Made by a program: the position numbers and the translations under genes | From: a virus | Taxonomy: Duplodnaviria > Caudoviricetes | Reading direction: 5' to 3' (one strand) | IMG/VR virus record: IMGVR_UViG_3300031949_000032 | Coordinates: 1-63,715 of that record | DNA: 63,715 nt | Part shown: positions 1 to 63,715 of the stretch, piece after piece | How the letters are laid out: the number at the start of each line of letters is the position of its first letter | Position numbering within the stretch: position 1 is the first letter of the stretch | Notes under the pieces: generated by a model | What the model saw: the letters and a program-made list of their open reading frames with translations, nothing else | What the model was told of the DNA's origin: nothing | Databases searched by the model: none

Positions 1-411
1 ACCGGAAATCTCAGTTAATGCAGGAGCGGTGAAGGTTGCACCCTGACGAACGTCAACGGAACCGGAAATCTCAGTTAATGCAGGAGCGGTGAAGGTTGCA
101 CCCTCTTGAACGTAAACGGAACCGGATATCTCAGTTAATGCAGGAGCGGTGAAGGTTGCACCCTGACGAACGTAAACGGAACCGGAAATCTCAGTTAATG
201 CAGGAGCGGTGAAGGTTGCACCCTGACGAACGTAAACGGAACCGGATTTTGTTAATGCAGGAGCGGTGAAGGTTGCACCCTCTTGAACGTAAACGGAACC
301 GGATTTTGTTAATGCAGGAGCGGTGAAGGTTGCACCCTGACGAACGTAAACGGAACCGGATTTTGTTAATGCAGGAGCGGTGAAGGTTGCACCCTCTTGA
401 ACGTAAACGGA
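1..411. repeat. Coding tandem repeat, 7 units of 57 or 60 bp
   Basis: Units accgga[aatctcagt|ttttgt]taatgcaggagcggtgaaggttgcacc[ctgacg|ctcttg]aacgt[c|a]aacgga. Confidence 0.97.
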
Positions 412-501
412 ACCGGATATAACTTCACAATCTTCTAATTGTTTATTAATGTCAGTTTGATTCTGAACAGTTATTTCAATATTTTTATTTATAGTTTTCA
501 T
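1..501 (-). CDS. N-terminal part of tandem-repeat (beta-solenoid-like) protein; continues across the window junction into 62828..63715
   Basis: ATG at 501 reads MKTINKNIEITVQNQTDINKQLEDCEVISG then SVYVQEGATFTAPALTKSG-type repeats with no stop to base 1; absent from the ORF track because it runs off the end. Confidence 0.85.
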   Translation of the reverse strand, partial: MKTINKNIEITVQNQTDINKQLEDCEVISGSVYVQEGATFTAPALTKSGSVYVRQGATFTAPALTKSGSVYVQEGATFTAPALTKSGSVYVRQGATFTAPALTEISGSVYVRQGATFTAPALTEISGSVYVQEGATFTAPALTEISGSVDVRQGATFTAPALTEISG

Positions 502-514
502 ATTATTTTGTTTT

Positions 515-835
515 TTAGTCAATAACTGGAACTAATCCCGAAGGAGTAAATTCATTTTGTTTACGTAATTCGTATAACCCGTCTTTAATCGTAGCCTTTT
601 TTATTTTTCCTTTTCCGGCTCCATGTTCATTATGCAATAATGAAGTGTTTTTAGCATCTAAATAGCCAAAAATGTAATTACCATCTTTAAATGGATAAAA
701 TATTCCATTATCAAATGAATGATTATTACCATGACTACCTGTCATTAAAATTTTGGATTCACATGCCTTTAATCCGTCTGGTAGTTTATTTATTTCTACA
801 AAGGCAATTTCTCCATGTCTGTAAGCTTTTTTCAT
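515..835 (-). CDS. Small His-motif protein, usual partner of DUF6745-like proteins
   Basis: YRHGE...GSHGNNH...LLHNEH...YELRKQNEF resembles the YRQGD/GHxH/HEEH/RQREY pattern as I recall it. Confidence 0.65.
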   Translation of the reverse strand: MKKAYRHGEIAFVEINKLPDGLKACESKILMTGSHGNNHSFDNGIFYPFKDGNYIFGYLDAKNTSLLHNEHGAGKGKIKKATIKDGLYELRKQNEFTPSGLVPVID

Positions 836-861
836 TTTGTCCTTTTTTAGTTAATGTTTAT

Positions 862-965
862 AAAAAAAACCCATCTTAAATCTTCGAGGATAGCGGCCTC
901 TAGGATAAAAAATGGGTTTAACTTGGGATTTTTTTTGTAGAACAATCCGCTATATCTTTCCACAA
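862..965 (-). promoter_or_regulatory. Structured 5' leader: two hairpins with complementary loops, the second ending in a U-tract (attenuator-like)
   Basis: Loop ATAGCGG (953-947) is complementary to loop CCGCTAT (896-890); stems TTGTGGAA/TTCTACAA and AAACCCAT/ATGGGTTT followed by a T-run. Confidence 0.65.
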
Positions 966-975
966 ATAAACAGAA

Positions 976-1007
976 CAAATATATAACGTTATTTCGACAT
1001 AAACAAA
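976..1007 (-). promoter_or_regulatory. Bacteroidetes-type housekeeping promoter
   Basis: TTTG-N20-TATATTTG on the minus strand; spacer contains TTATGTCGAAAT. Confidence 0.75.
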
Positions 1008-1012
1008 TAATA

Positions 1013-1468
1013 TTAAAACATTCTGTTATTTTTATATAACATTTGTTTTACCTTACTCCAATATACCTTACCTATATCTCCCTTTGGTGATAAACTACCA
1101 GTATTCCATAAAATAGCAGCCGTCTTTTGATTGCAAGACGGATTGTAATGTCTTTGTATGACAAGAAACATTTCAATTGATTTAACAGCATTAAAACGGC
1201 ATGAATCTGTATATACTTCTTTTTTTAATAACCGGTTTACTTCCCTTCGCATTATTGGACGTATCTGAAGGATTCCTGCGGCATTTTCTTTTTTATTTAA
1301 TGCATCCGGATTAAATTCACTTTCAACCTTGGCAATAGCAAATACTGTTTTAATTTCTAAAATTGTTTGCTCAACATCATTGGCGTATTCAATACGTTCA
1401 ATTACTTTTAAGGCTTTGGTATTAGTCCATGTAAAAAACATCAGAAGGATAAAGATTAATGTTTTCAT
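1013..1468 (-). CDS. Lytic transglycosylase (SLT domain) with N-terminal signal/TM
   Basis: AIAKVESEFNPDA...AAGILQI and WNTG motifs; hydrophobic N-terminus. Confidence 0.8.
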   Translation of the reverse strand: MKTLIFILLMFFTWTNTKALKVIERIEYANDVEQTILEIKTVFAIAKVESEFNPDALNKKENAAGILQIRPIMRREVNRLLKKEVYTDSCRFNAVKSIEMFLVIQRHYNPSCNQKTAAILWNTGSLSPKGDIGKVYWSKVKQMLYKNNRMF

Positions 1469-1665
1469 AGTTCTATCGGATAATAGTAATTACAAAATTG
1501 CGCACCGAATTCGGGTGCCTCGTTTAAGTGATATCCTACAGTAAATTTATGATTAGCTTCCTTGTCAAACCGTAAGCAATAACTATGAGCTTCACACTCT
1601 GTATTACTACATTTAACTGTGGCCTTTTTACCTCTTGTTACTTCTGGTTGGATAGTTGTATTCAT
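1465..1665 (-). CDS. Small Cys-containing hypothetical protein
   Basis: ORF coupled to both neighbours; Cys pattern CSNTEC...C...C. Confidence 0.6.
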   Translation of the reverse strand: MNTTIQPEVTRGKKATVKCSNTECEAHSYCLRFDKEANHKFTVGYHLNEAPEFGAQFCNYYYPIEL

Positions 1666-2234
1666 TAGCTTACTCCTTCAATTATTCGTTTTTCTAATCG
1701 ATTAATTTTAAACTCAACCCTTTTATTTATAATTGGGTCTTCAAATAGAATTTCAGCCTGGCGAATCATAATTTTAACATCCGCTATTTCATCCTGCACA
1801 TTAAAAAGTTTCTTTAGGTAATCTTCTCCTCGATCTCTTTTCAACTTTTGAAGAGCCACAATTAATTCGGCACATTCTTCAATTATCATTTCAACCTGTT
1901 TTTCAAAGCCAAACTTTTCAATTGCTCTGTTTAAAACCTGTATTTGCTTCGAGGTAAAGACTTGATTTGTGTTAAATTCAAGCGAGTTTTCAACTTGTTT
2001 TCCACATCCATTACATAGTTTCCATGTGGTCCATCCTGATGTTTCGTCAGGTTTACATTTACAAGGTTCCTGAGAAGACTTTCTTTCATAAACTACTTTT
2101 CTGGCAAGTAATATGTCTACATCTCTGAAGTAATTTTCAAGATTTCTATCTGGTACATTATCGCAATCGAAAACGACTGATCTAGCTTCTATCAATACAC
2201 TTTGTACTTCTGGGGATTCGTCTTTGTAGCTCAT
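1665..2234 (-). CDS. MazG-like nucleoside triphosphate pyrophosphohydrolase with N-terminal Cys-rich extension
   Basis: EECAELIVALQK...DEIADVKIM motifs. Confidence 0.75.
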   Translation of the reverse strand: MSYKDESPEVQSVLIEARSVVFDCDNVPDRNLENYFRDVDILLARKVVYERKSSQEPCKCKPDETSGWTTWKLCNGCGKQVENSLEFNTNQVFTSKQIQVLNRAIEKFGFEKQVEMIIEECAELIVALQKLKRDRGEDYLKKLFNVQDEIADVKIMIRQAEILFEDPIINKRVEFKINRLEKRIIEGVS

Positions 2235-2235
2235 T

Positions 2236-2526
2236 TTAAAATAGTGTTAATTCGTTAGTATTATAAATTTTAGGTTTTTTATTACTTACAATAGGATCGT
2301 TAAAATGATCGCATAAGTTCTTAAGAGTGCAGTTACTTCGTTTTTCGTCATAACTCTGCATTCCTATGAAACTGGCTGTATTTAAGGATATATGACCAAT
2401 TATATACCCTTTTTGAATATTTTGTCTTGGATAGCAAGAAGATTTACGTTTGCATTGGTCACAGTTATGAAATTCCCATTGCATAGCTTCAGTTCCATTT
2501 GAAAAACATTCGACATACTTTCTCAT
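2236..2526 (-). CDS. Hypothetical Cys-rich phage protein
   Basis: FSNGTE...NCDQC motif; in operon. Confidence 0.65.
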   Translation of the reverse strand: MRKYVECFSNGTEAMQWEFHNCDQCKRKSSCYPRQNIQKGYIIGHISLNTASFIGMQSYDEKRSNCTLKNLCDHFNDPIVSNKKPKIYNTNELTLF

Positions 2527-2687
2527 TTTGTGTGTTTTAATTTCTGTTTATCCTTTGCCTGGATGAACCTGCTATCCTTTTGGAATGAAACCCATTTAGT
2601 CCAAATCTTTTTACACCCTTCCAGGTTAATCTGAAGTTCCATTTCGTTAATTGCTACTTTTATTGCTTTTTCTGATAAATTACTCAT
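2523..2687 (-). CDS. Small hypothetical protein (54 aa)
   Basis: Read by hand as MSNLSEKAIK...LKHTK; ATGA overlaps on both sides. Confidence 0.6.
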   Translation of the reverse strand: MSNLSEKAIKVAINEMELQINLEGCKKIWTKWVSFQKDSRFIQAKDKQKLKHTK

Positions 2688-4267
2688 ACTGCAATTTTTT
2701 TAGCCGAAAGTATTTGCTTTAATTCACTCACTACAGGCTCTATTATTATTTTTGCCCACTCCGGAGGAACAGCATTTCCAATCAGTCGTACTTGTTCTTT
2801 TTTAGTTAGCTTGAGTAATGGGTTAGTAAAATATCCTTTCGGAAATGTGCTTATTCTCGATAGCTCTTCAGGTTCTAAAAACCTCATTTTAATATCAAAA
2901 TCTATATCACCATTTTTCAATGCTGATATTAAATCATTTTCTTTCCCGGAATTACTGAAATATGCGGTAATAAATTGAATCTTTTCTTGTGTTGTTAGTG
3001 ATCCACAAGGTTCGTCAATGGATTGATTATTTGATTCTGGCTTACCGTTAGAGTTATATTGTTTACTTATAAATTGTGTAGTTACAATTGCGTTATGGTC
3101 AACTGTAGTAACCGTAGGTAATGGTTCGTTTATGCCTGAACTATGATCCCCTGAGTAGTGCTGTACTAAAAGATTTGATGTAATGATATGCTTTGAATTT
3201 TCACAAGTAATTGTGTTTGCCGGGCCATCTAAACTATGCGCTGTATCATCTCGACTATAATAATCAGCAATAAACTGCGATTCAATAGTGACAAATCGTT
3301 TATCCTGACGTGTAAGTTGTGGATTTAATGGCTCATTAATATGATTATAATTATCAGAATAACAATGGTCAGCTATAAATTGAAGTTTTTCACAAGTAAC
3401 TAATACATGCCTGTCCTTAGTAGTAATAGCATTTAAAGGAGATTCTACTTTTTGAACATTATCCCCATTCCCGTAGTATTGAAATATAAAGTTTAATTCG
3501 GGTGCATATTTTTTAATTCCTCCAGCAATTCTACGAAGTGTATTTGAAGTTAATTCCTTACGTTTACCTTTTTTAACATTAGGATTAAAAGCTCTTCCGA
3601 ATATACTATTTCCCTCTTTTGTAAGATCAATATGATTTTTACAGGCAACCCATTTTTGCAATCCTTTATTGCCAATTTTATTATGAGTTGGTTCCGGCCA
3701 TTTTACATCCATCCCTAACTCTTTTCTTGTAAAAAAAGCGAAATATCTTACCCTACGTGTTGGAATACCATCATCGGCAGCATTTCTAATAGATTCATGG
3801 TAATCATATCCAAGACCACAAATAGTATTTTTCCATTTAATAAATTCTTCTCCCTTTTGTTCTTTTATTGGTTGTCCAAATTCATCAATTGGTCCCCATT
3901 CTTTAAATTCTGGAACATTCTCAATTCCTAATACGAAAGGCATTAAGTGTTTGACATATCTTACTAATTCCCAACCAAGAGTATAGCTACCCATTTTTTT
4001 TTCACGACCTCCATTTGCTCTTGAATGTTGAGTACATTCAATTGATGCCCAAGCAAAGTCAACACTATCCATTTTATGTTCATCCTGCTTGTACATATCA
4101 ACCCAAAAATGTTTAACTCCTTTGTGATTAAACATATTTGTTCGAATTGCCATCTGGTCATGGTTTAAAACCCATTTAACTTTTACATCTTGTATTTTAG
4201 ATAATGCTTCTGTCACACCACCACCTCCGGCCAAAAAATCACCTGCTGTTATTTCGAAATCATTCAT
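2684..4267 (-). CDS. DNA cytosine-5 methyltransferase with long repetitive variable region
   Basis: FLAGGGG motif I, WASIEC catalytic Cys, ENV motif VI, RRVR, GNAVPP motif X. Confidence 0.9.
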   Translation of the reverse strand: MNDFEITAGDFLAGGGGVTEALSKIQDVKVKWVLNHDQMAIRTNMFNHKGVKHFWVDMYKQDEHKMDSVDFAWASIECTQHSRANGGREKKMGSYTLGWELVRYVKHLMPFVLGIENVPEFKEWGPIDEFGQPIKEQKGEEFIKWKNTICGLGYDYHESIRNAADDGIPTRRVRYFAFFTRKELGMDVKWPEPTHNKIGNKGLQKWVACKNHIDLTKEGNSIFGRAFNPNVKKGKRKELTSNTLRRIAGGIKKYAPELNFIFQYYGNGDNVQKVESPLNAITTKDRHVLVTCEKLQFIADHCYSDNYNHINEPLNPQLTRQDKRFVTIESQFIADYYSRDDTAHSLDGPANTITCENSKHIITSNLLVQHYSGDHSSGINEPLPTVTTVDHNAIVTTQFISKQYNSNGKPESNNQSIDEPCGSLTTQEKIQFITAYFSNSGKENDLISALKNGDIDFDIKMRFLEPEELSRISTFPKGYFTNPLLKLTKKEQVRLIGNAVPPEWAKIIIEPVVSELKQILSAKKIAV

Positions 4268-4282
4268 AATTCATCTGGTATA

Positions 4283-4966
4283 TTAAACTTTTTCTCTTTT
4301 GGAATGTCCTTTAAACTCATACACGAATGATGTTTGTTTTATCCTGTCGTATATATGCCATCCGTATATTTTACCAATTTCCTCAATAGGCAAATTAGTT
4401 GTCATTAAGGTTGTTTTTCTTTTATCGTATCGAGACATTAATATTTCTTCGAACGGTTTAGCTTCGGTACCGAAATAATTTGTTGTTTTAGCTTCGTAAC
4501 CAATATCATCAATAGCGAGAATTGAACAAGTTTTTAACTTTGATATTCCATTCGTATTGTTTTCCTTAAAATAATTAGCCATTTCCTTAGATTGAATATA
4601 TACAGGGTTAGAAATTCCACCTAAAAAAGCATCATGCGAGTAGTGAGTATCAATAAATTCTAAAATACCTTTCATTAAAACAGTTTTGCCAGTGCCAATA
4701 TTCCCCGTAAACAATGGGGCCTTTTGAAGGTAAATAGGGTTGCATGATCCAACTAACCAATAAAATATTTCAGAAAGCATCTTTTGATCTTCAGAAGTAA
4801 GACTCACTTTTTTATCATTCTGATCGAAGAATGCATCTTGCATAAATGACATTAGTTGTATTTTCAATTCTTTTACTCTACCTGCATCACTAAGATCAAA
4901 TATCTTTCGTCTCCAATTTTTTCCGATAATATCTCTCATTGTTTCCATAATTTTTATTTTACACAT
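4283..4966 (-). CDS. DnaC/IstB-like ATPase (helicase loader)
   Basis: Walker A GNIGTGKT, Walker B LAIDDIG, TTNL, YDRI. Confidence 0.85.
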   Translation of the reverse strand: MCKIKIMETMRDIIGKNWRRKIFDLSDAGRVKELKIQLMSFMQDAFFDQNDKKVSLTSEDQKMLSEIFYWLVGSCNPIYLQKAPLFTGNIGTGKTVLMKGILEFIDTHYSHDAFLGGISNPVYIQSKEMANYFKENNTNGISKLKTCSILAIDDIGYEAKTTNYFGTEAKPFEEILMSRYDKRKTTLMTTNLPIEEIGKIYGWHIYDRIKQTSFVYEFKGHSKREKV

Positions 4967-5700
4967 TCAGGCATATCAATGGGAATAGAGTTTGGTTTTA
5001 AATATTCCCGTTGCTTATAAACCTTATTCATATCAATGGCTTTGGTTAAAGTACTTTTCCAATCCAATTCGTTTGATTTACTTTTTTTCTTATGCTTCCA
5101 TCCGGCAGGAGTGGACCAGAAGTTTACATATGCTTTCTCTATGGATAGTTTTATATCTATGCTTGGATTCAATCGTTCTTGAATTTTCAAATAATCCTGG
5201 TCAACCAGTAATTTGTTATAAGTTTCATTTAATCCGGATAAGTATATTTCAAAATCATTTCTCCAATTCAGAGGAGTTTGTTCAATTGGTGATTTTGGTT
5301 TTTCTCCCACACCCTCTTTTCCAATAACTCTATTTATATTTTCATTTTCATTTTCATTTTCCATATGAGAGGTCATATGACCATTTATATGACCTGTTTT
5401 TTTAGTATATTGATTTTCTCCTTTAATATTATTCCTCCTAGATTCTGTAAAGGTTTTACGCCTATTTTGCTCTTCCTCTAATCTCTTATTAAAATATCTT
5501 CCATCACCATCAAGTATAAATTTGTCCTTTATGTTGACCCAAAGTTGTCCTACTGTTTGACCAATCATATGTTCGGTCATATGACCTCTATTAAATTGCA
5601 TCATCAACAATTCTATGTAAGCACCTTTTTCTTCAAAAGTCATTCCCATAGTTCCTCCAATCCAATCGTTCGGGTAAAATAAAAATGCTGGGTCTTTCAT
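4954..5700 (-). CDS. Replication initiator (DUF1376/YdaU-like N-terminus)
   Basis: PAFLFYPNDWIGGTMGMTFEEKGAYIELL; ENENEN linker; adjacent to DnaC-like gene. Confidence 0.8.
   Translation of the reverse strand: MKDPAFLFYPNDWIGGTMGMTFEEKGAYIELLMMQFNRGHMTEHMIGQTVGQLWVNIKDKFILDGDGRYFNKRLEEEQNRRKTFTESRRNNIKGENQYTKKTGHINGHMTSHMENENENENINRVIGKEGVGEKPKSPIEQTPLNWRNDFEIYLSGLNETYNKLLVDQDYLKIQERLNPSIDIKLSIEKAYVNFWSTPAGWKHKKKSKSNELDWKSTLTKAIDMNKVYKQREYLKPNSIPIDMPECVK
5339..5586. promoter_or_regulatory. Putative replication origin (iterons) within the initiator gene
   Basis: Perfect palindrome GGTCATATGACC at 5371-5382 and 5575-5586, extra CATATG/ATATGACC half-sites, AT-rich TTTTCA repeats. Confidence 0.5.
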
Positions 5701-5755
5701 TGATAATCAAATTTTTATACTATGTAGTTATGTAATAATCAAAATATTAAATGAT

Positions 5756-5857
5756 AAAAAAGCCCGAATCAATCCCTTTTCAGAGTATCCGGCTCCTGGA
5801 GGCATTAGGCGTTTCATTATCTTTGATCGGTCATTACCGGATATAATCACAGATCAA
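5756..5857 (-). promoter_or_regulatory. Structured 5' leader with two complementary 7-nt loops and a terminal U-tract
   Basis: Loop TATCCGG (5843-5837) is complementary to loop CCGGATA (5792-5786); stem TTGATC/GATCAA; ends CGGGCTTTTT. Confidence 0.7.
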
Positions 5858-5865
5858 CTATAACA

Positions 5866-5896
5866 CAAATATAACAATATGTTATTATAATGCAAA
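5866..5896 (-). promoter_or_regulatory. Bacteroidetes-type promoter for replication genes
   Basis: TTTG-N19-TATATTTG; overlaps near-palindrome ATAACAATATGTTAT. Confidence 0.75.
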
Positions 5897-5935
5897 CATT
5901 TAAATAATATTGTTATATTTTTGTTGTGATAAATA

Positions 5936-6697
5936 CTAAAACAGCCTCAACTGTCGTACATATTGGTTAAATCTGTTTTCTTGTAAGTAAAAATATGACT
6001 GTCCAATTTCACAGGCAATAAATTCAACCTTTGCCTTATAAGCAGAAATTCTACTGGATCCACTACCTAAATGAGTGTCGATAACCTTCATTCCTTCAGT
6101 CGTAAAATCTCTAAAAATATTATCATATAAAGCAACTGGTTTTTGAGTTGGGTGTATTTTAGTTTCATGGTTTCCACCTCCAGTATTCGATATACGGTAC
6201 ATTTTTGCAGGTTTATCAAATGAAGTCCAAGCCATTTCCCATTGAGAAAAGTTATCCCAAGGCTGCATTTTATCCCAGCAAATTATACAGCGTGTAGCTG
6301 GTAAATCAAAGTAGTTTCCTCCCCAAATAATTTGGTTTTTAGAAATACGAAATAGTTCTTTAAAATATTCCGGAGTTGGTTTTTCGTAATCCCAATCACA
6401 ATCCATAGTATTTAAAGCACGGTTCTTTAATTTACCTGAGCCTCCGTTTAATCTACCTTTTTTAAGTTTAACAGATGTGCTTTCTCCTGGGTATTTTCCC
6501 TTTTCTTTTCGGTTTGGGGCGGATCCCATTTGCATATTTGCTGCATTAATTCCATAAGGTGGGTCCACGATCGCTAAATCAAAATATTTGTCGGGATACT
6601 TAGACATAATAACCATGCAATCATCATTGAAAACAGAAGAAAAAGCACTACTGGTAACATTAGGTAACACGTCAACCATTTTATTTACTGTTTTCAC
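5936..6697 (-). CDS. DNA N6-adenine/N4-cytosine methyltransferase (beta class)
   Basis: DPPY, HPTQKP, DTHLGSGS. Confidence 0.9.
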   Translation of the reverse strand: MKTVNKMVDVLPNVTSSAFSSVFNDDCMVIMSKYPDKYFDLAIVDPPYGINAANMQMGSAPNRKEKGKYPGESTSVKLKKGRLNGGSGKLKNRALNTMDCDWDYEKPTPEYFKELFRISKNQIIWGGNYFDLPATRCIICWDKMQPWDNFSQWEMAWTSFDKPAKMYRISNTGGGNHETKIHPTQKPVALYDNIFRDFTTEGMKVIDTHLGSGSSRISAYKAKVEFIACEIGQSYFYLQENRFNQYVRQLRLF

Positions 6698-7115
6698 CTG
6701 TAAATATCATCCGAGCCATGAAAGCTATGGATGCAGCCTGATCTTCTTCAATGTCCTCATACCCTTCAATGAATTCTTTTAACTCCAATTCAGCATCTGT
6801 TTCTTTGTAGTTTTCTCCTTTAAAGAATCTGGTCACTTCTTCATTTTCATCTTCGATAGTTATCCACTCCACATCTCCATCAATTTCAATTAATGGAACA
6901 AAGTCGTCTTTATCTGGAACCGGTATCATGGTAACTTTATTTATACCCTGTTTGAGTATTTCGGAATTCCATCCGCTTTTATCATTCCACCAATAGTGAA
7001 TAATAGCCCCGCATGATGTTTTAATAATACCATCACCTTCATAGAATCCCATTTCATCGTTTATGCAACCTTCGAATTCTAAATTATCATCTGAGCAACC
7101 ATAAATTTTTAACAT
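6681..7115 (-). CDS. Hypothetical acidic protein
   Basis: YGCSDDNLEFEG N-terminal motif; in operon. Confidence 0.7.
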   Translation of the reverse strand: MLKIYGCSDDNLEFEGCINDEMGFYEGDGIIKTSCGAIIHYWWNDKSGWNSEILKQGINKVTMIPVPDKDDFVPLIEIDGDVEWITIEDENEEVTRFFKGENYKETDAELELKEFIEGYEDIEEDQAASIAFMARMIFTGENSK

Positions 7116-7146
7116 AGTTTTTAAGTTTTAAGTTTCGAAATTTGTT

Positions 7147-7713
7147 TTATTTTAATTTAAACTCCCACATAAATCCTTTATGTGTTTTTTCATTATTTGT
7201 ACAACAAGCTGATATTTTTTTATAATTAAATCCTTTTAACCTTGTAGCTTCTCTTGCATTTTGGAATTCACCAATAATTTTTCCATCTAGTGATTTTTGA
7301 ATAATTGGTTTACTACAATTATGATTCGATCCAAATCTACCAGAACATGTAGGTTTTCGTTTTAGAACTTTAAAAGCATGGATATGATTATCGGAATATG
7401 AGACAATTTCTAAATTATTTATTTTGTTATTTTGCTTATTTCCGTCCTTATGGTTAATAGTCATCTTAAACCCAATATTTCCAATAAAAGCAGTACAAAC
7501 TAATCTATGTACATAGTTAGTTTTACCAAATATATTTACAACTACGTATCCATTTTTAGCAATGCAAAGTTTTAATATCTTGCCTTTTTTAATATACGTA
7601 CCTCCTGAGCCAGAATTATATATTAACATGTTTAAACTTTTTACATTGCCTAAATCAGATACCATATATGCATTTTTAGCTCCATCAATAAATTTCCACA
7701 CTTCATTATCCAT
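7147..7713 (-). CDS. NUMOD4-HNH-NUMOD1 homing endonuclease
   Basis: EVWKFI...YMVSDLGNVKS, VHRLV...INHKDGNKQNN...NLE, C-terminal GFMW. Confidence 0.9.
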   Translation of the reverse strand: MDNEVWKFIDGAKNAYMVSDLGNVKSLNMLIYNSGSGGTYIKKGKILKLCIAKNGYVVVNIFGKTNYVHRLVCTAFIGNIGFKMTINHKDGNKQNNKINNLEIVSYSDNHIHAFKVLKRKPTCSGRFGSNHNCSKPIIQKSLDGKIIGEFQNAREATRLKGFNYKKISACCTNNEKTHKGFMWEFKLK

Positions 7714-7715
7714 AC

Positions 7716-8021
7716 TTATATTTTTTTTTGTTTAAGTGTATCTTTAATTAATTCTATGGTTTTAAGACTATATTGATTATTAGGTGTAAATTTTAATATT
7801 AACCAACCTAAAGAACTGGCTACATTAAATTTTTCCATATCATTTAAATAACCCTTACCTCTGGTATGCCTCCCATTTGTCCATATACCTCCGTCAATTT
7901 CAATAGCAATTTTAAATTCGAGTATAGCGTAATCAAATCTCCATTTTCGTGAAGAATGAAATTTAAACTCCTTTTCTACTTTAAAGCCAGTTTCCTGTTC
8001 AACCAGTTTACAGAACATCAT
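7716..8021 (-). CDS. PD-(D/E)XK endonuclease (DUF559/Vsr-like)
   Basis: EFKFHSSRKWRFDYA...AIEIDGG...DMEKFN...GW. Confidence 0.8.
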   Translation of the reverse strand: MMFCKLVEQETGFKVEKEFKFHSSRKWRFDYAILEFKIAIEIDGGIWTNGRHTRGKGYLNDMEKFNVASSLGWLILKFTPNNQYSLKTIELIKDTLKQKKI

Positions 8022-8259
8022 AATTCATCTTGCTTAAAATTGGCTTATCGCAGATAACAGCCATGTTTAAATCTTTTTTATCGTATTTTCCGACAAACAA
8101 TACAGCATCACATTCCAATATGTAATTAAATGTATCCAACCTGTTTTCGCCAGATTGCCTTTGTGGGTTTATGGGGATATAACCATTGGCACGAAGTCTA
8201 TCTTCAATAACTTGAAAATTTTCGTAAGCTATATCCCCTATAATACATACCCTATACAT
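8008..8259 (-). CDS. DUF4406-like (nucleoside deoxyribosyltransferase-like) protein
   Basis: Likely start MYRVCIIG; NF..E..L...GY.PINP and ECDAVL motifs. Confidence 0.5.
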   Translation of the reverse strand: MYRVCIIGDIAYENFQVIEDRLRANGYIPINPQRQSGENRLDTFNYILECDAVLFVGKYDKKDLNMAVICDKPILSKMNYDVL

Positions 8260-8965
8260 ACAAAATTGCAATGTCCGGGCAAAGAGTTCGAATTTGTTCC
8301 AATTCTGTTTCAATAATCTCTTCGCTTTGCTCGTGTATGAAGTCGTTTGCCTCTGGCGAAATAAGGGAACAGTTTAAATTAAACGGGTCGATGTAAACTT
8401 CCAATTCAATTGTGATAGGCTCACACCCTTTAAAAACAGGTATTTTAATCCTGAAATTATCCGGCAAATTAGATTCTACAAACTGTTTTTTACGATCCTC
8501 AGTATTACCTTTGTTATCATCCCGTTTTTCAATTTCCTTATTAACCTTCGCGGAAAAGTTTTTAAGTTCATGTACCAGATGATCCGAAACTGACCTACTT
8601 TCCAAAAATGAACGGTTCATTTTAATAAAGTCTGCCAGCTTGAAAGCATCCCAAGATTTTTCGGTATTAATACCAAACGCTAAATATTCTGGCGAAAGGC
8701 TTAATTTAGAAGTAATTTGAGTACGGTAAAAGTTTTTTTCGTCTACAAGAAGTTCGCTGGTAAATTTGTTTTTGTCCACTATAATCAGACAAACCTTTTC
8801 GTTTATTTCAGACTTTCTTTTTTCAAGCCATGAAATTATTGATCCGGGACCACCGATAACAATAATTTTTACCGGTTCTTTTAATGGCAATTCCTCCCCA
8901 TCTACAAGGGTAATTTTAAGATTATCACCATTACCACCTACGTTGAAGTTTAATTTATTTTCCAT
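8252..8965 (-). CDS. Conserved Bacteroidetes phage protein (DUF2303/YfdQ-like)
   Basis: Likely start MENKL; FIKMNRSF, IPVFKG; family assignment tentative. Confidence 0.55.
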   Translation of the reverse strand: MENKLNFNVGGNGDNLKITLVDGEELPLKEPVKIIVIGGPGSIISWLEKRKSEINEKVCLIIVDKNKFTSELLVDEKNFYRTQITSKLSLSPEYLAFGINTEKSWDAFKLADFIKMNRSFLESRSVSDHLVHELKNFSAKVNKEIEKRDDNKGNTEDRKKQFVESNLPDNFRIKIPVFKGCEPITIELEVYIDPFNLNCSLISPEANDFIHEQSEEIIETELEQIRTLCPDIAILYV

Positions 8966-9046
8966 ATAATTTGATTTATTTCTGCAATATTGCATTGTTC
9001 CCTGGGTGGTTCCGATGGTTACACCTTACAAACAGGGAGGTTATAA

Positions 9047-9478
9047 TTAGCTATTGGTACCAGTTTTATTTATCTCTTGAAAAATGTTTCTCTGGCGTTC
9101 CGATGGAAGCAACTTTCGTTGCATTAACTGAAGTCCTTCAGCATTGTAAATTGCATATTCACTTGTATCGAAATTGGTAAATGCAAAGCATTCTTCTTTA
9201 ACCAATGTTCCCTTTTCGCGAAGTGCTTTGTAAAGGAATTTTAACCTGTCTTTTTTAGGTTTCATTTTTTCCTCAAATGATTTCTTCAATGCTGCCAACT
9301 CTTCTTTTAACTCGTTTAATTCGAGAGAGTAGTTTGTAAGCTCTTCCTTGTAGTCTACAATTTCGTCCTCATCGAAACTTCTCATATACTGATAATCCGG
9401 TAATAGTTTATCGGCATTATCTCTAATCATTTCAAGCCTTTTAGCTTGTGTTAATTCCTGAAAAATTACTTTGTCCAT
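9047..9478 (-). CDS. Conserved coiled-coil hypothetical protein
   Basis: 143-aa ORF in operon. Confidence 0.75.
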   Translation of the reverse strand: MDKVIFQELTQAKRLEMIRDNADKLLPDYQYMRSFDEDEIVDYKEELTNYSLELNELKEELAALKKSFEEKMKPKKDRLKFLYKALREKGTLVKEECFAFTNFDTSEYAIYNAEGLQLMQRKLLPSERQRNIFQEINKTGTNS

Positions 9479-9502
9479 AATTGTTTTTATTTAAGTGAAT
9501 TA

Positions 9503-10240
9503 TTAAAAAGGATTAATACTGAAATCTATTTCCATATTCTTATCCGCAACTGTTACCAGCTTTCCAGTAGATTCTTCAATTTGTTTTTTAAAGTCTACAG
9601 CATTGCTATTAGCATCTGATAAATGAATAAGAACTATGTTTTGAACCTTGGATAAATCTGTTACTCTTAATGCTTCTTTAGCAGTCTGAATAGACATATG
9701 AGAACGAACGATTCGGTCACGAACAAATGGCACAATTTTTCCAGAAGACACATTATTATTTAATATATCAATGCAGTAATTAGCCTCAATCATAAAATGA
9801 GAAACTCCACTAAAAGAATACGGCGAATAAAATGTGTCCGTAAGAAATACTATCTTGCCTGACAAATCATGGTGTATTATGTAGCCGTAACATTCAACAT
9901 CGTGTTTAACCCTAAAACATTTTATTTTAAATCCTCCAAGATAAAATGTCTCTTTATCTTCTATGGTTTTAGGTCTTTTTAAAGAGGTATACTTTAATTC
10001 TTCTGATGTTTTTGGCGACATATAGACATTAATACCAGCTTTCATAAAATCATTTACCTTTCCAGCGTGATCAAGATGGGAGTGCGTGACAATACAGCCT
10101 ACTATTTTTGAAATGTTAAAACCAATAGCTTCTTTAACTTTATGCATAGATACTCCTGTCTCAATTATTAAGCATTCGTTTTCCGTATCTAATAGGTAGC
10201 AATTCCCTCTACTATTAGACCCCAATATTAATAATTGCAT
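9503..10240 (-). CDS. Metallo-beta-lactamase-fold nuclease
   Basis: LGSNSRGNCY, THSHLDHA, HD, TDT, EANY, HLS. Confidence 0.9.
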   Translation of the reverse strand: MQLLILGSNSRGNCYLLDTENECLIIETGVSMHKVKEAIGFNISKIVGCIVTHSHLDHAGKVNDFMKAGINVYMSPKTSEELKYTSLKRPKTIEDKETFYLGGFKIKCFRVKHDVECYGYIIHHDLSGKIVFLTDTFYSPYSFSGVSHFMIEANYCIDILNNNVSSGKIVPFVRDRIVRSHMSIQTAKEALRVTDLSKVQNIVLIHLSDANSNAVDFKKQIEESTGKLVTVADKNMEIDFSINPF

Positions 10241-10868
10241 AATGTTGTTTTTTTTTATTTGGTGGAGTTGTTAAGGCATCTATTAATGGTAGTTTTTCTA
10301 ATCTTCTTTTTAATGAAGTAGAACTAATACCTATTTTAGTTGCCCAATCTTTACGGCACATTGTAACGTTATTTAAGGTTAATTTTACTGTTCTTCTTGT
10401 ATTTCTTAACTGGTCTAATTGTGTCGCCCATTTACAATTTAAGGGGGAGTAACCTTTATTGTTGTCGATTCGTTCTATGGTTAGATTTTCCTTATATCCA
10501 TTTGATAAAGCCCAATTAATAAATAATTTTGCGTCTAGCCATTCGGAGTACATAGTAATTCCACGTTGGCCATAATGCTTATAATTATGATCATTCGCAT
10601 TATAACATCTTTGTTTCATACTATGCCACACGTTATAAATTGAAGTATTGTGCATTCCATGCCTAGTTGACCTTATACTTGCCACTTCCTTCGTTAAACA
10701 TCCGCAACTTTGGGTATTTCTTTTAAAAGCATCTATCCTAATATGCTTTTGTGTCCCACAGTCACACTTACACAAAAACCATCTTTTAGTTTTTACTTGT
10801 TCAACTTCCTTTAGTATAACCAGGCGACCATACCGATCGCCTGGTTTAATTTCTAGTTTATTTGGCAT
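10215..10868 (-). CDS. HNH homing endonuclease
   Basis: CKCDCG...SCGC, MKQRC, TIERIDNNKGYSPLNCKWAT; likely start MPNKLE. Confidence 0.85.
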   Translation of the reverse strand: MPNKLEIKPGDRYGRLVILKEVEQVKTKRWFLCKCDCGTQKHIRIDAFKRNTQSCGCLTKEVASIRSTRHGMHNTSIYNVWHSMKQRCYNANDHNYKHYGQRGITMYSEWLDAKLFINWALSNGYKENLTIERIDNNKGYSPLNCKWATQLDQLRNTRRTVKLTLNNVTMCRKDWATKIGISSTSLKRRLEKLPLIDALTTPPNKKKQHYAIINIGV

Positions 10869-10869
10869 G

Positions 10870-11835
10870 TTATTCGAAGCCTGGGCCATCAAGTGTTGGT
10901 TGAACTGACTGTTGTGGCGGTGTTGAAGCTGGTGCATTTACTGGCTTAGCCTGAGTAGTATTTTCAGGTTTAGGATTAGTCTGTGCCTGTGAATTATTTG
11001 GCACATTTGTAGGTTTTACTAGTTCCGTTTTTTTAGTTTCAGCATTAGGTCCTAAATCCAAAGGTTCTTTATTGGCGTTGTCCTTAATCTCTTTATTAAC
11101 CTTATCGGAAACATCTTCATGTGCAATATCAATAGTATGTTCAATATCCTCCATTTCTTCAGTGGTTTTCATACCCATAGATAATTCAGGAGCATACCCA
11201 TTTGTCCAAAACGAGGCAGAACGATATATTAGCATTTGTCTATGCATTGTGACCCATTTAGAACCAGCCTTAGTATACCAACCTTCCTCTATTGCCATTT
11301 TAATACTAACGGGAGAAGATTCTAATACTACGTCACTTCCTTTAGCCGTAGTAAAGGCTACACATTCTATATTGTCAATATTTGTACCGTCAAATTCAAC
11401 AATTTTAGCCTCTGTTTTATAATGACCTTTACCACCGTTTTCGCCATTTACCCATTTTTTATCATAAACAGTAGTTGGAATCTTACCAATTTTACCAAGA
11501 TTAGTAAAACGATACTGCATAGAATTGTAACGGCCACAAGTATTAACAGTAGCAATAAGGAACTTACTACTCCAAGTAGGTTTTCCATAAATGACTACCA
11601 TATTTTGCATAATCATTAATATACCGGCTCCAATCCTATTGGACATATCAATAGCAATCATGCAGTTTGCCATTGCTTTTGGCTCAGGATTTTTATCGCT
11701 GATTTTATACATGTCTGGGACTAAATCTGAATTTGCAAACATTTTGCAAACCCTCTGCATGTTGTTGAATTGTTCTGTATCAAAAAAATTGAATACAGGA
11801 ACATTAGAATTTTGTTTTACTAAACTTTGTTTCAT
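10870..11835 (-). CDS. RecT/Beta-like single-strand annealing protein
   Basis: NCMIA...MQNM...GKPTWSSKF; W..K.GSKW...QML.YR. Confidence 0.75.
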   Translation of the reverse strand: MKQSLVKQNSNVPVFNFFDTEQFNNMQRVCKMFANSDLVPDMYKISDKNPEPKAMANCMIAIDMSNRIGAGILMIMQNMVVIYGKPTWSSKFLIATVNTCGRYNSMQYRFTNLGKIGKIPTTVYDKKWVNGENGGKGHYKTEAKIVEFDGTNIDNIECVAFTTAKGSDVVLESSPVSIKMAIEEGWYTKAGSKWVTMHRQMLIYRSASFWTNGYAPELSMGMKTTEEMEDIEHTIDIAHEDVSDKVNKEIKDNANKEPLDLGPNAETKKTELVKPTNVPNNSQAQTNPKPENTTQAKPVNAPASTPPQQSVQPTLDGPGFE

Positions 11836-11871
11836 AATCACCTTTATTTTAGATTTATTTATAAATATTTA

Positions 11872-13803
11872 TTATGCTACTCTGAGTTCAGGATCCATTG
11901 TCACTACTAATCGTACAAGTTGAGAATCCATAGGAATGAGTTGGTTTACACTTTCGGAGTTATCAGTGAAAACAGGGGCAGTTACATTGTAATGATTACA
12001 GAGTGTTTTTATAATATCCAATCCCCCATTGACTTTAGCTGCATTATTAAGGTCAGCCCAAGGAACACCATTTACTAACGTATCACAACATGGTTCTATA
12101 CCTCCATTTATGTTTTTAGAGAACATTTTAAACTGGACGTATGAGAATAGGCTATTTACAGTTTCTTCAATCCGGTCAATTTTAGCCTTTTCAAAATCAA
12201 GAATAACAAACTCTTGTTTTTCAAGATCGGCCAATTGCTGGGAAAGTTTTTTATCTTCTTCGTTAAGTTCTGTAATTCTTCGTTGAGCCTTTTCATTAAC
12301 ATCTTTAAGTGCTAATTTAGCTTTATACAAGCTTATTGAATTAATTATACCAGACTTTATCTCTTGAAGCTCCCTTGTGTCCGTAGGGGTTGGTTTTGGC
12401 TTACTTTGAATCGCAACAATTTCATCATGTATTTCTTTTAAAACAGATGTTGGTATCGGTTCAGCAATTACAACAGTATCCTGTTCTAATTTAAGACTTA
12501 GTTTAGCACTTGTTAAATCCCGATATAGTGTAGTCATTAATACCGTCTTTTCGGCAAGCTCTTCTTTCATTATTTTAATGACATTTGCATAACCTTGGCC
12601 TTGCTTTGTCATTGATTCAAGCTTTTGAAGTTTATCTGTATTGAAATGGGCTTGCATTTCAGCCTTTCTTTCTTCAATATTTTCAGATTCAAATGCTCTA
12701 TTGCAAGCTGGGCAGATAAATTCATCATCGGAGAATACTATTGCTTTTGCATTTTCTGTGTGCCAATCTGCCAAAAGTGTATTTTTCCGAACGGTATTGG
12801 TATCTATTTCTCTGGTTAAATACTCAATCCTTTCAGATGCCATTGAGTAATCGTTACCAAAATTCTTTACTTTATTTTCTAAAACAGATACCCTTGTTCT
12901 TTTATCGTTTTCTGCTTTTTGCACAGTTTGACTATGGTTAAACTCCAATTGTGACCGTTTTTGAATAAGTTCATTTATTTTTTTCTGGTCATTCAATTGT
13001 TCGTCAAGAATATTTTGAGGGATAATTGATTTATCAACTATAGCTCTATCTACATCCTTTAATTGTAGTTCAAGTCCTGAAATTTCAGCCGTTATCTGTT
13101 CATAATCCTGTTCGTCTATCATCCCCCTTTGAACTTCACTTATTCGGGTTGGAATTTTTTCAAGTTCCTCTTTAACAATTTTCTTCTTCGCTGAAATCTC
13201 ACTTTTAAACTTTTCAAAAGTTTTGCCAGGTGTTATTAAAGCCACTAATTCCATAAAAGCTGGCTTTAATTGCGAGATTTCAAAATCTGTAACATTTCCA
13301 GCAATGCGCGATAATACTTCTCTCCTTTTGTCCCATTTCAATGAATTGAAGTAAAAAGGAGATGTTATAAGTTTGAATAAATCCTCGTCAATAATTTCGT
13401 TTATGGCTGCCTGATATTCACCGGCTTGGTACGGAGCATCATTTATAAAATATAATGTTTCATGTCCGGTAAACTCTGTGGTCTCAGAACCTTTTTTCTT
13501 GGTCCATTTTTCTTTATAAACCCTACGGAAAGTTGAAGGTACACCGTCAATTTTAAGCACACCAATAACTTCATGGTCAATCTTTGGGATATGAACATTA
13601 TTTACATCAAGTGTTTTAATGTTGAAATCTTTACTACCAGTACTATCTTTCCCAAATAGCAACCACGTGAAAGCATCAAAAATTGTTGTTTTACCGAGAC
13701 CGTTTGCTCCAAAAATACTTGTGAGCCAATTAAAAACTATTGTCAGTTCTTTAATACCTTTGAAATTTATGAGTGATAAACTTTCTAATTCTACATTTTT
13801 CAT
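11872..13803 (-). CDS. SMC/Rad50-like AAA ATPase
   Basis: NFKG, GANGLGKTT, CPAC zinc hook, coiled coils, FTDNSE. Confidence 0.9.
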   Translation of the reverse strand: MKNVELESLSLINFKGIKELTIVFNWLTSIFGANGLGKTTIFDAFTWLLFGKDSTGSKDFNIKTLDVNNVHIPKIDHEVIGVLKIDGVPSTFRRVYKEKWTKKKGSETTEFTGHETLYFINDAPYQAGEYQAAINEIIDEDLFKLITSPFYFNSLKWDKRREVLSRIAGNVTDFEISQLKPAFMELVALITPGKTFEKFKSEISAKKKIVKEELEKIPTRISEVQRGMIDEQDYEQITAEISGLELQLKDVDRAIVDKSIIPQNILDEQLNDQKKINELIQKRSQLEFNHSQTVQKAENDKRTRVSVLENKVKNFGNDYSMASERIEYLTREIDTNTVRKNTLLADWHTENAKAIVFSDDEFICPACNRAFESENIEERKAEMQAHFNTDKLQKLESMTKQGQGYANVIKIMKEELAEKTVLMTTLYRDLTSAKLSLKLEQDTVVIAEPIPTSVLKEIHDEIVAIQSKPKPTPTDTRELQEIKSGIINSISLYKAKLALKDVNEKAQRRITELNEEDKKLSQQLADLEKQEFVILDFEKAKIDRIEETVNSLFSYVQFKMFSKNINGGIEPCCDTLVNGVPWADLNNAAKVNGGLDIIKTLCNHYNVTAPVFTDNSESVNQLIPMDSQLVRLVVTMDPELRVA

Positions 13804-13808
13804 ACAGA

Positions 13809-13925
13809 TTAATTATTAAGAGATTTAAATTTTTTATGCTTAGGGCGTTCCGATGGAATCATTTTTAATCCTAAAAAAATAAGGATCATGCCTACAATTA
13901 AACAAATTGTTATAATTATCGACAT
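13809..13925 (-). CDS. 38-aa single-TM protein
   Basis: Read by hand: MSIIITICLIVGMILIFLGLKMIPSERPKHKKFKSLNN. Confidence 0.55.
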   Translation of the reverse strand: MSIIITICLIVGMILIFLGLKMIPSERPKHKKFKSLNN

Positions 13926-14440
13926 TAGCAATAAATTTTATGTTTTCTAAACGATGCTTCCAACTCATTACGGTTTAAATAAATAGTTGAATTACTACCT
14001 TTTCCTTTTGATATGGAAACTTCACCTTTATGAGTGTCCATATATTTTTCATAACGAGTTGGTTTATTGTCAAAATATTGAGATATAGCATCTCTCCTTG
14101 TTATTAAAGGAGCATTAAACCCTAAGGCATCTGCCATTTCTTTAGCGGTTCTTTTTGCAGTTTCGTTAATTATAGATTCAATACTAGAGTCTATAAATTT
14201 GCTTTGTTCTTCAACTACTGAAGATTGTTTTTCTTCAATACCCAAATTCCTATTTATAATAGAAATTGCAGCCGCAATAACAGTTTCAATACTCTTATCA
14301 CTACAGTTACTATACCCATTTAAAACCCTGGCAACATGGGTAGGACTTAGTCCTGTAATTTCAGCTACCTTAGCCTTATTCCGACCAAGTAATGTTCTAA
14401 TCTCGTCTAAATTTGTAAGGGTTTGTTTTGTAGATGTCAT
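13925..14440 (-). CDS. Cro-like HTH protein with C-terminal excisionase-like domain
   Basis: KVAEITGLSPTHVARVLNG helix-turn-helix; first gene divergent from CI; C-terminal LITRRDA...YLNRNEL. Confidence 0.7.
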   Translation of the reverse strand: MTSTKQTLTNLDEIRTLLGRNKAKVAEITGLSPTHVARVLNGYSNCSDKSIETVIAAAISIINRNLGIEEKQSSVVEEQSKFIDSSIESIINETAKRTAKEMADALGFNAPLITRRDAISQYFDNKPTRYEKYMDTHKGEVSISKGKGSNSTIYLNRNELEASFRKHKIYC

Positions 14441-14457
14441 AATATAATTTATATTTG
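14427..14457 (+). promoter_or_regulatory. Rightward (repressor) promoter
   Basis: TTTG(14427)-N19-TATATTTG(14450). Confidence 0.6.
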
Positions 14458-14484
14458 GTTATGTTTATGTAAAAAACAACAATG

Positions 14485-14515
14485 CAAATATAACTAAATT
14501 TCGACATAATACAAA
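14485..14515 (-). promoter_or_regulatory. Leftward lytic promoter
   Basis: TTTG-N19-TATATTTG; spacer contains TTATGTCGAAAT, identical to 991-1002. Confidence 0.75.
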
Positions 14516-14566
14516 CATTTTGTATTATAAATTACAAATAACTATAACAATTTAATACTGATTATT

Positions 14567-15178
14567 ATGAAAGATAATGAACGAATGAATCTGTTGCTTT
14601 CTGAATTAAATGAAACAGCCAACAGTTTTGCAAAAACAATAGGGTTGCATCCTACCAATATCTACCATGTTCTGAATGGGAGGAATAAAATATCGGATAA
14701 ACTGGCTACACTTATTATAAATAAGTACGACCAAATTAATCCAGATTGGTTGACTCATGGCAAAGGAGAGATATATAACAAAATTACAACTACTATTACA
14801 CATGAGAATAAAACAATTTCGATGGCGCTGGGTGAATATGAATTTGGGGATATCTCAATTGAGCCCAATGGCGAAAAATTCATAATCCCCGGAATGAGTG
14901 AAGGATTTTTAATTAGGGTACGCGATGATTCAATGAGTCCTTTATATAATCCAGGAGATTTAGTAAGTGCCAGATTTGTTGAATTGACATCCCCTATTAT
15001 CTGGGGTAAGAATTACATAGTACTTACAAGTAATATTGGAATCATCCGTAAATTATTACCTGGTAACGAAAATGAGATTAAAATGGTATCAATTAACAGT
15101 AATTACCCTGAATTAGTTATGGACAATAAGATTATTAAGAAGTTGGCAAAAATTAGTGGAGTGGTTCATTTAGAATAG
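14567..15178 (+). CDS. cI: CI-like repressor (XRE HTH + S24 peptidase-like domain)
   Basis: N-terminal HTH with NPDWLTHGKG; VRDDSMSPLYNPGD; divergent from Cro-like gene, next to integrase. Confidence 0.9.
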   Translation: MKDNERMNLLLSELNETANSFAKTIGLHPTNIYHVLNGRNKISDKLATLIINKYDQINPDWLTHGKGEIYNKITTTITHENKTISMALGEYEFGDISIEPNGEKFIIPGMSEGFLIRVRDDSMSPLYNPGDLVSARFVELTSPIIWGKNYIVLTSNIGIIRKLLPGNENEIKMVSINSNYPELVMDNKIIKKLAKISGVVHLE

Positions 15179-16457
15179 TGTTTTGTAATTTGTCTATGAC
15201 TTTTCTATTACATTCATCAATTATTTTTAATCTCTTTTCAATGTATACATGCGTTGTCTGGTTTGATGTCTCATCATGCCCAAGACAAACTGATATTAAA
15301 CTTTCTGGTATTTCACAATCATTCCAAGCTATTGTAGCCCACGAATGACGAAACCAGTAACTAGTAATATCTTTGGCATTTGCAAACTTTAAATCTTTGC
15401 AAATGTCCTTTATATTATCGTTTAAAAACTTCATAAATTCATGGTGATCCTTATATTGATATGGTATTCTAAAGTACTTAGGTCTGTTAACCGTTCGCTC
15501 ATTTAAATTATTATCGGCAAACCGAAGCAAATACTTATCTCCTTTAAACCTATTAATTATCTCCAGTGCTTCAGGTTCTATTTTTATTGAATAAGACCTA
15601 TTATTTTTACTTTTTGTTTTGGCTCGTATATAATCCAATCTTCCATTATTAGGGGTCGTACTCCAAAACAGGTCAATAATATTGATCCCAATCAAATAAA
15701 AAATAAGCATTGCAATATCCCTGGATATAGCCAACCTCTCATTATCAGTTTCATAATTTTTAAAAGCCAGTACCTCTTGTAAGGTAAGGTTTCGCTTCTT
15801 GGTTGGGGAGCTTTTTATTTTGTATAGCTCAAATGGATTTTCAATTAGTTTTATTAGCTTCTGTTTTTTAGCAAGATAAAGTAAGTGCCTAATATTTCTC
15901 ATGTGTATAGATATTGTATTTACTGCTAAAAACTTATCCTTTCCTTTCCTATCCTTTTTTGGGCGTTTTAAAAATTGCTCATACTCAATTAAAAACTGGT
16001 AGTTTATTTGGTTAAAATCCAAAATACGGACTCCTATAAAATCAGATACACTATTAACAGTAAATTCAAACAATTCTGCGGATGATTTTTTACCAGATAA
16101 TTTTAAACTGGATATCTCTCGTTCAGAAAAACAGAAGAAATCTTCCCCGATCTCTGTAATATTTTTTAACACGCGTACCAATTGATTAATATCCATATGT
16201 TTTATCCGGTCTCCAATATTATCTATGGCAATATCTTCATATCCTTCAATAATACCTCTCAATTTTCGGCTTAATACCTTATAATTTGGGTGTTTTGTTT
16301 CAATTGTTCCTGATACGTTATCGAAAAACTTAGGATCAATATCATATTCGGTAGAAATATATCGAGTCGCACCAGCATGGGAAACGCGAATTTTTATATT
16401 ACATTTACCATCATTTTTTACTTCTAATTCCCTGATCTGTGCTTTAAAGCTTGCCAT
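15153..16457 (-). CDS. int: Tyrosine integrase (Bacteroidetes arm-binding + SAM-like type)
   Basis: N-terminal IKIRVSH arm domain; GINIIDL, YWFRHSWAT, LGH, catalytic Tyr in THVYI. Confidence 0.93.
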   Translation of the reverse strand: MASFKAQIRELEVKNDGKCNIKIRVSHAGATRYISTEYDIDPKFFDNVSGTIETKHPNYKVLSRKLRGIIEGYEDIAIDNIGDRIKHMDINQLVRVLKNITEIGEDFFCFSEREISSLKLSGKKSSAELFEFTVNSVSDFIGVRILDFNQINYQFLIEYEQFLKRPKKDRKGKDKFLAVNTISIHMRNIRHLLYLAKKQKLIKLIENPFELYKIKSSPTKKRNLTLQEVLAFKNYETDNERLAISRDIAMLIFYLIGINIIDLFWSTTPNNGRLDYIRAKTKSKNNRSYSIKIEPEALEIINRFKGDKYLLRFADNNLNERTVNRPKYFRIPYQYKDHHEFMKFLNDNIKDICKDLKFANAKDITSYWFRHSWATIAWNDCEIPESLISVCLGHDETSNQTTHVYIEKRLKIIDECNRKVIDKLQNTILNEPLH

Positions 16458-16464
16458 ATATTTA

Positions 16465-16484
16465 CGCGTGTAATTCGCGTGTAA
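16465..16484 (+). promoter_or_regulatory. Integrase arm-type sites (P arm)
   Basis: CGCGTGTAA twice with 11-bp period. Confidence 0.65.
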
Positions 16485-16619
16485 ATGTATTTAAATATAA
16501 TTAAAAGTAAAAAATATAAATAATACATGTTACTTATTATAACATATATAAATCTATTACTCAATAAAATATATTGATTATTAAAACATTATGTTTTATA
16601 TATGTATGTTATTAAAACC

Positions 16620-16666
16620 TGCATGGGGTGCAAGTGGTCGGACGTTCGAGTCGTCTCACCCCGACA
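16620..16666 (+). other. attP core: 3' half of tRNA-Pro(GGG)
   Basis: TGCATGGGGTGCAAG anticodon arm, GGACG-TTCGAGT-CGTCT T-arm, CACCCCGA acceptor strand; no 5' half; adjacent to int. Confidence 0.88.
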
Positions 16667-16674
16667 CCAACAAC

Positions 16675-16713
16675 AAAAAGGGTTTCAGTAAATATCACTG
16701 AAACCCTTTTTTT
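16675..16713. terminator. Bidirectional intrinsic terminator
   Basis: AAAAAGGGTTTCAGT-loop-ACTGAAACCCTTTTTTT. Confidence 0.85.
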
Positions 16714-16720
16714 ATGCATT

Positions 16721-16740
16721 AGCGTGTAATTAGCGTGTAC
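16721..16740 (+). promoter_or_regulatory. Integrase arm-type sites (P' arm)
   Basis: AGCGTGTAA and AGCGTGTAC with 11-bp period, same motif as 16465-16484. Confidence 0.65.
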
Positions 16741-16746
16741 TTTTTT

Positions 16747-17511
16747 TTAAGTAGGGAATTCTGAATATGCCCGCCGGGTAGGTTTAAGGTTAAAAAGATT
16801 ACCCATGATACTATCTTTCTGGTCCACATAATTACTTTTATAGGATAGTTCCATATCCTTTAACCCAACCATACTGTACCATTCGCCCAAAACATAACAA
16901 ATTAGGCAGTTTTTAATTTTGGATTCAATGAAATTGATAACGTTTATTTTATACTCAGGATCATAATCGATAACAAAAATAATCTTTTCCTTAGTATCGA
17001 TCCAGTCTGGAAGATTTTCCCAAATTGTAGAACCCAATTCACTTACAGGAGTCAGATATGCTGATGTTGAAATGCATTTATAAATCTTATTATCATATTT
17101 AATAATATCATCAGGATGGTAAATAGTTGAAATATCAAATAAAGGTATTATTTCACCCACATCATGAAGATAACCTGGTGTTATGGCTTTACAGAAAGCT
17201 ACAAATATAGAATATAGGTCAGTAGATGCGTTTTTACAGAATGTTGAGAATATACTTAGCTCATCATCTGTCATTGCATATTCATCAATTAACGAATCAC
17301 CCGCTTTATTTTTTATACTTCTGGCTCTAATAGCGGTTATTTTTTTTACTTCCGAAAATATATCCTCTATAAGATATATGAACATAACCATATTGCCGGT
17401 TTGTGCCGGAACTGTTACAGTTGATTGTGTAGTCTGAATATTCGGATTAGGCTCTGCAAAAAACTCAATCAATCCCTGTTTTATCGATTCTATAGATTCA
17501 GTATATGTCAT
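16747..17511 (-). CDS. Probable virion protein with inserted CBM5/12-like module
   Basis: FDISTIYHPDDIIKYDNKIYKCI...TP......W segment; C-terminal YVLGEWY. Confidence 0.55.
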   Translation of the reverse strand: MTYTESIESIKQGLIEFFAEPNPNIQTTQSTVTVPAQTGNMVMFIYLIEDIFSEVKKITAIRARSIKNKAGDSLIDEYAMTDDELSIFSTFCKNASTDLYSIFVAFCKAITPGYLHDVGEIIPLFDISTIYHPDDIIKYDNKIYKCISTSAYLTPVSELGSTIWENLPDWIDTKEKIIFVIDYDPEYKINVINFIESKIKNCLICYVLGEWYSMVGLKDMELSYKSNYVDQKDSIMGNLFNLKPTRRAYSEFPT

Positions 17512-17512
17512 A

Positions 17513-17881
17513 CTAAAATATTATTTTTAAGGTTAATAGAATTAATGCCCCGATAGTAATTTTTTTCATTTTACTATTTTCTTTTTTTGATTCTACTAAT
17601 TTCTCAGAATAAAACGATTCAATGTATTTAATACTATCCTGTTTTTGTAACAACTGTTTTTCATAACCTTTTTCTTTTTCTGCCATAACAAATCTGGCAG
17701 AATCATAATAAGAAATGATATAGTTTAAGTTAACCAAGTCAGTATATATAATTTCTGCAGCAATAGAATCGATAATCATTTCATTTTTGCCCACTGAAAT
17801 AACCTGCGAGTTTGCGGAATGATTCTGGAATATAAGTACTACTATCATTAATAGTAGAATCCGTAACAATTGCAATTTCAT
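17513..17881 (-). CDS. Spanin-like lysis protein (signal peptide, coiled coil, C-terminal hydrophobic tail)
   Basis: Overlaps upstream gene by 101 bp in another frame; follows the endolysin. Confidence 0.55.
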   Translation of the reverse strand: MKLQLLRILLLMIVVLIFQNHSANSQVISVGKNEMIIDSIAAEIIYTDLVNLNYIISYYDSARFVMAEKEKGYEKQLLQKQDSIKYIESFYSEKLVESKKENSKMKKITIGALILLTLKIIF

Positions 17882-18101
17882 ATTTTTTATGTTTTAATTG
17901 GAATTTTAATGAATCGATAATTACATAACAGTTTTCCAGTTTATTCTGTAAAGATTGAATAACCGGTTTGTAGTTTACAGTATCTCTAATAATTATTTGC
18001 GGTTTAGAGATAATGTTGGCCTTTTTACTACCAAGGTAATAACTGAATACTACCAGCGCGGAAATAATTAAAATAAGTGTAATAATTGTCAGTTTTTTCA
18101 T
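17781..18101 (-). CDS. Inner-membrane spanin-like protein
   Basis: N-terminal TM, IRDTV motif, coiled coil; directly after the endolysin. Confidence 0.6.
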   Translation of the reverse strand: MKKLTIITLILIISALVVFSYYLGSKKANIISKPQIIIRDTVNYKPVIQSLQNKLENCYVIIDSLKFQLKHKKYEIAIVTDSTINDSSTYIPESFRKLAGYFSGQK

Positions 18102-18538
18102 GGATATAGTTTTCTAATAAGAATAGGATTAGGACAATGTTTTTCGTCTTCCGGGTCAGTTGGTTTAGTTCTTAACCCTAAATGGGCATGTACGGCTTTA
18201 GACAAGCCAGTACTACCCATTATTCCTAAATATGTACCTTCTTCAATATTTTGCATTGGTTTTAATCCGGGATTTAATTCTTTCATGTGGGCTAAAACCA
18301 AAAACAACCCTTTATATTCGCCTTCTGTTATTTTAATCCAAACTCTATTACCGAATGTGTTTGAAAATCCAAAAACGTACAATAAACCTTTTAAAGGGGA
18401 CACTATTCCAGGATGTGTATTTTCTTTAGATGGGCCAATATCAATACCGGCATGAAAAGTATACTTAATCCCTCCTATCGTAATATTTCTTGGACCATAC
18501 TCACTTGAAATATGTCCATCACTTACTGGTCGTATCAT
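18098..18538 (-). CDS. M23 peptidase endolysin
   Basis: SSEYGPR, HAGID, LAHM, GSTGLS..HAH. Confidence 0.88.
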   Translation of the reverse strand: MIRPVSDGHISSEYGPRNITIGGIKYTFHAGIDIGPSKENTHPGIVSPLKGLLYVFGFSNTFGNRVWIKITEGEYKGLFLVLAHMKELNPGLKPMQNIEEGTYLGIMGSTGLSKAVHAHLGLRTKPTDPEDEKHCPNPILIRKLYP

Positions 18539-18729
18539 ACTTTAAGTATTAAAATGATTAAACTAACACAAAGAGACAGTAGTACAGAAATAGTAATTGA
18601 TACTGCCCAAGATGGTCTACCGATAAGTTTATCCTTTATTTCTTTAATATCAGCAGCCATTTGGCAATTTATTTTTTCTTGCTGTTCTACTTTTGTTTCC
18701 AGAACTATAATTTTTTCACTGTCTGTCAT
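18535..18729 (-). CDS. Small coiled-coil + C-terminal TM protein (holin/antiholin-like)
   Basis: LETKVE coil followed by a TM segment; in lysis cassette. Confidence 0.6.
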   Translation of the reverse strand: MTDSEKIIVLETKVEQQEKINCQMAADIKEIKDKLIGRPSWAVSITISVLLSLCVSLIILILKV

Positions 18730-18768
18730 TGTATAAGGCCTTTAAAGGTTACAAAATATTGTATGTAA

Positions 18769-19131
18769 TTATTTTTTTATAAAATAGGTCGGGCTAATTT
18801 TCTTTAATCTATCTATCCAATAATCAATTGTCAATCCAACAACCAAACAGAAAAAATATGAAAATCCAATATTGACTATATCACCTATAAAGCGCAATAA
18901 AATGAATACTGAAATCATAACTGCAACAAAAGATAATAGCTTAGGTATTAAATTATGGTTAACCCAATATGTCCCATTGAATTTATCCGGTGTATTTTTA
19001 CTATTTTTAACTCCTTCGATTGTTTTCCAAATCCATTTTAATATAAGAGCTAAAAAGACGAAAATAAAACCAACTATGTAATTGACAATTGTCAAGACTC
19101 CGAGTAAATCTGATAAAATTTCTGTTTTCAT
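18769..19131 (-). CDS. Holin candidate (3 TM)
   Basis: Three hydrophobic segments and basic C-terminus, upstream of the endolysin. Confidence 0.6.
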   Translation of the reverse strand: MKTEILSDLLGVLTIVNYIVGFIFVFLALILKWIWKTIEGVKNSKNTPDKFNGTYWVNHNLIPKLLSFVAVMISVFILLRFIGDIVNIGFSYFFCLVVGLTIDYWIDRLKKISPTYFIKK

Positions 19132-19168
19132 AATTTTAAGTATTAAGTGAATAATTTATATTGAGTTA

Positions 19169-20782
19169 TTATTTTGTTAAGTCAATGTAATTTATAGAGT
19201 AAGGAGCTAGATTTCCTGTTAATTTGCCAGCAGAATAATTAACTATAAGTGTTGAGACAACCGTAGCTTCATTAGGAATTATCCTCCACGCATCAAGCTC
19301 GTCTGTTATTTGTTTTCCTACTATAGTAGAAGGGATAAAATTAGAAAGTGAGATTGAAAACGGTGTACTGGTTGACGTTCCGTTAACTATTATAATTCCC
19401 ATTTTTGTTTTAGTGGAATTTGTAGTAATAATTGTTGGAGTTCGAGGCCCTGTTACTCCAACCCTCAGCGCACCGGTTCCTTCATCCACGTGCCGATTAA
19501 CAGTATCGGTCACTGAAGGCGAATAACCTGTAAAGTTTACAACGTTAGCATAACTATGCCTCTGGAAATAATATTTCATCCAGTAAGTTGCGTTTTGCTT
19601 GCCATCCCCTAATAAATATGTCCCATAGGTATTTACATACCCGGATGGAATTAGCGCATTTGCGCTTGTGCTATTATAGTTCCATGAATTGGAACCTCTC
19701 TCATACCCATCGCGGGTGTTATAGATCATTCGGACTGCCATATGGCTAGCCCCAACAATGTTGGTAATGCGTAAATCAGATTCACCTGTTGTTGAATCTG
19801 CCCAACAATAGATACGGTATTCCGTATCGAACTGATACGGAGTACGAGCATTAATTACATTGATAGAATCATTAAGTTTGGCACTGTATGAAATTGTCCT
19901 ATAATTTTCCGATAAAATTCCGGCAGGATATGACATGTTCTGCCAATAAACCCACGCATACCAATGAGGCGAGACCCAATCGTAATGATTGGCAGCTTTT
20001 CTAAGTACGCTTGTTGCACTAAATGATTTCCGCATTGGCGAAATGCCAACTAGAAATGTAGTGTCGATAGATTTGATTAAAGTATACTTCTGACGTACAT
20101 AACGTGCGTACGTAGAATCTGTCGAATATACCCCCCAACAGTAGAAGGGTTCGTTGGCTATCTCAATTTTTCGAAATTGATAGCCTTTTTGTTTAATATA
20201 ATTAATGGCATTGGTGTATATAGAGTCGGGTAATTCTCTATCACCAAGAGAATATTCAGGCTTAATTTTTTCTAAGCAAAGAACGAAGTTCGATTCCGGA
20301 ATATTTAAACTGTCACAGGCGACATGCGCCTGGTCAATCTTCTTTCGATAACTTCCAGCTATTAGCGGATTATACACTTGATATAATCGTGATCCTGACA
20401 TATTAAGGTTTTGCCCTAACACTTTATTAACTGCGGCAAACTGAAATGTATCGTTCGTGTAATTAAATATAGAACGACTATCGTTTTGTCCGCTAATCGA
20501 CAGCGAGTAAATGCTTGTGCCAAGGTTTTCGTTAGAGGCTTTATGAGTAATGTTATTAACATTAGCAGTTATCAACAAGGAATCACCACTTAATGTAAAG
20601 ATGTGGTTGATATTAACAGGTGGAGATGGGAAAGCAAATTGAGCCGGTGGTGCCGGGTATTTGTTTTCTCTTATATGAAGAATACTTCTTTTAGCAATAA
20701 ATTTTGCTTTAATAGTGTCTAAATCGGCACTACTAACAGCTATTGAGTAGAAAGATAATAAAAAGATTATTATTGTTTTCAT
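19169..20782 (-). CDS. Clan GH-A-like glycoside hydrolase with signal peptide
   Basis: IEIANEP acid/base, SPHWY, DTEY nucleophile, C-terminal beta-sandwich ending LAPYSINYIDL. Confidence 0.7.
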   Translation of the reverse strand: MKTIIIFLLSFYSIAVSSADLDTIKAKFIAKRSILHIRENKYPAPPAQFAFPSPPVNINHIFTLSGDSLLITANVNNITHKASNENLGTSIYSLSISGQNDSRSIFNYTNDTFQFAAVNKVLGQNLNMSGSRLYQVYNPLIAGSYRKKIDQAHVACDSLNIPESNFVLCLEKIKPEYSLGDRELPDSIYTNAINYIKQKGYQFRKIEIANEPFYCWGVYSTDSTYARYVRQKYTLIKSIDTTFLVGISPMRKSFSATSVLRKAANHYDWVSPHWYAWVYWQNMSYPAGILSENYRTISYSAKLNDSINVINARTPYQFDTEYRIYCWADSTTGESDLRITNIVGASHMAVRMIYNTRDGYERGSNSWNYNSTSANALIPSGYVNTYGTYLLGDGKQNATYWMKYYFQRHSYANVVNFTGYSPSVTDTVNRHVDEGTGALRVGVTGPRTPTIITTNSTKTKMGIIIVNGTSTSTPFSISLSNFIPSTIVGKQITDELDAWRIIPNEATVVSTLIVNYSAGKLTGNLAPYSINYIDLTK

Positions 20783-20796
20783 ATTAAAATTTATAA

Positions 20797-23583
20797 TTAA
20801 TTACCCGGATTAGGTTCGTATTTAATATCCCCAAACAGTGTATTAAAATATCCAGAAGTTTCTTGCCTTCCTGTCATTTTAATAACATTGGTTGTAGTAA
20901 AATCTACTGATGTAACTAGTAAGTAATTTGAAGCATTAGTGATAGTTCCTTTTGGTGTTGTAAATACGCCTACCGTTGTAGAAGATAATCTTTTATAAGT
21001 AGTTTCCATTAATCCATATCCACTAAAAGAAATACTACTAGTAGAATTTATACCAGTTGATCCAAAATATGATTTAATCTGACCTGCACTTGCTCCGGTA
21101 TTAGTAAAATCAAAATAAGTAGTAAATACAAGTTTATCCCCATCTGTAGACAGAACATTAGCCGGTATAGTATATGTATATAAATCAGTTTCAACAGTAG
21201 TAGATGTATTGACTTGGGTATTGAAGACTTTTAATATGCCCGGTACTCTTACAAAGGTAGAGGAGGTACCGGCGGTATAATCTATTTTACCGGAAGTTTT
21301 TATATTTCCATATGTAGTAAGTGATCCTCCTATTTTAACATTAGCGGCAAAATGTAAACGTTGCTTTAAAGTATCACTGTCCTGATAGCCATATACAATT
21401 GATTTAGTTGTATCTCCTAATCCATTTGTTCTATCTAAAGAATTTATTATCAATAACCCATTTAGGGATGATAGTAAGTAATTACCTGCATAATATCCTA
21501 TAGCTATGTTATTTGATCCACTTGTTATATTTTGTATTGCATTATATCCAAGTGCTGTGTTATAATTACCAGTCGTATTGTCATATAAAGAATTCGGCCC
21601 TATTGCTAGGTTACCAGTACCATTATTGGTATATAAGGAATTGTAACCAAGTGCCGTATTGTAATTTCCAGTTGTATTTGTATTTAAAGAAAATGATCCT
21701 ACTGATGTATTTTGATTGCCATTATTATTATATAATGAAAATTTCCCAAGGGCTGTATTGTAACCACCAGTCCTGTTATACGTTAATGAATAAGACCCAA
21801 CTGCTGTGTTATGTGTCCCGGTCGATATTCGATTTAAGGCGCTATCTCCAACTGCTGTATTAGAAAGATTAGGTTGACCAATCGCTCCTTTATCTGTAAT
21901 GTATAAAACTTTTACTCCATTTTTAAACACATGAAAAGTTCCATCTTTTCTAAAAACAGAAGAATCCGACCCGTTAACATATGTAATACCGCTCCCATTT
22001 GCTATCCATTGCCCCGTACCACTTATATCAGATAATCTTGCCAATGTTCCAGACCCTGAAGGAAGTCTAAAGGTATCGGTTGCAGCAACACTTTGTGGTA
22101 TTATTGTGGCATAACCACTAGTTGCACCCCAAAGATTAATAGTTCTGGAATTCATATACCTTACCCAAAAATCCCCGTTTAACTTTAAATAATTATTGGC
22201 ACTGTTGGTCGGAAAACCAGTGCCAATATAAAAGTTTAATCCGTTTGCACTTGCTCCCGGTGTCATAGTATATGTACCTGAGCTAAAAGTACTGGCATTA
22301 AATAATAAGTTTACAAAACTAGTAGCGGGTTGAACCCCGTTTGCATATAGTCGAGTTGCTTTTAAATATCCATTTGCATTAATTGTAGCTGTTAGTGTCG
22401 GCACACTATTACTATTGTCAAACGAAGGAAAAGATTGTTGAGTAGTGTAAAGACCTAACGTTGAATCACCTTTATTTTCTAATAACCCAGATTTAAGAGT
22501 AAAAGGAATTCCAGCTCCCCACCTTGTCGTATCTTCAGCACTTATACTCTGTGCTAAAAGAGTTCTATTATTTAAAGCTGCGATTGAGTCTCGTAATGCT
22601 TTTTTAGTGGCTGACGTATCGGTTAAAGTTCGATGAAGTCCAGTTGTTAATATATCTCCATTCTTTAAAATGGCCACATAATTACCAAAAGTTCCTTCAG
22701 CTTTAAAAAGGGTATCTTTATCCCCTTTTATATATCCAGGCATTAGCGAACTACCTGCAATAAAGTAATTAGTCGTACTTCCGAGTAAGGCAACTCTGGC
22801 CGATGTTGAATCGGCTAAAAACTTTTCAGAAATTATGGTACCATCAGGACCAACTTCAAAAACTTTTACACCTCCTTGTCGTTTAATAATACTGTCTTTT
22901 GTAATGATAGTTTTATCTGTATCAACCCCTACGTCTAATGTGACAAAGGAAGAGTCGGAAGGTGATACACTATTATTCATATCTTCCCTAATTCTTGCGA
23001 GCGAATCGTTTACGACTGTTTTACGGGCTAATGCAGAAGTATCAGATGTTTGTAAATAATTTAAAGGGTCGTAACTTATAACCCCTAGTCCTTCCGACTT
23101 TACAAAACCTATTCCTCCATCGAGCTTATTTTGTTTTAAAGACACTGAGTGAGGCGTTGAATATAAAACTCCCGAATCGCTTTCTAAAATAAAAGAATTT
23201 AAAGGGAATGGTACACCTTCGTTAATAGAAGGGTCTATAATATATATTTTACCTGCATCGTAAGCAAATCCTGAAACCCTGGTAGGGTCTAAAAATAACG
23301 ATCCACCTGTATTTAATCTTACGTCCCCGGACAAGTTTACTTCTCCGAATAAACTTGCAATTGTATCGGTTTCTACGTATCCAGTTCTTACCTTTTTTTT
23401 AAATTCAAATGCATCTTTTGTAGTGGTAAACCGGACTACGTCACCATTAAATGTAATTTTAACGGAGTCTACATTTCCTACAGAAGTTTGATAATACATC
23501 CATATTGGACCATAAGTTGTATGTTGCCTTTGCCCGTAAGTAAGTGAGCAAATAAATAAAAAGAGTATTGTTAGTTTTTTCAT
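20797..23583 (-). CDS. Tail fibre/adhesin-like protein with signal peptide and NTAxG repeats
   Basis: MKKLTILFLFICSLTYGQ; about 9 NTA(L/V)GxxSL-type repeats; LPSGSGTLARLSDI fibre motif. Confidence 0.65.
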   Translation of the reverse strand: MKKLTILFLFICSLTYGQRQHTTYGPIWMYYQTSVGNVDSVKITFNGDVVRFTTTKDAFEFKKKVRTGYVETDTIASLFGEVNLSGDVRLNTGGSLFLDPTRVSGFAYDAGKIYIIDPSINEGVPFPLNSFILESDSGVLYSTPHSVSLKQNKLDGGIGFVKSEGLGVISYDPLNYLQTSDTSALARKTVVNDSLARIREDMNNSVSPSDSSFVTLDVGVDTDKTIITKDSIIKRQGGVKVFEVGPDGTIISEKFLADSTSARVALLGSTTNYFIAGSSLMPGYIKGDKDTLFKAEGTFGNYVAILKNGDILTTGLHRTLTDTSATKKALRDSIAALNNRTLLAQSISAEDTTRWGAGIPFTLKSGLLENKGDSTLGLYTTQQSFPSFDNSNSVPTLTATINANGYLKATRLYANGVQPATSFVNLLFNASTFSSGTYTMTPGASANGLNFYIGTGFPTNSANNYLKLNGDFWVRYMNSRTINLWGATSGYATIIPQSVAATDTFRLPSGSGTLARLSDISGTGQWIANGSGITYVNGSDSSVFRKDGTFHVFKNGVKVLYITDKGAIGQPNLSNTAVGDSALNRISTGTHNTAVGSYSLTYNRTGGYNTALGKFSLYNNNGNQNTSVGSFSLNTNTTGNYNTALGYNSLYTNNGTGNLAIGPNSLYDNTTGNYNTALGYNAIQNITSGSNNIAIGYYAGNYLLSSLNGLLIINSLDRTNGLGDTTKSIVYGYQDSDTLKQRLHFAANVKIGGSLTTYGNIKTSGKIDYTAGTSSTFVRVPGILKVFNTQVNTSTTVETDLYTYTIPANVLSTDGDKLVFTTYFDFTNTGASAGQIKSYFGSTGINSTSSISFSGYGLMETTYKRLSSTTVGVFTTPKGTITNASNYLLVTSVDFTTTNVIKMTGRQETSGYFNTLFGDIKYEPNPGN

Positions 23584-25007
23584 GACCATATTTCTATTTT
23601 AAATTCAAAATCACAATCATTAGGGGTATGATCGTCAGAGCATGTTACTTTAAAATTATTAGTTGTTCTTATTATTGATTTTACACTAAATTGAGGGCTA
23701 ACCATTGTACTATATGCAGTAACAAAATACTTTAATTCCCCTCCCCAATAATGAGTAATTGTATAAACACCCATACTATTCCTTACAGCCGTTACAGATA
23801 TTTCTGCTGGATTATATAGTATAGTTAAATCTCCTGTTATTCCATTTATTGAACCTACAAATCTTGCCCCAAAATAATAGCCTTTAGCCTGATAATCTGA
23901 ATCATGTCTATGGGTTGCAGGAGCATATACACCCGTATGATTATGTGCTAATTTAGAGTATACTTGATGGTGGTTATGATTTTCTGAAGCGTATAAATTA
24001 TCATGAACATGATTAGTTAACGAATATCTATCATCATGTATATGGCCCGAAAGTGAATATGTTGGATCCGGATAAAGTCCTATTGATTGGTTATTCCAAA
24101 AAACAAGCACATACCGATAAACTAAACCTTCTTCTATTGGGCTTCCAAAATCTGCAATAACTTGGTCTATTCCTTCAGTTTTCCAAGGTACATCAAGTTT
24201 ATTTCCCAAATTATCCCAAATGATAAGGTTAACATTTTCTGTTTTTAAATAATGGTCGATTATAAGTTTATTATCTGCGAGATTGGCATTTGTGAAACTC
24301 TCAGGTATTGCTGTTGAAAGATATGTTCCAAGTTCTGATTTAACACGAAGGTTATTATTTTCGTCAATTTCCAGTGTATTTGGATCAAATTTTAAGGCTA
24401 ATTTATCATTTACATTTATAAAAAATGGATATTCAATTCCTGCTTTTTCAATGTAATTACCGAGTAATATATGAATGTTTATAATAGCTGCATTTATTTC
24501 TTCAAGAGATTCAGGATTTACATCAGCCATTAATGGTTTAACTCCTGTAGGTGATAAATAATACCATTTATCATCCGTTAAATTATAGGCAATTTGCCCA
24601 AATATAATATGTTTAGAAAAGTCGAATTCAATGTCAATAGGGTTATATGCTGTCGATTCTGGTAAAATACCGGCTCCCGTAAGAACTAAATTCTTTACTA
24701 TAGCACGAACTTCACCTTCTCCTATTGTATGTTCAGGGTTAGCGGTTATATATCTTATTTTAGATAATGCCTCATTTGCATCTGCAATTAACCTTTCATC
24801 TTCGTGTGCCTGTAAATATTTAATAAAACTTCTAAAAACTGTATGCGGTAGTAATTCATCACCTTTTAAACCTGCCATGTACATCCGCTCAAACTCAGTT
24901 ACAGATGTTCCATATTTTTCTACATCGAGCTTGCGTTCGGTAATTTTTTGGTTTATAATCAGATTAACCAAAATTTCTATCCTGGACAATAGTTCTTCTG
25001 TAGTCAT
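23580..25007 (-). CDS. Tail fibre protein with HxH repeats
   Basis: HIHDDRY, HVHDNLY, HNHHQVY, HNHTGVY, HRHDSDY; C-terminal GVYTITH. Confidence 0.7.
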   Translation of the reverse strand: MTTEELLSRIEILVNLIINQKITERKLDVEKYGTSVTEFERMYMAGLKGDELLPHTVFRSFIKYLQAHEDERLIADANEALSKIRYITANPEHTIGEGEVRAIVKNLVLTGAGILPESTAYNPIDIEFDFSKHIIFGQIAYNLTDDKWYYLSPTGVKPLMADVNPESLEEINAAIINIHILLGNYIEKAGIEYPFFINVNDKLALKFDPNTLEIDENNNLRVKSELGTYLSTAIPESFTNANLADNKLIIDHYLKTENVNLIIWDNLGNKLDVPWKTEGIDQVIADFGSPIEEGLVYRYVLVFWNNQSIGLYPDPTYSLSGHIHDDRYSLTNHVHDNLYASENHNHHQVYSKLAHNHTGVYAPATHRHDSDYQAKGYYFGARFVGSINGITGDLTILYNPAEISVTAVRNSMGVYTITHYWGGELKYFVTAYSTMVSPQFSVKSIIRTTNNFKVTCSDDHTPNDCDFEFKIEIWS

Positions 25008-25009
25008 TT

Positions 25010-25630
25010 CTATATTATTAAATTTAAAGCAAATGAGGTAAGGGCCTTTTCACTTAAGTCTTTCTTTTCAATAGCTTGAAAAACTTCAGAAGCAACCAGG
25101 TATGATAATGCAGGAATAAGGATATCCGGTATTTCCTCCGGAGTCTTTTTTGCAACATAGGTTAATTCCGGTGATTGGGATTGTTCTCCTGAGGTTACAG
25201 TATAACACTCTAAAACTTTATAACCTGCAGCTTGTTTTAAAACTACAACAGGCTTGGAATTTCCTCCCCGTGTGTATTCATTTTTTTGTAATATGTATCG
25301 TGGGTCTTCAATTGTTATTGTAGACATAACTGGACGTTTCCAACTTTTAAATTGTATTACTCCAATTCGAATAAAATTAGCAGTTAACCGTATTGTAAGA
25401 ACACCATCAATTAATCCTAATATGTCAGATTCTGGAATTGTAGTTAATGGTAATGTATGATAAGGAGCAGACCGTAACAATCTATCGCAGCAATCAGGAA
25501 GGAATTGATCTATGTACCCTTTTATTGGGTTTAACAATTCATTTCCTGTTGATATAACTAACCCCATATTAAATGGGGTTAGTTCGTCAAGTTTGGCTAA
25601 TATAGATGATATGATTAGTTCCCTGATCAT
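25010..25630 (-). CDS. Head-tail adaptor-like protein
   Basis: Position downstream of MCP; WKRPV...Q.NEYTRG...KPV. Confidence 0.55.
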   Translation of the reverse strand: MIRELIISSILAKLDELTPFNMGLVISTGNELLNPIKGYIDQFLPDCCDRLLRSAPYHTLPLTTIPESDILGLIDGVLTIRLTANFIRIGVIQFKSWKRPVMSTITIEDPRYILQKNEYTRGGNSKPVVVLKQAAGYKVLECYTVTSGEQSQSPELTYVAKKTPEEIPDILIPALSYLVASEVFQAIEKKDLSEKALTSFALNLII

Positions 25631-25631
25631 A

Positions 25632-26054
25632 TTATCTTACGAATTTAATACCATTTGCGGCTGCGGTTTCGTCAATGGCCTTCCATGTTGTTAATGTACT
25701 TGGGGTAATTTTATCCTGGAACGTTTCTATAAGATATGCTTTAGCAGCCTGTACTGTAATAAATCCTCCAACCGGAGTTAAATCATCAAGATTAATCTGA
25801 GGATTTAAATCAGAAGCTTTTACTTTACTTTCCGATTTTTCTTCAAGGGTAGCTACTAATTTATAATTGTGGTTAAAACTTGAATTTGATTCGAGAGCCT
25901 CAATAATATCCGGGTCGTTAGTAGAGAACTTGCCTTTAATACCAAGTTCAATATTGTGACCTGAAAAATTGATAGTTACATTTGTTTTATCCTCTTTTGG
26001 GATATTAATTGTCATTGCGCATGACGTGATTGCCTGATATGTTTTTCTAATCAT
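25632..26054 (-). CDS. Hypothetical virion-associated protein
   Basis: Directly downstream of MCP. Confidence 0.6.
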   Translation of the reverse strand: MIRKTYQAITSCAMTINIPKEDKTNVTINFSGHNIELGIKGKFSTNDPDIIEALESNSSFNHNYKLVATLEEKSESKVKASDLNPQINLDDLTPVGGFITVQAAKAYLIETFQDKITPSTLTTWKAIDETAAANGIKFVR

Positions 26055-26081
26055 AATAGTTATTATTAAGAGATTTAAATA

Positions 26082-26113
26082 ATCAATGAGGTAGAATAAA
26101 CTACCTCATTGAT
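26082..26113 (-). terminator. Hairpin after major capsid gene
   Basis: ATCAATGAGGTAG-N6-CTACCTCATTGAT, 13-bp stem. Confidence 0.7.
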
Positions 26114-26119
26114 ATTAAA

Positions 26120-27514
26120 TTATGCCTGAATAAGCATATGAGTTTCGAGATATTTAGCTACCAAGCAGGAAGTTTCTGTAATAACTTTTGCTTTAACATT
26201 ACGCTGGCCAGATTCTTTGAGGTTTAATTCATCGGAACCAAGAGCTTTGAAGACTCTCTTTTGAAGGTTATTTACATCCAATGCGAGAGCTGAATTTTCC
26301 CAAACCTCTCCCCACATATTAAATAACTGGTGATGCAAAATAAGTAATTCACCAAAGTTAGTTGTAAGCTTTTTGAAAGTGATACCAAATTTAACTTCAG
26401 TAGCACCTGCATCCAATTGTTTTGTTATACCTTCATCAATTAATGATAATTTAGCGAGGAAGTTATTACCGGCAAACAGAATACGTTTTTCACTACCACA
26501 GTTACCTGTAAACAATTTTTTCATCATGTCTACATATAAAGTCTTGGTCAAAGTCTTAGTAAAATCAGTTCGGTTGGCACCATAATAATAAGAGTTTGCG
26601 GCTGCAATATCCCGGATAATACCTTGTGTAAAATATTTTTCCTCATTATCTATAGGGTCAATAAATTTTCCCTTAAAACCATGAAGGAAACTATTTTCCA
26701 TAGTCATTTTCATGTCATAGATATTCTGCTCATCGTAATCGGTAAAACCAATTTCAACTTCTTTATTATGTATTGCAGCATATGTAGATTCCTCAACCTG
26801 TGCAAAAAACAATTGTGTAAATTGAGTTGCTTTAACAGGTACAAGACCGAAAGGAGATGTTTGCATATCTTTTTCAGATTGTGCCTTACCACCTCTAATA
26901 AGTATATCTCCAACTGCAAGGGCAGGAATAACTGTATAGCCAACATTTCCACCGGTACCGGCAGTAACACCGTTAAGAGCAAATACTTTTGGTTTATTAT
27001 CTACTATATCGCAAATAGCTAATTGGAGATAACCTCCATCACTTGTATTAACTCCGTTTACGGACATTACCGTGATAGTATCATCTTTACTCCACATCTT
27101 TGGATTATCTACTTCGATTACGTCAATACATGCTGTAGCTGCAGAAGCATCAGCAGTTTTAGCTCTGATTGTTTTAACTGCATCTTTAATTGGCTTATAT
27201 CCAACTTTGTAATATTGAGTTTCAAATGCTTTTATCGGAACTGCCTTAGCTTCACGCATTATAGTATCGAGTGGAGTTAAAGAAGGACGAATTTTTAGAA
27301 TCTCTTTCTCAATATCTGGTCTTAATAATTCCGTAGATTCTAAAGTTGTATTTTGGGTATCTACAGCTTCACCGGTAATAAGTCCAGGAGTTGCCATTGA
27401 TATTACCGTACCTGTAGCACTGGTAATAAACATTAAGGAGAAAACCGCAAAAAACACCAGCCCAAAGACGGCGAATATTGCGATTTTTGCGATTTTTACT
27501 TGTCTGTTTTTCAT
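26120..27514 (-). CDS. Major capsid protein (DUF5309/SU10-like) with hydrophobic N-terminal extension
   Basis: IRPSLTPLDTI, TQLFFAQVE, MENSFLHG, FTQGI, TNFGELLILHHQLF; downstream of acidic scaffold. Confidence 0.75.
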   Translation of the reverse strand: MKNRQVKIAKIAIFAVFGLVFFAVFSLMFITSATGTVISMATPGLITGEAVDTQNTTLESTELLRPDIEKEILKIRPSLTPLDTIMREAKAVPIKAFETQYYKVGYKPIKDAVKTIRAKTADASAATACIDVIEVDNPKMWSKDDTITVMSVNGVNTSDGGYLQLAICDIVDNKPKVFALNGVTAGTGGNVGYTVIPALAVGDILIRGGKAQSEKDMQTSPFGLVPVKATQFTQLFFAQVEESTYAAIHNKEVEIGFTDYDEQNIYDMKMTMENSFLHGFKGKFIDPIDNEEKYFTQGIIRDIAAANSYYYGANRTDFTKTLTKTLYVDMMKKLFTGNCGSEKRILFAGNNFLAKLSLIDEGITKQLDAGATEVKFGITFKKLTTNFGELLILHHQLFNMWGEVWENSALALDVNNLQKRVFKALGSDELNLKESGQRNVKAKVITETSCLVAKYLETHMLIQA

Positions 27515-27541
27515 TGATATATTTAATTTAATGGTTAATAT

Positions 27542-28366
27542 TTACAATATTTTTCTGTCTGCTATTCTATCTCCAATTTGTCCGATATAGGATTTTTCTT
27601 TAATTGGAGTTTGTTTAGCATCAGTGGAAGCTGTTAAGGATGGCATTCCATCTCCTTTTTCAACTTTTTCTTTTTTGACTTTTATTTGTGCGTTTTTACC
27701 TTTTATTTCGCCCATCTGAATACCTTCAGCAACATCTTCATCATGTTTCCAGCCTTTTTTAAGGGCTTCTAATGCTACTTTAGAAATTTTACCGGAATAT
27801 ATTTCGTTCAACATATTATTGCACCAATCCACAAACTCTTGTGCCTGTGATTCATTTAAACCACAATCGGTTTTAAATTCTTCCCATTCTTTTTCAGAGA
27901 ACTCGTGATTAGCGTTTAAATCTGACCTAAACTTTTCATCGTTTGCACGGCTAGTTTCGCGTTCCTTAACATTAGCTGCCCATGCTTCATGGTCTTCATC
28001 TCCCTCTTGCGGGGTAAGATCTTCCTGGCTATAATATTTTGCAATTGCAGCCCTTGGTTTAGCTCCCATGATTATATCACCTACACATGCTCTAAATTCT
28101 GGATATGCTTCGAATATTTCAACGAGTTTTTTGGTTACATCCTGAGATTTAGAGTATTTACCTTCTAATTCAGAATTACTAGCCATTAAAGCATCTACAA
28201 TAGCATCATCCCCGTCAAATTCTTGATCCGGGAATCTTTCTTTTGCAATTGATTGTAATTTAGATAATTGTGTTTCTGGTGCGGTAATCTCTGTTTCGGA
28301 ATCTGCTACTGTTTCAACAGAAGTTTCTTCAGTATCTAAATCCTTTTTTTCAGTTATTGTGTCCAT
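27542..28366 (-). CDS. Capsid scaffolding protein
   Basis: Acidic, helical, directly upstream of MCP. Confidence 0.65.
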   Translation of the reverse strand: MDTITEKKDLDTEETSVETVADSETEITAPETQLSKLQSIAKERFPDQEFDGDDAIVDALMASNSELEGKYSKSQDVTKKLVEIFEAYPEFRACVGDIIMGAKPRAAIAKYYSQEDLTPQEGDEDHEAWAANVKERETSRANDEKFRSDLNANHEFSEKEWEEFKTDCGLNESQAQEFVDWCNNMLNEIYSGKISKVALEALKKGWKHDEDVAEGIQMGEIKGKNAQIKVKKEKVEKGDGMPSLTASTDAKQTPIKEKSYIGQIGDRIADRKIL

Positions 28367-28403
28367 TCTATTGAGAATTGGTTACGATTAATTTTGAATG
28401 AAC

Positions 28404-28467
28404 CAAAAATATATAACTATGTTATAATTTAGTATACATTTTGTCGCATTATTTATACATTTTGTCG
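28404..28467. promoter_or_regulatory. Divergent late-promoter region with direct repeats
   Basis: TATACATTTTGTCG at 28433 and 28454 (21-bp period); minus-strand TATTTTTG -7 box at 28404-28411. Confidence 0.55.
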
Positions 28468-28501
28468 ATATTTTTTGTTTTCTTTACACAAAAATTCAAC
28501 A

Positions 28502-28714
28502 ATGGATAAAAAATTATTATCACACCAACGACATATGCAATGGCTTGTATATTACAATACTGTTGTTGAAAAATACAGAAAGTTATATCCTGAAATATTT
28601 CATAAATTAAGTAATACTATTTTCTATGAAGAAGTTGCGGATCATTTCGGATATGAAACAGGTACAGTATATAGGGTTATTAGAAAATTAATTAAAAATT
28701 CAAATACTAAATAA
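28502..28714 (+). CDS. Small HTH protein (possible late regulator)
   Basis: YEEVADHFGYETGTVYRVIR helix-turn-helix; likely start MDKKLL. Confidence 0.65.
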   Translation: MDKKLLSHQRHMQWLVYYNTVVEKYRKLYPEIFHKLSNTIFYEEVADHFGYETGTVYRVIRKLIKNSNTK

Positions 28715-30690
28715 TGTCAACAAATATTCGACATATTTTAGAGGAAAACCAGCTTAGACTGGCTGAACTTAATGCACCGTATGATCCAATTACGGGTATG
28801 GGTTCACCTATTGAGCGGGAGAAAGTACCAATAGATGAAAAAACAGATTGGTACTTACCTTTAGAAATGTCGAAAGAGCCTATCGTAATTGCTATTAAAG
28901 AATATGGCAGTTTATCAAGATTGGCTTCTATTTTAGATGTATCACTCGAAGAATTACAGGATGATCTTATAAAAGTTAGGTTTAAGTATGATTTTGAATT
29001 CTGGGCTTATGTGTGCCATCCTATACAGGATGCTGAAACAGGAGAGGTAAATAAGTTTAAGCTACGAAAGGCACAACGTAAAGTTTGGAAGGAAATACAC
29101 AACCAAATTATATTAGAAGATCCAATTCGTGTAATTGTTGGTAAAGCTCGACAATGGGGTGGAAGTACTTTTGCTAATGCCCTTCACAGATGGATACAAA
29201 TTGAGGTTAAAGAGAACTGGCATTCGGCTATATGTTCAGATGTTGAAGACCAGGCAAAGAATATTCGGGGAATGTCCGACTTAATGTATACAAATTACCC
29301 TTATGGTAAATTTACATTAAAGCCTTACCAAGGTTCATCGAAAAATAAGATGGTAATGGAACGGGGTTGTATTGTCGGTGTTGGGTCTATGGAAAAACCT
29401 GACAACCTTAGATCGTACAATTTCAAGATGTTGCACCTCACTGAAGTTGGAATTTGGAAGAAAACAGCCGGAAAGAGTCCGCAAGATTTAGCCCAATCCC
29501 TCCGTTCACAAGTTAAGAAAGTACCTTGGTCCGTTATCATTCTTGAATCAACGGCCAAGGGTGTAGGTAATTTCTTTCACGAAGAATGGAAACGGGCTAT
29601 TAGTAAACAAAGCGGGTACGCTCCAATATTTGTGCCTTGGTGGGAGATTGAAATGTATCAACGTCCGCTTAAAGATCCTATTTCATTTTTCGAGAGTCTT
29701 AAAAATAACCCGGATGAATATGGTATGCTCCTTTGGGAATTGGGGGCTACACTTGAAGGTATAAACTGGTACTTCAACATGAAGGAATCGGAAAATTACG
29801 ATACCTGGAGAATGATGTCCGAATTTCCTTCAACCTGGCAAGAGATGTTTCAATCTTCTGGTCGTAGGGCATTCGCACCTGCATATGTTCAACGAGCCCG
29901 TAAGGTAAATTTACTACCATTGTTCATTGGAGATATTCGGGCTGATGGTATAGATGGAAAATCAGCACTGCAAAACATAGAATTTCAGCTTGAATCAAGA
30001 GGTGATTTTTGGGTATGGGCATTGCCAGATAAAACCCGGAAGGTATCGAATAGGTATTGTGTTTCTGTAGATATTGGAGGTCGCTCTGTTGGTGCTGACT
30101 ATTCTGTTATTCGGGTATTCGACCGTATTGAAATGATGAATATGGGTGTGCCTGAAGCAATCGCAACATGGCGGGGCCATCTCGATCAGGATTTAGTATG
30201 CTGGAAAGCTGCCCAAATAGCCAAGTTCTACAACAATGCTCTGCTTATCCCAGAATCAAACTCTATAGCCGAAGAAACTACCGATTCAGAAGGCGATCAA
30301 TTAATGTTAATCCTCGATCAGATTGTGAAATATTATGACAACATATATTGTCGTACCAATCCAGAAAAGATAAGACAAGGGCTTCCGGCTATGTATGGGT
30401 TTATGACAAGTAGAAAAACCAAGCCTTCAATAATTTCAATTCTTAATAAATCATTAAGGACGTTCGGGTACTATGAGTATGATGGTAGGGCGTGTGACGA
30501 ATTTGACGAATATGAGATTAAACCAAATGGAACATACGGTAATGTAGATGGTAAAGATAAACATGATGATTTAGTGATGTCAACAGCAATAGGGCTTTGG
30601 TGCTGTTTATCCTATATGGATGCACCGGCCATGATAGTAGAAAGTACTCACGGGAGTAGGTCAAAAATTGTAAGCGAAGCTAGTTTTTAA
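28714..30690 (+). CDS. terL: Terminase large subunit
   Basis: GKARQWGGST Walker A, LHLTE, ILESTAKG, VDIGG RNase-H fold, HDDLVMS. Confidence 0.92.
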   Translation: MSTNIRHILEENQLRLAELNAPYDPITGMGSPIEREKVPIDEKTDWYLPLEMSKEPIVIAIKEYGSLSRLASILDVSLEELQDDLIKVRFKYDFEFWAYVCHPIQDAETGEVNKFKLRKAQRKVWKEIHNQIILEDPIRVIVGKARQWGGSTFANALHRWIQIEVKENWHSAICSDVEDQAKNIRGMSDLMYTNYPYGKFTLKPYQGSSKNKMVMERGCIVGVGSMEKPDNLRSYNFKMLHLTEVGIWKKTAGKSPQDLAQSLRSQVKKVPWSVIILESTAKGVGNFFHEEWKRAISKQSGYAPIFVPWWEIEMYQRPLKDPISFFESLKNNPDEYGMLLWELGATLEGINWYFNMKESENYDTWRMMSEFPSTWQEMFQSSGRRAFAPAYVQRARKVNLLPLFIGDIRADGIDGKSALQNIEFQLESRGDFWVWALPDKTRKVSNRYCVSVDIGGRSVGADYSVIRVFDRIEMMNMGVPEAIATWRGHLDQDLVCWKAAQIAKFYNNALLIPESNSIAEETTDSEGDQLMLILDQIVKYYDNIYCRTNPEKIRQGLPAMYGFMTSRKTKPSIISILNKSLRTFGYYEYDGRACDEFDEYEIKPNGTYGNVDGKDKHDDLVMSTAIGLWCCLSYMDAPAMIVESTHGSRSKIVSEASF

Positions 30691-30694
30691 TTAT

Positions 30695-30910
30695 ATGGAA
30701 CGAAACACGAAGGATAAAATCCTAGACTTTATGACCGAGATATTTGAGACCTCTGGTTGGCCTTTTGTATCTGTTTCGGTTATAACTAACCATATTGGCC
30801 ATTACCCTAAAAAAGAGTTAAATGAGCTTTTCTATGAGGGTAAAATTACTGTACACGATTCAATAAAAGGAAAGATTGTAAAACTAATTAGGGAGGATTC
30901 CAATGTATAG
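30695..30910 (+). CDS. Winged-helix-like hypothetical protein
   Basis: LNELFYEGKI; in operon. Confidence 0.6.
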   Translation: MERNTKDKILDFMTEIFETSGWPFVSVSVITNHIGHYPKKELNELFYEGKITVHDSIKGKIVKLIREDSNV

Positions 30911-31076
30911 ATTAAGTGTTTATGAAAACAAACTGTCATTCAAGTACTGTATCGGACGGGAAACATATAGATATAAATGGATAGCTCAGTTACTTGGATT
31001 TTTAATGAGTATGGAAATTAATAGTAGGTATGAAATTACCGGAGTATATGCAACTACTGAAATTGAAAAGATATGA
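30903..31076 (+). CDS. Small hypothetical protein (57 aa)
   Basis: Read by hand as MYRLSVYENK...; fills the gap and overlaps both neighbours. Confidence 0.5.
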   Translation: MYRLSVYENKLSFKYCIGRETYRYKWIAQLLGFLMSMEINSRYEITGVYATTEIEKI

Positions 31077-31312
31077 ATAATACAGATAAATGGTTGAAGG
31101 ATAAACCTGAAAAACGTAATTATCCAATATTCTATCCTATACTAAAAAGGCATGAAAATAGAGGTATTACACGTGCTATTAATGGAAGGATACCAATAAA
31201 TAAGTCTGAGGTAAAAGAAACAAAACATGCATTAAAAATATTTTTTGTAAGTCTTAAATCAAATAGCTCAGAAGCTATAAAGTTTTATAAAAAAAATTAC
31301 ATAATAGTATAA
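31073..31312 (+). CDS. Hypothetical protein
   Basis: ORF in tightly packed operon. Confidence 0.55.
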   Translation: MNNTDKWLKDKPEKRNYPIFYPILKRHENRGITRAINGRIPINKSEVKETKHALKIFFVSLKSNSSEAIKFYKKNYIIV

Positions 31313-31316
31313 AGCT

Positions 31317-31586
31317 ATGAATATTCTAACTCTAAAAAATAAACATGTATGGTTCAAGTGCGGAGTCCTTAAAAGTAGGCATGGTAAAGTTATAGACGGT
31401 CTTTATGATGGATTACTCCTAATCATGGAAGATGATACGAAAAGAGTATTTGTTGCTTCACCAGAGGATATAGTTGATTTTACAAAAATTAGAGATATTG
31501 AATTTAAGTCTTTGCCTTCTTTGCCTATATTCCTAGAATTAAGTGAAAATAAAGATAAATATTATTATAAATCTAATAATGACTGA
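31317..31586 (+). CDS. Hypothetical protein
   Basis: ORF in operon. Confidence 0.6.
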   Translation: MNILTLKNKHVWFKCGVLKSRHGKVIDGLYDGLLLIMEDDTKRVFVASPEDIVDFTKIRDIEFKSLPSLPIFLELSENKDKYYYKSNND

Positions 31587-31767
31587 TACTACCAAGCCAC
31601 AACACTACTATCCCTTAAACGATAGTATAGTACACTTTACCTCTGCGGTCTGTCAATGCAGACCATCAAAGGTTGAAGTTAATGGAGTTACTATTTTTAT
31701 ACACAACCGGTTTAACACCTTGGAATACGTTAAAAGGTATGAACAAACAATAATGGGGAGAAACTAA
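31579..31767 (+). CDS. Hypothetical His/Cys protein
   Basis: HYYPLND...H...CQCRP...IHN; likely start MTDTT. Confidence 0.6.
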   Translation: MTDTTKPQHYYPLNDSIVHFTSAVCQCRPSKVEVNGVTIFIHNRFNTLEYVKRYEQTIMGRN

Positions 31768-31768
31768 A

Positions 31769-32050
31769 ATGAAGAAAATAACAAAAGTAACAGGTGTAAT
31801 TACGCCTACTATGGATGTATTTGTAAGATGGATCAAAAATGAAAAAATAGGAAGTGTACCATACAACGGACAATTTAGAGTAATGCATTTAAATAATGAA
31901 TTATTTGTAGGAATAAGCCAAATATCACATGTATGTAGCTATAGTTTTGATGAAATTATAGAACTACATGGAAGTGCAACTATTAAAAATTATACTGATT
32001 TAATTGAATGTGCAAAATTTAATAAAAAAAAGCGAGGTAAAAATGAGTAA
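31769..32050 (+). CDS. Hypothetical protein
   Basis: ORF in operon. Confidence 0.6.
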   Translation: MKKITKVTGVITPTMDVFVRWIKNEKIGSVPYNGQFRVMHLNNELFVGISQISHVCSYSFDEIIELHGSATIKNYTDLIECAKFNKKKRGKNE

Positions 32051-32258
32051 GGCGAAAATAACTATCGAAGTAAAGGATGATAATTCGGTAAAATTGGAAA
32101 CGAAAGGAGACGTTGATACAATGCTTAATGGACTCGTAACTATTTTAATGGAAGATGAAAAGTTCAATGCTCTTGTTTCAACAGCTTACAGTTGTGTGAT
32201 GCAGATTAAACAGGCACAAACACCACCAGTTAAAAAAATAATAATAGCCCACAAATGA
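32043..32258 (+). CDS. Hypothetical protein
   Basis: Likely start MSKAK. Confidence 0.6.
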   Translation: MSKAKITIEVKDDNSVKLETKGDVDTMLNGLVTILMEDEKFNALVSTAYSCVMQIKQAQTPPVKKIIIAHK

Positions 32259-32521
32259 AAAACTCAACTAAGGTAAAGATCATAAATCTTGTTAAGAAGG
32301 TTTTGAAATTCAAAGAACCTGAAATTTTATACATTGATTATAGCGAACGTTTTACTTTATATAAAAAACTCCATAATCATCCATCATTAACACGGGCTCA
32401 TTTATATAGTAGGCTGCTTGAAAAATTAAAACAATCTGGAGCTATAGAGATTATTGAACAAAAAGACCCATTTTCTTATAATTCATTATTCATTATGAGA
32501 ATTAAAGTTTTAAAACCATGA
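32255..32521 (+). CDS. Hypothetical protein
   Basis: ATGA coupling on both sides. Confidence 0.6.
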   Translation: MKNSTKVKIINLVKKVLKFKEPEILYIDYSERFTLYKKLHNHPSLTRAHLYSRLLEKLKQSGAIEIIEQKDPFSYNSLFIMRIKVLKP

Positions 32522-32721
32522 AAAACTGCCCATTCTGTGGATCATTCAACACAAAAGTAGCTGCCGAAGCATCTTCAGAAAAAGGAAAACACCATGTTGT
32601 TTTTGTGGAATGCCTGGAAGAAAACTGCAAAGCAAGAGGCCCTATTGCATCCGGTACGGGTGAGTTTGTTTCAAACGATGAAACTGCATTAGCTTTTAAT
32701 AAATGGAATAAAAGATTTTAA
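32518..32721 (+). CDS. Lar-family restriction alleviation-like protein
   Basis: CPFCG...C....C...GP...A...WNKR. Confidence 0.75.
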   Translation: MKNCPFCGSFNTKVAAEASSEKGKHHVVFVECLEENCKARGPIASGTGEFVSNDETALAFNKWNKRF

Positions 32722-32723
32722 TT

Positions 32724-32984
32724 ATGGAAACCGAAGTAAAAAATACAATTAAAGAGTACGCAAAACTTGGCCGTGAGATAAAGATAAGTCCAAAAACACT
32801 TGTATCCATAAATAATCCAGGATATAAAAAAGAGTATTTTACCCATACTGTTGAAGTTATAATTGGTATTGGTAAAAATAATACAGCCTCTATATTAATG
32901 GATATAGATACATGGGAAGCGTTAAAAAATGGGGATGAAATTTTGACAACAAAAATTAAAGATTTTAAGGGAAGAGTTAATTAA
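32724..32984 (+). CDS. Hypothetical protein
   Basis: ORF in operon. Confidence 0.6.
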   Translation: METEVKNTIKEYAKLGREIKISPKTLVSINNPGYKKEYFTHTVEVIIGIGKNNTASILMDIDTWEALKNGDEILTTKIKDFKGRVN

Positions 32985-33005
32985 ACAATTAATACAACAA
33001 TAACA

Positions 33006-33410
33006 ATGAACGTAATAGAACAAGCATTCACGGAGATTTTTCAGAGTTACAAACTCATTTTTAAGCCTATCATTAAAAGGTGGAGAATAAAAAATGCTAT
33101 CAATGCAGCAAATGCATTATTCATAGAAAAAAACAAACAGTACTTTGTTCTTAACCATCCTGAGCATGATTGCGAAGTAATATCCAAGGCTGAAATAGAT
33201 AGGAGACTTTTAATTCTTAAAAAGAAGGATAAAAAATGGAGGTATACAACAATCCAAGATGTAATGAAAGATTGTATTTACCATACTCCTTCAAAAATAT
33301 ACTCCGGGAACCTTAATGCATTCGGAATGCCGGTTAAAGGTTCTAAACCATTACCAGAACCTCGTATTGTTCCATCACGAGTCAAACGGACTAAAATTTT
33401 AAAGAAGTGA
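33006..33410 (+). CDS. Hypothetical protein
   Basis: KQYFV...CIYHT; in operon. Confidence 0.65.
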   Translation: MNVIEQAFTEIFQSYKLIFKPIIKRWRIKNAINAANALFIEKNKQYFVLNHPEHDCEVISKAEIDRRLLILKKKDKKWRYTTIQDVMKDCIYHTPSKIYSGNLNAFGMPVKGSKPLPEPRIVPSRVKRTKILKK

Positions 33411-33796
33411 TAGAGCATGGTATAGTAAGGAGCGAACAGGATAAAAACACTTTGATAAGTGTAATCAAACAACGAAAATTACCTTTCAAAGTAGTTACCC
33501 AAGATGTATATCCGGTTCGCTCCCTCGATCAAAATGCTTACTACTGGTTTATCATTACAATCATTGCTTACTGTATCGGTGAGGATTATTTAAGTGTTCA
33601 TAAAGACTATGCAAATAAATTCCTTTACGGGTACTGGCCAAACAAAAAAAGTAAATGGTCAATGAGGGTAAGGTCAACAACAGAGCTTAATACCGTAGAA
33701 ATGGCAGATTATACAAATAGAGTGCGTATAGATGCAGTACAAATGGGGATAAATACCCCTAATCCTAATGAAATAATAACAGACGAAGAAACCTAA
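33407..33796 (+). CDS. NinB/YbcN-like recombination protein
   Basis: RSLDQNAYYW...STTELNTVEMADY. Confidence 0.75.
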   Translation: MIEHGIVRSEQDKNTLISVIKQRKLPFKVVTQDVYPVRSLDQNAYYWFIITIIAYCIGEDYLSVHKDYANKFLYGYWPNKKSKWSMRVRSTTELNTVEMADYTNRVRIDAVQMGINTPNPNEIITDEET

Positions 33797-33814
33797 TTTA
33801 AAATTTAAGAAATA

Positions 33815-34261
33815 ATGAGTAGTATCAATTCTGTTACCCTAATAGGGCATGTGGGCCAAGAACCACAAATAACAACTATTGAAGGAGGTATCAAAGTAGC
33901 CAACTTCAGTATGGCAACATCTCACCCGTACAAAAACAAAGCCGGTGAGAAAGTAGATCAATCTTTCTGGCATCGTATAGTTTCATTCCGGGGTGGTGCC
34001 GAAATAGTAGAAAAATACATAAAGAAGGGTTCCCATATTGCCATACAAGGCAGGTTGCAATCCAGAGTGTACGATGATAAGGAAGGTAAAAAACATACCA
34101 TTGTCGAAGTATATGCAGAACAAATACAACTATTGGGAAGTAAACCGGAAGGATCGGCAGGTGTCGCACCAGAAGTTAAGGCACAGCAACAGTCCAATGC
34201 CTCGCCTGAATTCTCACAGACATACGATCCAAGTACTGGTTCAGATGATTTACCATTTTAA
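33815..34261 (+). CDS. ssb: Single-stranded DNA-binding protein
   Basis: INSVTLIGHVG, WHRIV, KGS...GRLQSR, acidic DDLPF tail. Confidence 0.95.
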   Translation: MSSINSVTLIGHVGQEPQITTIEGGIKVANFSMATSHPYKNKAGEKVDQSFWHRIVSFRGGAEIVEKYIKKGSHIAIQGRLQSRVYDDKEGKKHTIVEVYAEQIQLLGSKPEGSAGVAPEVKAQQQSNASPEFSQTYDPSTGSDDLPF

Positions 34262-34271
34262 ATAACAAGCT

Positions 34272-34700
34272 ATGAACAAACAAAGAAACCCCGAACAGGA
34301 TTGGGAAGAATTTTGGAAAGAAATTATACTCAATCCGGATGGCTCTATTAATTTGGAGCAACTAAAAAAAGAACTAAGCGACTTTTCTATAGTTATGGAG
34401 GAAGTACCTAAAGTTTATTGTCACATAACAGGGAATACACTTTCTAAGTGTACTTATTTAGCGGAAGAAGTTATTAGCTGTGCTGATAATTACTATTCCC
34501 ATAATATGGGATTCACGGATGACCTTGATAAAATTGGTACAATTAGCGATGATTTGGAAAGCTTAGCTGCTGGTTTAGATTTACCAATTGCTCCATCGTT
34601 TCATATCGAGCAGTTGAAAAAGATACTTCCTGAAAAAGTTAAAGAAATTAGAGACGCTTTAATTTCTGCCACTGGTGAAAATCCTTGGGTTGATGAATAA
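34272..34700 (+). CDS. Hypothetical phage protein
   Basis: FWKEII...ELSDF...KVYCHITG..LSK. Confidence 0.7.
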   Translation: MNKQRNPEQDWEEFWKEIILNPDGSINLEQLKKELSDFSIVMEEVPKVYCHITGNTLSKCTYLAEEVISCADNYYSHNMGFTDDLDKIGTISDDLESLAAGLDLPIAPSFHIEQLKKILPEKVKEIRDALISATGENPWVDE

Positions 34701-34742
34701 GGTTTTTAAATAAATTATTAACTAATATAGGAGATGTAAAAA

Positions 34743-35024
34743 ATGAAAATAGAAAAATTACAAACAAAAATAGAACAATTAAGAGAGTCCCTTAGCCTTT
34801 TAAGAGCCAGAATATTTACAAAGGAATGCGTTGTAAAAGGTTTTGAATCTAAAGATACTATAGAGATAAGAATAGGAGGTCAAGGTTCTTTTATTAATAT
34901 TCCACCGGAAAGCATTCATTACAACTTAATCCAATCCATTTATATTGAAGAAATAAATACCAAGATAACTGAAGCGGAAGAGCAAGTATATTCAATTGCC
35001 AAGGAACTTAAAAATGAAATATAA
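34743..35024 (+). CDS. Hypothetical coiled-coil protein
   Basis: ORF. Confidence 0.6.
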   Translation: MKIEKLQTKIEQLRESLSLLRARIFTKECVVKGFESKDTIEIRIGGQGSFINIPPESIHYNLIQSIYIEEINTKITEAEEQVYSIAKELKNEI

Positions 35025-35026
35025 AT

Positions 35027-35165
35027 CTTGTGGAGACGAACACTCGGATGTCTTCGGGTGTGAAGGATGGATGCCTAACAAGGTTAAACTCGACCACAAG
35101 GACTGAAGAAAACAGTTTCATGAACGACTAATCCATTTCAAGACTGACAGATTGGAAAGACAGTT
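35027..35165 (+). ncRNA. Candidate structured intergenic RNA
   Basis: GC-rich island; CTTGTGG/CCACAAG and CACTCGGA/TTCGGGTG stems; terminal GAAAGA-loop hairpin. Confidence 0.4.
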
Positions 35166-35181
35166 ATTTTAAATATTAAAT

Positions 35182-35586
35182 ATGAGCTATAAACAACATA
35201 AATTAAGCGTGTATGCCAAGTGTAATGGTCGATGTGGCTATTGCGGACTAAGTATTGAAGAAAAGCATTTAACAATAGATCATATAATTTCACAGTACAA
35301 TTTTCGAAAATATATTTCTGAGGAGGTAAATGTTCCAGTTTTCCTAAGTCATTTAACTACTTCGGACGTTGACCATATTGATAATCTAATGCCATGCTGT
35401 AGAAAATGCAATACATTGAAAGCGGCATACGACATAGAGACTTTTAGAAGCGAATTATACAAACAAGTTGAAAGAGGGTTAAAAACAAGTGTTAATTTCA
35501 GGTTAGCTTTAATGTATAAACAAATCGAATTAACAAGGAAACCGATAGTATTTTATTTTGAAACATTAACAAATTATCAATTATAA
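35182..35586 (+). CDS. HNH endonuclease
   Basis: CGYCG...TIDH...NLMPCCRKCN. Confidence 0.85.
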   Translation: MSYKQHKLSVYAKCNGRCGYCGLSIEEKHLTIDHIISQYNFRKYISEEVNVPVFLSHLTTSDVDHIDNLMPCCRKCNTLKAAYDIETFRSELYKQVERGLKTSVNFRLALMYKQIELTRKPIVFYFETLTNYQL

Positions 35587-35606
35587 ACACAATTAAAACA
35601 TATATT

Positions 35607-36089
35607 ATGGGAACTGTAGACCTTGTTGATATAGAAGATTTGGCTTGGAGAATAGTTGAAAAAGCTTTTGCGGGTAAGGTTGATAAAGGTGGTGCGCCTT
35701 ATATTGGACATATGAAGCGGATTATAAAATTATTATACCCTATAGAAAGTGGCGCACAAGAGATTCCAGATGAAGAATTGAATTGTATTGCGATACTTCA
35801 CGATTTAATTGAAGATTGCCCCGAATGGAATATTAACTCTATATCGGCCATTTTCCCGATCCGAGTTATAGATGCGTTAATTGTATTAACTAAGCTGAAA
35901 AATGAATCGTACGATAAATACATTACGAGAGTAATGACAAATAAAGATGCAGTTCGGGTAAAGCTGTGCGATTTAAAAGATAATATGGACATTACTCGGC
36001 TAAAAACTATTGAACCAGAAGATGCAAATAGACTTCGTAAATACTTAGATGCATATAAGTTGATAATGAAAGATAATAAAGGGAAATAA
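35607..36089 (+). CDS. HD-domain RelA/SpoT-type small alarmone hydrolase-like protein
   Basis: DKGGAPYIGH, AILHDLIED, VKLCDLKDN. Confidence 0.8.
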   Translation: MGTVDLVDIEDLAWRIVEKAFAGKVDKGGAPYIGHMKRIIKLLYPIESGAQEIPDEELNCIAILHDLIEDCPEWNINSISAIFPIRVIDALIVLTKLKNESYDKYITRVMTNKDAVRVKLCDLKDNMDITRLKTIEPEDANRLRKYLDAYKLIMKDNKGK

Positions 36090-36097
36090 ATATACCT

Positions 36098-36514
36098 ATG
36101 ACAAACGAAATATTTACTGAACTATATTCTTCTTATCGTGGAGAAGAAGCGGACAATATTGACCAATTCCAAACCACAGAATTCTCACCAAAAGAACTTA
36201 AAGAGTTTGTTGAGTATTGCTTATTATATTCGGATGCTAAAAGAATTGCACATACTATGGATACTGAAATAATTGTACATACTAAACCTAATATAGTATG
36301 TACCGATGAACTGTACAAAGTATTGTTTGATAATAAACCTAATCGGCATATTATTTATGTTAGTCCTGATGTAAATGATCGTTTTAATCAACTTATTAAA
36401 GAAGAAATTGAAAATTTACATCTTATTCAAGAAGGAATATTTCCTGAAATGATAGATAAAACTTATCTGCCAGAAAAAAAAGATCATAAACGTAAATCAA
36501 GTAGAGAAATTTAA
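36098..36514 (+). CDS. Hypothetical protein
   Basis: ORF. Confidence 0.6.
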   Translation: MTNEIFTELYSSYRGEEADNIDQFQTTEFSPKELKEFVEYCLLYSDAKRIAHTMDTEIIVHTKPNIVCTDELYKVLFDNKPNRHIIYVSPDVNDRFNQLIKEEIENLHLIQEGIFPEMIDKTYLPEKKDHKRKSSREI

Positions 36515-36524
36515 ACTAAATAAC

Positions 36525-36659
36525 ATGAAAGCAATTTTAACAAAAGAGGTAATGACTAGACCTATTTCAAGTAGAGAAAATCATACTTTTACAAAGTATA
36601 AAATTTTAGGTGTAACTGTATTTAAGTATTTGAAAATAGTTATTTCTAAAAATGCTTAA
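36525..36659 (+). CDS. Small hypothetical protein (44 aa)
   Basis: Read by hand as MKAILTKEVMTRP...; A-rich initiation region. Confidence 0.45.
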   Translation: MKAILTKEVMTRPISSRENHTFTKYKILGVTVFKYLKIVISKNA

Positions 36660-36764
36660 ATTATTAAGTCGGTCGGATCGACTTAAAATAGCCGGATTGG
36701 TCTCTGAGGAAAAGGGAACGCGTATCGTTGCAGGTTAAACGGTGACTATTGGAAAGACAATAAT

Positions 36765-36793
36765 AAAAGCCCGGTAATATTTATCGGGCTTTT
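36765..36793. terminator. Bidirectional intrinsic terminator
   Basis: AAAAGCCCGGTAA...TTATCGGGCTTTT between convergent units. Confidence 0.85.
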
Positions 36794-36815
36794 ATCTAAA
36801 AAATGTTGTTACAAT

Positions 36816-36862
36816 GTTGTAATTGTTATAATTTTGTTATATATTTGTGGACGTTCTTTGAA
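36816..36862 (+). promoter_or_regulatory. Rightward promoter with TTGTTA(T/C)A repeats and boxA-like GTTCTTTGAA
   Basis: GTTG-N20-TATATTTG(36840); three TTGTTA(T/C)A motifs. Confidence 0.55.
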
Positions 36863-36884
36863 GTAAGTTTAATATTACAAATAC

Positions 36885-37280
36885 TCATTTTTTTTTCTTT
36901 AACGTAAAGCCGGTAATAATAAATGGAATCCAAGTAAATAACACTAATAGAAAAATAGCTATTTTGGTAAATACAGGGGATTCATAACTAATAAATCCAT
37001 ATATGTCAGCTATGCACATTAAACTTGACATTATTCCAAATGTTATTCCTCCATATTTAGGATTTGGACATATTATTAATGTTAAAATTGCAAATAATGA
37101 TGACAAACTTATTGCTAATGCTACAATGCCCAAACCACCTACAAGTAAAAATATAATTAACCATTTAACACCAAAATCAATTGCCTTATTTGAAAGCCAC
37201 CATATACCAGTATCAATTAAATAAAAACATAAAATCAAAATTGGAATGAATAGTATCCATCTTAATATTTTAATAATCAT
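36885..37280 (-). CDS. 4-TM membrane protein (moron)
   Basis: Four hydrophobic segments; opposite strand; very low GC. Confidence 0.75.
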   Translation of the reverse strand: MIIKILRWILFIPILILCFYLIDTGIWWLSNKAIDFGVKWLIIFLLVGGLGIVALAISLSSLFAILTLIICPNPKYGGITFGIMSSLMCIADIYGFISYESPVFTKIAIFLLVLFTWIPFIITGFTLKKKK

Positions 37281-37289
37281 AACATTTTA

Positions 37290-37622
37290 TTAATGGCGTA
37301 TAAATAAATAAATTACAATAGATAAGATATATAAAATCAAAACTAAATATTGTACATAGGTTTTAAAAATGAATGTCAATATAGCACTTAAAAACCAGCC
37401 GATAATTGCGCCTAATAAAACAATGTACCATTTTATAAAAAAGAATGAAGTGATGAAAATTGAAATTGCCGAAAGAAAACCAATTATACTTAAATAACCC
37501 GTTCCGTTGTTTACGAATAGTTTTCCAATTGGCCAACCTTTTTGATTTGCAAAACCTTCATAAGAAAACGATATTACTCCAGAAGTAAACACAATTAAAA
37601 AAACAATACTTAATACTATCAT
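37290..37622 (-). CDS. 4-TM membrane protein (moron)
   Basis: Four hydrophobic segments; GWPIG motif. Confidence 0.75.
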   Translation of the reverse strand: MIVLSIVFLIVFTSGVISFSYEGFANQKGWPIGKLFVNNGTGYLSIIGFLSAISIFITSFFFIKWYIVLLGAIIGWFLSAILTFIFKTYVQYLVLILYILSIVIYLFIRH

Positions 37623-37638
37623 AATGTTATTCTTTTTT

Positions 37639-37671
37639 CAAATATAATTAAATATAAATAACTATTGCAAA
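37639..37671 (-). promoter_or_regulatory. Promoter of the membrane-protein moron
   Basis: TTTG-N21-TATATTTG. Confidence 0.65.
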
Positions 37672-37694
37672 TTAAAAAAATAATTACGAAGTTT

Positions 37695-37872
37695 GTGGTG
37701 CAAGATCAACGGGTATTCACCACATCTAAAAAAGTATTTAGAACACTAAAAATAAAGCTGTGTTCCCGTTTCAGTACCTACCGTGAGGTGGATATTGTTG
37801 GTCTTGCAACCTTTGGGGACACAGCCCCATTTTACAAACTGTGTAATTTTTTACAAACGAATGCAAGACCAA
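37695..37872 (+). ncRNA. C4/CI-like antisense regulatory RNA with flanking targets
   Basis: Stem GCTGTGTTCCC/GGGGACACAGC (37757-37825) contains GTTGGTCTTGCA, complementary to TGCAAGATCAAC (37699) and TGCAAGACCAA (37862, over an ATG). Confidence 0.7.
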
Positions 37873-38073
37873 GTAAAAAATTACTCGAACGATAACCAGG
37901 TTATCAGTTTAAGTACGTCCACCCACGTAACGGGCATTTCAATTCAAACAATTCAAATAATCAAGAACGAGTTATTTAATGCACTTGCCGACCCGGAAGT
38001 TTTACCACTCTATAAGAGAAGAGTGAAATTAGCCATGTGTGAAATATCTTTTTTAAAAGGAGGTATATCATGA
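37861..38073 (+). CDS. Small protein upstream of the antirepressor (icd/kil-like position)
   Basis: ATG at 37861 lies in the antisense target; ATGA coupling to the BRO gene. Confidence 0.6.
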   Translation: MQDQVKNYSNDNQVISLSTSTHVTGISIQTIQIIKNELFNALADPEVLPLYKRRVKLAMCEISFLKGGIS

Positions 38074-39083
38074 ATACACTTGAGATTTTTCAATTCAATA
38101 GTTTGAATGTTCGTGTTTTTGTAAATGAAAACAGTGAGCCTGAGTTCTGCGCCACTGACGTAACTAAGATTTTAGGATACTCAAACGGCCCAGACGCAAT
38201 TAGTAAACATTGTAATTCAAAGGGTATAGCTAAACGCGATACCCTTACTTCTGGCGGCTTACAATCACTAACTTACATTTCAGAAGGTAACCTTTATCGT
38301 TTAATTCTTAAATCCGAGAAACCAGAAGCCGAACCATTTGAAACTTGGGTATGCGACGAAGTAATACCATCAATTCGTAAACATGGAGCTTATATGACTT
38401 CTAACGCATCTATTACACCCATGTCTACCTCAGAAATGCTTCTTAAGCAAGCTCAAATAAATGTAGAAATTGAGAAGAAGCAAAAAGAGTATGGTCTTAG
38501 AATTTCTCAAATAGAAGATGAAATTACCAGCATTAAATTACAGAATAATACCAGTTCGTTTATTCACAATATTGGTACCAATGACAATGAGAAACTTTAT
38601 TTACTACTTAGTTCTTTAAACGAAAATGCAAATAGCTTATCTCGTAAACTAGGAATTCATCCTACTAATTTATATCATATAATAAGTGGAAGAAATAAAC
38701 TTTCTGACAAAATGATCGAACGTATATCTTCAAGATTTAACGTAAGTCCTAATTGGTTAAAATTTGGAGTTGGTGATATGTTTATTGACAATATCCCTCA
38801 AGAAATTTATTTGCCGGTACCAGAAGAAAAGGTTCCGGAAATTACCCTTAGAGATAAAATAAGGTTATTGGTAAATAAGTATTCAAATGCAACTGGAACA
38901 TTTCAAAAAACTATTTGGGATAATGTTTATCAGACCTTGTATTATAACTATCACATATCTATTAAGAGTTACGTTAAAATAAGGAAAGATGAAACTTATT
39001 TGGAAGTAGCAGAGCGCAAAGAGCATCTTGATAAAATATATACAATTATTTCGAATATGGTAAGCCGTAAAATGACAGTATAA
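38070..39083 (+). CDS. BRO-N antirepressor with internal CI-like HTH
   Basis: BRO-N (FCATDVTKILGY...ISEGNLYRLILKS...WVCDEVIPSIRKHGAY); internal HTH similar to CI; C-terminal helical domain. Confidence 0.9.
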   Translation: MNTLEIFQFNSLNVRVFVNENSEPEFCATDVTKILGYSNGPDAISKHCNSKGIAKRDTLTSGGLQSLTYISEGNLYRLILKSEKPEAEPFETWVCDEVIPSIRKHGAYMTSNASITPMSTSEMLLKQAQINVEIEKKQKEYGLRISQIEDEITSIKLQNNTSSFIHNIGTNDNEKLYLLLSSLNENANSLSRKLGIHPTNLYHIISGRNKLSDKMIERISSRFNVSPNWLKFGVGDMFIDNIPQEIYLPVPEEKVPEITLRDKIRLLVNKYSNATGTFQKTIWDNVYQTLYYNYHISIKSYVKIRKDETYLEVAERKEHLDKIYTIISNMVSRKMTV

Positions 39084-39102
39084 TAAGTCAGTTTAATCGA
39101 AC

Positions 39103-39144
39103 AATAGGAAAAGCCCGAAATTAAACCTTCGGGCTTTTCCTATT
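39103..39144. terminator. Bidirectional intrinsic terminator
   Basis: AATAGGAAAAGCCCGAA...TTCGGGCTTTTCCTATT. Confidence 0.9.
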
Positions 39145-39217
39145 TATAAAAAAACCGGAAGCCCTCACAGGTATCCGGGTTAAACTAACTACTAATACTA
39201 ACTACTATTTTATAATA

Positions 39218-41194
39218 CTAAGCTGCCTGTCTTCCCATAGCCTGTTCCAACATTGCCATTGCTTTTGGGTCACCTTGCTGTGCTGCCTGTGATACTTCGG
39301 GTGGTATTCCAGATTGAGCCTGTTGTTTGGCGGCTTCTTCTTCCTGCCTTTTTAGCGATTCAAGCATAGTGTCTGCAAATGGAACATTCGAATTTTCAAG
39401 GTACATCTTAAGATTGATCCTTTCTGTATTCAAAAGGTTTGTTAATGTTTCTTCCATTGCCATCCTATAAATAGGAGTATCATTACCTGAAGATACTACA
39501 TTATCAAATGCCATATTTTTTACAGCTTCCGGGTCATAAAGTTTAGCTTCTTCTTTAAATGCCCTACCAGATATAGCCAAGTATCTTGGTTCATTGTAGA
39601 ACTGTTTAATAAGCTGAATCATTTTATAATCCCTATCCTTAATGAAGGATGCGAATGATTTCATATACCCTACATTGTTTGTAGATGCATTCTGAGCCTC
39701 CATTGCGTATCTGGATGCCGGTGTTCCGCTTCCGGCAGATTGTCCTTGTATTGCTCCCTGTACACCCGAAATATCGGTAAGGAGTTTAGAATACAATTGA
39801 ATCATTTCTTGCGCTCCAATATTTGTAGAGTTAACCGAAATTTGTTTTGGTAACTGGCCGTGAGCTTTTGGAGTATAAAAAATTACGCCATTAATTTCAG
39901 TCCATGATGCCGCGAATTCATCTGGAGACATTCCCTCCGGAACAATATCCTTTGGCACCATAAGTGTACCCTTGGCCGAAGAATTGATAATCATATCCAT
40001 AAGTATGATATATCTATTCAACTGTCTTTGAATATCAATAATATCGCTAACAAATCCCCAATTTTCACCGTCAATTAATGGGTATAAAAGAAATACATAA
40101 GGATGTTCCTGGTGTTCGTATGGAGTTTCACCTTCTTGTAAAACATATCCATTCGGAGTAAGGAATTTATAATACCAGAATTGTTCGTATACATCCTTTA
40201 ATTCAAGGAGCAATAAATCTTCTTCAGCAACTCCCTGGGATAAACCTTGGGATATTCTGTTTGCATTTATTTTATTTAATTCTGAACGTGAACGATTTGT
40301 TACAGTAATACTACCATCTGCATAATCGATAACTTCAATTCTCCATTCTCCTTTTAATTCCCACGCCTCAATAACCCGGCATTTAGTAAAATCATTAGGT
40401 ATAAGGAAATCTAAGTTATCAACTGATTCTGGTCTAAAACCGTACACTCTTGACAAATAATCAATATCCCTTACATTACCGTACCATTGGCGAATCTTTT
40501 CTTCATCTGCTTTATTTCTGGCAAAGTTTGAAATCAAATCTTTAATTGGCAGGTCGTGTATTTCTCCTATTAATCTTAAATCCCTATGCTGAATATCTGT
40601 AATATCAGAATTCATAAACATGCGCGAGATTGTTTTATTTTCAACAATTAGGTCATAACAATCACGTGTTCTATGGGGCCCAAACATAACCTTTTGAATA
40701 GGCATACCGGAAAGTAAAAATTCTACAAACGATGAAGCATCCCTTTCTTCTGTTTTATTTATTTGCTGGCCATACTGAAGAGCGTTTGTCATCATTTCGG
40801 TTGCCTTTTGCTTATCCCGGTCTCTGGACAATACAATTGTACTTGTTGGATTACCTCTATATTGCCCTTCCAGGTTCTTGACTAATTGGCGTACCTGATT
40901 TTGAACGAAAGGTATTTTACCTTGCTCTCTAATCAAATCTTCTTCTTTAATCATTTTACCCGTTTTTGGGTGCCGGATATACTCATCCCATTGACGGCCT
41001 CTATGGTAATTTCTTGCCCGTTTTCGTTCCTTCCTACTTTCTGCAAGGCTATCATAATATGAACGGCATTTCCATACCAATTCTGTATTCTCCCTGCTGA
41101 AATCTTCATGCAATCTTTTTTCTGGTACCGGTTTACTTTTAATACCCAGAGTTTGCTTATTGATCTTTTTGAAATTAATAGTTCCTTCTATCAT
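39218..41194 (-). CDS. Portal protein (P22-like)
   Basis: YHRGRQW, IPFVQNQVR, IIDIQRQLNR, DISGV...QG. Confidence 0.85.
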   Translation of the reverse strand: MIEGTINFKKINKQTLGIKSKPVPEKRLHEDFSRENTELVWKCRSYYDSLAESRKERKRARNYHRGRQWDEYIRHPKTGKMIKEEDLIREQGKIPFVQNQVRQLVKNLEGQYRGNPTSTIVLSRDRDKQKATEMMTNALQYGQQINKTEERDASSFVEFLLSGMPIQKVMFGPHRTRDCYDLIVENKTISRMFMNSDITDIQHRDLRLIGEIHDLPIKDLISNFARNKADEEKIRQWYGNVRDIDYLSRVYGFRPESVDNLDFLIPNDFTKCRVIEAWELKGEWRIEVIDYADGSITVTNRSRSELNKINANRISQGLSQGVAEEDLLLLELKDVYEQFWYYKFLTPNGYVLQEGETPYEHQEHPYVFLLYPLIDGENWGFVSDIIDIQRQLNRYIILMDMIINSSAKGTLMVPKDIVPEGMSPDEFAASWTEINGVIFYTPKAHGQLPKQISVNSTNIGAQEMIQLYSKLLTDISGVQGAIQGQSAGSGTPASRYAMEAQNASTNNVGYMKSFASFIKDRDYKMIQLIKQFYNEPRYLAISGRAFKEEAKLYDPEAVKNMAFDNVVSSGNDTPIYRMAMEETLTNLLNTERINLKMYLENSNVPFADTMLESLKRQEEEAAKQQAQSGIPPEVSQAAQQGDPKAMAMLEQAMGRQAA

Positions 41195-44100
41195 GGTTTG
41201 CTGTATTTGCTTACAATGTTTCTTTTAGTATTATTGATTATGTGTTCAATATTATCCTTTGCTAATTGTTTCTTTTTTCTTTCTTCGTAAGGCATACTTT
41301 CATCAATTATGATTGTATTTTTAATTTTATAGAGTTTGGATAATATTGATTCGGCAACTTTAACTTTATTGAACTTTGTTAAATCATTTTTTAACATCGC
41401 ATCAAGTACTTCATGGTAATTACCGGCATCCTTCTGGGCTTTATAACTATTATTATGATCTTTATACCAATTTGACAATTTACGGTATTCATCATCAACT
41501 CTACCTTTGTACTTATTTCTGTAAAATGAATTTATTATAGGAACGGTGGTAAAATCAAATCCTTCTGTAATGTCATCTATTTCTGCTTCCTTTTTAGCTT
41601 TTTCTGCTTTTGTTTCTATCATTTTACTCATAGTTGTAATAGCATCCAACACAAACGATGCAGGACCGGCTCCTAAATCTTTAGTTATATATTCTAAATC
41701 GGAAGGGTTAATATCCATAATATCCCACACTTTTTTTCCATCTTTTAAATCCATAATAGAACGTACTTTTGGATCACCACCACCCAATATAAATAAATTA
41801 TCGGTCAACGCTTTATACAATGGATTTACATTTCGTTTATGTAATTGAGAGTCCGGTATGTATTCTTTATCTTCAAATTTAGATGGCTCTCTATGTATAA
41901 GATCATTTTTATAATCTTTATTATCTACCCATACACTTATAATTGGTTCAAGTAATGTTGGAATTTTTGCTATAGAGGCAAGGTTAAAACCCTTATCATC
42001 TTTATTCCAAAAACTTGTAACATCAATAGGACTCATTGCATTCTGAAATTGGTCGATAAGATCGTATGTTGCCGTAGCCGCATCCGTTTTTTCATGCTGC
42101 AGGTCATAAACAATATTCCCAACTGCATAAAAAAACCTATGGCCTTGTGCAAGTGGTATCATTGTAAATTTATTACCAGGTGCAATAATTATATTATTAT
42201 ACCTATTATGCTTATTATGTTCTTTATAGTCCTTTTCTTTATCATCATCATCCCAAAGTAATCCATTTATCATAGACATTACATACCCTAAAGTTGCCAG
42301 ACTTAATTCAGCTATCCCAAATCTTAAAGTATGATGTTTAAACGAATGTCCATATCTCGCTCCACCCTGTACCGCTGCGTTAAAAAAACCTATTAATGAG
42401 CCAATAGCAGATGAAGCATTTCCTTTTCTATCAAAGTTTACTGATATTTCTTTTGCAATATTTATAGCTTGTACAACTGTTTTACCTTGTTCCCTTGCGG
42501 TTACATATGCCGCGAACCTGGTTAAATTTTCTGTGTATTGAGCCAAGGTATCTATATGTTCAAGTATTTTCATTGCTCCCTTATCGGCTCTGATTATTAA
42601 TTTACCAACTGCTAAGTATGGATGGGCTTTTGCATACACCTCTTGGTTTATTTTTTTAATATCTTTATCAAGGTTTCCTTTTATAGTATCAATATCTTCT
42701 AAATTTGTTGTTCCTGTGCGGCCTCCACCTGCAATAAATTCTTCTTGATATTTAAATAAATCAGACTTCGCTTTACCTTTTTTACCTTTAACCATAAAAG
42801 CCATTATATCTGCAACATTTTTAACATATAAAACGGTTGTTTTGGTATCGTTTTCAATCCACGTATTCATTATGGCCCCCTGTAAGTCTCGCGTTAAATT
42901 CTTTATTATCCAAGCAGGGTTTTTTGCTGTACGTAATGCGGATATACCTCTTGTAATCTTACTAACATTAAACCATTTCCATGACATCCATTTTGGAATA
43001 TCTATAAGTTCAGCCTTTTTTATTTCATTGGCCAATTTAGGGTCGCGGGTAACAACAATAAATTTCTCACCGTTCATCATTACCTCTAATTCATGTTGAT
43101 CGGCATTTTGTTTCGGGTTTCTTATCTCATGGTCGATACGAATTTTAGACTTTATTTCACGACCTTCACCGGTCAATTCAAGTGCAGAACCCAATAGTTT
43201 TAAATCCATGTTACCATCTTCGGTATATCCTTTAATTTCATAGATATTATCACCTTCTTTAATTACTTCAGTCCATGTGCCATCATCATTGCTAATGTAT
43301 AATGTTTTTTTCTGGTAGAATAAATCAGTACGATCAGGATTATCCCTTGTTAATCTTAAAGCGTGTTGTTTAACTCTATTTTTTTCACCCCATTTAATAA
43401 CAGACTGAGCCATCTGGTAAAGATTAGAGATTGGATCATCGGCAATAGACCTACGGCCTTTCATTTGCACCGTACCATTAAAGCTACCTTTGCCAGATTC
43501 TTTGTTATAATCCCATTCAATGTCTTCAGAGGTTGGCTCCCATCCGCGCAATGGAACATAATATTTCCATCCGCGATCCTTATTTGTATTATAGGTTTCT
43601 TGGTCAAACTTCCCATAAGTAACCCACATTTTTTGAATGTCATCGGCAGCTTTGCCCCATTTATTCCAAAATGAATCAATAACAGATTCCGGTATATCGC
43701 TTTCAAAATTCATAATGATAGTTTCGGCCTGAATATCCGTCATACCCGCGAACACTTTATCAGCTACTTCCTCTGTCTTTTTTTCTACAAGAAGTTTTAT
43801 TTCGTCCAGTTTTTCCTGAAAACCTTCTGGATCATTTACCTGTTCATCCGGGTTTAGCTTTGACATTAACCCTTGCTTATAAGCTTCAACTTCCTCAGCC
43901 CTTTTAGTTGCATTACGTTCGGGTGCATGTTTGGCTATCATGTAACGGGGAATACTATTCCTATCGAGTTTACTTACTTCATTGTTGTAAGTATCCTCAT
44001 CAATTTCACCTTTCTTGAATTTGGCTTCAAGCTCTACGTAAGCTTTCACATCTCTACTCTTACCTAACCTTACAAATTGTGCAATATGTTCTAGCGCTGG

Positions 44101-47100
44101 CCTAAATGAATCCTTTACATATTTTTCCCATCTGGCTTGTCCTTTACTGTTTTTTTGGTTATCTGCAAGGTACACATCGGATGAGTCTTTAATTTTCAAA
44201 CCAAATAAACTTTGTAGTTTTTTCCATGCAAACATATTATCCTGTCCAATTTCACGCTTAATGTCGCCTATTCCATCAAGCATTTTAGGCGGTTTACGAT
44301 CCAATAATTCAGGGATTAGTTCTCCTAATCTATCAAATGGGTCTGTTGGGTCAACTGGTGGTTCAGGAGGTGTATTTTTAAATAGGATGTTAGGGTTATT
44401 AATATCAAATGTTCCAATATTTCCGGTAGCAGATTTTAACTGTGTAGGGTCAAATACTGCAATATTGGTCATTCCTTGTTCGGTTACATAGAAAGAATCG
44501 TAACCAAGTTCTTTAATCTTGTCAATAACTGGTTGTTTCTCTATACCCCAAGGATCACCGTTACTAATACGTTCCTTAATTTTGTCTCGAACTCCAAGGG
44601 TATTTAGTAAGTCATTAAGTTGGGTTTTATTTCTATAATCGAAAGGGTTTTCTGCTTTTACAAAAACAGGCATTAAAGAACCTGAAGTTCCTTTTTCTGC
44701 ATCTGTTTTCATAAATCCACCTTGTACCCATTTTGGATCGGGGCCGGCAAATATTAATCCTTTACTGTTTGGCTTAAACGTGTCGAAATCATCATTAGTA
44801 GCATGGTACATACGAATAGGTTGACCATTATCATCAACGGCCTTACTTTCACCAAACCACTGCTTAAACTCAGGTGTTAATCCTCTTCCTGTGTCTGAAC
44901 CGGATATGTTTCCCGCATCTTTCTGAGAGCTTCCATCATGTTCATCCCTTCCAGACAATAGTCGTCCATCAGGTCTATTTCCTTTTTGGTAAGATGGAAA
45001 GTGAAATGTATCCCCGTTTTCTCGTCCACTATTCCCACTATTTGTTTCCGATCTTGATTCATTGTTAAATGTTTTATATGCAAATGTATTAATAATTTTA
45101 TCTATTTCTTCCGAAGAGAAAACTTCTTTATCCAAAATAGTAGATAGTTCGGATTCAGAATATATGTCATTTACATTTATTCTGCCGTCTTTAAGGTTTT
45201 TCTCAGCTTTATATGCCATGTATTCATTAGCCTGTAATAAATCACTCCGTGTATCATAAAATGACGGTATAACGCTGAATATTTCACCTTTTACATTATT
45301 GTAAATGTTTGATAAGAATTTAATTTTAATATTTGTAGGTAATTTAGCTACAATAGCATGTACATTTTCGTGTAATAAAATTTGGTCGGCAATTTCTTTA
45401 GAATGGGCATTTACAGAAAGTATATATATTTGTCCTACATCAGGTAAATAACAACCAGAAAAATCCTTATTTTCTTTAAGTGAATCAATATAATCTTGGC
45501 TTGTACCACCCAATGACTTATAATGGTCAATTACTTCATTTATTCCTTTACATACCTTAACGGGTGTGTCTCCTTTATTGATCGAATCTACATAGTCCTG
45601 TACTTCTTTTACACTATTTAGCCATTGTGTAGTATTGGGGTTTATGCCAGATTTAAACATAGGTTGTCCTTCAATTACACTGTCCTTCATAGATGGTGTA
45701 ATTTCAATAGTATGAACTGGGGTATTGTTTGATAATTCAACATCAGACACTTTGCCACCCCATTTTTTAGTATATTTATTTACCCAAGCTGGAAGTATTT
45801 GGTCATAGAAACCTTTCATACCTTCGCCACCAACTTTAAGTCCATCTCCTGTTATGTTTTTGTAGCCTGTTTTTTGCGCATCACCTTCGTTATTAAGTAT
45901 TTTATTAGCAATATCCTTTCCTACTGTATTCTCAATTTCTGACAGTGAAGCACTATCGTTTTCCCATAAAGTATCAGTATTTTCTTTATTATAAACTCCT
46001 ATGTCATAGGTATTATTATCGTTTTGCTTATAAGATATTCTTCCTACATGCTTACTCAAATTATACCTTTCAGCCTGAGTTTCACCGGTAGTCCAAGTAA
46101 CAACATCGAACCCGTTTTCGGCAGCATAACGTAAAGCCCATTTCATTCCAAGTCCTGCCCATTGGTCAGTTTTTTTGAAGGGCATGTCGGGAACACCATT
46201 AACTCCTTTTATAAGCAATTGTTCTTTATTATTTTCTTCTTCATTCATATCGTAACTCCATGAATGCCCATACTTTTCTTTCATCTCTTCACGAAAAGAC
46301 ACTAAAGCTTTACCGTCATTAGTTTTAAAACCTTCCTTTTTACCCTTCTGCGCCCAATCGCTCTGAACTTCTTCTAAATTCAGCGCACGTTTACCGTCCT
46401 TGGTAGTAAATTCATTTATGCGGATATGAACAGCAATGTTTAGTTCATCGAAGTGGGAGGAATTAAATTGTCCTTGAATCGAAAGTTCTGTTGTTGGGTT
46501 AATTGTACTTTTTGCACTTTCAATATCAGATTCACTTGGGAATGCACCGGATAATTGTTTATCATTAATAAAAAATGCCCATAGTCCTTTATTATTCTGC
46601 TTCCAAATTGGCTTTTTAGTTTCTTTTGCAGGTAATGTCAACAATACCTCTTTATAATTTTCTCCTCCGGGTATGGTGTATTGGGAATATTTAGTATTTC
46701 CTTCTTCTTTTTTGCCAACTTGGTAATTATCTGAGTCCGTTTCCATGTTTTGCTTAGCTTCGTATACATCATCGATAGCGTCAAAACCAGATTCTTCTTT
46801 TAAATCTTTCTCCTTTTCTTCTATACTTTCTCTTATAGAATTTTCCTTTTCATAAGGATATTCATTCATAGAAAGTTCGTTCCATAAAAATTCAATCTTA
46901 TTAAATCTTCTTTCGTATTCTTTTAATTGATCATATTTTTGTTGAGCTTCGTCCGTAAATTCGTTTAGTACATAATTTTCATTAACTATACTTTCTTTCA
47001 CGATCTCCTTAACTTCCACCTTATTCTCATCAATCCAATTCTGAATTTCTTCCTTGGTCAATGATTTTTTACCATTGGCGAATGAATCCCAATCCATCCA

Positions 47101-50100
47101 GTCAAGTTCATCTTGTTTTGCTCCGTTTTTAAGAAGCATAGCTTTGAATTGTTCAGGAGTTCCTTTTTCTTGTTGTATTGAGTTTAAAGCACGTTCTGAG
47201 TTGGAATAGTAGGTGTCTGATTTGCGGAAACGAATATCTTCATCTGGCTTACTAAAGTATTTATCACCTATCCTTTTTGCTTCCCTTACTGCATTTTCAG
47301 TATTTTGTCTCTGCCAAGCTTTATTAAAAGGTGACCACTTCCATCCACTATGTTTTAATTCATATATAATTTCAGGTGTTGGTTTTTCATCGAAAAATAA
47401 ACGTAACCGTTCGTCATCTGTGTTGTTTTCTATTTTTAACCCATTATACTCTGGAATATTAAACTGCTTTTCAAGTTCTACTTTTTTATCAAAAGTTGTT
47501 TCAGGAAGTTTCCATATAGAGTTATTGTCGGCAAAAATTGGCTTATCTAAATTAGACTGGACTTCTCTTATGTAATCAAGTGATTTTTGAACATCTTCTT
47601 TTTGTCCGTTTCTAGCCATAGTGTTAATAAATCTTGATAATCCAGACACAAATAATCTTCTATCGTAACCTTTTTCAGTCCCATTATCTATACCTATAAT
47701 TGTTCTTAAATCATTATCAATATTCTTTTTAATACTATTCCATTTTTCTGCATCTTTTTGCTCTTGCGGAGCAGCATTTTTAATAGCTTTAATAGCTATA
47801 CTTTCAGCTTTACCAATCCAGTCAGTAAATTCGACACTTCTTTTGTGTTCTGTATTGTTTGCTTTTTCATTTCTAGCAGTAGGAAAATTAGATGGGCCGG
47901 TTATCATTGGGGATAAAACACGAGACTTTGCACTCAGTAAAGCATTATAATGTTTAATATAACCTTCTTTATACCGTTGAACCTGTTCTGATAGAATCTT
48001 TTTTTGCTCATCGGAAGTTGCTAATTTAGTAAGTGTTTCTATTAATGAATTTACATCCTCAACATAACCTTCTTGTGCTTGCTTAGCCCTTTTCTCAGGA
48101 CTAAAACTTGTACCACGATGGGCATCGTAAGCTAAATTATAACTTATGTCTTCAAGTTTAGGGGTAATATCATCTTTAACAGGATTAAGTATGTCGTTTA
48201 ATTTTTCAATATAGCTATCAGGATTAATGTTTAACCCGGAAATATTATCAATTCCAATTTCTTTTGAATCAGTATTTTCTTTTAATGATGGCGGGATTAA
48301 TCCAGAAATTACATCATCATTAGTTAATGTAGTCTTTGAATAATAATCCTGCATGTATTTAATTTCACGATACCTTTCACCAACATCAGGATCATTCATA
48401 TCACTTTCCTGAAAACTAAATATATCCCAATATTTTTTGGGATTATTTTTTAAATCTTCAATATCTATTTTCCAGTATTCTTTTTGGTCTAAAGGTTCAT
48501 TTGGATCATTTATTTTGTCCTGTATAAACTGTATTTCGTCTAAATTTATTTGTTCTATCGTTTTCCTATCTTCGGGAATACGATCAGAAACCATATTACC
48601 GGTATCGGGAATATGGTCAATAGGTTTAGTGGTAATTAACTCATTTAGCTTTATGGTATCATCAATAGGCTTTTTAGTTTCCGATTTACTGGATAACCAT
48701 TTTTTGAAATTATCGATTGACATTTCGGTAATTGACCCCATTCCATTCCAAGCAGGTTTATAGTTTAATTGGTAAGCTATCTTAGCTTCTTTTGCATTGA
48801 TAAACCCTAACATTACCTTATGTTCGTCAAATTCACCAGTTTTTGGGTTCATTTGGTCAATAATGAATACCTTTTTAGACGAAGGATTATCTCCTATAAA
48901 TGTATCAACCTGGTCTCCATCTTTACCCTCAGTCCTTTTAAAGTATCCGTATGTGTTATTTAAAACAGATTCCCATGCTTTACCATCCTGGTCCACTCCT
49001 TTTCGGGTTGATCCTTTTGGATTTTCAATAGTAATGCCTAAACCTTGTATGGTCACATGTCCCATTTTATAATTACCCGCATCCTTCTGGGCTTCGGTTG
49101 GGTCTGTGTTTACTTTAGCTTCTTCTTCCTGAATCTTGGCCTGTATTTCTTCTGGTTTTTCTTCAGTCTTATTTAGTTCGCTTATTTCGAAGTCCTCAAC
49201 AAACGAAGCCTTGTCCATTCCCTCAATATTTATACCTGGAAAGTTTTTAGCTCCTAAATAAAAAGATTTAAGGTATGGGATAATGGCTTCTCCAAATTCT
49301 GAAATCATACCCTTGGCAAAATCAACAAACTTTCTTGCACCTGACTCGATATGAAAAGCGGCCATTTCTGTACCAATGGCGAATAATTCAGGATCAAAAC
49401 CGGAATTAAGGTTTGTTAATTTTCCCTTTAACCTGGCTTTAAGTTCCTCGTAACGTTCCTTGGATACAAGTTTATTCTCTTGACCAGATTCCTTTTTAGC
49501 TTTCTGTTTACTCTTTTCAACTTCTGCTGCCTGTTTATCGGAAAGTTTTTTTAACGTATCATTGTATTCAGATAACACATTTTCAGGTACTGGCTTTCCT
49601 TCGTCAAGTGCTTTAGCTACTGCCTGTGTATGTAATGACAAGTAAGGTTCTTTATTACCTTCAAGCTGTCCATATATCCTTTGCGCTTCTGGTTGGTTCC
49701 AGAATTCATCTCTTGTCATTTGCCAAGGTTCCTTTTGTGATTTATTAACCTTTGGTTTTTCTTCAGGTACAACTTCTTTTTCCTCGGTAAAAGAACTATT
49801 ATTAATAATTGATTCAGGTTTAACCATGTATGTAAGACCATCATCTCCCTTAATCTTAACTTTACCCCTTTCTTCTCCGATTATGGTACCTTGGTTAATA
49901 GAACCGTCAAGGAATTTAAAAGTAACTTTAGCAGGTGCAGTAGAGTCGCTTAACCCTACATTAATATCTTCTACTGCCTCCTGCGTATTTTGTGGAGCTC
50001 CAACCTTCGGGTATGCTATAATACCATGCAGAGGTTGATCTTCGTTCTCTGAGTTTGGTAGTTCTACTACTTTAACATCGAAGTTTTTAGCATTCTTCTG

Positions 50101-52500
50101 AAGTTTTTCGGCTGTTTTAGTTGCATCCTCTACATTAGGAGAAATGAAATTAAAGGTATGGGAACCGTCCTCATTTTTAACAGAGTTGAAAGTCTCACCT
50201 TTACTTGTAGTCCATTTCCGGGTATTGGTCGGGGCTTGTACTTTTTCTTCCGGTGCAGTTAAATCTTCGGGTGTAGCCTGTTGTTCGCTTGCTACTTGAT
50301 TTGTTGGTAACTGAATACCGGCATATTTATCTGGAGTTATTTCAACACTTCCGTTATTATTATCGGCATATATGGTACCATCGGGCTGTAAGTCTGAAAT
50401 TACATAATCCTCAGATTGCCCGGTTAAAGGATCGTTATATGTTATAGATTGTCCTGGGGTATATTGTGGCGCATTTTCTTGTTCCTGTTCTAAAAGTTCG
50501 TTTTGTGCCTGTTGGGTATTGTGAATATCATCAACAAATATTTCAGCCTCTACCGGATTAGTCCTATCCAATTGCAATGCCGATATAGGTATAACCTTTT
50601 CCAATGAAGGTACATAAACATACGATAGTTTTTCGTCCACATCCTTGGTTACAAATGCTTCAGTAGGGTTACCTTCTTCGTCCTCCATATTTCTAATGGT
50701 AACCGGGTGTATTGCGCCTGTTTCAGCATTAATCATCGGGGCTACATCCGAACGTACTTTAGATTTAAGCGATTCATTGAGTATATCGTACTGAGTTTTC
50801 CTATTGAAATAGTCAAGCATTGCCATTTTCTTCTCAGGAGTATCTGCCAGTAATGTAAGGTCACTATTAGCCTTCATCCTTTCTTCTAAATCATCCGAGG
50901 TATTGGCATCTATGATTATTTGGGCATCTTCTCCAAAAACAGAAAGGTTGTTTACTGCGGCCTTGTATGGTTTGGTTATGTTTGCATAGTTTACAACGTG
51001 TCCGGGAGTTTCGGCAAGTTTGAATAAACCGCCAAATACCATTGTATTTACAAATATCTGCCCTTGTGTATTCCAGTTAAATATATCTGAAAACTTTTGT
51101 TCGTCATCTACAACGGCATTCCATATACCTGAGAATGTTTCCCCGGCCTGTTCTCCGGCAATACCCTGAATACCTAAGTTTTTCCTAGTTGTATTTAATG
51201 CTGTAATAAAACCACCTTTTTTACTTGTATCAAATAGCAATCCCAATCCAACTTTAGAACCAATACTTTTTAAAGATGGTGAAAGTAGATCATCAACTAC
51301 ACCGCCTCCAAATTCGGAATACCGTTCCATAAATGTTGTGAGGTATGGAACAACTAATGAATTTACAGCATTATGTTCTGTCCCTTGTATAAATTCTCCT
51401 TTGCTATTTTCGTTAAGTGCAACGTCTGGGGTAAGTTTATCTGTAACTCCTTGGTAATACGAAGTCATTCCAAAAACCCTTGGAGCTTGATAAGCTGCAT
51501 TTTTAATTAAGTTTTTTGGTAATGATTTTAGATAGGCTTTCATGCCTTGTTTTGCCAATTCAACAGTTCCTTCTTTAGTAGCGGCTCCGACACCTCCTGT
51601 AGCCCATAAATTTATCATAAAAGGAATTGCATTGGCTAACATTTCGCCAGCTCCATAACCAAATCCGCTTGGATTTTCAGATTTAAACTGTTGTTCAAGT
51701 GATGCTGCGGTCAAAGCTATTTGCTCATCTTCATTTAGAGGAAGTCCATTTTTTGCCTTGTAAGATATTTCCAATACGTCCATAGAGTTTGAAAGTCCTT
51801 TAAATCCTATGGTCATAATATCATTCCAGTCTGACTGCTTAACACCTTCCCAGAAGTTTTTAGGGTTAGACTGATAATCTTTAAGGCTATTTATAATGCG
51901 CTTAGCTTCTTCAAGTCTCTTTATTTTACCAGATTTATCGTAATCCTGTAAATTTTCATCAATTTGACCGAACAATCCAGGGAGTAATCCTCCTTCTGTT
52001 TTATCTGGTTGCTGAGTTTGTATACTTTTTATTTGTCGATCAATCTCAGGTATTAAAGAATTTTGAAGTGTTTCAAATTGTTCTTTTCGCCTGTATTCAT
52101 CACCGGCTTCTTGAAATGACTGTTCAATTGGTTTTTCTTTAACTGAAGTATCAACTTTAGGTAAAGCAGTATTGAAAGCGGATGCCCGTTGCTGCATGTT
52201 TTCGGCAGACTGTACAAACTTATTCGATTCTTCCGGAGTAGGTTTTTGGTCAAGATATTCTTGTCTTAATGGGGGTAATTGTTTTTCATTCTCCCAGGTA
52301 GAAGGTTCAATCTTTTTATCAAATGGAGTATTTACCTTTTTACTATTACTTCTTTGTCTTCCAAATAAATCCAAATACTCATTATCATCTTCGGGTAACT
52401 TACCAAACGCATCAATATATTCCTTTTCATCATCCATTAAAGGCTCTGAAACTTGAACATCTTCAGTTATTCCAAATAGCTTTTTTATATCTTCAGGCAT
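41191..52500 (-). CDS. Giant polyvalent virion/ejection protein (3769 aa)
   Basis: Inorganic-pyrophosphatase-like domain (AGNYKMGH...YGY...GKDGDQVD...FDEHK), DUF3560-like segment, EEVQSDW domain, HExxH zincin (LHENVH), ART-like domain (FKQWFG...MYHAT...AVFDPTQLKS), LPD38-like C-terminus. Confidence 0.85.
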   Translation of the reverse strand: MPEDIKKLFGITEDVQVSEPLMDDEKEYIDAFGKLPEDDNEYLDLFGRQRSNSKKVNTPFDKKIEPSTWENEKQLPPLRQEYLDQKPTPEESNKFVQSAENMQQRASAFNTALPKVDTSVKEKPIEQSFQEAGDEYRRKEQFETLQNSLIPEIDRQIKSIQTQQPDKTEGGLLPGLFGQIDENLQDYDKSGKIKRLEEAKRIINSLKDYQSNPKNFWEGVKQSDWNDIMTIGFKGLSNSMDVLEISYKAKNGLPLNEDEQIALTAASLEQQFKSENPSGFGYGAGEMLANAIPFMINLWATGGVGAATKEGTVELAKQGMKAYLKSLPKNLIKNAAYQAPRVFGMTSYYQGVTDKLTPDVALNENSKGEFIQGTEHNAVNSLVVPYLTTFMERYSEFGGGVVDDLLSPSLKSIGSKVGLGLLFDTSKKGGFITALNTTRKNLGIQGIAGEQAGETFSGIWNAVVDDEQKFSDIFNWNTQGQIFVNTMVFGGLFKLAETPGHVVNYANITKPYKAAVNNLSVFGEDAQIIIDANTSDDLEERMKANSDLTLLADTPEKKMAMLDYFNRKTQYDILNESLKSKVRSDVAPMINAETGAIHPVTIRNMEDEEGNPTEAFVTKDVDEKLSYVYVPSLEKVIPISALQLDRTNPVEAEIFVDDIHNTQQAQNELLEQEQENAPQYTPGQSITYNDPLTGQSEDYVISDLQPDGTIYADNNNGSVEITPDKYAGIQLPTNQVASEQQATPEDLTAPEEKVQAPTNTRKWTTSKGETFNSVKNEDGSHTFNFISPNVEDATKTAEKLQKNAKNFDVKVVELPNSENEDQPLHGIIAYPKVGAPQNTQEAVEDINVGLSDSTAPAKVTFKFLDGSINQGTIIGEERGKVKIKGDDGLTYMVKPESIINNSSFTEEKEVVPEEKPKVNKSQKEPWQMTRDEFWNQPEAQRIYGQLEGNKEPYLSLHTQAVAKALDEGKPVPENVLSEYNDTLKKLSDKQAAEVEKSKQKAKKESGQENKLVSKERYEELKARLKGKLTNLNSGFDPELFAIGTEMAAFHIESGARKFVDFAKGMISEFGEAIIPYLKSFYLGAKNFPGINIEGMDKASFVEDFEISELNKTEEKPEEIQAKIQEEEAKVNTDPTEAQKDAGNYKMGHVTIQGLGITIENPKGSTRKGVDQDGKAWESVLNNTYGYFKRTEGKDGDQVDTFIGDNPSSKKVFIIDQMNPKTGEFDEHKVMLGFINAKEAKIAYQLNYKPAWNGMGSITEMSIDNFKKWLSSKSETKKPIDDTIKLNELITTKPIDHIPDTGNMVSDRIPEDRKTIEQINLDEIQFIQDKINDPNEPLDQKEYWKIDIEDLKNNPKKYWDIFSFQESDMNDPDVGERYREIKYMQDYYSKTTLTNDDVISGLIPPSLKENTDSKEIGIDNISGLNINPDSYIEKLNDILNPVKDDITPKLEDISYNLAYDAHRGTSFSPEKRAKQAQEGYVEDVNSLIETLTKLATSDEQKKILSEQVQRYKEGYIKHYNALLSAKSRVLSPMITGPSNFPTARNEKANNTEHKRSVEFTDWIGKAESIAIKAIKNAAPQEQKDAEKWNSIKKNIDNDLRTIIGIDNGTEKGYDRRLFVSGLSRFINTMARNGQKEDVQKSLDYIREVQSNLDKPIFADNNSIWKLPETTFDKKVELEKQFNIPEYNGLKIENNTDDERLRLFFDEKPTPEIIYELKHSGWKWSPFNKAWQRQNTENAVREAKRIGDKYFSKPDEDIRFRKSDTYYSNSERALNSIQQEKGTPEQFKAMLLKNGAKQDELDWMDWDSFANGKKSLTKEEIQNWIDENKVEVKEIVKESIVNENYVLNEFTDEAQQKYDQLKEYERRFNKIEFLWNELSMNEYPYEKENSIRESIEEKEKDLKEESGFDAIDDVYEAKQNMETDSDNYQVGKKEEGNTKYSQYTIPGGENYKEVLLTLPAKETKKPIWKQNNKGLWAFFINDKQLSGAFPSESDIESAKSTINPTTELSIQGQFNSSHFDELNIAVHIRINEFTTKDGKRALNLEEVQSDWAQKGKKEGFKTNDGKALVSFREEMKEKYGHSWSYDMNEEENNKEQLLIKGVNGVPDMPFKKTDQWAGLGMKWALRYAAENGFDVVTWTTGETQAERYNLSKHVGRISYKQNDNNTYDIGVYNKENTDTLWENDSASLSEIENTVGKDIANKILNNEGDAQKTGYKNITGDGLKVGGEGMKGFYDQILPAWVNKYTKKWGGKVSDVELSNNTPVHTIEITPSMKDSVIEGQPMFKSGINPNTTQWLNSVKEVQDYVDSINKGDTPVKVCKGINEVIDHYKSLGGTSQDYIDSLKENKDFSGCYLPDVGQIYILSVNAHSKEIADQILLHENVHAIVAKLPTNIKIKFLSNIYNNVKGEIFSVIPSFYDTRSDLLQANEYMAYKAEKNLKDGRINVNDIYSESELSTILDKEVFSSEEIDKIINTFAYKTFNNESRSETNSGNSGRENGDTFHFPSYQKGNRPDGRLLSGRDEHDGSSQKDAGNISGSDTGRGLTPEFKQWFGESKAVDDNGQPIRMYHATNDDFDTFKPNSKGLIFAGPDPKWVQGGFMKTDAEKGTSGSLMPVFVKAENPFDYRNKTQLNDLLNTLGVRDKIKERISNGDPWGIEKQPVIDKIKELGYDSFYVTEQGMTNIAVFDPTQLKSATGNIGTFDINNPNILFKNTPPEPPVDPTDPFDRLGELIPELLDRKPPKMLDGIGDIKREIGQDNMFAWKKLQSLFGLKIKDSSDVYLADNQKNSKGQARWEKYVKDSFRPALEHIAQFVRLGKSRDVKAYVELEAKFKKGEIDEDTYNNEVSKLDRNSIPRYMIAKHAPERNATKRAEEVEAYKQGLMSKLNPDEQVNDPEGFQEKLDEIKLLVEKKTEEVADKVFAGMTDIQAETIIMNFESDIPESVIDSFWNKWGKAADDIQKMWVTYGKFDQETYNTNKDRGWKYYVPLRGWEPTSEDIEWDYNKESGKGSFNGTVQMKGRRSIADDPISNLYQMAQSVIKWGEKNRVKQHALRLTRDNPDRTDLFYQKKTLYISNDDGTWTEVIKEGDNIYEIKGYTEDGNMDLKLLGSALELTGEGREIKSKIRIDHEIRNPKQNADQHELEVMMNGEKFIVVTRDPKLANEIKKAELIDIPKWMSWKWFNVSKITRGISALRTAKNPAWIIKNLTRDLQGAIMNTWIENDTKTTVLYVKNVADIMAFMVKGKKGKAKSDLFKYQEEFIAGGGRTGTTNLEDIDTIKGNLDKDIKKINQEVYAKAHPYLAVGKLIIRADKGAMKILEHIDTLAQYTENLTRFAAYVTAREQGKTVVQAINIAKEISVNFDRKGNASSAIGSLIGFFNAAVQGGARYGHSFKHHTLRFGIAELSLATLGYVMSMINGLLWDDDDKEKDYKEHNKHNRYNNIIIAPGNKFTMIPLAQGHRFFYAVGNIVYDLQHEKTDAATATYDLIDQFQNAMSPIDVTSFWNKDDKGFNLASIAKIPTLLEPIISVWVDNKDYKNDLIHREPSKFEDKEYIPDSQLHKRNVNPLYKALTDNLFILGGGDPKVRSIMDLKDGKKVWDIMDINPSDLEYITKDLGAGPASFVLDAITTMSKMIETKAEKAKKEAEIDDITEGFDFTTVPIINSFYRNKYKGRVDDEYRKLSNWYKDHNNSYKAQKDAGNYHEVLDAMLKNDLTKFNKVKVAESILSKLYKIKNTIIIDESMPYEERKKKQLAKDNIEHIINNTKRNIVSKYSKP
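44877..45062 (-). CDS. Overprinted 61-aa ORF nested out of frame in the giant gene
   Basis: A-rich TAAAACATTTAACA-ATG initiation region; globular-looking sequence while the main frame is a disordered linker. Confidence 0.5.
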   Translation of the reverse strand: MNQDRKQIVGIVDEKTGIHFTFHLTKKEIDLMDDYCLEGMNMMEALRKMRETYPVQTQEED

Positions 52501-52510
52501 AGTAATAATT

Positions 52511-53539
52511 TTATAGTCCGTACGCTTTCAGTATTGCATCAATTTGTTCTGGGATGAAATTTATATTTTCAAGCTCCTTTTTAATCCTTGCTTTTTTTAA
52601 AGCTTTATTTAGTGTTTTATCTGCTGCAATAATATCTGTTTTAGCATTTGTTTGCTTTAATACCTTTTGATCGACAGATGGTAGTTTTTCTTTATATTCA
52701 TCCTGTTGTCTTATTAAAGCCGAATATTTAGGATTATTATAAACAACTTTATTATTTAGCAATCCCATTATATCACCTGAACTTAGTTTTGCAGGTGAAA
52801 ATTCATTTATAATTAAATCAGAATATTCATCTATAATTTTTGGATCTGAAACCACCATGTTATAAATCTGCATTGCGGAAGCTTTACTCAATCCTGCGGT
52901 TGTACCGTCTTCCAAATTAACTTCAAAATCTGCTTTTTTTGGTTTTGCTGCGGCAGCATCTGCTGCCCTTTTATTTGAATTTTCTCTATTTATCCTATCC
53001 CTATTAAGCTGAAAAGCATGTTCTTTTTCCCTTACATTCGCGGAATTTAACCTTGCATCATTTGTTTTTAATAGGTCATCCTTTTTTTTAATTCCGTAAA
53101 TTTCATTTTCTTGGTCAAAATTTATCTTATCCCTACGATTCCATTCCTCATTGGCTTTTTGTTCGGCTGCATCTTTAGCTTTTTGAGCCATTTTATATTG
53201 CGCACCCTGGGCAATGGTTTTAAATTTATCTTTTTGCCATGCATCTGTTTCGGCTTTGTATTTCTGTCGGGTATCCAAATATCTGTTGTAAGCATCCAGC
53301 CCAACTTTATTTTCATTTGGAATAACAGTTGCACCATTGGCCGCACCAATGCCACTTGCTATCAATCCAAGCCCTTGGGAAAAGGCATTAAACTTTGCCA
53401 AACGTTTTTGACGTTGTTCGTCCTCAACATTTGGTTGTGGTTTGATTTTATCAAGGTATTCCAATAAAGGATTAAACGGCTCATCTTGATTTGACGAACC
53501 GTTTAATCCTTCTTTTTTTCTTTCATCTATATCTGGCAT
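52511..53539 (-). CDS. DNA ejection/internal virion protein
   Basis: Charged helical protein with amphipathic FSQGLGLIASGIGA segment; upstream of giant protein. Confidence 0.55.
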   Translation of the reverse strand: MPDIDERKKEGLNGSSNQDEPFNPLLEYLDKIKPQPNVEDEQRQKRLAKFNAFSQGLGLIASGIGAANGATVIPNENKVGLDAYNRYLDTRQKYKAETDAWQKDKFKTIAQGAQYKMAQKAKDAAEQKANEEWNRRDKINFDQENEIYGIKKKDDLLKTNDARLNSANVREKEHAFQLNRDRINRENSNKRAADAAAAKPKKADFEVNLEDGTTAGLSKASAMQIYNMVVSDPKIIDEYSDLIINEFSPAKLSSGDIMGLLNNKVVYNNPKYSALIRQQDEYKEKLPSVDQKVLKQTNAKTDIIAADKTLNKALKKARIKKELENINFIPEQIDAILKAYGL

Positions 53540-53548
53540 GGGATTAGA

Positions 53549-54169
53549 CTATAATTTTATTTTATTTTGTAATTCATTAACCAATTCTTCATTAGTTTTA
53601 GCACCGGCTACTGAAGTTGCATTTATTGATTTAATAGGATCAATATTAGGTTGTCTAGCTTTGTCGAATGCTCCCATTGCATCTGCTTGATTTATAACAC
53701 TTCCGGCAGTATTAGCCATCTTCCCAAAATTCAACCAATTATTACCTTTTTCTTGGTTAAGTGCCTGTTGTTGAGAATCTACATTGGCCATACCCGCCAT
53801 ATAATCATGTCTTGCACTATCTTTAGAGTCAGTGGCTTTAGCGGCCATGTTGTTAACAAAGTCTGCGTAAGTACGGGTGTTTTCTCCTTTTTGGGCTACT
53901 GCTGATTCATCGGAACCACCCATTATGGCATTTGTATTCTCCTGTGCGAGTTGTTTTTCTCTGATTTTATCTGATAAGTGCTTCATGGCTGACTTATTTT
54001 CAGAAGTAGCAAGGAAGTCTTGGTTATACTCTTTATCGAACCAGTTTTGAATATCGGCCCTACGGCTATTGATGAGTTTTTGTCTCTCTTTATTTGCTTT
54101 TGCACTGCCGATTAGACCGGCTATATTTCCAGCTAACCCTAAACCAGTACCTATAATCGAACCTATCAT
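53549..54169 (-). CDS. DNA ejection/pilot protein
   Basis: Gly/Ala-rich hydrophobic N-terminus MIGSIIGTGLGLAGNIAGLIGSA. Confidence 0.6.
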   Translation of the reverse strand: MIGSIIGTGLGLAGNIAGLIGSAKANKERQKLINSRRADIQNWFDKEYNQDFLATSENKSAMKHLSDKIREKQLAQENTNAIMGGSDESAVAQKGENTRTYADFVNNMAAKATDSKDSARHDYMAGMANVDSQQQALNQEKGNNWLNFGKMANTAGSVINQADAMGAFDKARQPNIDPIKSINATSVAGAKTNEELVNELQNKIKL

Positions 54170-54225
54170 AATTGGCTATTTTATTCGGTCGAATGTAAAT
54201 AACATCGGGTATTTATTTGTGTTTT

Positions 54226-54247
54226 TTTGTCGTAATTTTTCGACAAA
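54226..54247. promoter_or_regulatory. Inverted repeat in divergent late region
   Basis: TTTGTCG-N8-CGACAAA. Confidence 0.5.
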
Positions 54248-54302
54248 TTATAACAAAATTAAAACATATAGGATATAGATTTGTAGAATAATGTAATTTG
54301 TA

Positions 54303-54743
54303 ATGAGTTCTAAAGACAATATACGATCACATACTCTTGAAACTAAACTTGAAGCCTTAAGAATTCTTGCCGTAAATGACTTTAATTTTATGGCTACTGA
54401 GCGGCAAATACGTATTACCCGAAAAACGTTAAAGAAATGGCAGGATGAATTGTGCGACCACCCTGTAATACGAAGCAAACAAGCGCAAGCAATTAATGAT
54501 ATTGCTAAAGAAGTAATACCGGAACGAATTTCCTTGTTAAAAAAAATAGAAGAAGTTAATATAAAAGCCTTGGATAAGGCAGTTGTATTAATTGAAAAAG
54601 AAACGAACCTCGATAAGATTACTAACCTCATTATAGCCTTAAAAGATATAACCGACAATGTTGGAAACAACAATCCTCAAAGTAAAAAAAGTTTTACAAT
54701 CGCTGAACGCATCGAACGAATAACACAAATAAATCATGAGTAA
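54303..54743 (+). CDS. HTH protein, terminase small subunit candidate
   Basis: HTLETKLEAL...ATERQIRITRKTLKKW helix-turn-helix followed by helical region. Confidence 0.5.
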   Translation: MSSKDNIRSHTLETKLEALRILAVNDFNFMATERQIRITRKTLKKWQDELCDHPVIRSKQAQAINDIAKEVIPERISLLKKIEEVNIKALDKAVVLIEKETNLDKITNLIIALKDITDNVGNNNPQSKKSFTIAERIERITQINHE

Positions 54744-57717
54744 GATTAATTTTTCCGGAATAGTTAGGAATGCCCCTGATAATATAATTCCTGACGGATC
54801 ATGTAACGAAATGATAAACGTTCGTTACCGTGACAATGCATGGAGGCCTGTAGGGAATAAAACAGTTAAGTTTGGAGGAGTAACAAGCTTTGACGAATAC
54901 CACATACATACGGTAGACGAAGATAAAATATATATAGGTTATGACCGGGCAAGTGGATATATTCGATATGCTATTAACTCATTCCCTTCGCTGGCTTCTG
55001 CTGGATTAAACATTGGAATATTTAATAACGTAGAGCTTTTTAGTATTGGTAATACCCTAATAATTGATATATGGAATGAAGATTACGTTAACATAAATAC
55101 ATTTTATGCTGTATTTAAACGTAACACAGGTCTTTATTCTAATTTAATCGATTTCAATATTGAACCTATAATCTTTAATTTCTATCCTTCAACATTCGGA
55201 GATATACCTATTCCTTCTACTGTTAGTCCTAGCCTTATTGAACTACATTCATTTAATAATTTGAATGTATATTTAGGATATGATTCATCTGATCTTGATA
55301 ACCAACATACAGTTTATTGGCAATACAAAATAATTAATGGCGTAATTACTATTGTTAATTTACAATCATTTGGAGCATGGGCTACACAGATAAGAATCAG
55401 TTCAACTGAAGGTGATGAAGCAAAACTTGGAGTTAATATTTTAGAAACTATATATTATTTTGTATGGGATATAGTTACAAATAAATATATACCTCAATCC
55501 GGCCAAACATGGTTTTATTCTTCAAGTGGAGTTGTTTTACCTTTTATATCAGTTGAAAAAAAAATTACATTTAGTTCTAGTGGTACTAAAGAGGAAAAAC
55601 AATTAGCTTTCGAGGCGGCTGTAGTTAAAAAGAGTGCTGAAGCAAAACTTCTTGGAGACTATGAAGGCTTTATAATGGTTTGTTATGCGTTAAAAATGTT
55701 TGATGGCAGCTATATTAAACATTCTGCACCTAAATTATTGTATGTTGGTGACAAGAACGCACATTTGGTAGATTTAGGAGGAGGAAATTATAAAATTACT
55801 CAAATAGAGTTTGGAAGTGTTCTATACGATATTCCGGTAAGCGAACAATTTATTATAGATAAACTTAAAACGCTATCGGATGTAGTAAAATCAATCGACA
55901 TTTTCATTACTAATCCTATGTCAATTTTTGATTATCCTAATTCATTTACTGATACAGGACTCATTAAACTTCATCCTTTCGAAAAATACAATTACAAAAC
56001 TATTGTGGACCAAGGTGGATTTTATAGAATTCATTCTATTGAGATAGATGACAAATTAAAGCCAGTTACCGGGATTACAACAAAGATAAATAAGCAGATT
56101 GAGGTATCTTATCTTAACAATACTCTTGATTTTAATACTTATCTTAAGCAGTATTACAAGGAAAACATAAATGATATTTCAACATTGACTGCAAATGTTA
56201 ATTTAACTCTCGACAACTTCTCTCATCATATAAAAGTTGGAAGAGTAAATCAGGGTTACAATAAAAGGGTGTTAAAAGAAAATACTATTGTAAAATTATT
56301 TTCAGGGTTCAGTCCACAATACTATTTAATGAATAGAATTACAAATGGATTATATAAAATAGTGTTAGAGGTTGAACTTAATACTGAATATGGAATAAAT
56401 ATTGTTCGTAGCAACCCATATTATACCGATGTTGACAATTTAACATTACCTGAAATTCTATCTTATCCAGATAGTAGAGCTAAAGTATTAAGAGTACTTA
56501 TAGAGGATCTTCCAGGTTACAGAGTTTTTAAAACACTTCCTTTAACCAGCCATCCATATTTAAACATTTCATACTTTATAAATCCGGGTAAAAATAAAGA
56601 TGTATTACTTAATGATTTAGGTTATGATTCAGTATATGAATCTTCATTTATTTTACCATTTTTTGATGATTTTATAGTTATGCCTTTTTCTGATAAGGTA
56701 GTATCAAACATAATTTTTAATTCGAATGAAGTTCAAGCTTCAGAGGTTAATAATCCTTTCCTTTATCCTGCAAAAAATAGTTACCAGGTTGGAGACGGAG
56801 AAATTATTGGCAGTGCCAGCAACTCACTTCCAATTTCTCAGGGCCAATACGGTCAGCATCCTATATTTGTCGCAACAACGAAAGGTTGGTGGGCGCTAAA
56901 TATTCAAGGTGGTGAAATATTTATAGGTTCCATTACACCCCTTAACGGTTCGATTTGTAACAATCCTAAATCGATAACTTACATTGATGAAACAATTCTA
57001 TTTTCATCCGATGAGGGACTATGTATACTACAGGGTACACAAACGAGTAATATTTCTACACAACTATGTATACAACCCTACTCACACCTTTCAGATAATG
57101 ATAATTATCAACTTTTTTTAAACAATCCGGCATTAGTTGAACTTAATAATGATAGTACTGTGGATTTTAGGCAGTACTTAACGAATGCAAACATTTGCTT
57201 CGATAATCATTTTCGGGAGGTAATAGTAAGTAACACTAATTACGAATATTCCTATATTTTCAGTCTCGATGCTAAAAATTGGACGAAAAGAAATGAGGTG
57301 TTCTCACATTTGATATTCGACTACCCTCACGTCTACTCAGTAGATACTCTAAAGAGTACTGTGCTACAACTCAATAGAGAAGAAGAAACTGAAACACAAC
57401 AAATTGTAATCTGTACACAGCCTGTTAAGTTGGGAATAGAGGGTTTTAAGAAATTCGAAAGGATAATGCTAAGGTGTAACATCAACCAGGTGGTTGGTAA
57501 AATGTTCGGCTTTTATCTTTTCGCATCTCAGGATGGACGGGAATGGCAATTAATAGATGGCAAACAACCGTCCGGTGAATTTAACGATGTGATATTATCA
57601 AGGAGTATTACTTTTAAAGAAGCGATTATACTTATCGCAGGAGAAGTTGACAAGGATAGTTATATTACCGGAATGGAATATACGGCTGTGGAGAAGCTGG
57701 CAAACAAAATAAGGTAA
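54736..57717 (+). CDS. Tail nozzle/DNA-stabilisation protein (beta-propeller-like)
   Basis: PDGSCNEMINVR N-terminus; SEVNNPFLYP, SQGQYGQHP, TQPVKLG. Confidence 0.6.
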   Translation: MSKINFSGIVRNAPDNIIPDGSCNEMINVRYRDNAWRPVGNKTVKFGGVTSFDEYHIHTVDEDKIYIGYDRASGYIRYAINSFPSLASAGLNIGIFNNVELFSIGNTLIIDIWNEDYVNINTFYAVFKRNTGLYSNLIDFNIEPIIFNFYPSTFGDIPIPSTVSPSLIELHSFNNLNVYLGYDSSDLDNQHTVYWQYKIINGVITIVNLQSFGAWATQIRISSTEGDEAKLGVNILETIYYFVWDIVTNKYIPQSGQTWFYSSSGVVLPFISVEKKITFSSSGTKEEKQLAFEAAVVKKSAEAKLLGDYEGFIMVCYALKMFDGSYIKHSAPKLLYVGDKNAHLVDLGGGNYKITQIEFGSVLYDIPVSEQFIIDKLKTLSDVVKSIDIFITNPMSIFDYPNSFTDTGLIKLHPFEKYNYKTIVDQGGFYRIHSIEIDDKLKPVTGITTKINKQIEVSYLNNTLDFNTYLKQYYKENINDISTLTANVNLTLDNFSHHIKVGRVNQGYNKRVLKENTIVKLFSGFSPQYYLMNRITNGLYKIVLEVELNTEYGINIVRSNPYYTDVDNLTLPEILSYPDSRAKVLRVLIEDLPGYRVFKTLPLTSHPYLNISYFINPGKNKDVLLNDLGYDSVYESSFILPFFDDFIVMPFSDKVVSNIIFNSNEVQASEVNNPFLYPAKNSYQVGDGEIIGSASNSLPISQGQYGQHPIFVATTKGWWALNIQGGEIFIGSITPLNGSICNNPKSITYIDETILFSSDEGLCILQGTQTSNISTQLCIQPYSHLSDNDNYQLFLNNPALVELNNDSTVDFRQYLTNANICFDNHFREVIVSNTNYEYSYIFSLDAKNWTKRNEVFSHLIFDYPHVYSVDTLKSTVLQLNREEETETQQIVICTQPVKLGIEGFKKFERIMLRCNINQVVGKMFGFYLFASQDGREWQLIDGKQPSGEFNDVILSRSITFKEAIILIAGEVDKDSYITGMEYTAVEKLANKIR

Positions 57718-57828
57718 ATTTAATATTATTAAGTTTTTTGGCTGTTTTACTTTTTATGTTTGGTATTATACCCGTATTTTTTTAGACTTAAATATTAAAC
57801 TGAAAGTAAAAACAGGATATTTCTTAAT

Positions 57829-57857
57829 AAAAAAAAGCCGGGATTTATTCCGGCTTA
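57829..57857 (-). terminator. Intrinsic terminator
   Basis: AAGCCGG...CCGGCTT with long T-run on the minus strand. Confidence 0.75.
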
Positions 57858-57880
57858 ATTTTGCATTCATATTCTACTTT

Positions 57881-58096
57881 TTAAATAATCTGCTCCGTAA
57901 TTGGCGCATATCCGAAATCTACAAGAACAGGTATTAAAGCGTCCAAATGTTCAGAGTTTAAAAGCCTTCTACCTTTTAAAAAATGTGAAAGCGTTTTATC
58001 AGGTATTTTAGCTTCTTTTTCGATAGCATTCACAGAAAGGCAACGTAACCGTCTTTCTGTAAAATATGCTTTTATGTTGTTTAGTTCAGCGTTCAT
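57881..58096 (-). CDS. XRE-like HTH protein
   Basis: VNAIEKEAKIPDKTLSHFLKGRR. Confidence 0.75.
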   Translation of the reverse strand: MNAELNNIKAYFTERRLRCLSVNAIEKEAKIPDKTLSHFLKGRRLLNSEHLDALIPVLVDFGYAPITEQII

Positions 58097-58263
58097 TTTC
58101 TTTTGTAAGATTTCATTTGTTTTACTTTTTCTTTTGCAGCATTCATAGCTTCTTCTTCTGTTTTGAAACCTTTTTGTTGATTGTAAACGCCGTCAATTAA
58201 ATATACAAATTCAATTGTGTCAGGGTTCGCTTCTGTCTTTTCGATTGTAATGTTATTTTTCAT
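58093..58263 (-). CDS. Small hypothetical protein (56 aa)
   Basis: Read by hand as MKNNITIEKTEANPD...GFKTEEEA...; ATGA overlaps on both sides. Confidence 0.6.
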   Translation of the reverse strand: MKNNITIEKTEANPDTIEFVYLIDGVYNQQKGFKTEEEAMNAAKEKVKQMKSYKRK

Positions 58264-58502
58264 TTTGTTAAGTATTTAGTGCCTTTTAACCTACTTATTA
58301 CTTCACTTTCAATATATTCTTTAACTTCTAATGCAAATTCTTGATCTTGACATTTTTCTCTCGAAATATAAAGAGTGTCAGTAAAATAATCACTTGGATG
58401 GCTTTCCATACCTTTTTCGTATGCCATTTCGCTTACATAGTCAGATATTACACTTTCTAACCAACCTTCATTTTCGTTTTTAAATTGTTCTAAATATTCC
58501 AT
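58260..58502 (-). CDS. Small acidic hypothetical protein
   Basis: First gene after a dedicated promoter. Confidence 0.65.
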   Translation of the reverse strand: MEYLEQFKNENEGWLESVISDYVSEMAYEKGMESHPSDYFTDTLYISREKCQDQEFALEVKEYIESEVISRLKGTKYLTK

Positions 58503-58546
58503 TTTCTTAGTATTAAATAGAGTTTGTTTGTCTCTCTAATCTGTAC

Positions 58547-58578
58547 CAAATGTAGTACCTTTATTTCAATGTACCAAA
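58547..58578 (-). promoter_or_regulatory. Promoter with embedded ATTTGGTACA direct repeats
   Basis: TTTG-N20-TACATTTG. Confidence 0.65.
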
Positions 58579-58650
58579 TATTATACAATAAAAATGCAAA
58601 TAAAAGTGAAAATAATTTTAACATAATGATTAACAGCGTGTAACACAGCA

Positions 58651-58678
58651 TAAAAAAAGAGGTGGTTAGCCTCTTTTT
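58651..58678. terminator. Intrinsic terminator
   Basis: AAAAAGAGG...CCTCTTTTT. Confidence 0.75.
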
Positions 58679-58682
58679 CAAA

Positions 58683-58823
58683 TTATATGATAAGGTATTC
58701 TTCAAGTAACTTCTTTTTCTCCAAAAAGCTTATTAAATTCTGAATAGCTCTCCTCTTAAACCTTAACCTCGCATTCTGGGATGATATAATCCCTTCTAAT
58801 ACTTTCTCTCTTGCCTTTTTCAT
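58683..58823 (-). CDS. Small basic hypothetical protein (46 aa)
   Basis: Read by hand as MKKAREKVLEG... Confidence 0.4.
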   Translation of the reverse strand: MKKAREKVLEGIISSQNARLRFKRRAIQNLISFLEKKKLLEEYLII

Positions 58824-58932
58824 TTTATTTTTTTTGAAATTCCTATATATTACGGGGGTTTAAGTGAAATTGTTTAGAGTTGTTAAACATATATAACTAT
58901 TAATGTTACATTTATTCCTTTTGTATTTTTGA

Positions 58933-59202
58933 TTAGGCACCTTCAATTAATTTGATACGTTCATTGCTTACATTGAAGACTCTATTGTATTCATATAACT
59001 CTCTGAATTTTTTAGTTTTTGTAATCCTGTGTAATTTAACTTGATAAGAAATATTTTCATATATTTTATCTTGTCTTGATAATAATACACCTGACCAACT
59101 AACTGAAATTATGGTTGCTGGTTCAAACTGTTTCTTTTTTGAACGAGGATCTATAACTAAACATTCTGTATTTAGTAGTTTTTTTAAGTCATTTGTTTCC
59201 AT
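58933..59202 (-). CDS. Hypothetical protein
   Basis: ORF in operon. Confidence 0.6.
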   Translation of the reverse strand: METNDLKKLLNTECLVIDPRSKKKQFEPATIISVSWSGVLLSRQDKIYENISYQVKLHRITKTKKFRELYEYNRVFNVSNERIKLIEGA

Positions 59203-59220
59203 TGTGTATATTTTTAATAA

Positions 59221-59472
59221 TTAAACCGACAACTTATCAGTGAATTGCAATGATGTTGGCAAAACTTCTACAATTGTCCCATCTTCAATCTCTACTAATG
59301 CAACTGTATAATTACCAAATCCTGCAGTTGATTCTTCGTAAGCATTTGCCCATTGGTGAAATAATCCTTTATGCGGGAATCCTTCTTCCCATATTCCTGT
59401 ACCTTGGATAACGGTATAACCATCACCCATGTGCTTTCTTTGAATAAATTTTTTAAAGTTTACTGTTCTCAT
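59221..59472 (-). CDS. Hypothetical phage protein
   Basis: GLFHQW...GNYTVALVE..DG motif. Confidence 0.7.
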   Translation of the reverse strand: MRTVNFKKFIQRKHMGDGYTVIQGTGIWEEGFPHKGLFHQWANAYEESTAGFGNYTVALVEIEDGTIVEVLPTSLQFTDKLSV

Positions 59473-59483
59473 AATAAAGGAAT

Positions 59484-59735
59484 TTAAGAAAAATTAAATG
59501 GAAATGCTCTACCTGGTTTACGAGAAACAGCCTCGTGACCATGTTCAATCAAATGTTTACGCAAATCTTCGATGTCTTCTTTTTTGCCCTTTAATCCTAA
59601 GTGCATATCAACCATCATGTCAGGCTTAAATCCAACCAAAACTTCAATATTGCGTTCAGAACAGAGCTTTTCAACTACTTCTTTGAAATTATATTCTCCG
59701 AAAATTGTAACCCAAAGTTTTCTTTTTACTTTCAT
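59484..59735 (-). CDS. Hypothetical protein
   Basis: ORF. Confidence 0.6.
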   Translation of the reverse strand: MKVKRKLWVTIFGEYNFKEVVEKLCSERNIEVLVGFKPDMMVDMHLGLKGKKEDIEDLRKHLIEHGHEAVSRKPGRAFPFNFS

Positions 59736-59792
59736 ATTATTTTGTTTATAGTAATTTAATTCGGCAGTACATACGCTTTACATTAGCCGTCA

Positions 59793-60095
59793 TTAAAACT
59801 GTGGATCATGGTGGACAGGTTTTTGAAATTGCCGACTTTGCTTTTTTGGCTTTAATTCATCTGGTAAAAAATCACCAAACTCTCTTATAAAATTTGTTTT
59901 AGCAAGTATGTGATGTTGTTTTGTTGCATCGAAATCTTTAGCAAGTATATTCCATGCAACTCCTTTTGTAAAACCTTTGTTACAATCACTTACTTTAGTC
60001 CAGTCTTTAATTTTTGTCTTTGCATTATTGAACATTTCTTGTATTTGTTCATTCGTAATTGTTTCAGCAATTTTTCGTGCATCATTTCTATTCAT
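59793..60095 (-). CDS. Hypothetical protein
   Basis: ORF. Confidence 0.65.
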   Translation of the reverse strand: MNRNDARKIAETITNEQIQEMFNNAKTKIKDWTKVSDCNKGFTKGVAWNILAKDFDATKQHHILAKTNFIREFGDFLPDELKPKKQSRQFQKPVHHDPQF

Positions 60096-60106
60096 CGCTC
60101 AGTTAT

Positions 60107-60397
60107 TTAAAGTTCCTGCCGTTTAAAATATACAGATTTTCTATCTTTTCTTCCGTATGTTTTACCATCTTTGAAGGCAACCATTTCGTAAGACATACAT
60201 CTGTTTTTTAAACACCAATCGTTTTCGTTTTTATTACACAATGATTTTGCATCACAACTATTACAAATGTTTGGCGTTATTGCTTTGTTTTTAGCAACTG
60301 CATAAAATCCGTCCGGGGCTTCGTTTTTATCAACTCCACAGGTTTGGTTATTTGCTTCGTTTATGGATGAAAATAAATTTAATTGTATCATAGTCAT
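60107..60397 (-). CDS. Cys-rich hypothetical protein
   Basis: CNSC...C...C...C...RKDRKSVYFK. Confidence 0.65.
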   Translation of the reverse strand: MTMIQLNLFSSINEANNQTCGVDKNEAPDGFYAVAKNKAITPNICNSCDAKSLCNKNENDWCLKNRCMSYEMVAFKDGKTYGRKDRKSVYFKRQEL

Positions 60398-60399
60398 TA

Positions 60400-60594
60400 T
60401 TATGATACAGTTTTAGACTGATACGTTGCTTCAAGGTGCTTTCTAAATTCTGCAACCATTTCATCAACCGTTATTTCTCCAGACTCAACTGCATTATTGA
60501 GTTGGTCCATACTTAAATTTTCGTCTGCTTTTCTATCATAGTAAAGAAAAGAAGAACATAGATCGCTAATTGTATCGAAAATTATTTGTTTCAT
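60400..60594 (-). CDS. Hypothetical protein
   Basis: Likely start MKQIIF; FLYYDRK.DE.L motif. Confidence 0.65.
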   Translation of the reverse strand: MKQIIFDTISDLCSSFLYYDRKADENLSMDQLNNAVESGEITVDEMVAEFRKHLEATYQSKTVS

Positions 60595-60610
60595 ATGCTT
60601 ACTATTTAGT

Positions 60611-60994
60611 TTATTTAAATTTACGGGTATAATATTCTCGATTGCATCTATCATTACAAAATTCTTTCTGTCCTTCCGGAAGTGGATGTTCGCAATATTT
60701 ACATCTGCTAACAGCACGTATATTCAAGTCTTTCACTTGCTGTTGTGCATATTCCTCCATCGCATCTAAAATATATTGCATAAATTTACCGTGTCCATCG
60801 TGTCCAAATTCTGCTGTAAAGTGTTTCTGTAAAATCTGTTCTTTTGTTTCAATTTTAGACTTGTTGTGATTGTGCAACTCGTGTTCATGGTAGCCTTTAA
60901 GTAGCGATATTAATGTAGTTAGTTTCATTCCTGCTACGTGGTGTTCTCTTACCATTGTTGGTATATGTTCCTTTATGTAATCTTCTGCTTTCAT
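60611..60994 (-). CDS. Hypothetical protein with C-terminal zinc finger
   Basis: AMEEYA; CKYC...FCNDRC. Confidence 0.65.
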   Translation of the reverse strand: MKAEDYIKEHIPTMVREHHVAGMKLTTLISLLKGYHEHELHNHNKSKIETKEQILQKHFTAEFGHDGHGKFMQYILDAMEEYAQQQVKDLNIRAVSRCKYCEHPLPEGQKEFCNDRCNREYYTRKFK

Positions 60995-60997
60995 TGC

Positions 60998-61366
60998 TTA
61001 ATTTTTAGTATTTACTATAAATGGTTTATCCCAGGCACCAATAGATAGGTTAAAATAATAACCTACATCATGATAGTCTGACATTGAGTCGCTTTTGTTG
61101 TAGTTGGTTTTGTTGCTTATTTCAATAACCTTTTTGAGTACCTCAATTGCAGCTTGGTTACTTCTTTCTTCAGTACAATATTGGTTTACCTGTTCGTAAT
61201 TTCTTTTTATATCATCCCGAAGTTCAAAAGGAGCTTCTAAAATAGATACGGATAACGAAGAATAATCATGGTTGGTTACTGATAGTTTCCATCCATCTTT
61301 TGAAGGATACAAAACTTTAAGCTCGTTCCTTATCTCTTTTGTTTTTTCAGTGCTTATGTAGGCCAT
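60998..61366 (-). CDS. LPD29-like standalone protein
   Basis: IRNELK...KLSV...SD.MSDYHDVGYY. Confidence 0.7.
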   Translation of the reverse strand: MAYISTEKTKEIRNELKVLYPSKDGWKLSVTNHDYSSLSVSILEAPFELRDDIKRNYEQVNQYCTEERSNQAAIEVLKKVIEISNKTNYNKSDSMSDYHDVGYYFNLSIGAWDKPFIVNTKN

Positions 61367-61396
61367 ATTGTTATATTAATAGGATCAATACATTTT

Positions 61397-61804
61397 TTAT
61401 AAAAGTTTATCACCACACATTCCAAACCTTATTTTCCTATTCATATCCTTCATCCTGGTCTGGTGTATGCATGGATAGTATTTACATTCATCACAATCGA
61501 ATTCTGGTGTTGGTGTTATTGTTACTCCTTCGTGGACATGGACCATTACTGAATGAGTTTTGGAGTTTTTAGAATAGAACATTGTTATCCAACTAAACCA
61601 TTTGTTTATCCAATCCACAACTTCAATAATTCTTACATGTTGGAACCAATCCTTTTCAGTAAGCAAGTTAGTGCCGCATTTCGGGCATGGTGAGTTTATA
61701 AACAATACTAAATGTTTCTCGTTTTCTTCCGTTAAAGGAATATTGTAATCACAATTATCACACTCAATTAATAATTCTCGATGCATTTCAATTAGCTTCC
61801 TCAT
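61397..61804 (-). CDS. Zinc-binding hypothetical protein
   Basis: CDNC, CPKC, CDEC...C. Confidence 0.65.
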   Translation of the reverse strand: MRKLIEMHRELLIECDNCDYNIPLTEENEKHLVLFINSPCPKCGTNLLTEKDWFQHVRIIEVVDWINKWFSWITMFYSKNSKTHSVMVHVHEGVTITPTPEFDCDECKYYPCIHQTRMKDMNRKIRFGMCGDKLL

Positions 61805-61807
61805 TAC

Positions 61808-62077
61808 TCAATTTTTAAAAGTTTCAAAAACTACTCTTCGCCCTTTCCAAAAACTCCAATACGTTGTTATGTTAACCGTATCTCCCCTTTCGAACATTAC
61901 AGTATCTGGGTATTCATAACGTAGCTCCGTAGCTGTTAAATTTAAAAACTCATGTGGAGCATCGTTAACCGATTGATAAGCATTAATACAGATATATGCT
62001 TTTTTTGGGGATGGCTTCATGGAAGCACAGGAGAATAAAGTCAACGATAGTATGAGAATCAAACAAAAGTTTTTCAT
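61808..62077 (-). CDS. Putative lipoprotein
   Basis: MKNFCLILILSLTLFSC lipobox. Confidence 0.65.
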   Translation of the reverse strand: MKNFCLILILSLTLFSCASMKPSPKKAYICINAYQSVNDAPHEFLNLTATELRYEYPDTVMFERGDTVNITTYWSFWKGRRVVFETFKN

Positions 62078-62078
62078 A

Positions 62079-62450
62079 TTATTTTTTTAAGGATTCTAAC
62101 TTGTTTATAATTCTATTGTAGTAAAGTTCATCTATGGATTTAATATCATCCATTATTTTCAAAAAATTAGGTAGTCGTTCTGCTTTAATAATATCATTAT
62201 CAAAAATATCATGACAAACCCTATGACTTAAACCTGTATTTTTTTTCATAGTTTGTAATTCAAACCGGGTATATCTACTACTCGCATAAGACCTGCGTAT
62301 TTTATGTGCAAGGTCTCCATACCTGCCAGCAAACTGAGAGCAAAAAATACATTCAGGTTGATACTCTATTAACCATTTTTTGCGCTTGTTTAATACTCGA
62401 TCAATCTTAGCCTGTTCAGAGGATTTAGATTTAGGTTTTGTCTTTATCAT
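62079..62450 (-). CDS. HNH-like nuclease
   Basis: CIFC...DLAH...RS...N....HRVCH. Confidence 0.6.
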   Translation of the reverse strand: MIKTKPKSKSSEQAKIDRVLNKRKKWLIEYQPECIFCSQFAGRYGDLAHKIRRSYASSRYTRFELQTMKKNTGLSHRVCHDIFDNDIIKAERLPNFLKIMDDIKSIDELYYNRIINKLESLKK

Positions 62451-62451
62451 A

Positions 62452-62619
62452 TTAGAAATATTTAATTACATATTCCAAACCTTTATCATCCTTAATTTTA
62501 ACCGAATAATTCTGGCTTACATCACTTTTTTTCTTTTGGTTCTGTTCCATTTTCCCAAATAATGCAGCCTCATTTATGCTTCGTGCATTCCTTATTATTC
62601 CAATTGTATAGCTTGACAT
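62452..62619 (-). CDS. Small hypothetical protein
   Basis: Likely start MSSY. Confidence 0.45.
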   Translation of the reverse strand: MSSYTIGIIRNARSINEAALFGKMEQNQKKKSDVSQNYSVKIKDDKGLEYVIKYF

Positions 62620-62726
62620 AATCTTTGGTATTAGTATAAATAATTTAAAGTTAAAAGCTGTGTCCCGTATCACGGCATCCGGTTTAGTGTTTATCCGTTA
62701 CACTTTAGAATTGATTATATAATTCG

Positions 62727-62816
62727 TGGAGATAACGGGAATCGAACCCGTACTTTCAAGTAAAATGGAAAACACCCATCCCTTTATCCGTTCCTTCGTT
62801 CTGAACGTTTATCCCC
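62727..62816 (-). ncRNA. tRNA-like RNA with G3:U70 acceptor stem and canonical T-arm
   Basis: GGGGATA/TATCTCC-A acceptor; ACGGG-TTCGATT-CCCGT T-arm; non-canonical D and anticodon regions. Confidence 0.6.
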
Positions 62817-62827
62817 TTAAATACCAT

Positions 62828-63715
62828 TTACCATTCCTCGGTAAATGTGTAGTCATGTTGTAATCCAAACGATTCCATTTTAGCTGCCTTACAACTATTT
62901 TTATTTGTTCCAATAAAATATTCCCTCCCCGTAGAAGGGCAGTGGCAATTATAAAACAAAAGAGGATCTTCAATTTTTTGAATAGTGAAACTTACTATTC
63001 GCATAGGATATCCATAACCATCATCTTTTACTTCATCTAATATTTTATAATCAGACAATTCTTTCATTTTTACCTTATCCATAAATTGGTATGCAACCCG
63101 GCGATGTTCTATATTATCAATAGCAAAAACTTCAGAAGCCTTTAGCTTATCAAATTTTATTTTCAAAAACCATTCTTTTTTAAACTCTACATCGTTTAAA
63201 TAATATTTTGATTTGCTGTTTTTAGCGATAAGCCAATCCGAAGAATGTTCGGTTATAATCCACGTATTTGCTGAAAAATTTTTCCAAAGTCGTTTTTCTA
63301 CACCTAAATTATTTTGAATTTTTATAAATCCGGAAATCTCAGTTAATGCAGGAGCGGTGAAGGTTGCACCCTCTTGAACGTCAACGGAACCGGATTTTGT
63401 TAATGCAGGAGCGGTGAAGGTTGCACCCTGACGAACGTCAACGGAACCGGATTTTGTTAATGCAGGAGCGGTGAAGGTTGCACCCTCTTGAACGTAAACG
63501 GAACCGGAAATCTCAGTTAATGCAGGAGCGGTGAAGGTTGCACCCTGACGAACGTCAACGGAACCGGAAATCTCAGTTAATGCAGGAGCGGTGAAGGTTG
63601 CACCCTCTTGAACGTAAACGGAACCGGATTTTGTTAATGCAGGAGCGGTGAAGGTTGCACCCTCTTGAACGTAAACGGAACCGGAAATCTCAGTTAATGC
63701 AGGAGCGGTGAAGGT
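62828..63715 (-). CDS. C-terminal part of repeat-solenoid protein with DUF6745-like domain
   Basis: Open frame from 63715 to the stop at 62828; repeats followed by NIEHRRVAYQFM...CHCPSTGREYF. Confidence 0.85.
   Translation of the reverse strand, partial: TFTAPALTEISGSVYVQEGATFTAPALTKSGSVYVQEGATFTAPALTEISGSVDVRQGATFTAPALTEISGSVYVQEGATFTAPALTKSGSVDVRQGATFTAPALTKSGSVDVQEGATFTAPALTEISGFIKIQNNLGVEKRLWKNFSANTWIITEHSSDWLIAKNSKSKYYLNDVEFKKEWFLKIKFDKLKASEVFAIDNIEHRRVAYQFMDKVKMKELSDYKILDEVKDDGYGYPMRIVSFTIQKIEDPLLFYNCHCPSTGREYFIGTNKNSCKAAKMESFGLQHDYTFTEEW
63329..63715. repeat. Coding tandem repeat, 6 units plus a 36-bp partial unit identical to bases 1-36
   Basis: Same unit as 1-411. Confidence 0.97.

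Follow-up and report, generated by a model that had tools for sequence, protein, structure and literature searches.

Probable recombination-driven diversification of a predicted repeat solenoid in a Caudoviricetes phage, and the constant module that it shares with DUF6745-type phage proteins

The window, that is, the whole 63,715-nt stretch of DNA analysed here, is an entire IMG/VR record (IMGVR_UViG_3300031949_000032, Caudoviricetes) with the class 'direct terminal repeats' and a CheckV completeness of 77%. Both of its ends run through a tandem array, which Tandem Repeats Finder (TRF) reports at 1–417 and 63330–63715 with a period of 57–60 and scores of 589–682. Both array halves are open in minus-strand translation, and in the list of open reading frames the minus frame is the only one that stays open across them. 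The repeat gene begins at 501 on this strand, runs off base 1, re-enters at 63715 and ends with a stop codon at 62828–62830 (Table 1). Unit parsing finds a 30-residue leader and seven full units at the low end, while the high end holds a 12-residue partial unit and six full units over 63329–63715, followed by a 166-residue non-repeat domain. We prefer the ATG at 501 over a TTG at 522 because the leaders of the related proteins P0003, P0008 and P0026 are alignable. A gene for a small His-rich protein lies directly upstream, its stop 13 nt ahead of this ATG.

Table 1 Features of the repeat gene and its upstream neighbour (positions in the window)
Feature	Position	Strand	Basis
Start codon (499-501) and 30-residue N-terminal leader/solenoid cap	412..501	-	translation; alignable leader in relatives
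Repeat units 1-7 (3 x 57 nt, then 4 x 60 nt)	1..411	-	unit parsing, TRF
Units 1-7 in protein order: YQE-K, YRQ-K, YQE-K, YRQ-EI, YRQ-EI (ATA), YQE-EI, DRQ-EI	1..411	-	
36-nt partial unit, copy of window 1-36; probable circle closure point	63680..63715	-	exact terminal overlap
Units 8-13: YQE-K, YQE-EI, DRQ-EI, YQE-K, DRQ-K, DQE-EI	63329..63679	-	unit parsing
Constant C-terminal module, 166 aa and stop	62828..63328	-	homologues, model, BFVD match
Upstream partner gene, 106-aa His-rich protein	515..835	-	phrog_27831 match, homologues, alignment, complex model

The last 36 nt of the record are identical to its first 36 nt, and this is its only exact terminal overlap. These 36 nt belong to the invariant portion of the unit, so what passes for a 'terminal repeat' is the array itself, inside which the contig broke; the partial unit is probably unit 7 seen twice. 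Joined through the overlap, the two halves, which share frame and orientation, form a single frame of 450 residues without stops. At this locus the assembler cut a single, real phage gene of about 450 codons within its tandem array; the break fell here because a short-read assembler cannot resolve an identical three-unit block such as the one that this array contains. Only 11 nt downstream of the stop codon, a tRNA-like element occupies 62727–62816 on the minus strand. It scores 28 bits with the Rfam tRNA model (gathering score 29, E 0.001) over 90 nt, ARAGORN calls no tRNA in the window, and the element could be a long-arm tRNA, a degenerate tRNA or an attachment-site remnant.

The 13 full units follow the consensus S-V-[Y/D]-V-[QE/RQ]-GATFTAPALT-[K/EI]-SG and are 57 nt (K form, n = 6) or 60 nt long (EI form, n = 7), 762 nt in all. 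They differ at three two-state patches, Y/D, QE/RQ and K/EI, in the combinations Y/QE/K (four units), Y/RQ/EI, Y/QE/EI and D/RQ/EI (two each) and Y/RQ/K, D/RQ/K and D/QE/EI (one each). Synonymous differences are few: an ACA/ACT alternation at a threonine codon that is strictly linked to K/EI, one ATT to ATA and, in the last unit, one GGT to GGA. The parsing of the units thus recovers what the original prediction had described, namely 13 full units of this consensus spanning both ends, all of 57 or 60 bp and forming a single in-frame repeat gene, seven of the eight possible combinations with D/QE/K absent, and almost no synonymous drift. Seven distinct combinations are also the commonest outcome when the patches are assorted at random (10,806 of 20,000 shuffles), so the count of seven out of eight is in itself no excess. 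For each pair of patches all four allele pairs are present and no association is seen (Fisher p 0.27, 0.56 and 0.59, with little power at 13 units). The longest exact repeat in the array measures 190 nt at an offset of 177 and represents a three-unit duplication, units 9–11 (63446–63622) being identical to units 6–8. Substitutions at the patches are T/G and AAG/GTC, together with an indel, and are not adenine-specific. The GC fraction is 0.51 in the array, 0.335 in the genome and 0.297 in the C-terminal domain.

An AlphaFold2 model of 295 residues, built from the single sequence, predicts a coil to which every unit contributes three short strands, namely V-[Y/D]-V, T-F-T, and either T-K or E-I. 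Its block-mean pLDDT is 87–96 over the first 100 residues and 63–80 over the last repeat units, the C-terminal half of the model being of low confidence. From this layout, Y/D would be the outward residue of the first strand, QE/RQ the turn after it and K/EI the strand before it; the T-F-T side of the coil is invariant. Whether the variable residues line one face, a check suggested with the original prediction, can be judged at the level of the secondary-structure string from which the placement was read, rather than of coordinates: the patches are predicted to lie on and around the first strand of the coil. Of the description as an LRR- or L-domain-like solenoid, the coil fold is retained in the model but membership of these families is not. 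Recep_L_domain (PF01030) gives the window protein E 0.15 and 12.6 bits against a cut-off of 21.8, and this over the leader only; no LRR model (LRR_1, LRR_4 or LRR_8) is listed for it in the Pfam search, and its coils have three strands where an LRR unit has one, together with an LxxLxLxxN motif. Pfam and PHROGs searches with both protein halves yielded nothing credible. The sole score above cut-off in these searches, 29.7 bits for Hyd_WA, was treated as repeat noise because it sums 14-residue matches to a 30-position repeat model. Foldseek with the 295-residue model found no match at E ≤ 0.001 and only weak ones, mostly to tail spikes and other beta-helices, with a best E of 0.025; a search of the ESM Atlas gave no usable match.

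The C-terminal module that follows the array has a large family. A word-indexed search found 114 homologues, and an exhaustive one 122 cluster representatives at E ≤ 0.001. The model of the module reaches a pLDDT of 94.9. With it, Foldseek found no match in the PDB at E ≤ 0.001; in BFVD the only match at this threshold is a fragment from an uncultured phage (E 5.8e-4), and a weaker one is A0A7T8, a DUF6745 protein of Microcystis phage LMM01 (E 1.7e-3, probability 1.00, TMq 0.49). Neither half of the window protein matches the DUF6745 model PF20530 at E ≤ 1, and a six-frame search of the record with this model returned no match, as did the controls. The proteins P0031, P0033 and P0053, homologous to the module with E 1e-42 to 1e-49, do carry PF20530. 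Among 76 aligned members of the family, Pfam finds 27 with DUF6745, 13 with Recep_L_domain, three with LRR_4, two each with LRR_8, LRR_1 and Decapeptide, and one with Pentapeptide_3, and eight of the 76 match phrog_31813. These sequence relationships make the module a homologue of the C-terminal portion found in DUF6745-type phage proteins.

The likeness to DUF6745 proteins (PF20530, phrog_31813), such as A0A7T8, goes beyond the homologous module, since these too have the same His-rich gene (phrog_27831) directly upstream, and in them as in the kin of the window protein the repeat tract is the only fast-changing part. The window protein differs in that it lacks their N-terminal and middle parts and falls below the Pfam model. 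The variable element also differs, being an N-terminal, putative beta-solenoid of 19–20-residue units in the window and a tract of four-residue repeats in DUF6745. This internal tetrapeptide tract, absent from the window protein, is present in the related loci L006, L008, L010–L012, L018 and others. We found no paper naming 'DUF6745' or 'PF20530', and broader literature searches also returned nothing on the family. Two IMG/VR loci, L035 (3031–3372) and L036 (3031–3369), have three and two in-frame TGA codons, each aligned with a Gly in relatives. Under translation table 25 (TGA = Gly), both encode full-length DUF6745-type proteins with very long tetrapeptide tracts, and the phages probably use the Gracilibacteria/Absconditabacteria code.

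The repeats that accompany the constant module are varied and comprise L-domain-like solenoids, LRRs, pentapeptides and tetrapeptide tracts; in a few cases the module is genuinely fused to LRRs. On each scaffold few positions toggle, as in SG[S/Y]V[Y/D]V[R/G]ENA... and GG[Y/D]L[S/Y]I[N/Y]S..., in the short motifs [D/A]SV[R/G/W], DAV[R/D/G] and SA[G/W/R], and in the unit of an LRR-type relative, G[E/G][S/T]F[Y/S]C[H/D/G][S/N/Y]NQLTSL. The closest surroundings of the window array itself are empty: the exact 29-nt invariant core of its unit has no match in the viral contig and metagenome contig collections, and none of 50,697 deposited phage records matched the C-terminal module in a tblastn search. 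With no close relative of the array in the collections searched, hypervariability is shown by other family members only.

Does the variation in these members follow a pattern? A solenoid set of 116 units from 21 members was assembled from proteins with at least four units, with the two halves of the window merged and the duplicates P0001 and P0002 removed; four of the 21 members belong to one 90% cluster. In the resulting unit profile, within-protein variation is seen at position 2 of G-x-V-x-V-x in 15 of the 21 members, at position 4 in 16 and at position 6 in 19, against 0–4 members for any other unit position. As far as the sequences tell, variation in these 21 members falls on alternate residues of one strand. 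Tyr, Asp, Arg and Ser dominate the variable columns, Gln, Asn and His being less frequent; such residues are typical of binding surfaces. At the DNA level we compared the codons of eight arrays from different phages, taking units between successive anchors, by which the window contributes 11 of its 13 units. Summed over the arrays, 39 codon columns vary in amino acid and seven are synonymous-only, and in each of the eight 13–17 of 20–23 codon columns are identical in DNA. The window array taken alone has four amino-acid-variable and two synonymous-only columns over the 11 units covered, which is not decisive.

Near-identical phages show where change is concentrated. The loci L018 and L019, from two records, align over 6,189 columns, and the repeat tract contains every one of the 19 columns that differ. 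L012 and L015 differ by two bases in the tract of the repeat gene and otherwise in a second repeat region downstream, which holds every remaining difference between near-identical phages of different records. About 2.5 kb separate this tandem-repeat region from the family gene upstream of it; it spans 5890–6198 in L012 and is also present in L014 and L015. Within protein clusters at ≥90% identity, the lengths of the members are spaced by about 20 residues. The proteins P0080, P0258, P0259, P0260, P0078, P0262 and P0264, for example, have two to five full units and 238–298 residues; these seven belong to the P0080 and P0078 clusters, and six of them have identical leaders and C-terminal parts, a single C-terminal residue setting P0260 apart. 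A comparison of arrays in related phages, which the original prediction had proposed as a check, accordingly finds arrays that differ between identical flanks, both in these clusters and in L018/L019. Many relatives were assembled from short reads, a process in which arrays may be collapsed or joined wrongly, and 14 of the 32 related loci (gathered with a 15-row alignment of the family) run off a contig end, 12 of these inside the repeats; some of the length differences may therefore reflect assembly collapse.

The constant module appears to have a companion. The upstream His-rich protein matches phrog_27831 with E 8.9e-5, and homologues occur in 18 of the 32 related loci; of the 18 loci in which the gene is complete, 15 have the homologue directly upstream. 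The alignment A3 shows the invariant residues R6, H7, G8, H39, H68, H71, E95 and D106. Pfam gave nothing at E ≤ 0.1 beyond noise for this protein, and a sequence search of the PDB no relative, with a best E of 0.25. When it is modelled as a complex with the constant module, the ipSAE is 0.82, against 0.00 for the best control, at least 97% of contacts recur between runs, and the pLDDT of the partner is at least 86. The ipSAE mark is reached by 58 of 80 solved complexes and by 2 of 110 mismatched pairs, counts that are only rough with our own alignments. The predicted interface involves R6, H7, G8, H68, E70, H71 and E95 of the partner and N72, E74 and E165 of the module, and it is here that conserved residues of both proteins meet. 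The model thus predicts that the partner docks on the constant C-terminal module.

The genomic neighbourhood of the pair contains genes for an NTP pyrophosphohydrolase, a DNA methyltransferase, a DnaC-like loader and a primosomal protein, and the virion genes (tail spike, head, terminase, portal) lie at about 20.8–41.2 kb. The repeat gene is located in the replication/early region and not in the tail module, and its product has no signal peptide. Between the portal gene and a 342-codon frame, a single open frame of 3,769 codons extends over 41191–52500 on the minus strand. The same strand encodes an integrase and an SbcC-like protein or recombinase at 15153–16457 and 11872–13803. The phage is probably temperate with recombination functions of its own, for which the array could be a substrate. 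Its low GC content and an A-rich translation start would point to a host among the Bacteroidota.

The reading best supported by these observations is that recombination shuffles the array while selection favours a varied surface. In its full form it combines recombination-shuffled patches under selection, a constant module with a predicted bound partner, a recognising arm, an intracellular target and a role in conflict, and as such we consider it reasonably probable. Part of the same evidence suits a neutral minisatellite, that is, a recent expansion under concerted evolution in which the patches, leftovers of two ancestral unit types, were re-dealt by unequal crossing-over and play no part in selection or recognition. 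Seven combinations are the modal result of random assortment, the three-unit exact duplication is what plain repeat dynamics would leave behind, and the window array offers just its four variable against two synonymous-only columns. What makes this account unlikely comes from the family: the same strand positions vary in 15–19 of 21 members whose DNA is unrelated, amino-acid-variable columns outnumber synonymous-only ones 39 to 7 in the pooled arrays, and the variable residues are drawn mostly from Tyr, Asp, Arg and Ser, less from Gln, Asn and His. Another concern is that the short-read assembler itself set unit number and mosaic order, the real array being shorter, longer or reordered. The contig begins and ends within the array with no more than 36 nt in common, the CheckV completeness is 77%, contig ends within the array recur in the 12 related loci, and with units 6–8 equal to 9–11 the copy number of the block is unreadable from short reads. 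Read depth was taken from the only public run in which the flank was found, a soil metagenome and probably the source sample, in the form of k=31 contigs (Logan unitigs), which drop rare variants and give no unit order. Accordingly, the variant bases, alternative joins and loose ends that were looked for in them, of which there were none, have no bearing on heterogeneity. There the flank contig of 62,971 nt has a depth of 37.1, and the repeat unitigs have depths of 229.2, 229.4, 235.9, 100, 130 and 52.5; for the circle closed through the overlap, the depth ratios compare with the expected copies as 6.18 to 6, 6.18 to 6, 6.36 to 6, 2.70 to 3, 3.50 to 3 and 1.42 to 2. These depths fit 13 units and not the 16 units that an extra copy of the three-unit block would give, and for unit number they speak against an assembly artefact. 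Further, the halves share frame and orientation and join into one open frame, and by inspection of the unit order the junction from unit 8 to unit 9 (YQE-K then YQE-EI) is unique in the array, so that read support for it calls for at least two copies of the block. We therefore regard an assembly origin of the mosaic as quite unlikely.

Explanations that place the array in other contexts fare less well. Beta-helices are common in tail spikes, the weak Foldseek matches of the solenoid model (best E 0.025) are mostly tail spikes and other beta-helices, and weak PHROG and Pfam hints point to fibre proteins (E 0.016–0.19), all of which would suit a virion receptor-binding protein whose solenoid forms a tail fibre or spike tip varied for host range. 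This is nevertheless very improbable for a gene among replication and early genes, far from those for tail spike, head, terminase and portal, whose product has no fold match at E ≤ 0.001, no significant match to a tail family and no recognisable virion-attachment domain, and whose constant module is accompanied by a small His-rich protein, its modelled partner, and not by tail genes. The repeats might also act as DNA, as replication-origin iterons inside a gene whose DNA identity reflects a protein that binds it; in phage lambda the origin iterons are embedded in gene O. The array adjoins the genes for the DnaC-like loader and the primosomal protein, its scaffold is identical in DNA, and its GC fraction stands out from that of the genome. 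The arrays of relatives, however, differ in DNA and in period (12 to 69 nt) while always remaining in frame with the same module, and a DNA site leaves unexplained why variation affects the first and second codon positions of exposed residues, which renders this view extremely improbable. Sharply localised variation on an otherwise identical background finally recalls targeted mutagenesis, either of the diversity-generating-retroelement (DGR) type or through another enzyme that hypermutates the patches. Its chance appears next to negligible: a search for RVT_1 that was positive in 3 of 14 control genomes found no match in the record, the array matches only itself in the genome with no template repeat outside the gene, and the changes (T/G, AAG/GTC and an indel) are not at adenines. 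Variation without a reverse transcriptase, as originally supposed, is in line with these results.

In the preferred reading, recombination-driven shuffling under selection, the product would consist of a short cap, a 13-coil beta-solenoid and the constant C-terminal module, with the patches placed by the model on and around the first strand of each coil. The array would evolve through homologous exchange between misaligned units, be it by unequal crossing-over, gene conversion or slippage, and such exchange would keep the scaffold codons identical, duplicate blocks of units and re-deal the patches. The unlinked patches, the 190-nt exact repeat and the arrays of relatives that differ between identical flanks are what one would expect from the recombination of units that had been proposed for this gene. 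Selection would then maintain variety at the exposed positions. While the constant module is predicted to pair with the His-rich protein encoded directly upstream, the variable solenoid may serve as the free, target-recognising arm of a two-protein unit. Given the early/replication location and the lack of a signal peptide, the target most likely lies inside the infected cell. The most likely use might be in phage–host or phage–phage conflict, a suggestion made solely by analogy with the non-homologous gene 54 product of mycobacteriophage Tweety.

This analogy is worth spelling out. In Tweety gp54, according to the available part of its description, third codon positions are invariant and variation occurs at first and second positions, which the authors read as selection for variation (PMC2884959); the codon pattern of the eight arrays here is the same. 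The accessible text also describes gp54, together with Che8 gp57 and PMC gp51, as having constant ends around a repeat tract and a GC-rich core (PMC2884959), and the window array is likewise GC-rich (0.51 versus 0.335). Tweety gp54 mutants that escape the Phrann gp29/gp30 prophage defence change their repeat number, as stated in the available part of a second report (PMC9262239). As a homologue gp54 was rejected, with an hhalign probability of 0.14% against the family profile A1 and no Pfam family of its own, and its units are tetrapeptides thought to be unstructured, whereas those of the window would be coils of a solenoid.

Localised hypervariation on a repeat scaffold marks reprogrammable recognition in TALEs, variable lymphocyte receptors (VLRs) and DGR targets. 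In lamprey VLRs the recognition surface is formed from alternate strand residues of stacked repeats, and synthetic binder libraries based on Tyr, Ser and Asp work with a small residue alphabet. The window family resembles both in its variation on alternate strand residues and in an alphabet rich in Tyr, Asp, Ser and Arg, a likeness that is functional only; unlike in VLRs, no somatic assembly machinery or cassette library is seen in the window. With the DGR target Mtd of Bordetella phage BPP-1 and with VR2 of bbp36 in phage BMP-1 it has in common that a phage gene contains a sharply localised variable region, and it lacks the DGR traits of reverse transcriptase, template repeat and adenine-specific changes. 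The number of VR2 repeats differs between BMP-1 isolates, according to the available part of the same Tweety report (PMC2884959). The nearest published kind is that of the repeat proteins represented by TALEs and an LRR locus of Flavobacterium psychrophilum, for which the accessible portion of Altae-Tran et al. 2020 describes localised hypervariation together with repeat rearrangement (PMC10392669). There the authors call such families exceptionally rare, and the word 'phage' appears once in the main text as far as it is available (PMC10392669). Those proteins are cellular and secreted or exposed on the cell surface, whereas the window protein is phage-encoded and cytoplasmic, with a different constant module and a predicted dedicated partner.

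A constant phage module joined to at least four unrelated repeat scaffolds, each with a like style of variation and a conserved partner gene, points to a general strategy, as yet unstudied, by which phages diversify a surface for intracellular binding with no need of a reverse transcriptase. Carried further, this leads to a modular, reprogrammable form of phage recognition, in which the constant module docks the partner while interchangeable hypervariable scaffolds have their exposed residues re-dealt at high frequency by recombination within the gene, to supply the phage population with a standing library of intracellular binders. We put this forward tentatively, as a possibility that is more doubtful than credible at present. 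If it were true, the partner might be metal-binding, the binders would track variable proteins of the host or of rival phages, and the system would be a recombination-driven functional analogue of VLRs or TALEs that needs no reverse transcriptase.

The arrays also have a practical side. Contig breaks inside them were observed at the ends of the window and in L005, L007, L009, L015–L017, L020, L022, L024–L026 and L028. Arrays of this family repeatedly interrupt contigs and make circularity calls doubtful, and in the present record the array alone produced the 'direct terminal repeat' label, which bears on how the circularity and completeness of viral contigs are judged.

Follow-up and report, generated by a model that had tools for sequence, protein, structure and literature searches.

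Genomic context of leader 2

The DNA analyzed here (63,715 nucleotides, hereafter the window) is a complete virus record of IMG/VR, 63,715 bp in length, with direct terminal repeats of 36 bp and a G+C content of 33.5%. It is a temperate phage of the Bacteroidota type, with genes for a tyrosine integrase (15153-16457, minus strand), an S24 CI-like repressor (14567-15178, plus strand) and a divergent cro-like HTH protein (13925-14440, minus strand). In a blastn comparison with cultured phages, the only match was a methylase gene, which is similar to the methylases of Flavobacterium and Cellulophaga phages.

The element of interest, leader 2 (5756-5857, minus strand), is located within a long minus-strand block of DNA-metabolism genes. 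It is preceded, in order, by genes for SbcC-like and RecT-like proteins, an MBL hydrolase, an HNH protein and an N6/N4 methylase, and followed, in order, by genes for a DUF1376-like 'primosomal' protein, a DnaC/IstB-like loader, a C5 methylase and a MazG-like protein. The DUF1376-like protein (4954..5700, minus strand; 248 aa), encoded by the gene immediately downstream of leader 2, matches PF07120 of Pfam with E = 2.6e-6 and a score of 28.1 bits, which is below the cut-off of 30.1, and matches phrog_3992 ('primosomal protein') with E = 3.5e-11; no match to it was found in NCBIfam. The next gene (4283..4966, minus strand) encodes a DnaC/IstB-like helicase loader (phrog_50, E = 6.6e-25; PF01695), for which the NCBIfam matches are all below their cut-offs. 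The sub-cut-off Pfam match, the PHROG label and the adjoining loader together suggest that the DUF1376-like protein may be a replication initiator. Its relatives on genome contigs are found mostly in Bacteroidota MAGs, and tblastn against cultured phages returned two weak partial matches. Between the end of leader 2 and the start codon is an A/T-rich spacer of 55 nt (5701..5755, minus strand), in which TTTGATTAT can be seen twice by eye.

Anatomy of leader 2

On the minus strand of 5756-5857, the sequence-only reading had described a promoter followed by two hairpins with complementary loops, and each of these parts is present where it was placed. The consensus of Bacteroidetes promoters is TTTG-N17-21-TAnnTTTG, and an exact match to it is found at 5866-5896 (minus strand), consisting of the -33 element TTTG (5893..5896) and the -7 element TATATTTG (5866..5873), with 19 nt between the two. 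There are 11 exact matches to the consensus in the window, this one included, compared to 4.1 expected. The transcript of leader 2 is predicted to start at about 5858-5862. A repeat search identified an inverted repeat around this promoter, with arms of 19 nt that are 95% complementary and separated by 26 nt: the right arm (5862..5880) overlaps the -7 box and the left arm (5907..5925) is upstream of the -33 element. Both arms contain ATTGTTATA, which is also present within the cI/cro intergenic region, and the inverted repeat is possibly an operator.

The first hairpin predicted by RNAfold, P1 (5823..5857, minus strand), forms the predicted 5' end of the transcript and consists of six base pairs (TTGATC/GATCAA), a 4x4 internal loop and four base pairs (ATTA/TAAT) that enclose the 7-nt loop L1, UAUCCGG (5837..5843, minus strand). 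A linker of 12 nt (5811..5822, minus strand) leads from P1 to the base of an interrupted terminator-like hairpin (5762..5810, minus strand; predicted by RNAfold; -11.2 kcal/mol), which is composed of an outer stem in three short segments, P2 (GCCU.AAU.CCU / AGG.AUU.GGGC), and an apical stem, P3, that carries the loop L2, CCGGAUA (5786..5792, minus strand), the exact complement of L1. A closing stem of three pairs (GAG/CTC) had been assigned to L2 in the sequence-only reading; the hairpin itself stands, and its closing stem has four pairs, GGAG/CUCU (5793-5796 / 5782-5785, minus strand), of which one is G-U. The complementarity of L1 and L2 is exactly 7 nt with none in the flanking sequences, and the two loops are 44 nt apart on the same predicted transcript.

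The outer-stem GGGC is followed immediately by six U (5756..5761, minus strand), and the stem beside this U-run has four pairs, next to a 5-nt bulge. A simple scan of 5600-6000 called no terminators. Termination at leader 2 is therefore not assured, given a basal stem of only four pairs and the lack of a terminator call by the simple scan. An open reading frame of 40 aa with a GTG start codon (5728-5850) overlaps leader 2 and was considered as a possible leader peptide, which was rejected because the canonical leaders described below have no ORF in common and because the changes among them compensate each other in pairs.

A second leader with a different loop code

The window contains a paralogue of leader 2, designated leader 1 (862..983, minus strand), ahead of a 106-aa gene to which no function is assigned. 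On the minus strand it has a -7 box (976-983), a P1 hairpin (934-966) with the loop AUAGCGG (947-953), a terminator hairpin (870-916) with the loop CCGCUAU (890-896) and a U-run (862-869), and its fold has a z-score of -2.47. A full-consensus promoter is located ahead of each of the two leaders, which are collinear in an alignment from the promoter through the U-run. Their loops differ at four of seven positions, each difference being accompanied by a compensating change in the partner loop. The cognate loop duplexes have predicted energies of about -9 kcal/mol and the cross duplexes -2.3 and -3.0 kcal/mol; by this measure, the two codes are mutually non-cognate, in agreement with the orthogonality that had been attributed to them. 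The sole relative of the leader-1 gene (at locus L083) has no such leader, as judged by eye.

How often such an arrangement would arise by chance depends on how much of it is specified. The whole fold of leader 2 is unexceptional (z = -0.96; 35 of 200 shuffled sequences fold as well), and a generic motif of two hairpins of at least 3 bp, no more than 90 nt apart, with exactly complementary 7-nt loops occurs 11 times in the window, compared to 5.0 +/- 2.2 times in 60 Markov shuffles. Taken alone, the loop match in leader 2 is weak evidence. A 7-nt complement of the terminator loop within 110 nt upstream was obtained in none of 200 shuffles for leader 2 and in one of 200 for leader 1. A composite signature, defined as a -7 box followed by a hairpin of -9 kcal/mol or lower with a T-run, the apical loop of which has a complement of at least 7 nt, is found at exactly two sites in the window, which are leaders 1 and 2, compared to a mean of 0.3 and a maximum of 2 in 40 shuffled windows.

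Leaders ahead of homologous genes

The upstream regions of DUF1376-like relatives were taken from the best 80 of 436 IMG/VR loci, the best 80 of at least 513 metagenome loci and 22 genome loci, the IMG/VR and metagenome relatives having been confirmed by tblastn. A strict scan for two hairpins was positive in 33 of the best 80 IMG/VR loci (not deduplicated), and in 29 of 143 distinct upstream regions versus 51 of 2860 Markov controls; a relaxed scan that admitted loops of 7-16 nt was uninformative (97 of 143 regions versus 363 of 715 controls). A terminator-like hairpin followed by a U-run is present in 60 of 145 distinct upstream regions and absent from the other 85. In a test centered on these terminators, which assumed no P1 hairpin, 37 of the 60 terminator-bearing regions contained an upstream complement of the terminator apical loop, 6-8 nt in length (shuffle p <= 0.015), and 23 did not, some of them (e.g., L049 and L078) failing only because the loop was shrunk in the minimum free energy structure. 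Complements of at least 7 nt were found for 36 of 60 terminators within their own locus, versus 103 of 3290 mismatched pairs of loci. The positive regions include that of L003, which precedes the closest full-length relative among the loci fetched (59% identical), and 14 distinct loop codes are represented among the 37 of them, both leaders of the window included. In several variants, the 5' partner looks single-stranded instead of being displayed in a hairpin loop, and so what is invariant is the pairing between the terminator's apical loop and a segment close to the promoter. A -7 box is located 4-20 nt ahead of the 5' complementary segment in nearly all of the related leaders inspected by eye.

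A canonical group of 26 distinct leaders has the layout -7 box, P1, linker ending in ..UUAUUG, P2, P3 and U-run, with the start codon 15-18 nt farther on, and 22 of these were aligned, omitting four that have a different P1 (L056, L078, L079 and L082). In this alignment, every cell of the loop-loop helix (100%) is paired, five of its seven pairs show double changes, and P1, P2 and P3 all covary. The whole structure is 98% paired, compared to 72% in column shuffles (none of 500 reached the observed value) and 35-50% when the partners are slid out of register. RNAalifold independently recovered P1, P2 and P3, together with a covarying helix of 2 bp in the internal loop. The codes found in the canonical group are GUCGCAU, GUCGGAU, GUAGGAU and GUACGAG, one leader (L049) having the two partners swapped (AUGCGAC in L1 and GUCGCAU in L2), and the same C/A code switch occurs on two scaffolds (L048 versus L031, and L055 versus L067). 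Across the codes, cognate duplexes are predicted at about -9 kcal/mol and cross duplexes at -0.9 to -3.5 kcal/mol; the terminator hairpins alone are predicted at -11 to -25 kcal/mol.

Sequence and comparison together establish a host-type promoter, a structured leader, a hairpin with a U-run ahead of the gene, and the selective maintenance of Watson-Crick pairing between the two loops. The sequence-only reading had staked its functional claim on covariation, which is present in the canonical leaders, both in the loop pairs and in all stems. Its proposal of a recurring RNA leader with loop-loop pairing is borne out by the two copies in the window and by the same design ahead of homologous genes, with at least 14 codes and compensatory change. 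For leader 2 in particular, a search of IMG/VR for relatives with the stems anchored and the loops left free gave a single match, which was inside an unrelated ORF. As no close enough homologue was found, the support for the pairing of leader 2 itself comes from its paralogue and from analogues.

Distribution of the canonical leaders

A covariance model, R1, was built from the canonical DUF1376 leaders. When the window was searched with R1 with filters off, 21 matches with E = 1.5-9.5 were returned, none of which overlaps leader 2 (5756-5857) or leader 1 (862-983). The leaders of the window share the design and the downstream gene of the canonical subfamily and are not members of it at the sequence level. 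Leader 2 resembles the canonical leaders in preceding a homologous gene, in the order of promoter, P1, linker, P2/P3 and U-run, and in having complementary loops of 7 nt, but its P1 is longer and interrupted, its loop letters are unrelated to theirs, and its U-run is placed 61 nt ahead of the start codon, compared to the 15-18 nt of the canonical leaders.

Exactly one copy of R1, located at the DUF1376 gene, was found in 14 of 15 phage records, and two copies were found in the remaining one, G004. The two copies of G004 are 1.25 kb apart, with the code GUAGGAU ahead of an ABC-ATPase-like gene and GUACGAG ahead of the DUF1376 gene; the pattern that had been noted in the window, of different codes ahead of separate operons, is thus repeated in another phage. 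R1 matches were found in 7 of 100 metagenome and genome loci, none in G006-G010 and none in 151 sampled Bacteroidota genomes.

Comparison with known RNA families and systems

A match to a characterized Rfam family had been named as the observation that would remove the novelty of the leaders, and at gathering level Rfam 15 has no match in the window or in 16 related loci. Kinship to C4 RNA, which the sequence-only reading had considered possible through a C4-like element at 37.7 kb, is not borne out: even at E = 10, C4 matched neither of the two leaders nor the 37.7-kb element, and there were no matches to the mepA or mini-ykkC families at E up to 10 in the three intervals searched (5650-5950, 800-1060 and 37600-37900). 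The other known RNAs and ribozymes were rejected, as they gave chance-level Rfam matches only (sR14, with 18.3 bits versus a gathering cut-off of 38, AgvB, mir-31_2 and drum). No description of the leader was found in the literature searched, and the motif lists in survey supplements, such as those of candidate RNAs from the human microbiome, may hold one. The leaders constitute an uncatalogued and apparently widespread class of phage RNA, of which the design, a loop contact on an intrinsic terminator, was already known.

In the ColE1 plasmid, RNA I and RNA II control replication through fully complementary 7-nt loops, the letters of which serve as incompatibility codes, and in phages P1 and P7 heteroimmunity is due to the different C4 specificities of the different phages. 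The regulators of ColE1, and those of pT181 and pIP501, where countertranscripts drive the attenuation of rep genes, are antisense RNAs transcribed from the opposite strand and complementary over their full length, whereas both loops of the leaders described here are on one sense RNA, with stems that are not complementary to each other. On the opposite (plus) strand within or beside 5756-5857, no match to TTTG-N17-21-TAnnTTTG was found, a search that covers the consensus and would pass over weaker promoters. The guanidine-II riboswitch (mini-ykkC) consists of two hairpins with conserved ACGR tetraloops, whereas the loops of leader 2 are 7 nt long (UAUCCGG/CCGGAUA) and have no Rfam match.

The closest mechanistic counterpart is the guanidine-IV riboswitch (mepA motif), in which the loop of P1 is positioned to contact the loop of a terminator hairpin across a single-stranded linker. 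This contact is proposed to keep the terminator stem from being completed, the linker not being long enough for both (PMC11611296; bioRxiv 10.1101/2020.10.21.349134), so that loop contact and a full terminator stem would be mutually exclusive and contact would lead to read-through. Conservation at the loop positions of guanidine-IV, which form the ligand pocket, exceeds 97% (bioRxiv 10.1101/2020.10.21.349134), whereas the loops of the present leaders vary freely as long as they remain complementary. The seven canonical pairs of the leaders should need no ligand, and the genes downstream are for replication instead of guanidine export or detoxification.

In lysogens of the satellite phage P4, an RNA derived from its own leader terminates transcription before the replication genes (PMC4825925). 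The leaders resemble the P4 CI RNA, C4 and IsrK in having a regulatory segment and its complement within one untranslated leader of a phage operon. In P4 (seqB with seqA/seqC) and its C4 relatives, a ribosome-binding region or a Rho-dependent site is targeted, whereas the target here is an intrinsic terminator, at its apical loop; the complementarity here is of 7 nt, from loop to loop, and the C4 model does not match. The zipper-type attenuator of the pLS20 conjugation operon is similar in that an upstream stem-loop, in the leader of a mobile element, is complementary to the downstream intrinsic terminator and controls it. The pLS20 stems zip into one long antiterminator helix, whereas in the leaders only the loops are complementary and both hairpins are kept by covariation.

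Proposed mechanism

The interpretation preferred here, put forward with about even confidence, is that the promoter-proximal leader RNA of about 100 nt attenuates transcription of the replication operon (DUF1376-like protein, then DnaC-like loader) by means of an intrinsic terminator that is gated by a kissing loop. The kissing loop of L1 and L2 would form co-transcriptionally, once the apical stem P3 has been made; it would then compete with, or modulate, closure of the weak, interrupted basal stem beside the U-run, and would so set the read-through of RNA polymerase into the replication genes. By analogy with guanidine-IV, the sub-model favored for this attenuator is that kissing results in read-through and that whatever blocks L1 from L2 would increase termination, a likely competitor being a terminated leader RNA of the same code that occupies L1 on the nascent transcript. 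The effect may instead run the other way, with the kiss locking the terminator.

The geometry of the leaders was estimated by placing P1, the kissing helix and the terminator hairpin roughly on one line, as in 7-nt kissing complexes of the ColE1 type. By this crude estimate, the canonical leaders would require a span of about 1.0-1.9 times the maximal length of the linker, and leader 1 a span of about 1.0 times that length; for leader 2, a calculation by hand in which all of P1 was counted suggests a ratio of about 1.3. The ratio is 0.2-0.4 in four variants with long linkers (L056, L127, L149 and L159), and steric competition between the kissing loop and the basal stem would therefore not be universal. 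The retention of perfect pairing fits a positive, essential role of the kissing loop. The location of a dedicated promoter right before the terminator fits a short RNA that would itself be a regulator, following the logic of P4.

Alternative explanations

Regulation in trans could account for much of the same evidence: the terminated leader would be an immunity or copy-control RNA that kisses nascent leaders of the same code, from the phage's own genome copies or from a superinfecting phage, and forces early termination, an RNA-only switch comparable to P4 CI RNA or to plasmid countertranscripts. This is considered rather unlikely, though the promoter directly ahead of the terminator, the temperate character of the phage (integrase, S24 CI-like repressor and cro-like HTH protein) and the association of the canonical leader with a replication gene all speak in its favor. 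So do the gap between cognate (about -9 kcal/mol) and cross duplexes (-0.9 to -3.5 kcal/mol), the occurrence of the same C/A code switch on two different scaffolds, and the precedent of P4, where a leader-derived RNA blocks the phage's own replication genes (PMC4825925). Covariation does not distinguish cis from trans pairing, however; complementarity of 7 nt only implies that no extended duplex would follow the kiss; and the stems vary at least as much as the loops, so that nothing points to diversifying selection acting on the codes in particular. A form that would join this trans activity to the attenuator, likewise a speculative proposal of low probability, is a self-recognizing switch with a seven-letter address, which would serve phage replication both as a sensor of copy number and as an immunity device, made of RNA alone. 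At the start of infection, the nascent leader would kiss itself and allow read-through into the replication genes; later, terminated RNA would accumulate with its loops free and would kiss the L1 of new transcripts of the same code before L2 is made, resulting in termination.

That the kiss regulates nothing, and simply compacts or stabilizes a constitutive terminator, an insulator or a 5' untranslated region, giving nuclease protection or a fixed degree of attenuation, is improbable. In favor of this reading, no conserved alternative antiterminator pairing is present, the complementarity being exactly that of the loops; the terminator hairpins are stable alone (-11 to -25 kcal/mol); and the long-linker variants could hold both structures together. 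Without some form of control, however, there would be little point in placing a promoter right ahead of a strong terminator and of an essential gene, and the perfect loop pairing in 22 of 22 aligned leaders argues for strong selection.

Two further readings deny the RNA contact at leader 2 altogether. The first, which is very unlikely, is that the complementary 7-mers are a DNA-level inverted repeat, either half-sites for a dimeric protein or an origin structure. An inverted repeat would covary in the same way as an RNA pairing, there are no G-U pairs in the kissing helix, and the element is beside the presumed initiator gene, which contains GGTCATATGACC palindromes. Nevertheless, each 7-mer exactly occupies the loop of a hairpin that itself covaries; on the other strand, the G-U pairs in P2 and P3 would turn into C-A mismatches; the swapped 7-mers of L049 would flip the orientation of the half-sites, a change that is neutral for RNA; and the U-run and promoter make the element strand-specific. 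Because of the loop placement, the G-U pairs, the L049 swap and the common direction of promoter and U-run, a sense-strand RNA is favored over DNA. The second, also highly improbable, is that the loop match of the window leaders is a coincidence in A/T-rich intergenic DNA and that only the canonical leaders elsewhere are functional. In its favor, the generic motif is common (11 observed versus 5 expected), the composite signature reached 2 in at least one of 40 shuffled windows, and R1 does not recognize the window leaders; against it, there are two collinear copies, each right after a consensus promoter and each ending in a U-run, the loops are rich in G+C compared to the 33.5% of the genome, the complement recurred in 0 of 200 and 1 of 200 shuffles, and the placement is before the same gene as in 36 other positive regions.

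Least probable of all is a riboswitch akin to guanidine-IV or guanidine-II that senses a ligand at the loop-loop interface: the two-hairpin design with a terminator-loop contact is the same, and the window loops contain CGG/CCG, but loops with 14 codes (compared to more than 97% conservation in guanidine-IV) are too variable for a ligand pocket, seven Watson-Crick pairs should form unaided, no Rfam riboswitch matches at E up to 10, and the downstream genes are for replication, not transporters.

Implications

If the kissing-loop attenuator is real, uncultured Bacteroidota phages possess a widespread regulatory RNA, absent from Rfam 15, at the point where the decision to express the replication genes is made. 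It would also be a ligand-free version, programmable by its letters, of a design in which a loop contacts a terminator loop and which has so far been known from guanidine-IV, and it would be a simple system to test, since a mutation in either loop should abolish function and the combination of both should bring it back. The variability of the codes makes them attractive as orthogonal transcription gates. If the self-recognizing switch were true, neither an antisense promoter nor a protein would be needed for control, and orthogonal codes would permit the independent control of several operons or of co-infecting phages. The codes may also account for heteroimmunity or dosage control in phages that have no known RNA regulators.

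Sequence elements at the leader promoters

The promoter of leader 2, the minus-strand kissing-loop RNA leader at 5756-5857, is flanked on both sides by a 19-bp inverted repeat with 95% complementary arms (5862-5880 and 5907-5925). Both arms contain ATTGTTATA, of which the window has six copies compared to 2.7 expected, including those at 13906-13914, at 14543-14551 in the cI/cro intergenic region, and at 36822-36830. The inverted repeat with its ATTGTTATA may be an operator. A different word, resembling GTCGAAA, lies between the -33 and -7 elements in several promoter regions (976-1007, 14485-14515, 28367-28474 and 54170-54302), with ATGTCGAAAT as the example at leader 1 (the paralogous minus-strand leader) and at the cro-side promoter; L033, a locus of a related phage, likewise has a promoter word of this kind.

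Genes downstream of the leaders

The spacer from the U-run of leader 2 to the start codon of the DUF1376-like gene (5701-5755, minus strand) was seen by eye to contain two copies of TTTGATTAT. The second of these stops 4 nt short of the ATG and, also by eye, looks like a -7 box that is mismatched at a single position, which makes it conceivable that a second promoter would produce a nearly leaderless mRNA. Within the DUF1376-like gene, copies and near copies of the 12-bp palindrome GGTCATATGACC are found at 5362-5394 and 5566-5586, and the conserved motif RGHMT is among the codons covered by one of the copies; these palindromes may be origin iterons, or may be coincidental.

Behind leader 1, the 106-aa gene is followed by a gene for a repeat protein, in which imperfect repeats of approximately 70-80 nt each are arrayed within an ORF (63167-63715 and 1-522, minus strand) that extends off the end of the record and resumes across the terminal repeat. 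The related phage record G004 has two canonical leaders (locus L187, 1501-1587, and locus L191) that are 1.25 kb apart and differ in loop code, one preceding an ABC-ATPase-like gene of 382 aa and the other a DUF1376 gene. A 64-aa protein, putatively DNA-binding as judged by eye, ends directly ahead of the first leader.

Third structured leader

A third structured leader (37690-37850, plus strand) is predicted to form a long hairpin with a folding energy of -50.6 kcal/mol (z = -4.0), followed by GGGG[ACACAGC]CCCC and then AUUUU. The 7-nt terminator loop ACACAGC is complementary to GCUGUGU at 37757-37763, and AACGGG/CCCGUU and GCAAGAUC/GGUCUUGC are further complementary pairs. Downstream are a 70-aa ORF (37861-38073) and a Bro-N/HTH antirepressor-like gene (38070-39083), an arrangement similar to that of c4-icd-ant in P1. 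The Rfam C4 model did not match the third leader, even at E = 10.

Immunity region

The window has a lambda-like immunity region (13925-16457) comprising a cro-like HTH gene and an integrase gene on the minus strand, an S24 CI-like repressor gene on the plus strand, and divergent Bacteroidetes-type promoters at 14427-14457 (plus) and 14485-14515 (minus). The phage is temperate.

Follow-up and report, generated by a model that had tools for sequence, protein, structure and literature searches.

Antirepressors are usually viewed as proteins that bind the repressor, and Cro proteins as small competitors for its operators. A known precedent for a second regulator related to the repressor is Cro of phage 434, which is derived from part of cI and is roughly 48% identical to the corresponding 434 repressor domain. 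Regulators of the BRO-N, KilA-N and Rha types are well known to shuffle their domains. Mor is an HTH protein that contacts the N-terminal domain of CI. In two reports, Mor (MOR) of lactococcal phage TP901-1 and staphylococcal phage phi13 is presented as acting with CI in the switch between lysis and lysogeny and is named an antirepressor (PMC11149083; PMC7250872).

The locus described here can be compared with each of these systems. Like phage 434, this phage encodes a second protein, here called Ant, with an HTH homologous to the DNA-binding domain of its repressor; 434 Cro acts at the operators of the repressor and drives the lytic choice, and for Ant the sharing of operators is predicted. 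Unlike 434 Cro, which is small, stand-alone and encoded beside cI, the Ant HTH lies within a BRO-N protein encoded 24 kb away, and a separate cro-like gene is already present opposite cI. Ant, a multidomain protein of 337 aa, does not have the layout of a small HTH-only protein encoded divergently from cI that characterizes the Cro type. With the BRO-N/KilAC antirepressors (PF02498 plus PF03374; PHROG 130) it shares its N-terminal 140–155 residues, at up to 85% identity, but it has a long helix, an HTH and an unnamed four-helix module in place of KilAC. Mor differs from Ant in being small, encoded divergently from cI and free of a BRO-N fusion, and a contact between Ant and CI would be hypothetical. 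In the titles and abstract openings of the papers listed by literature searches, no antirepressor-family protein with a repressor-lineage HTH is described.

The phage and the modular organization of Ant

The DNA analyzed here (the window, 63,715 bases) is an uncultivated, complete-looking IMG/VR virus entry with direct terminal repeats, a [G + C] content of 33% and a CheckV completeness of 77. Both ends of the record (14–417 and 63222–63685) carry a common repeat with a 60-nt period, and positions 74–303 are 98% identical to 63456–63685. The end repeat sits within a minus-strand ORF that runs off both record ends, so that the terminal repeat is part of a repeat-containing gene and the record is probably circularly permuted. 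An Rfam scan of the window gave nothing at gathering scores.

The phage is temperate, and its integrase gene adjoins the gene for a CI-type repressor. Its portal protein is 35–38% identical to the portals of three Bacteroides temperate phages in GenBank (BF1-TP2, BS-TP4, and BKO1-TP3), and weak relatives of CI are found in Flavobacterium and Porphyromonas phages, which points to a member of the Bacteroidota as the probable host. Portal relatives were not found in IMG/VR.

The ant gene is present in a single copy in the record, in an accessory region where it adjoins the portal gene. Its product (P0001) is built of modules and, by its predicted domains, belongs to the antirepressor/regulator type of phage proteins (Table 1). 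Residues 1–144 match PHROG 130, "anti-repressor Ant" (4e-44), and the Bro-N profile scored 78.1 bits on the protein, and 80.1 bits in a six-frame search, against a gathering cut-off of 25.6. Membership of the XRE/Cro-CI group is indicated by HTH_3 (PF01381) at residues 190–230, with 28.3 bits against a cut-off of 23; HTH_19, at 29.5 bits, stayed slightly below its cut-off of 30.2. KilAC had no Pfam match in Ant at E ≤ 0.1, and neither did Pfam give a match to an S24 peptidase domain, so that Ant is not a CI/LexA-type repressor consisting of an HTH and S24.

In the AF2 model of full-length Ant (mean pLDDT 72), the BRO-N part (residues 1–111, pLDDT 76–89) is followed by one long helix (120–167), the HTH helices (172–236), a disordered stretch and a confidently modeled four-helix bundle (260–333). 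The HTH part of this model has a low pLDDT (42–62), since homologues of that part were missing from the alignment. The C-terminal module, modeled as a 95-aa piece, reached a pLDDT of 84, with helices at 18–33, 37–52, 68–74, and 78–93 of that piece.

Table 1. Coordinates of the ant gene, its domains and the immunity region in the window.
Feature	Position	Strand	Evidence or description
Divergent cro/cII-like gene, 171 aa	13925..14440	-	Pfam HTH_3 4e-5; N-terminal HTH distant from the Ant and CI HTHs
Immunity intergenic region	14441..14566	.	Between the cro-like gene and cI
TATATTTG boxes, divergent	14450-14457; 14485-14492	+; -	Motif scan, TAnnTTTG type
Perfect 10-3-10 palindrome ATAATACAAA/TTTGTATTAT	14506-14528		Candidate operator; inverted-repeat search
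CI-type repressor gene, 203 aa (P0002)	14567..15178	+	HTH residues 3-70 (nt 14573-14776) and S24 111-192
Integrase	15153..16457	-	PHROG 1 integrase, 1.4e-11; adjoins CI
ant-like gene, 337 aa (P0001)	38070..39083	+	BRO-N, long helix, inserted XRE HTH, C-terminal four-helix module
BRO-N domain, residues 13-100	38106..38369	+	Pfam PF02498, E 8.3e-22
Long helix/linker, residues ~120-167	38427..38570	+	Alignment A1; BLASTP to the L009 protein; single helix in model
Lineage-specific insert, residues 156-247	38535..38810	+	Replaces ~13 residues of relatives
HTH core of insert, residues 172-238	38583-38783	+	BLASTP alignment with CI
C-terminal module, residues 248-337	38811..39080	+	Unnamed four-helix domain; 21 homologues at 51-69% identity

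A homology search with the whole protein listed 119 others, which have the BRO-N part alone in common with Ant. KilAC is annotated on most of them, the rest having Bro-N alone, PF08346 or no family, and none of the 119 carries an HTH Pfam domain. A search with residues 165–337 found 21 other proteins, among whose N-termini AntA, Rha and KilA-N are represented and others are unassigned. They are alike over the last ~90 residues and the preceding helix, with E-values for the module of 1e-20 to 4e-30 in 20 cases and 1.4e-14 in the remaining one. The linker-helix motif PLSxxExL...EKRLSxVExKV is kept in other proteins with the C-terminal module, and the module motif RDKIRxLVN...WxxxYxxLYYxY...AER is found in Ant; in an alignment of the query piece with 25 others (A5, 26 sequences) 11 columns of the module are invariant. 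Judged from these domain combinations, the scaffold represents a family of regulators that shuffle their parts. The locus also defines a widespread, unnamed four-helix C-terminal module of Bacteroidota-phage regulators.

Ant differs from these relatives in its HTH. None of the 21 other module proteins covers the insert, and the HTH region of Ant is a clean gap in all nine module proteins that were aligned. Scans with the module alignment gave 27 loci, 26 of them from IMG/VR and the remaining one from GTDB species genomes, and none of the 10 distinct proteins that they encode has an HTH match. The layout without insert is illustrated by a BRO-N protein of 253 aa (locus L009), which consists of BRO-N, helix and module: Ant residues 1–155 align to its residues 4–148, and 248–334 to 162–248 (55% identity over the latter 87 aa), so that residues 156–247 of Ant take the place of 13 residues. 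On these alignments, the HTH is a lineage-specific insertion of ~80 aa, a complete XRE domain between helix and module.

A second protein with the insert was not found by word-index searches with the whole of Ant or with residues 165–337, nor at the IMG/VR and GTDB loci mentioned above, nor in JGI metagenome contigs, where one weak locus was detected. Among the best 150 of 836 HTH relatives (see below), neither BRO-N nor the C-terminal module occurs, and in five IMG/VR records that encode module proteins without the insert no CI-like HTH scored more than 18.2 bits. A fold search with the model of the module gave no matches at E ≤ 0.001 in PDB and BFVD. Its structural neighbors in the Atlas, which we regard as leads only, are clusters headed by Rha, AntA, BRO-N, and ORF6N, together with small stand-alone proteins. 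The Atlas also lists, likewise as leads, clusters that combine Bro-N with HTH_26 (97% of 70 members), Rha with HTH_3 (97% of 68) and ORF6N with HTH_3 (31% of 54 members).

In Bacteroides phage BF1-TP2 (L004, positions 3001–4098), a 105-aa BRO-N-only gene lies beside a Rha-headed gene that carries the C-terminal module (Rha-like gp64), and the pair lies next to the portal gene, as ant does. BRO-N and module are thus on two adjacent genes in BF1-TP2 and on a single gene here, and in its predicted domain order the ant gene of the window looks like a fusion of parts such as these.

Relationship between the inserted HTH and the CI repressor

The CI protein matches PHROG 4, "transcriptional repressor" (1.2e-17), and Pfam assigns it Peptidase_S24 at residues 111–192 (E 4.8e-9) and, weakly, HTH_3. 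A collection of 5.8 billion proteins contains three orthologues at 52–56% identity, all on contigs of at most 9.3 kb; in IMG/VR no relatives were found with either a single-protein or an alignment query. Within the S24 domain (CI residues 119–125, alignment A2), CI and three orthologues read RDDSMSP and P0289 reads RDNAMSP. The Ser of the DSM motif is presumably the catalytic Ser, and P0289, with Ala at the aligned position, may be a non-cleaving repressor.

The original prediction had placed a domain resembling the DNA-binding domain of CI inside the BRO-N protein, at positions 38580–38785. These coordinates are correct, both peptide strings quoted for the two proteins are present, and BLASTP aligned the HTH core of Ant with residues 3–70 of CI at 80.1 bits (E 2e-22), with 33 of 68 positions identical (49%), 55 positives and one gap, a match well beyond what chance would give. 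By hand, 27 of the first 43 aligned residues are identical, so that the earlier counts of about 27 of 44 and 33 of 69 are borne out. In a comparison within the genome the Ant HTH scored 75.5 bits against CI and 13.8 bits (28% identity, E 0.006) against the product of the divergent cro-like gene, its only other HTH match there; because this third HTH of the genome scores so much lower, the likeness of Ant and CI is not a generic HTH resemblance. Among sampled Bacteroidota genomes, 1 of 401 had a match at E ≤ 1e-6 (best 32.9 bits, 37% identity). The three Bacteroides phages with a related portal have no comparable HTH, their sole match at E ≤ 1 being one of 14.7 bits and 26% identity in one phage.

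To place the domain among its relatives, the 75-aa Ant HTH was searched against 1.84 billion representative proteins, which gave 836 matches at E ≤ 1e-3, and per-domain phmmer scores were compared among the best 150 of these. The phage's own CI scored highest (72.3 bits), followed by a CI orthologue of 207 aa (P0152, 62.1 bits) and a 139-aa HTH protein without S24 (P0159, 58.0 bits), with all others at 56.4 bits or less. When the CI HTH served as query, P0152 scored 80.3 bits, Ant 70.8 and the next best 61.2. The kinship of the Ant HTH with the CI lineage is, by these scores, specific, the own CI being the top-scoring single domain among the best 150 of 836. Whether the domain is equally similar to unrelated XRE domains, a possibility that the original prediction had raised against itself, receives a divided answer: by score it is not, given the distance between own CI and P0159, but by plain identity P0159 is its nearest relative (53%). 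The highest total scores belonged to database proteins of 272–1148 aa that carry this kind of HTH in 3–7 tandem copies (P0138–P0146 and P0157).

The claim that Ant carries a close copy of the phage's own CI domain did not hold. Ant is 49% identical to its own CI, and the CI orthologues from other contigs are as similar (P0287, 50%; P0152, 49%; P0288, 49%; P0289, 46%); the own CI is itself 50–58% identical to its orthologues. Among 53 HTHs of the subfamily (1378 pairs) the median identity is 34%, which places the Ant–CI pair at about the 94th–95th percentile. At the DNA level the two HTH segments are identical at 116 of 201 positions (58%), and 12 of the 33 identical residues agree in their codon, where saturated synonymous sites would be expected, with the codon usage of the genome, to give 15.2. 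In a maximum-likelihood tree from a 71-column alignment, the five CIs (P0002, P0152, and P0287–P0289) are united with support values of 92/85, and the Ant HTH stands outside them, in a polytomy beside the CI clade. AU tests on the same alignment did not reject a sister relationship of Ant to the own CI (delta lnL 6.17, p 0.36) or a tree with Ant forced into the CI clade (delta lnL 1.23, p-AU 0.47). From these comparisons we group the Ant HTH with its own CI and the CI orthologues, in one narrow branch of an HTH subfamily of Bacteroidota phages. The amino acid identity of 49%, the saturated synonymous sites and the placement on the tree mark the insert as an old domain that has diverged from the HTH of the CI family, or from a very close neighbor of that HTH, rather than as a recent copy.

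The resemblance extends to the predicted recognition helix. Here the motif HPTNxYH, which had been proposed as common to the two proteins, was recovered in both: the helix-3 stretch reads HPTNLYH in Ant and HPTNIYH in the own CI. Among 154 proteins, which comprise Ant, CI, another 149 of the HTH relatives listed and three additional CI orthologues, it occurs in one more, the orthologue P0288 (HPTNIYH); P0152 has HSTMLYH, P0289 NTTNIYH, and P0287 NAANLYH. An alignment to the 434 repressor, although weak (E 0.95), puts the residues shared by Ant and CI on helix 3. At every position aligned with the presumed base-contacting residues of the 434 repressor Ant has the residue of its own CI, and the CI orthologues vary there. 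Such identity fits either an ancestral state that both have kept or selection toward a target that they share. Across the five CIs and Ant 13 columns of the HTH are invariant, which is consistent with a functional fold.

Candidate operators and possible functions of the Ant HTH

Between the cro-like gene and cI lie two divergent TATATTTG boxes that agree with TAnnTTTG, which we take to be the Bacteroidota -7 promoter consensus. The perfect palindrome listed in Table 1 overlies the upstream part of the predicted leftward promoter; it occurs once in the window, and no other palindrome turned up in the immunity region. The half-site shows no enrichment (29 matches, 26 expected) and was not found upstream of ant. 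The sequence TTACAAAC has two copies upstream of ant and is not enriched either (8 against 4.9 expected).

Our preferred, though tentative, reading, which we consider a serious possibility but somewhat short of probable, is that the Ant HTH acts in the manner of Cro, as a domain that directs to operators the antirepressor-family scaffold onto which it was grafted. The domain would bind the same operators as CI in 14441–14566, or overlapping ones, and act as a Cro domain, as in phage 434. Ant could then compete with CI at these sites, or recruit its antirepressor scaffold to CI that sits on the operators, and the net outcome would favor lytic development or anti-immunity. We assume that the dimerization needed for a palindromic site would be supplied by the long helix, the C-terminal module, or both. 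The sharing of operators is suggested, indirectly, and chiefly by the identity of the recognition-helix residues in Ant and its own CI. Several observations argue against the Cro-like reading, namely the position of the Ant HTH outside the CI clade together with the higher identity of P0159, which is not a CI; the lone palindrome, with a half-site that is neither enriched nor repeated upstream of ant; the low confidence of the HTH in the whole-protein model; the lack of a plus-strand TAnnTTTG box within 450 nt upstream of ant; and the further BRO-N plus HTH clusters of the Atlas. Since such clusters exist, an HTH on this scaffold need not be related to CI, and the tree and the identity to P0159 leave room for an origin among small HTH regulators at large, with another DNA target.

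A stronger form of the Cro-like reading is an operator-addressed antirepressor, in which one protein would combine Cro-like competition for sites with Ant-like action on the repressor; this we consider unlikely. A BRO-N protein with a repressor-lineage HTH and the predicted recognition residues of the resident CI would unite the two principles of antirepressor and Cro, and would show immunity specificity grafted onto a shuffling scaffold. If this is true, Ant-family proteins with an XRE insert would be immunity-specific switch proteins, with an HTH that tracks the CI of their own phage. Ant with its insert and the L009 protein without it, on the same scaffold, offer a natural contrast.

The readings that compete with a Cro-like domain differ in what they make of the same similarities. 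Ant may be an independent regulator that drew its HTH from the pool of small XRE regulators shared by Bacteroidota phages and whose sites, for example at its own gene or at accessory genes, are unrelated to the CI operators, so that its likeness to CI would reflect shared subfamily ancestry alone. The nearest relative by identity, the tree and the saturated synonymous sites all agree with this, as do the location of ant in an accessory region beside the portal gene, far from the immunity region, and the Bro-N + HTH_26, Rha + HTH_3 and ORF6N + HTH_3 clusters (again as a lead). Yet the top score of the own CI among the best 150 of 836 matches from the 1.84e9-protein library, and the occurrence of HPTNxYH in no more than three of 154 proteins (Ant, the own CI and a single CI orthologue), are not what a common pool would lead one to expect, and we consider an independent regulator doubtful, if far from negligible. 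Should the HTH bind unrelated sites, Ant would be another instance of the shuffling of domains already known from phage regulators.

The HTH might also act on the repressor protein itself, as a mimic that docks on CI and blocks its DNA binding or oligomerization without binding DNA, in the manner of Mor or of a poison subunit. In LexA-like repressors oligomerization resides in the C-terminal S24 domain, and since Ant lacks this domain its HTH alone would be ill suited as a poison subunit; that the DNA-contact positions are conserved also favors DNA binding over protein mimicry. We hold such a mimic to be improbable, although the PHROG names generally annotate proteins of the BRO-N/Ant family as repressor binders, and a report on TP901-1 and phi13 names Mor an antirepressor of CI (PMC11149083). 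Far less credible is a recent intragenomic duplication, in which the insert would be a fresh copy of the 5' end of the phage's own cI. Although the own CI gives the highest bit score and the AU test does not reject it as the sister of Ant, amino acid identity of 49%, nucleotide identity of 58% and codon agreement below the expectation at saturation are hard to reconcile with a fresh copy, and so are the equal similarity of foreign orthologues and the well-supported CI clade that leaves Ant out. We regard it as least probable of all, and scarcely worth considering, that the arrangement is an artefact, either an assembly chimera or a decaying gene without function. Ant is a singleton cluster known from a single contig, in an uncultivated record whose completeness is given above, but its 337-aa ORF is uninterrupted, the insert lies cleanly and in frame between two conserved blocks, all 13 family-invariant HTH columns are kept, and the flanking domains are modeled with confidence.

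Sequences on either side of ant

A gap of 447 nt precedes ant, and within 450 nt upstream of the gene no plus-strand TAnnTTTG box was found. Part of the gap (37690–37900, plus strand) is richer in [G + C], contains several long-range inverted repeats and folds to -60.1 kcal/mol (z -3.85), with none of 200 shuffles folding as well. Rfam gave nothing at E ≤ 1 in 37600–38100, and blastn of the ant upstream region against GenBank phages gave no match. Its predicted folding would suit a small RNA, or a 5' leader with structure. Farther upstream, between the early plus-strand genes and ant, two small ORFs of 131 and 110 aa (36885–37622, minus strand) had no PHROG match; the 110-aa product is strongly hydrophobic and resembles a membrane protein.

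On the other side, directly downstream of the portal gene and overlapping it, lies an ORF of 3769 aa (41191–52500, minus strand). It has a counterpart in a syntenic giant gene of Bacteroides phage BKO1-TP3, which is annotated as "DarB-like antirestriction."

Follow-up and report, generated by a model that had tools for sequence, protein, structure and literature searches.

A probable embedded gene in the linker of a phage polyvalent-protein gene and its possible role as a plug for the neighbouring HExxH domain

Few of the weapons that phages and conjugative elements inject are as large or as common as polyvalent proteins. Metalloprotease inhibitors and prodomains, such as the serralysin-family inhibitor, whose gene adjoins that of the protease, and the propeptides of zincins, fill the active-site cleft until the right time or place. 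The candidate plug described here resembles them in being a small protein that would occupy such a cleft; however, they are specified by adjacent genes or as in-frame prosegments, whereas the coding sequence of the plug would lie, in another frame, within the gene of the very polyprotein that contains the protease, and sequence and fold searches revealed no relation of the nested peptide to metalloprotease inhibitors. In the founding paper on polyvalent proteins (Iyer et al. 2017, PMC5512222), zincin-like MPTase domains are proposed to carry out the autoproteolytic processing of these proteins, either after injection or while still in the head. The article also describes an HEXXXH variant, as found in one of the relatives analysed below (L002); the word "overlapping" is absent from its text, and its passages on MPTase mention no partner that controls the domain. 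The host gene studied here is of the kind treated there (ART-PolyVal, LPD38, InPase), but its HExxH domain has no match to Pfam MPTase-PolyVal.

In its embedded architecture, with a small gene lying out of frame inside a larger one, the locus is reminiscent of the Rz/Rz1 two-component spanins of phage lambda, and the Rz/Rz1 paper states that embedded genes of this kind go unannotated by gene callers. There is no homology between the two: spanins are membrane and lipoprotein lysis factors, whereas the gene described here lies in an 11-kb polyvalent effector gene and would specify a soluble beta-beta-alpha-alpha protein for which a model predicts contact with an enzyme cleft. Virus genes that overlap as a result of overprinting likewise yield two proteins from two frames, one of them disordered and of skewed composition (review: PMC8227390). 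What differs here is that the large host gene yields the disordered product and the nested gene the folded one; codon typicality points the opposite way.

The host gene and its nested reading frame

The host gene occupies positions 41191..52500 on the minus strand of the window (the whole 63,715-nt stretch of phage DNA analysed) and encodes a protein of 3769 aa, to which 318 giant proteins are related. Very large, and combining several unrelated effector domains with an LPD, the product has the makeup of a polyvalent protein: Pfam recognized InPase (residues 1136-1269, E=1.3e-55), ART-PolyVal (PF18760, residues 2556-2698, E=1.6e-17) and LPD38 (residues 3423-3638, E=4.5e-19), and the PHROG match was to DarB-like antirestriction. 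Neither tRNA nor Rfam matches were found in the window. The ART-PolyVal domain (44407..44835, minus strand) lies 3' of a linker and is context here, not the predicted partner of the nested protein. That partner is the domain upstream of the linker (residues 2290-2480; 45061..45633, minus strand), which contains the HExxH motif HENVH (residues 2377-2381; nt 45372-45358, minus strand) and a downstream Glu of the sort expected for a third metal ligand (residue 2426; nt 45225-45223, minus strand). HExxH on a helix, with a downstream Glu, makes up the zincin motif; the H, E, H and Glu are invariant in all three aligned sequences, the spacing in L002 being HExxxH. The motif and the conserved Glu uphold the name "zincin" given to this domain in the first-pass annotation, but no profile recognized it: PF18818 (MPTase-PolyVal) had no match in three records at E up to 10, no zincin family was among the domain's Pfam matches at E up to 10, and no zincin was among its matches to PDB sequences. 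The domain is zincin-like by its HExxH motif and conserved Glu only.

The linker (residues 2481-2540; 44881..45060, minus strand) reads ESRSETNSGNSGRENGD...SGSDTGRG in the giant frame, and translation bore out its earlier description as an S/G/R/D-rich stretch (N is abundant as well). It is dual-coding. As had also been claimed, a shifted frame of the same strand yields a small peptide: in the +1 frame, a 61-codon ORF (44877..45062, minus strand) extends from an ATG at 45062 to a TAA at 44879-44877, and its translation agrees with the peptide quoted in the first-pass annotation. A version initiated at a TTG (45083) would comprise 68 codons, and the stretch measures 74 codons from stop to stop. 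The TAA overlaps the giant-frame codons G-L-T of '...GRGLTPEFKQWFG', so that the ORF ends at the start of the conserved ART-PolyVal region, in agreement with the first reading of the sequence; the Pfam match itself starts at residue 2556. Same strand, other frame, complete inclusion in a larger gene and conservation in relatives (see below) are the architectural marks of an embedded gene of the Rz/Rz1 type, and this ORF shows them.

Openness of the +1 frame is not, by itself, beyond chance. When the giant-frame residues of the stretch were recoded at random with synonymous codons, 35% of trials contained an ATG ORF of 61 codons or more (P=0.35). Among the 252 stretches found in the +1 frame of the giant gene, that of 74 codons is surpassed in length by one other (82, 74, 70, 65...). 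The 35% figure reflects the scarcity of hydrophobic codons in the linker, and hence of +1 stops: F, L, I, M and V make up 9 of the 74 residues in the stretch against 24% across the gene. What does exceed chance is what the frame encodes, how it is conserved, the context of its start and the fold predicted for its product. Conversely, random synonymous recoding of the nested peptide left the giant frame open across the nested ORF in 0.2%, 0.0% and 0.0% of cases, a rarity which indicates that both frames are maintained.

The nested gene is preceded by a 25-nt leader (45063..45087, minus strand) that overlaps the giant-frame codons of a conserved ...INTF motif. This leader is A/T-rich, which accords with the A-rich initiation region noticed at the outset, and has no Shine-Dalgarno sequence; it matches in this respect the phage's other genes, SD-like motifs being present in 3 of 47 chosen ones. 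With a start-context PWM built from 47 gene starts of the phage, the nested ATG scored 4.69, ranking first among the 290 same-strand ATGs of the giant gene, falling in the 99.6th percentile among 2310 other ATGs and outscoring 89% of the true starts in a leave-one-out comparison. The homologous ATGs ranked 24th of 290 in L002 and first of 92 in L005. A sigma-70 promoter scan around the nested ORF returned 4 sites for 4.0 expected. In the giant frame, the T of the nested ATG occupies the third position of an Asn codon, making it possible to disable the nested gene while leaving the giant protein unchanged.

Relatives of the probable nested gene and conservation by frame

The same site could be compared at the DNA level in two distant homologues with the linker, L002 and L005, whose giant-frame flanks are 43-46% and 23-24% identical, respectively, to those of the window protein. 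In both, a +1 ORF with an ATG start follows the conserved IDK(I/L)INTF motif and precedes the next domain (8556-8726, 56 aa, in L002; 1916-2065, 49 aa, in L005). Given the giant peptide, the chance of such an ORF is 0.35 in the window, 0.019 in L002 and 0.41 in L005. A search of 1.84 billion representative proteins identified an additional member, P0122, a 62-aa protein from a separate 1705-nt contig, which is 63% identical to the nested peptide (E=2.4e-17) and starts at the same Met. P0122 was also the sole match of a profile search in a set of 5.8 billion proteins. Known instances of the nested gene are three at the DNA level plus this one protein.

Likeness between peptides was assessed pairwise with composition-preserving shuffles (n=5000). 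The +1 peptides resembled each other in the pairs window-L002 (z 5.4, 4/5000), L002-L005 (z 6.5, 0/5000), L002-P0122 (z 7.0, 0/5000) and L005-P0122 (z 2.6, 113/5000). Compared directly, those of the window and L005 showed no significant likeness (z 0.0, 2312/5000; 1538/3000 with the recoding null), and the family is joined only via L002 and P0122. The giant-frame linker peptides, submitted to the same shuffle test, had no likeness beyond composition (z 1.5, 1.6 and -0.3, from 468, 377 and 3140 of 5000). A synonymous-recoding null again set the +1 peptides apart (2/3000 for window-L002, 0/3000 for L002-L005), as did permutation of codons within the linker (16/3000 and 0/3000), while the +2-frame control was flat (1055/3000 and 789/3000). 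Among 81 aligned segments of two giant genes, the one covering the linker had the highest +1 z (5.6, on a background with mean 0.58 and sd 1.5). Conservation of the alternative frame in homologues, on which the first-pass annotation had staked its proposal, was thus found in the form of same-site counterparts in L002 and L005, of the related protein P0122 and of frame-specific likeness.

When the +1 peptides guide the alignment, no nucleotide position is better conserved than the giant-frame wobble (0.52, 0.53); per-position identity between the window and L002 is 0.36, 0.52 and 0.41, which is not the classic pattern of purifying selection. With a null that fixes the nested peptides, the giant-frame likeness was also above expectation (31/3000 for window-L002, 7/3000 for window-L005). 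The synonymous codons chosen in the nested frame are less typical of the phage than those chosen in the giant frame (-0.22 vs 0.12; -0.15 vs 0.02). Codon typicality favours the giant frame as the older of the two, whereas the distribution of fold and disorder favours the nested frame. The word "overprinted" in the first-pass annotation implies a direction of origin, on which these two lines of evidence disagree.

In the tBLASTn check suggested in the first-pass annotation, the nested peptide searched against L002 left the homologous site unreported at E up to 100, a point against the reading as a gene. No further relatives were obtained from IMG/VR queried with the window region, the nested peptide, P0122, the L005 region or the four-peptide profile, nor from JGI metagenomes and GTDB genomes, nor by blastn from phage GenBank records. 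Querying IMG/VR with P0004, a protein from an 11-kb contig, recovered the L002 contig alone, and a search for neighbours of P0122 on the 1705-nt contig gave 7 matches of unrelated length, none from that contig. The stretch is present in one DNA sequencing run (a soil metagenome, probably the record's own source), and no RNA run is listed. A search of the contigs of that DNA run at 80% likeness recovered the contig of origin and three short pieces that proved spurious, and no variants of the stretch.

Predicted fold and predicted complex

AF2 modelled the window peptide, from a three-row alignment, as strand-strand-helix-helix (pLDDT 84, pTM 0.65), the predicted elements spanning residues 6-12, 19-25, 26-37 and 42-52. 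The L005 peptide, with that of L002 as its only second row, was predicted to have the same order of elements (pLDDT 85.8), and in both monomers the hairpin is intramolecular. Three of the four family members are acidic (net -5, pI 4.5-5.0). The nested peptide had no match in Pfam, PHROG or PDB sequences; Foldseek found none for the predicted fold in PDB and BFVD at E<=0.001, and the ESM Atlas gave no usable match (recognition 1922 and 2044). No in-frame counterpart of the module was detected in 132 proteins, the best score being 8.8 bits (P0109). Matches to tandem acyl carrier proteins (E=1.7e-9 to 1e-6) came from 4-6 repeats per protein; a four-member profile lowered them to E=0.08 and 1.2 in the set of 132 proteins, and this candidate identity was rejected as repeat-inflated.

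The nested peptide, the HExxH domain and the ART domain were co-folded as three chains. The score was 0.83 (0.83, 0.87 and 0.82 in individual runs) against 0.01 for the best of three controls. Of 80 solved complexes, 58 attained that mark, as did 2 of 110 mismatched pairs; the use of three chains and of our own alignments of 2-4 rows departs from the tool's calibration. Agreement of contacts among runs was at least 62%; pLDDT was at least 82 for the partner and 83-86 for the other chains. In the model, the strand F2347-L2352 pairs with residues I18-F22 of the nested peptide, and the interface includes H2377, E2378, H2381 and E2426, with H2381 adjoining H19 of the peptide, a residue replaced by R in both distant relatives. 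All of the confident contacts listed are on the HExxH chain and none on the ART chain. When the HExxH chain was replaced, the peptide and ART being kept, the score fell to 0.00; this is a control result and does not speak against binding to ART. Co-folding with both domains had been among the checks proposed in advance: it supported binding in the cleft of the HExxH domain and gave no confident contact with ART. The model, which supports an association of the nested peptide with the HExxH domain, is silent on whether the consequence would be inhibition or activation.

Possible role of the nested protein

The computational findings on the ORF, its conservation, start context, fold and model-supported binding make it quite likely that the nested ORF is a real, translated gene. 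We infer that translation would begin at its own ATG (45062), by way of an SD-less, A/T-rich start such as those of the phage's other genes, and that the product would be a protein of 50-60 aa with a beta-hairpin and two helices. The co-fold suggests that this protein probably binds the HExxH domain, and would do so in trans, its second strand running along the edge strand of the cleft in the manner of a substrate and a basic residue (H19, or R in the two distant relatives) lying beside a metal-binding His. Inhibition would be the most likely consequence of such binding; that the protein is an inhibitor of the HExxH domain has somewhat less than an even chance. The best overall reading, to which we give about even weight, is that of a real embedded gene whose product acts in trans to plug, and so inhibit, the adjacent protease-like domain. 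The first-pass annotation had proposed a nested immunity or inhibitor gene tied to either ART or the zincin; conservation of the alternative frame, the gene-like start and the confident fold support the nested gene, and the modelled placement in the HExxH cleft, with no confident contact on the ART chain, favours the zincin.

Several other explanations must be set against this one. The ORF might be a product of chance, arising because a hydrophilic linker is nearly devoid of codons whose second base is T and consequently has few +1 stops, the peptide being unmade or functionless. The estimates of 0.35 and 0.41 given above, the other long +1 stretches of the giant gene (82, 70 and 65 codons), the lack of a family or fold match, the dissimilarity of the window and L005 peptides and the atypical codon usage of the nested frame would all be in keeping with it. 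We nevertheless consider chance unlikely, since the +1 peptides are alike beyond composition where the giant-frame peptides are not and the +2 control is flat, P0122 exists, the start context ranks first at two of three loci, two independent confident folds share one topology, and the co-fold departs so widely from its best control. If the gene is real, its product could still bind the HExxH domain as an activating cofactor or a folding chaperone that donates a strand to the active site. Some viral protease cofactors do work by strand addition at the active site, and the evidence for binding would serve this explanation equally well; however, the modelled peptide covers the metal-binding His and the conserved Glu, an arrangement that looks like occlusion rather than completion, and we infer that inhibition is to be preferred and activation improbable.

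A programmed +1 frameshift would produce a truncated polyvalent protein ending in the beta-beta-alpha-alpha module, folded back onto its own HExxH domain. At all three loci, 9-13 codons 5' of the ATG are free of stops in the +1 frame, and the predicted docking site of the module is the very domain that would precede it in such a fusion; yet conservation of an ATG with a top-ranking start context, together with the start of P0122 at the same Met, makes a frameshift very unlikely. The order of strand, helix, Gly-containing loop and helix in the nested peptide presumably recalls ribbon-helix-helix proteins, and a G-x-(S/T/N) loop occurs in three of the four members, so that a small DNA-binding regulator unconnected with the flanking domains could be imagined. 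Such a regulator is scarcely plausible in view of the failure of RHH_1 (PF01402) to match in three records at E up to 10 (control genomes, 14/14), the absence of any RHH family from a Pfam scan at the same limit of three of the four members (all except the L005 peptide), the lack of a fold-search match at E<=0.001, the acidity of three members and the intramolecular hairpin of the AF2 models, the two-stranded ribbon of RHH dimers being intermolecular.

If the nested protein is indeed a detachable plug, it might hold the protease-like domain inactive during synthesis of the giant protein and be lost at packaging or injection; one possible target of the freed domain would then be the flexible linker, whose cleavage would release ART together with the C-terminal modules. 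It is conceivable, though on the doubtful side, that the linker DNA amounts to a timing device. Its giant frame would specify a tether to be cut by the HExxH protease and its +1 frame a free plug that blocks this protease; being a separate small protein, the plug would stay behind when the phage is packaged or become diluted when it injects, and the giant protein would dismantle itself, freeing ART and the other modules, no earlier than in the capsid or the next host. Similar out-of-frame safety catches may hide, in places that gene callers ignore, in the linkers of other polyvalent or polymorphic effectors. Should the plug reading prove true, it would provide a concrete control mechanism for the protease domains of polyvalent proteins, encoded in the other frame of the same gene, and would constitute the second well-supported embedded phage gene, after Rz/Rz1, whose product binds that of its host gene. 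It would also mean that the "disordered linkers" of giant proteins can conceal folded proteins missed by standard gene calling.

The embedded frame and its host gene

The window looks like a complete virus record with direct terminal repeats; its G+C content is 33%, and no tRNA or Rfam matches were found in it. A single minus-strand ORF of 3769 codons (52500 to 41191) encodes a giant protein with Pfam matches to InPase (residues 1136-1269), ART-PolyVal (2556-2698) and LPD38 (3423-3638) and a PHROGs match to a DarB-like antirestriction family. By these matches, it belongs to the phage polyvalent proteins as defined by Iyer et al. 2017 (PMC5512222). Elsewhere in the window, two stretches of about 2 kb (30691-33005 and 57718-59792) lack ORFs of at least 100 codons.

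The nested ORF, 61 codons in the +1 frame of the giant gene, runs on the minus strand from an ATG at 45062 to a TAA at 44879-44877. Read in the giant frame, this DNA encodes an S/G/R/N/D-rich linker (residues 2481-2540) flanked by a domain carrying HENVH (2377-2381) and by the ART region, which starts LTPEFKQWFG. The first-pass annotation had described a shifted-frame ORF nested in an S/G/R/D-rich linker before the ART domain; the ORF coordinates and the translation of both frames bear out every element of this description. By itself, the openness of the nested frame is not unusual. A +1 stop requires a giant-frame codon with T in its middle position, which encodes a hydrophobic residue, and such residues make up 9 of 74 in the linker versus 24% over the whole gene. 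When the same giant-frame residues are randomly recoded with synonymous codons, 35% of trials yield an ATG ORF of 61 codons or more. Other long +1 stretches are open on the minus strand inside the giant gene (43464-43709, 82 codons; 52056-52265, 70 codons; 46443-46637, 65 codons), none of which equals the linker's z-score in an 81-window conservation scan (see below).

Relatives and conservation of the +1 frame

The evidence presented here is computational, its base being three DNA instances and one protein. The latter, P0122 (62 aa, from one 1705-nt contig), was found by reading 1.84 billion representative proteins in full; it is 63% identical to the nested peptide (E=2.4e-17) and starts at the same Met. 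With the peptide alone as query, matches around an 'IV.EKTG' motif were also obtained in the tandem ACP repeats of three polyketide/PUFA-type synthases (P0123-P0125). These were judged incidental; their scores arise from 4-6 repeated stretches and are gone with the family profile. In the polyvalent protein P0109, an in-frame segment (residues 3712-3736, VTFTDGELRQHFNLTDPQIALYREF) looks like the nested family's hairpin plus first helix. Its score of 8.8 bits is not significant, and the segment may hint at an in-frame occurrence of the module elsewhere.

Among giant homologues that span the region in full, P0004 (45%) and P0005 (43%) are the closest. Both flanking domains are present in P0009 and P0012 (37-39%), where sequence comparison finds between them an unrelated stretch that does not resemble the S/G/R linker. 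Linker and nested ORF may be confined to one sub-clade (the window, P0004, P0005 with its locus L002, a second locus, L005, and the P0122 contig). Comparison at the DNA level took in the window, L002 and L005, the last a much more distant relative than L002, its giant frame being only 23-24% identical to the window's. At the site of the nested ORF, +1-frame ATG ORFs of 56 aa (L002:8556-8726) and 49 aa (L005:1916-2065) directly follow a conserved IDK(I/L)INTF motif and stop shortly before the next domain. The probability of such an ORF, given the giant-frame peptide, is 0.019 for L002 and 0.41 for L005.

Likeness was tested frame by frame with composition-preserving shuffles (n=5000). Between the window and L002, the +1 peptides gave z 5.4 (4/5000) and the giant-frame linker peptides z 1.5 (468/5000); between L002 and L005, the values were 6.5 (0/5000) and -0.3 (3140/5000). 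The window and L005 nested peptides lack direct likeness, as indicated by a z of 0.0 (2312/5000; giant frame 1.6, 377/5000). P0122, compared as protein only, resembled the +1 peptides of L002 (z 7.0, 0/5000) and L005 (z 2.6, 113/5000). Synonymous redrawing with the giant protein fixed agreed with the shuffles (window-L002 2/3000, L002-L005 0/3000, window-L005 1538/3000), and a stricter null, in which codons were permuted inside the linker, gave 16/3000, 0/3000 and 2022/3000 for the same pairs. The +2 frame, taken as a control, showed no signal (1055/3000 and 789/3000). Among 81 aligned windows of two giant genes (background mean 0.58, sd 1.5), the linker had the top +1 z, 5.6, the non-overlapping runner-up reaching 3.9. 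The same-site ORFs in L002 and L005 and their frame-specific likeness support conservation of the alternative frame in homologues.

Two results run counter to this picture. With the nested peptides fixed, giant-frame similarity exceeds expectation (window-L002 31/3000, window-L005 7/3000), an excess that the shuffles ascribe to shared composition, and the nested frame uses synonymous codons in a less phage-like way than the giant frame does. When the nested peptides guide the alignment, conservation peaks at the giant-frame wobble base (0.52 and 0.53), which would be hard to account for if only the giant frame were under selection; the profile for window-L002 (0.36/0.52/0.41), however, departs from the textbook one. 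Finally, no more than 0.2% of nested-peptide recodings leave the giant frame open over the nested ORF; selection therefore keeps both frames open.

Start signal

Starts were examined in 47 of 70 ORFs, picked by eye (ATG-started, non-nested, at least 100 codons). Leaders are A/T-rich, just 3 of the 47 genes have an SD-like motif, and A occupies -3 in 72%; this initiation style suggests a Bacteroidota-like host. The PWM score of the nested ATG, 4.69, exceeds those of 99.6% of 2310 other ATG triplets and 89% of true starts (leave-one-out), and ranks first among 290 same-strand ATGs within the giant gene, as it does with an upstream-only PWM. The window-trained PWM ranked the nested ATG 1/92 in L005 and 24/290 in L002. 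The A/T-rich coding of the conserved INTF motif accounts for some of this signal and is inseparable from it here. Within the N-T-F codons, 18 nt upstream of the nested ATG, lies TACATTTG (45081-45088, minus strand), also found in L002 (about 8521-8528) and replaced in L005 by TACATTCA. The Bacteroidota -7 promoter box is TAnnTTTG, which we take TACATTTG to match, and the nested gene may conceivably have an internal promoter at this position.

Predicted fold and partner

AF2 modeled the window peptide (3-row alignment; mean pLDDT 84, pTM 0.65) with strands at 6-12 and 19-25 and helices at 26-37 and 42-52. The L005 peptide gave the same element order (pLDDT 85.8) in a run that used only L002 as second row and is therefore independent of the window sequence. 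No structure match was obtained at E<=0.001 among solved or viral predicted structures, nor was any profile or atlas match found. A ribbon-helix-helix identity was not supported (RHH_1 without match, 3/4 members acidic).

The peptide (4-row alignment) was co-folded with the HExxH domain (2290-2480, 3 rows) and the ART region (2541-2700, 2 rows). The score was 0.83 (runs 0.83, 0.87, 0.82) versus 0.01 for the best of three controls; the mark is reached by 58/80 solved complexes and 2/110 mismatched pairs, a calibration that is approximate for three chains with their own alignments. Contact agreement between runs was at least 62% and partner pLDDT at least 82. All confident contacts listed are on the HExxH chain. 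The model supports, without proving, binding to this domain; the inhibitor interpretation of the first-pass annotation is supported in part, in favor of the zincin-like target over the ART. Nested I18-F22 would pair with F2347-L2352, the modeled interface taking in H2377, E2378, H2381, segment 2412-2418 and E2426. Nested H19 adjoins H2381; across four members, position 19 is H, H, R and R. The modeled geometry is that of a metalloprotease cleft plugged in a substrate-like manner. The domain carries the HExxH motif and a Glu that is invariant in 3/3 sequences; the P0005 domain has HENGIH, i.e. the HExxxH spacing described, in the text of Iyer et al., for some polyvalent MPTases (PMC5512222). 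The domain's identity is the weak point of this reading: neither a Pfam model, PF18818 included, nor a solved chain recognizes it.

In the literature searched, supplements aside, neither a polyvalent-protein partner encoded out of frame nor a nested phage protease inhibitor was found, and 'overlapping' is absent from the text of Iyer et al. (PMC5512222). The nearest known architecture is that of Rz/Rz1, where the Rz1 gene sits within Rz in its +1 frame; the Rz and Rz1 products interact (PMC6139136), whereas the interaction here is modeled only. The best-supported reading is that of an embedded gene whose product would bind, and probably block, the protease-like domain encoded immediately upstream. 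MPTase-type domains have been proposed to carry out autoproteolytic processing of polyvalent proteins, either in the head or once these have been injected (PMC5512222); a free plug could act as a switch for such processing.
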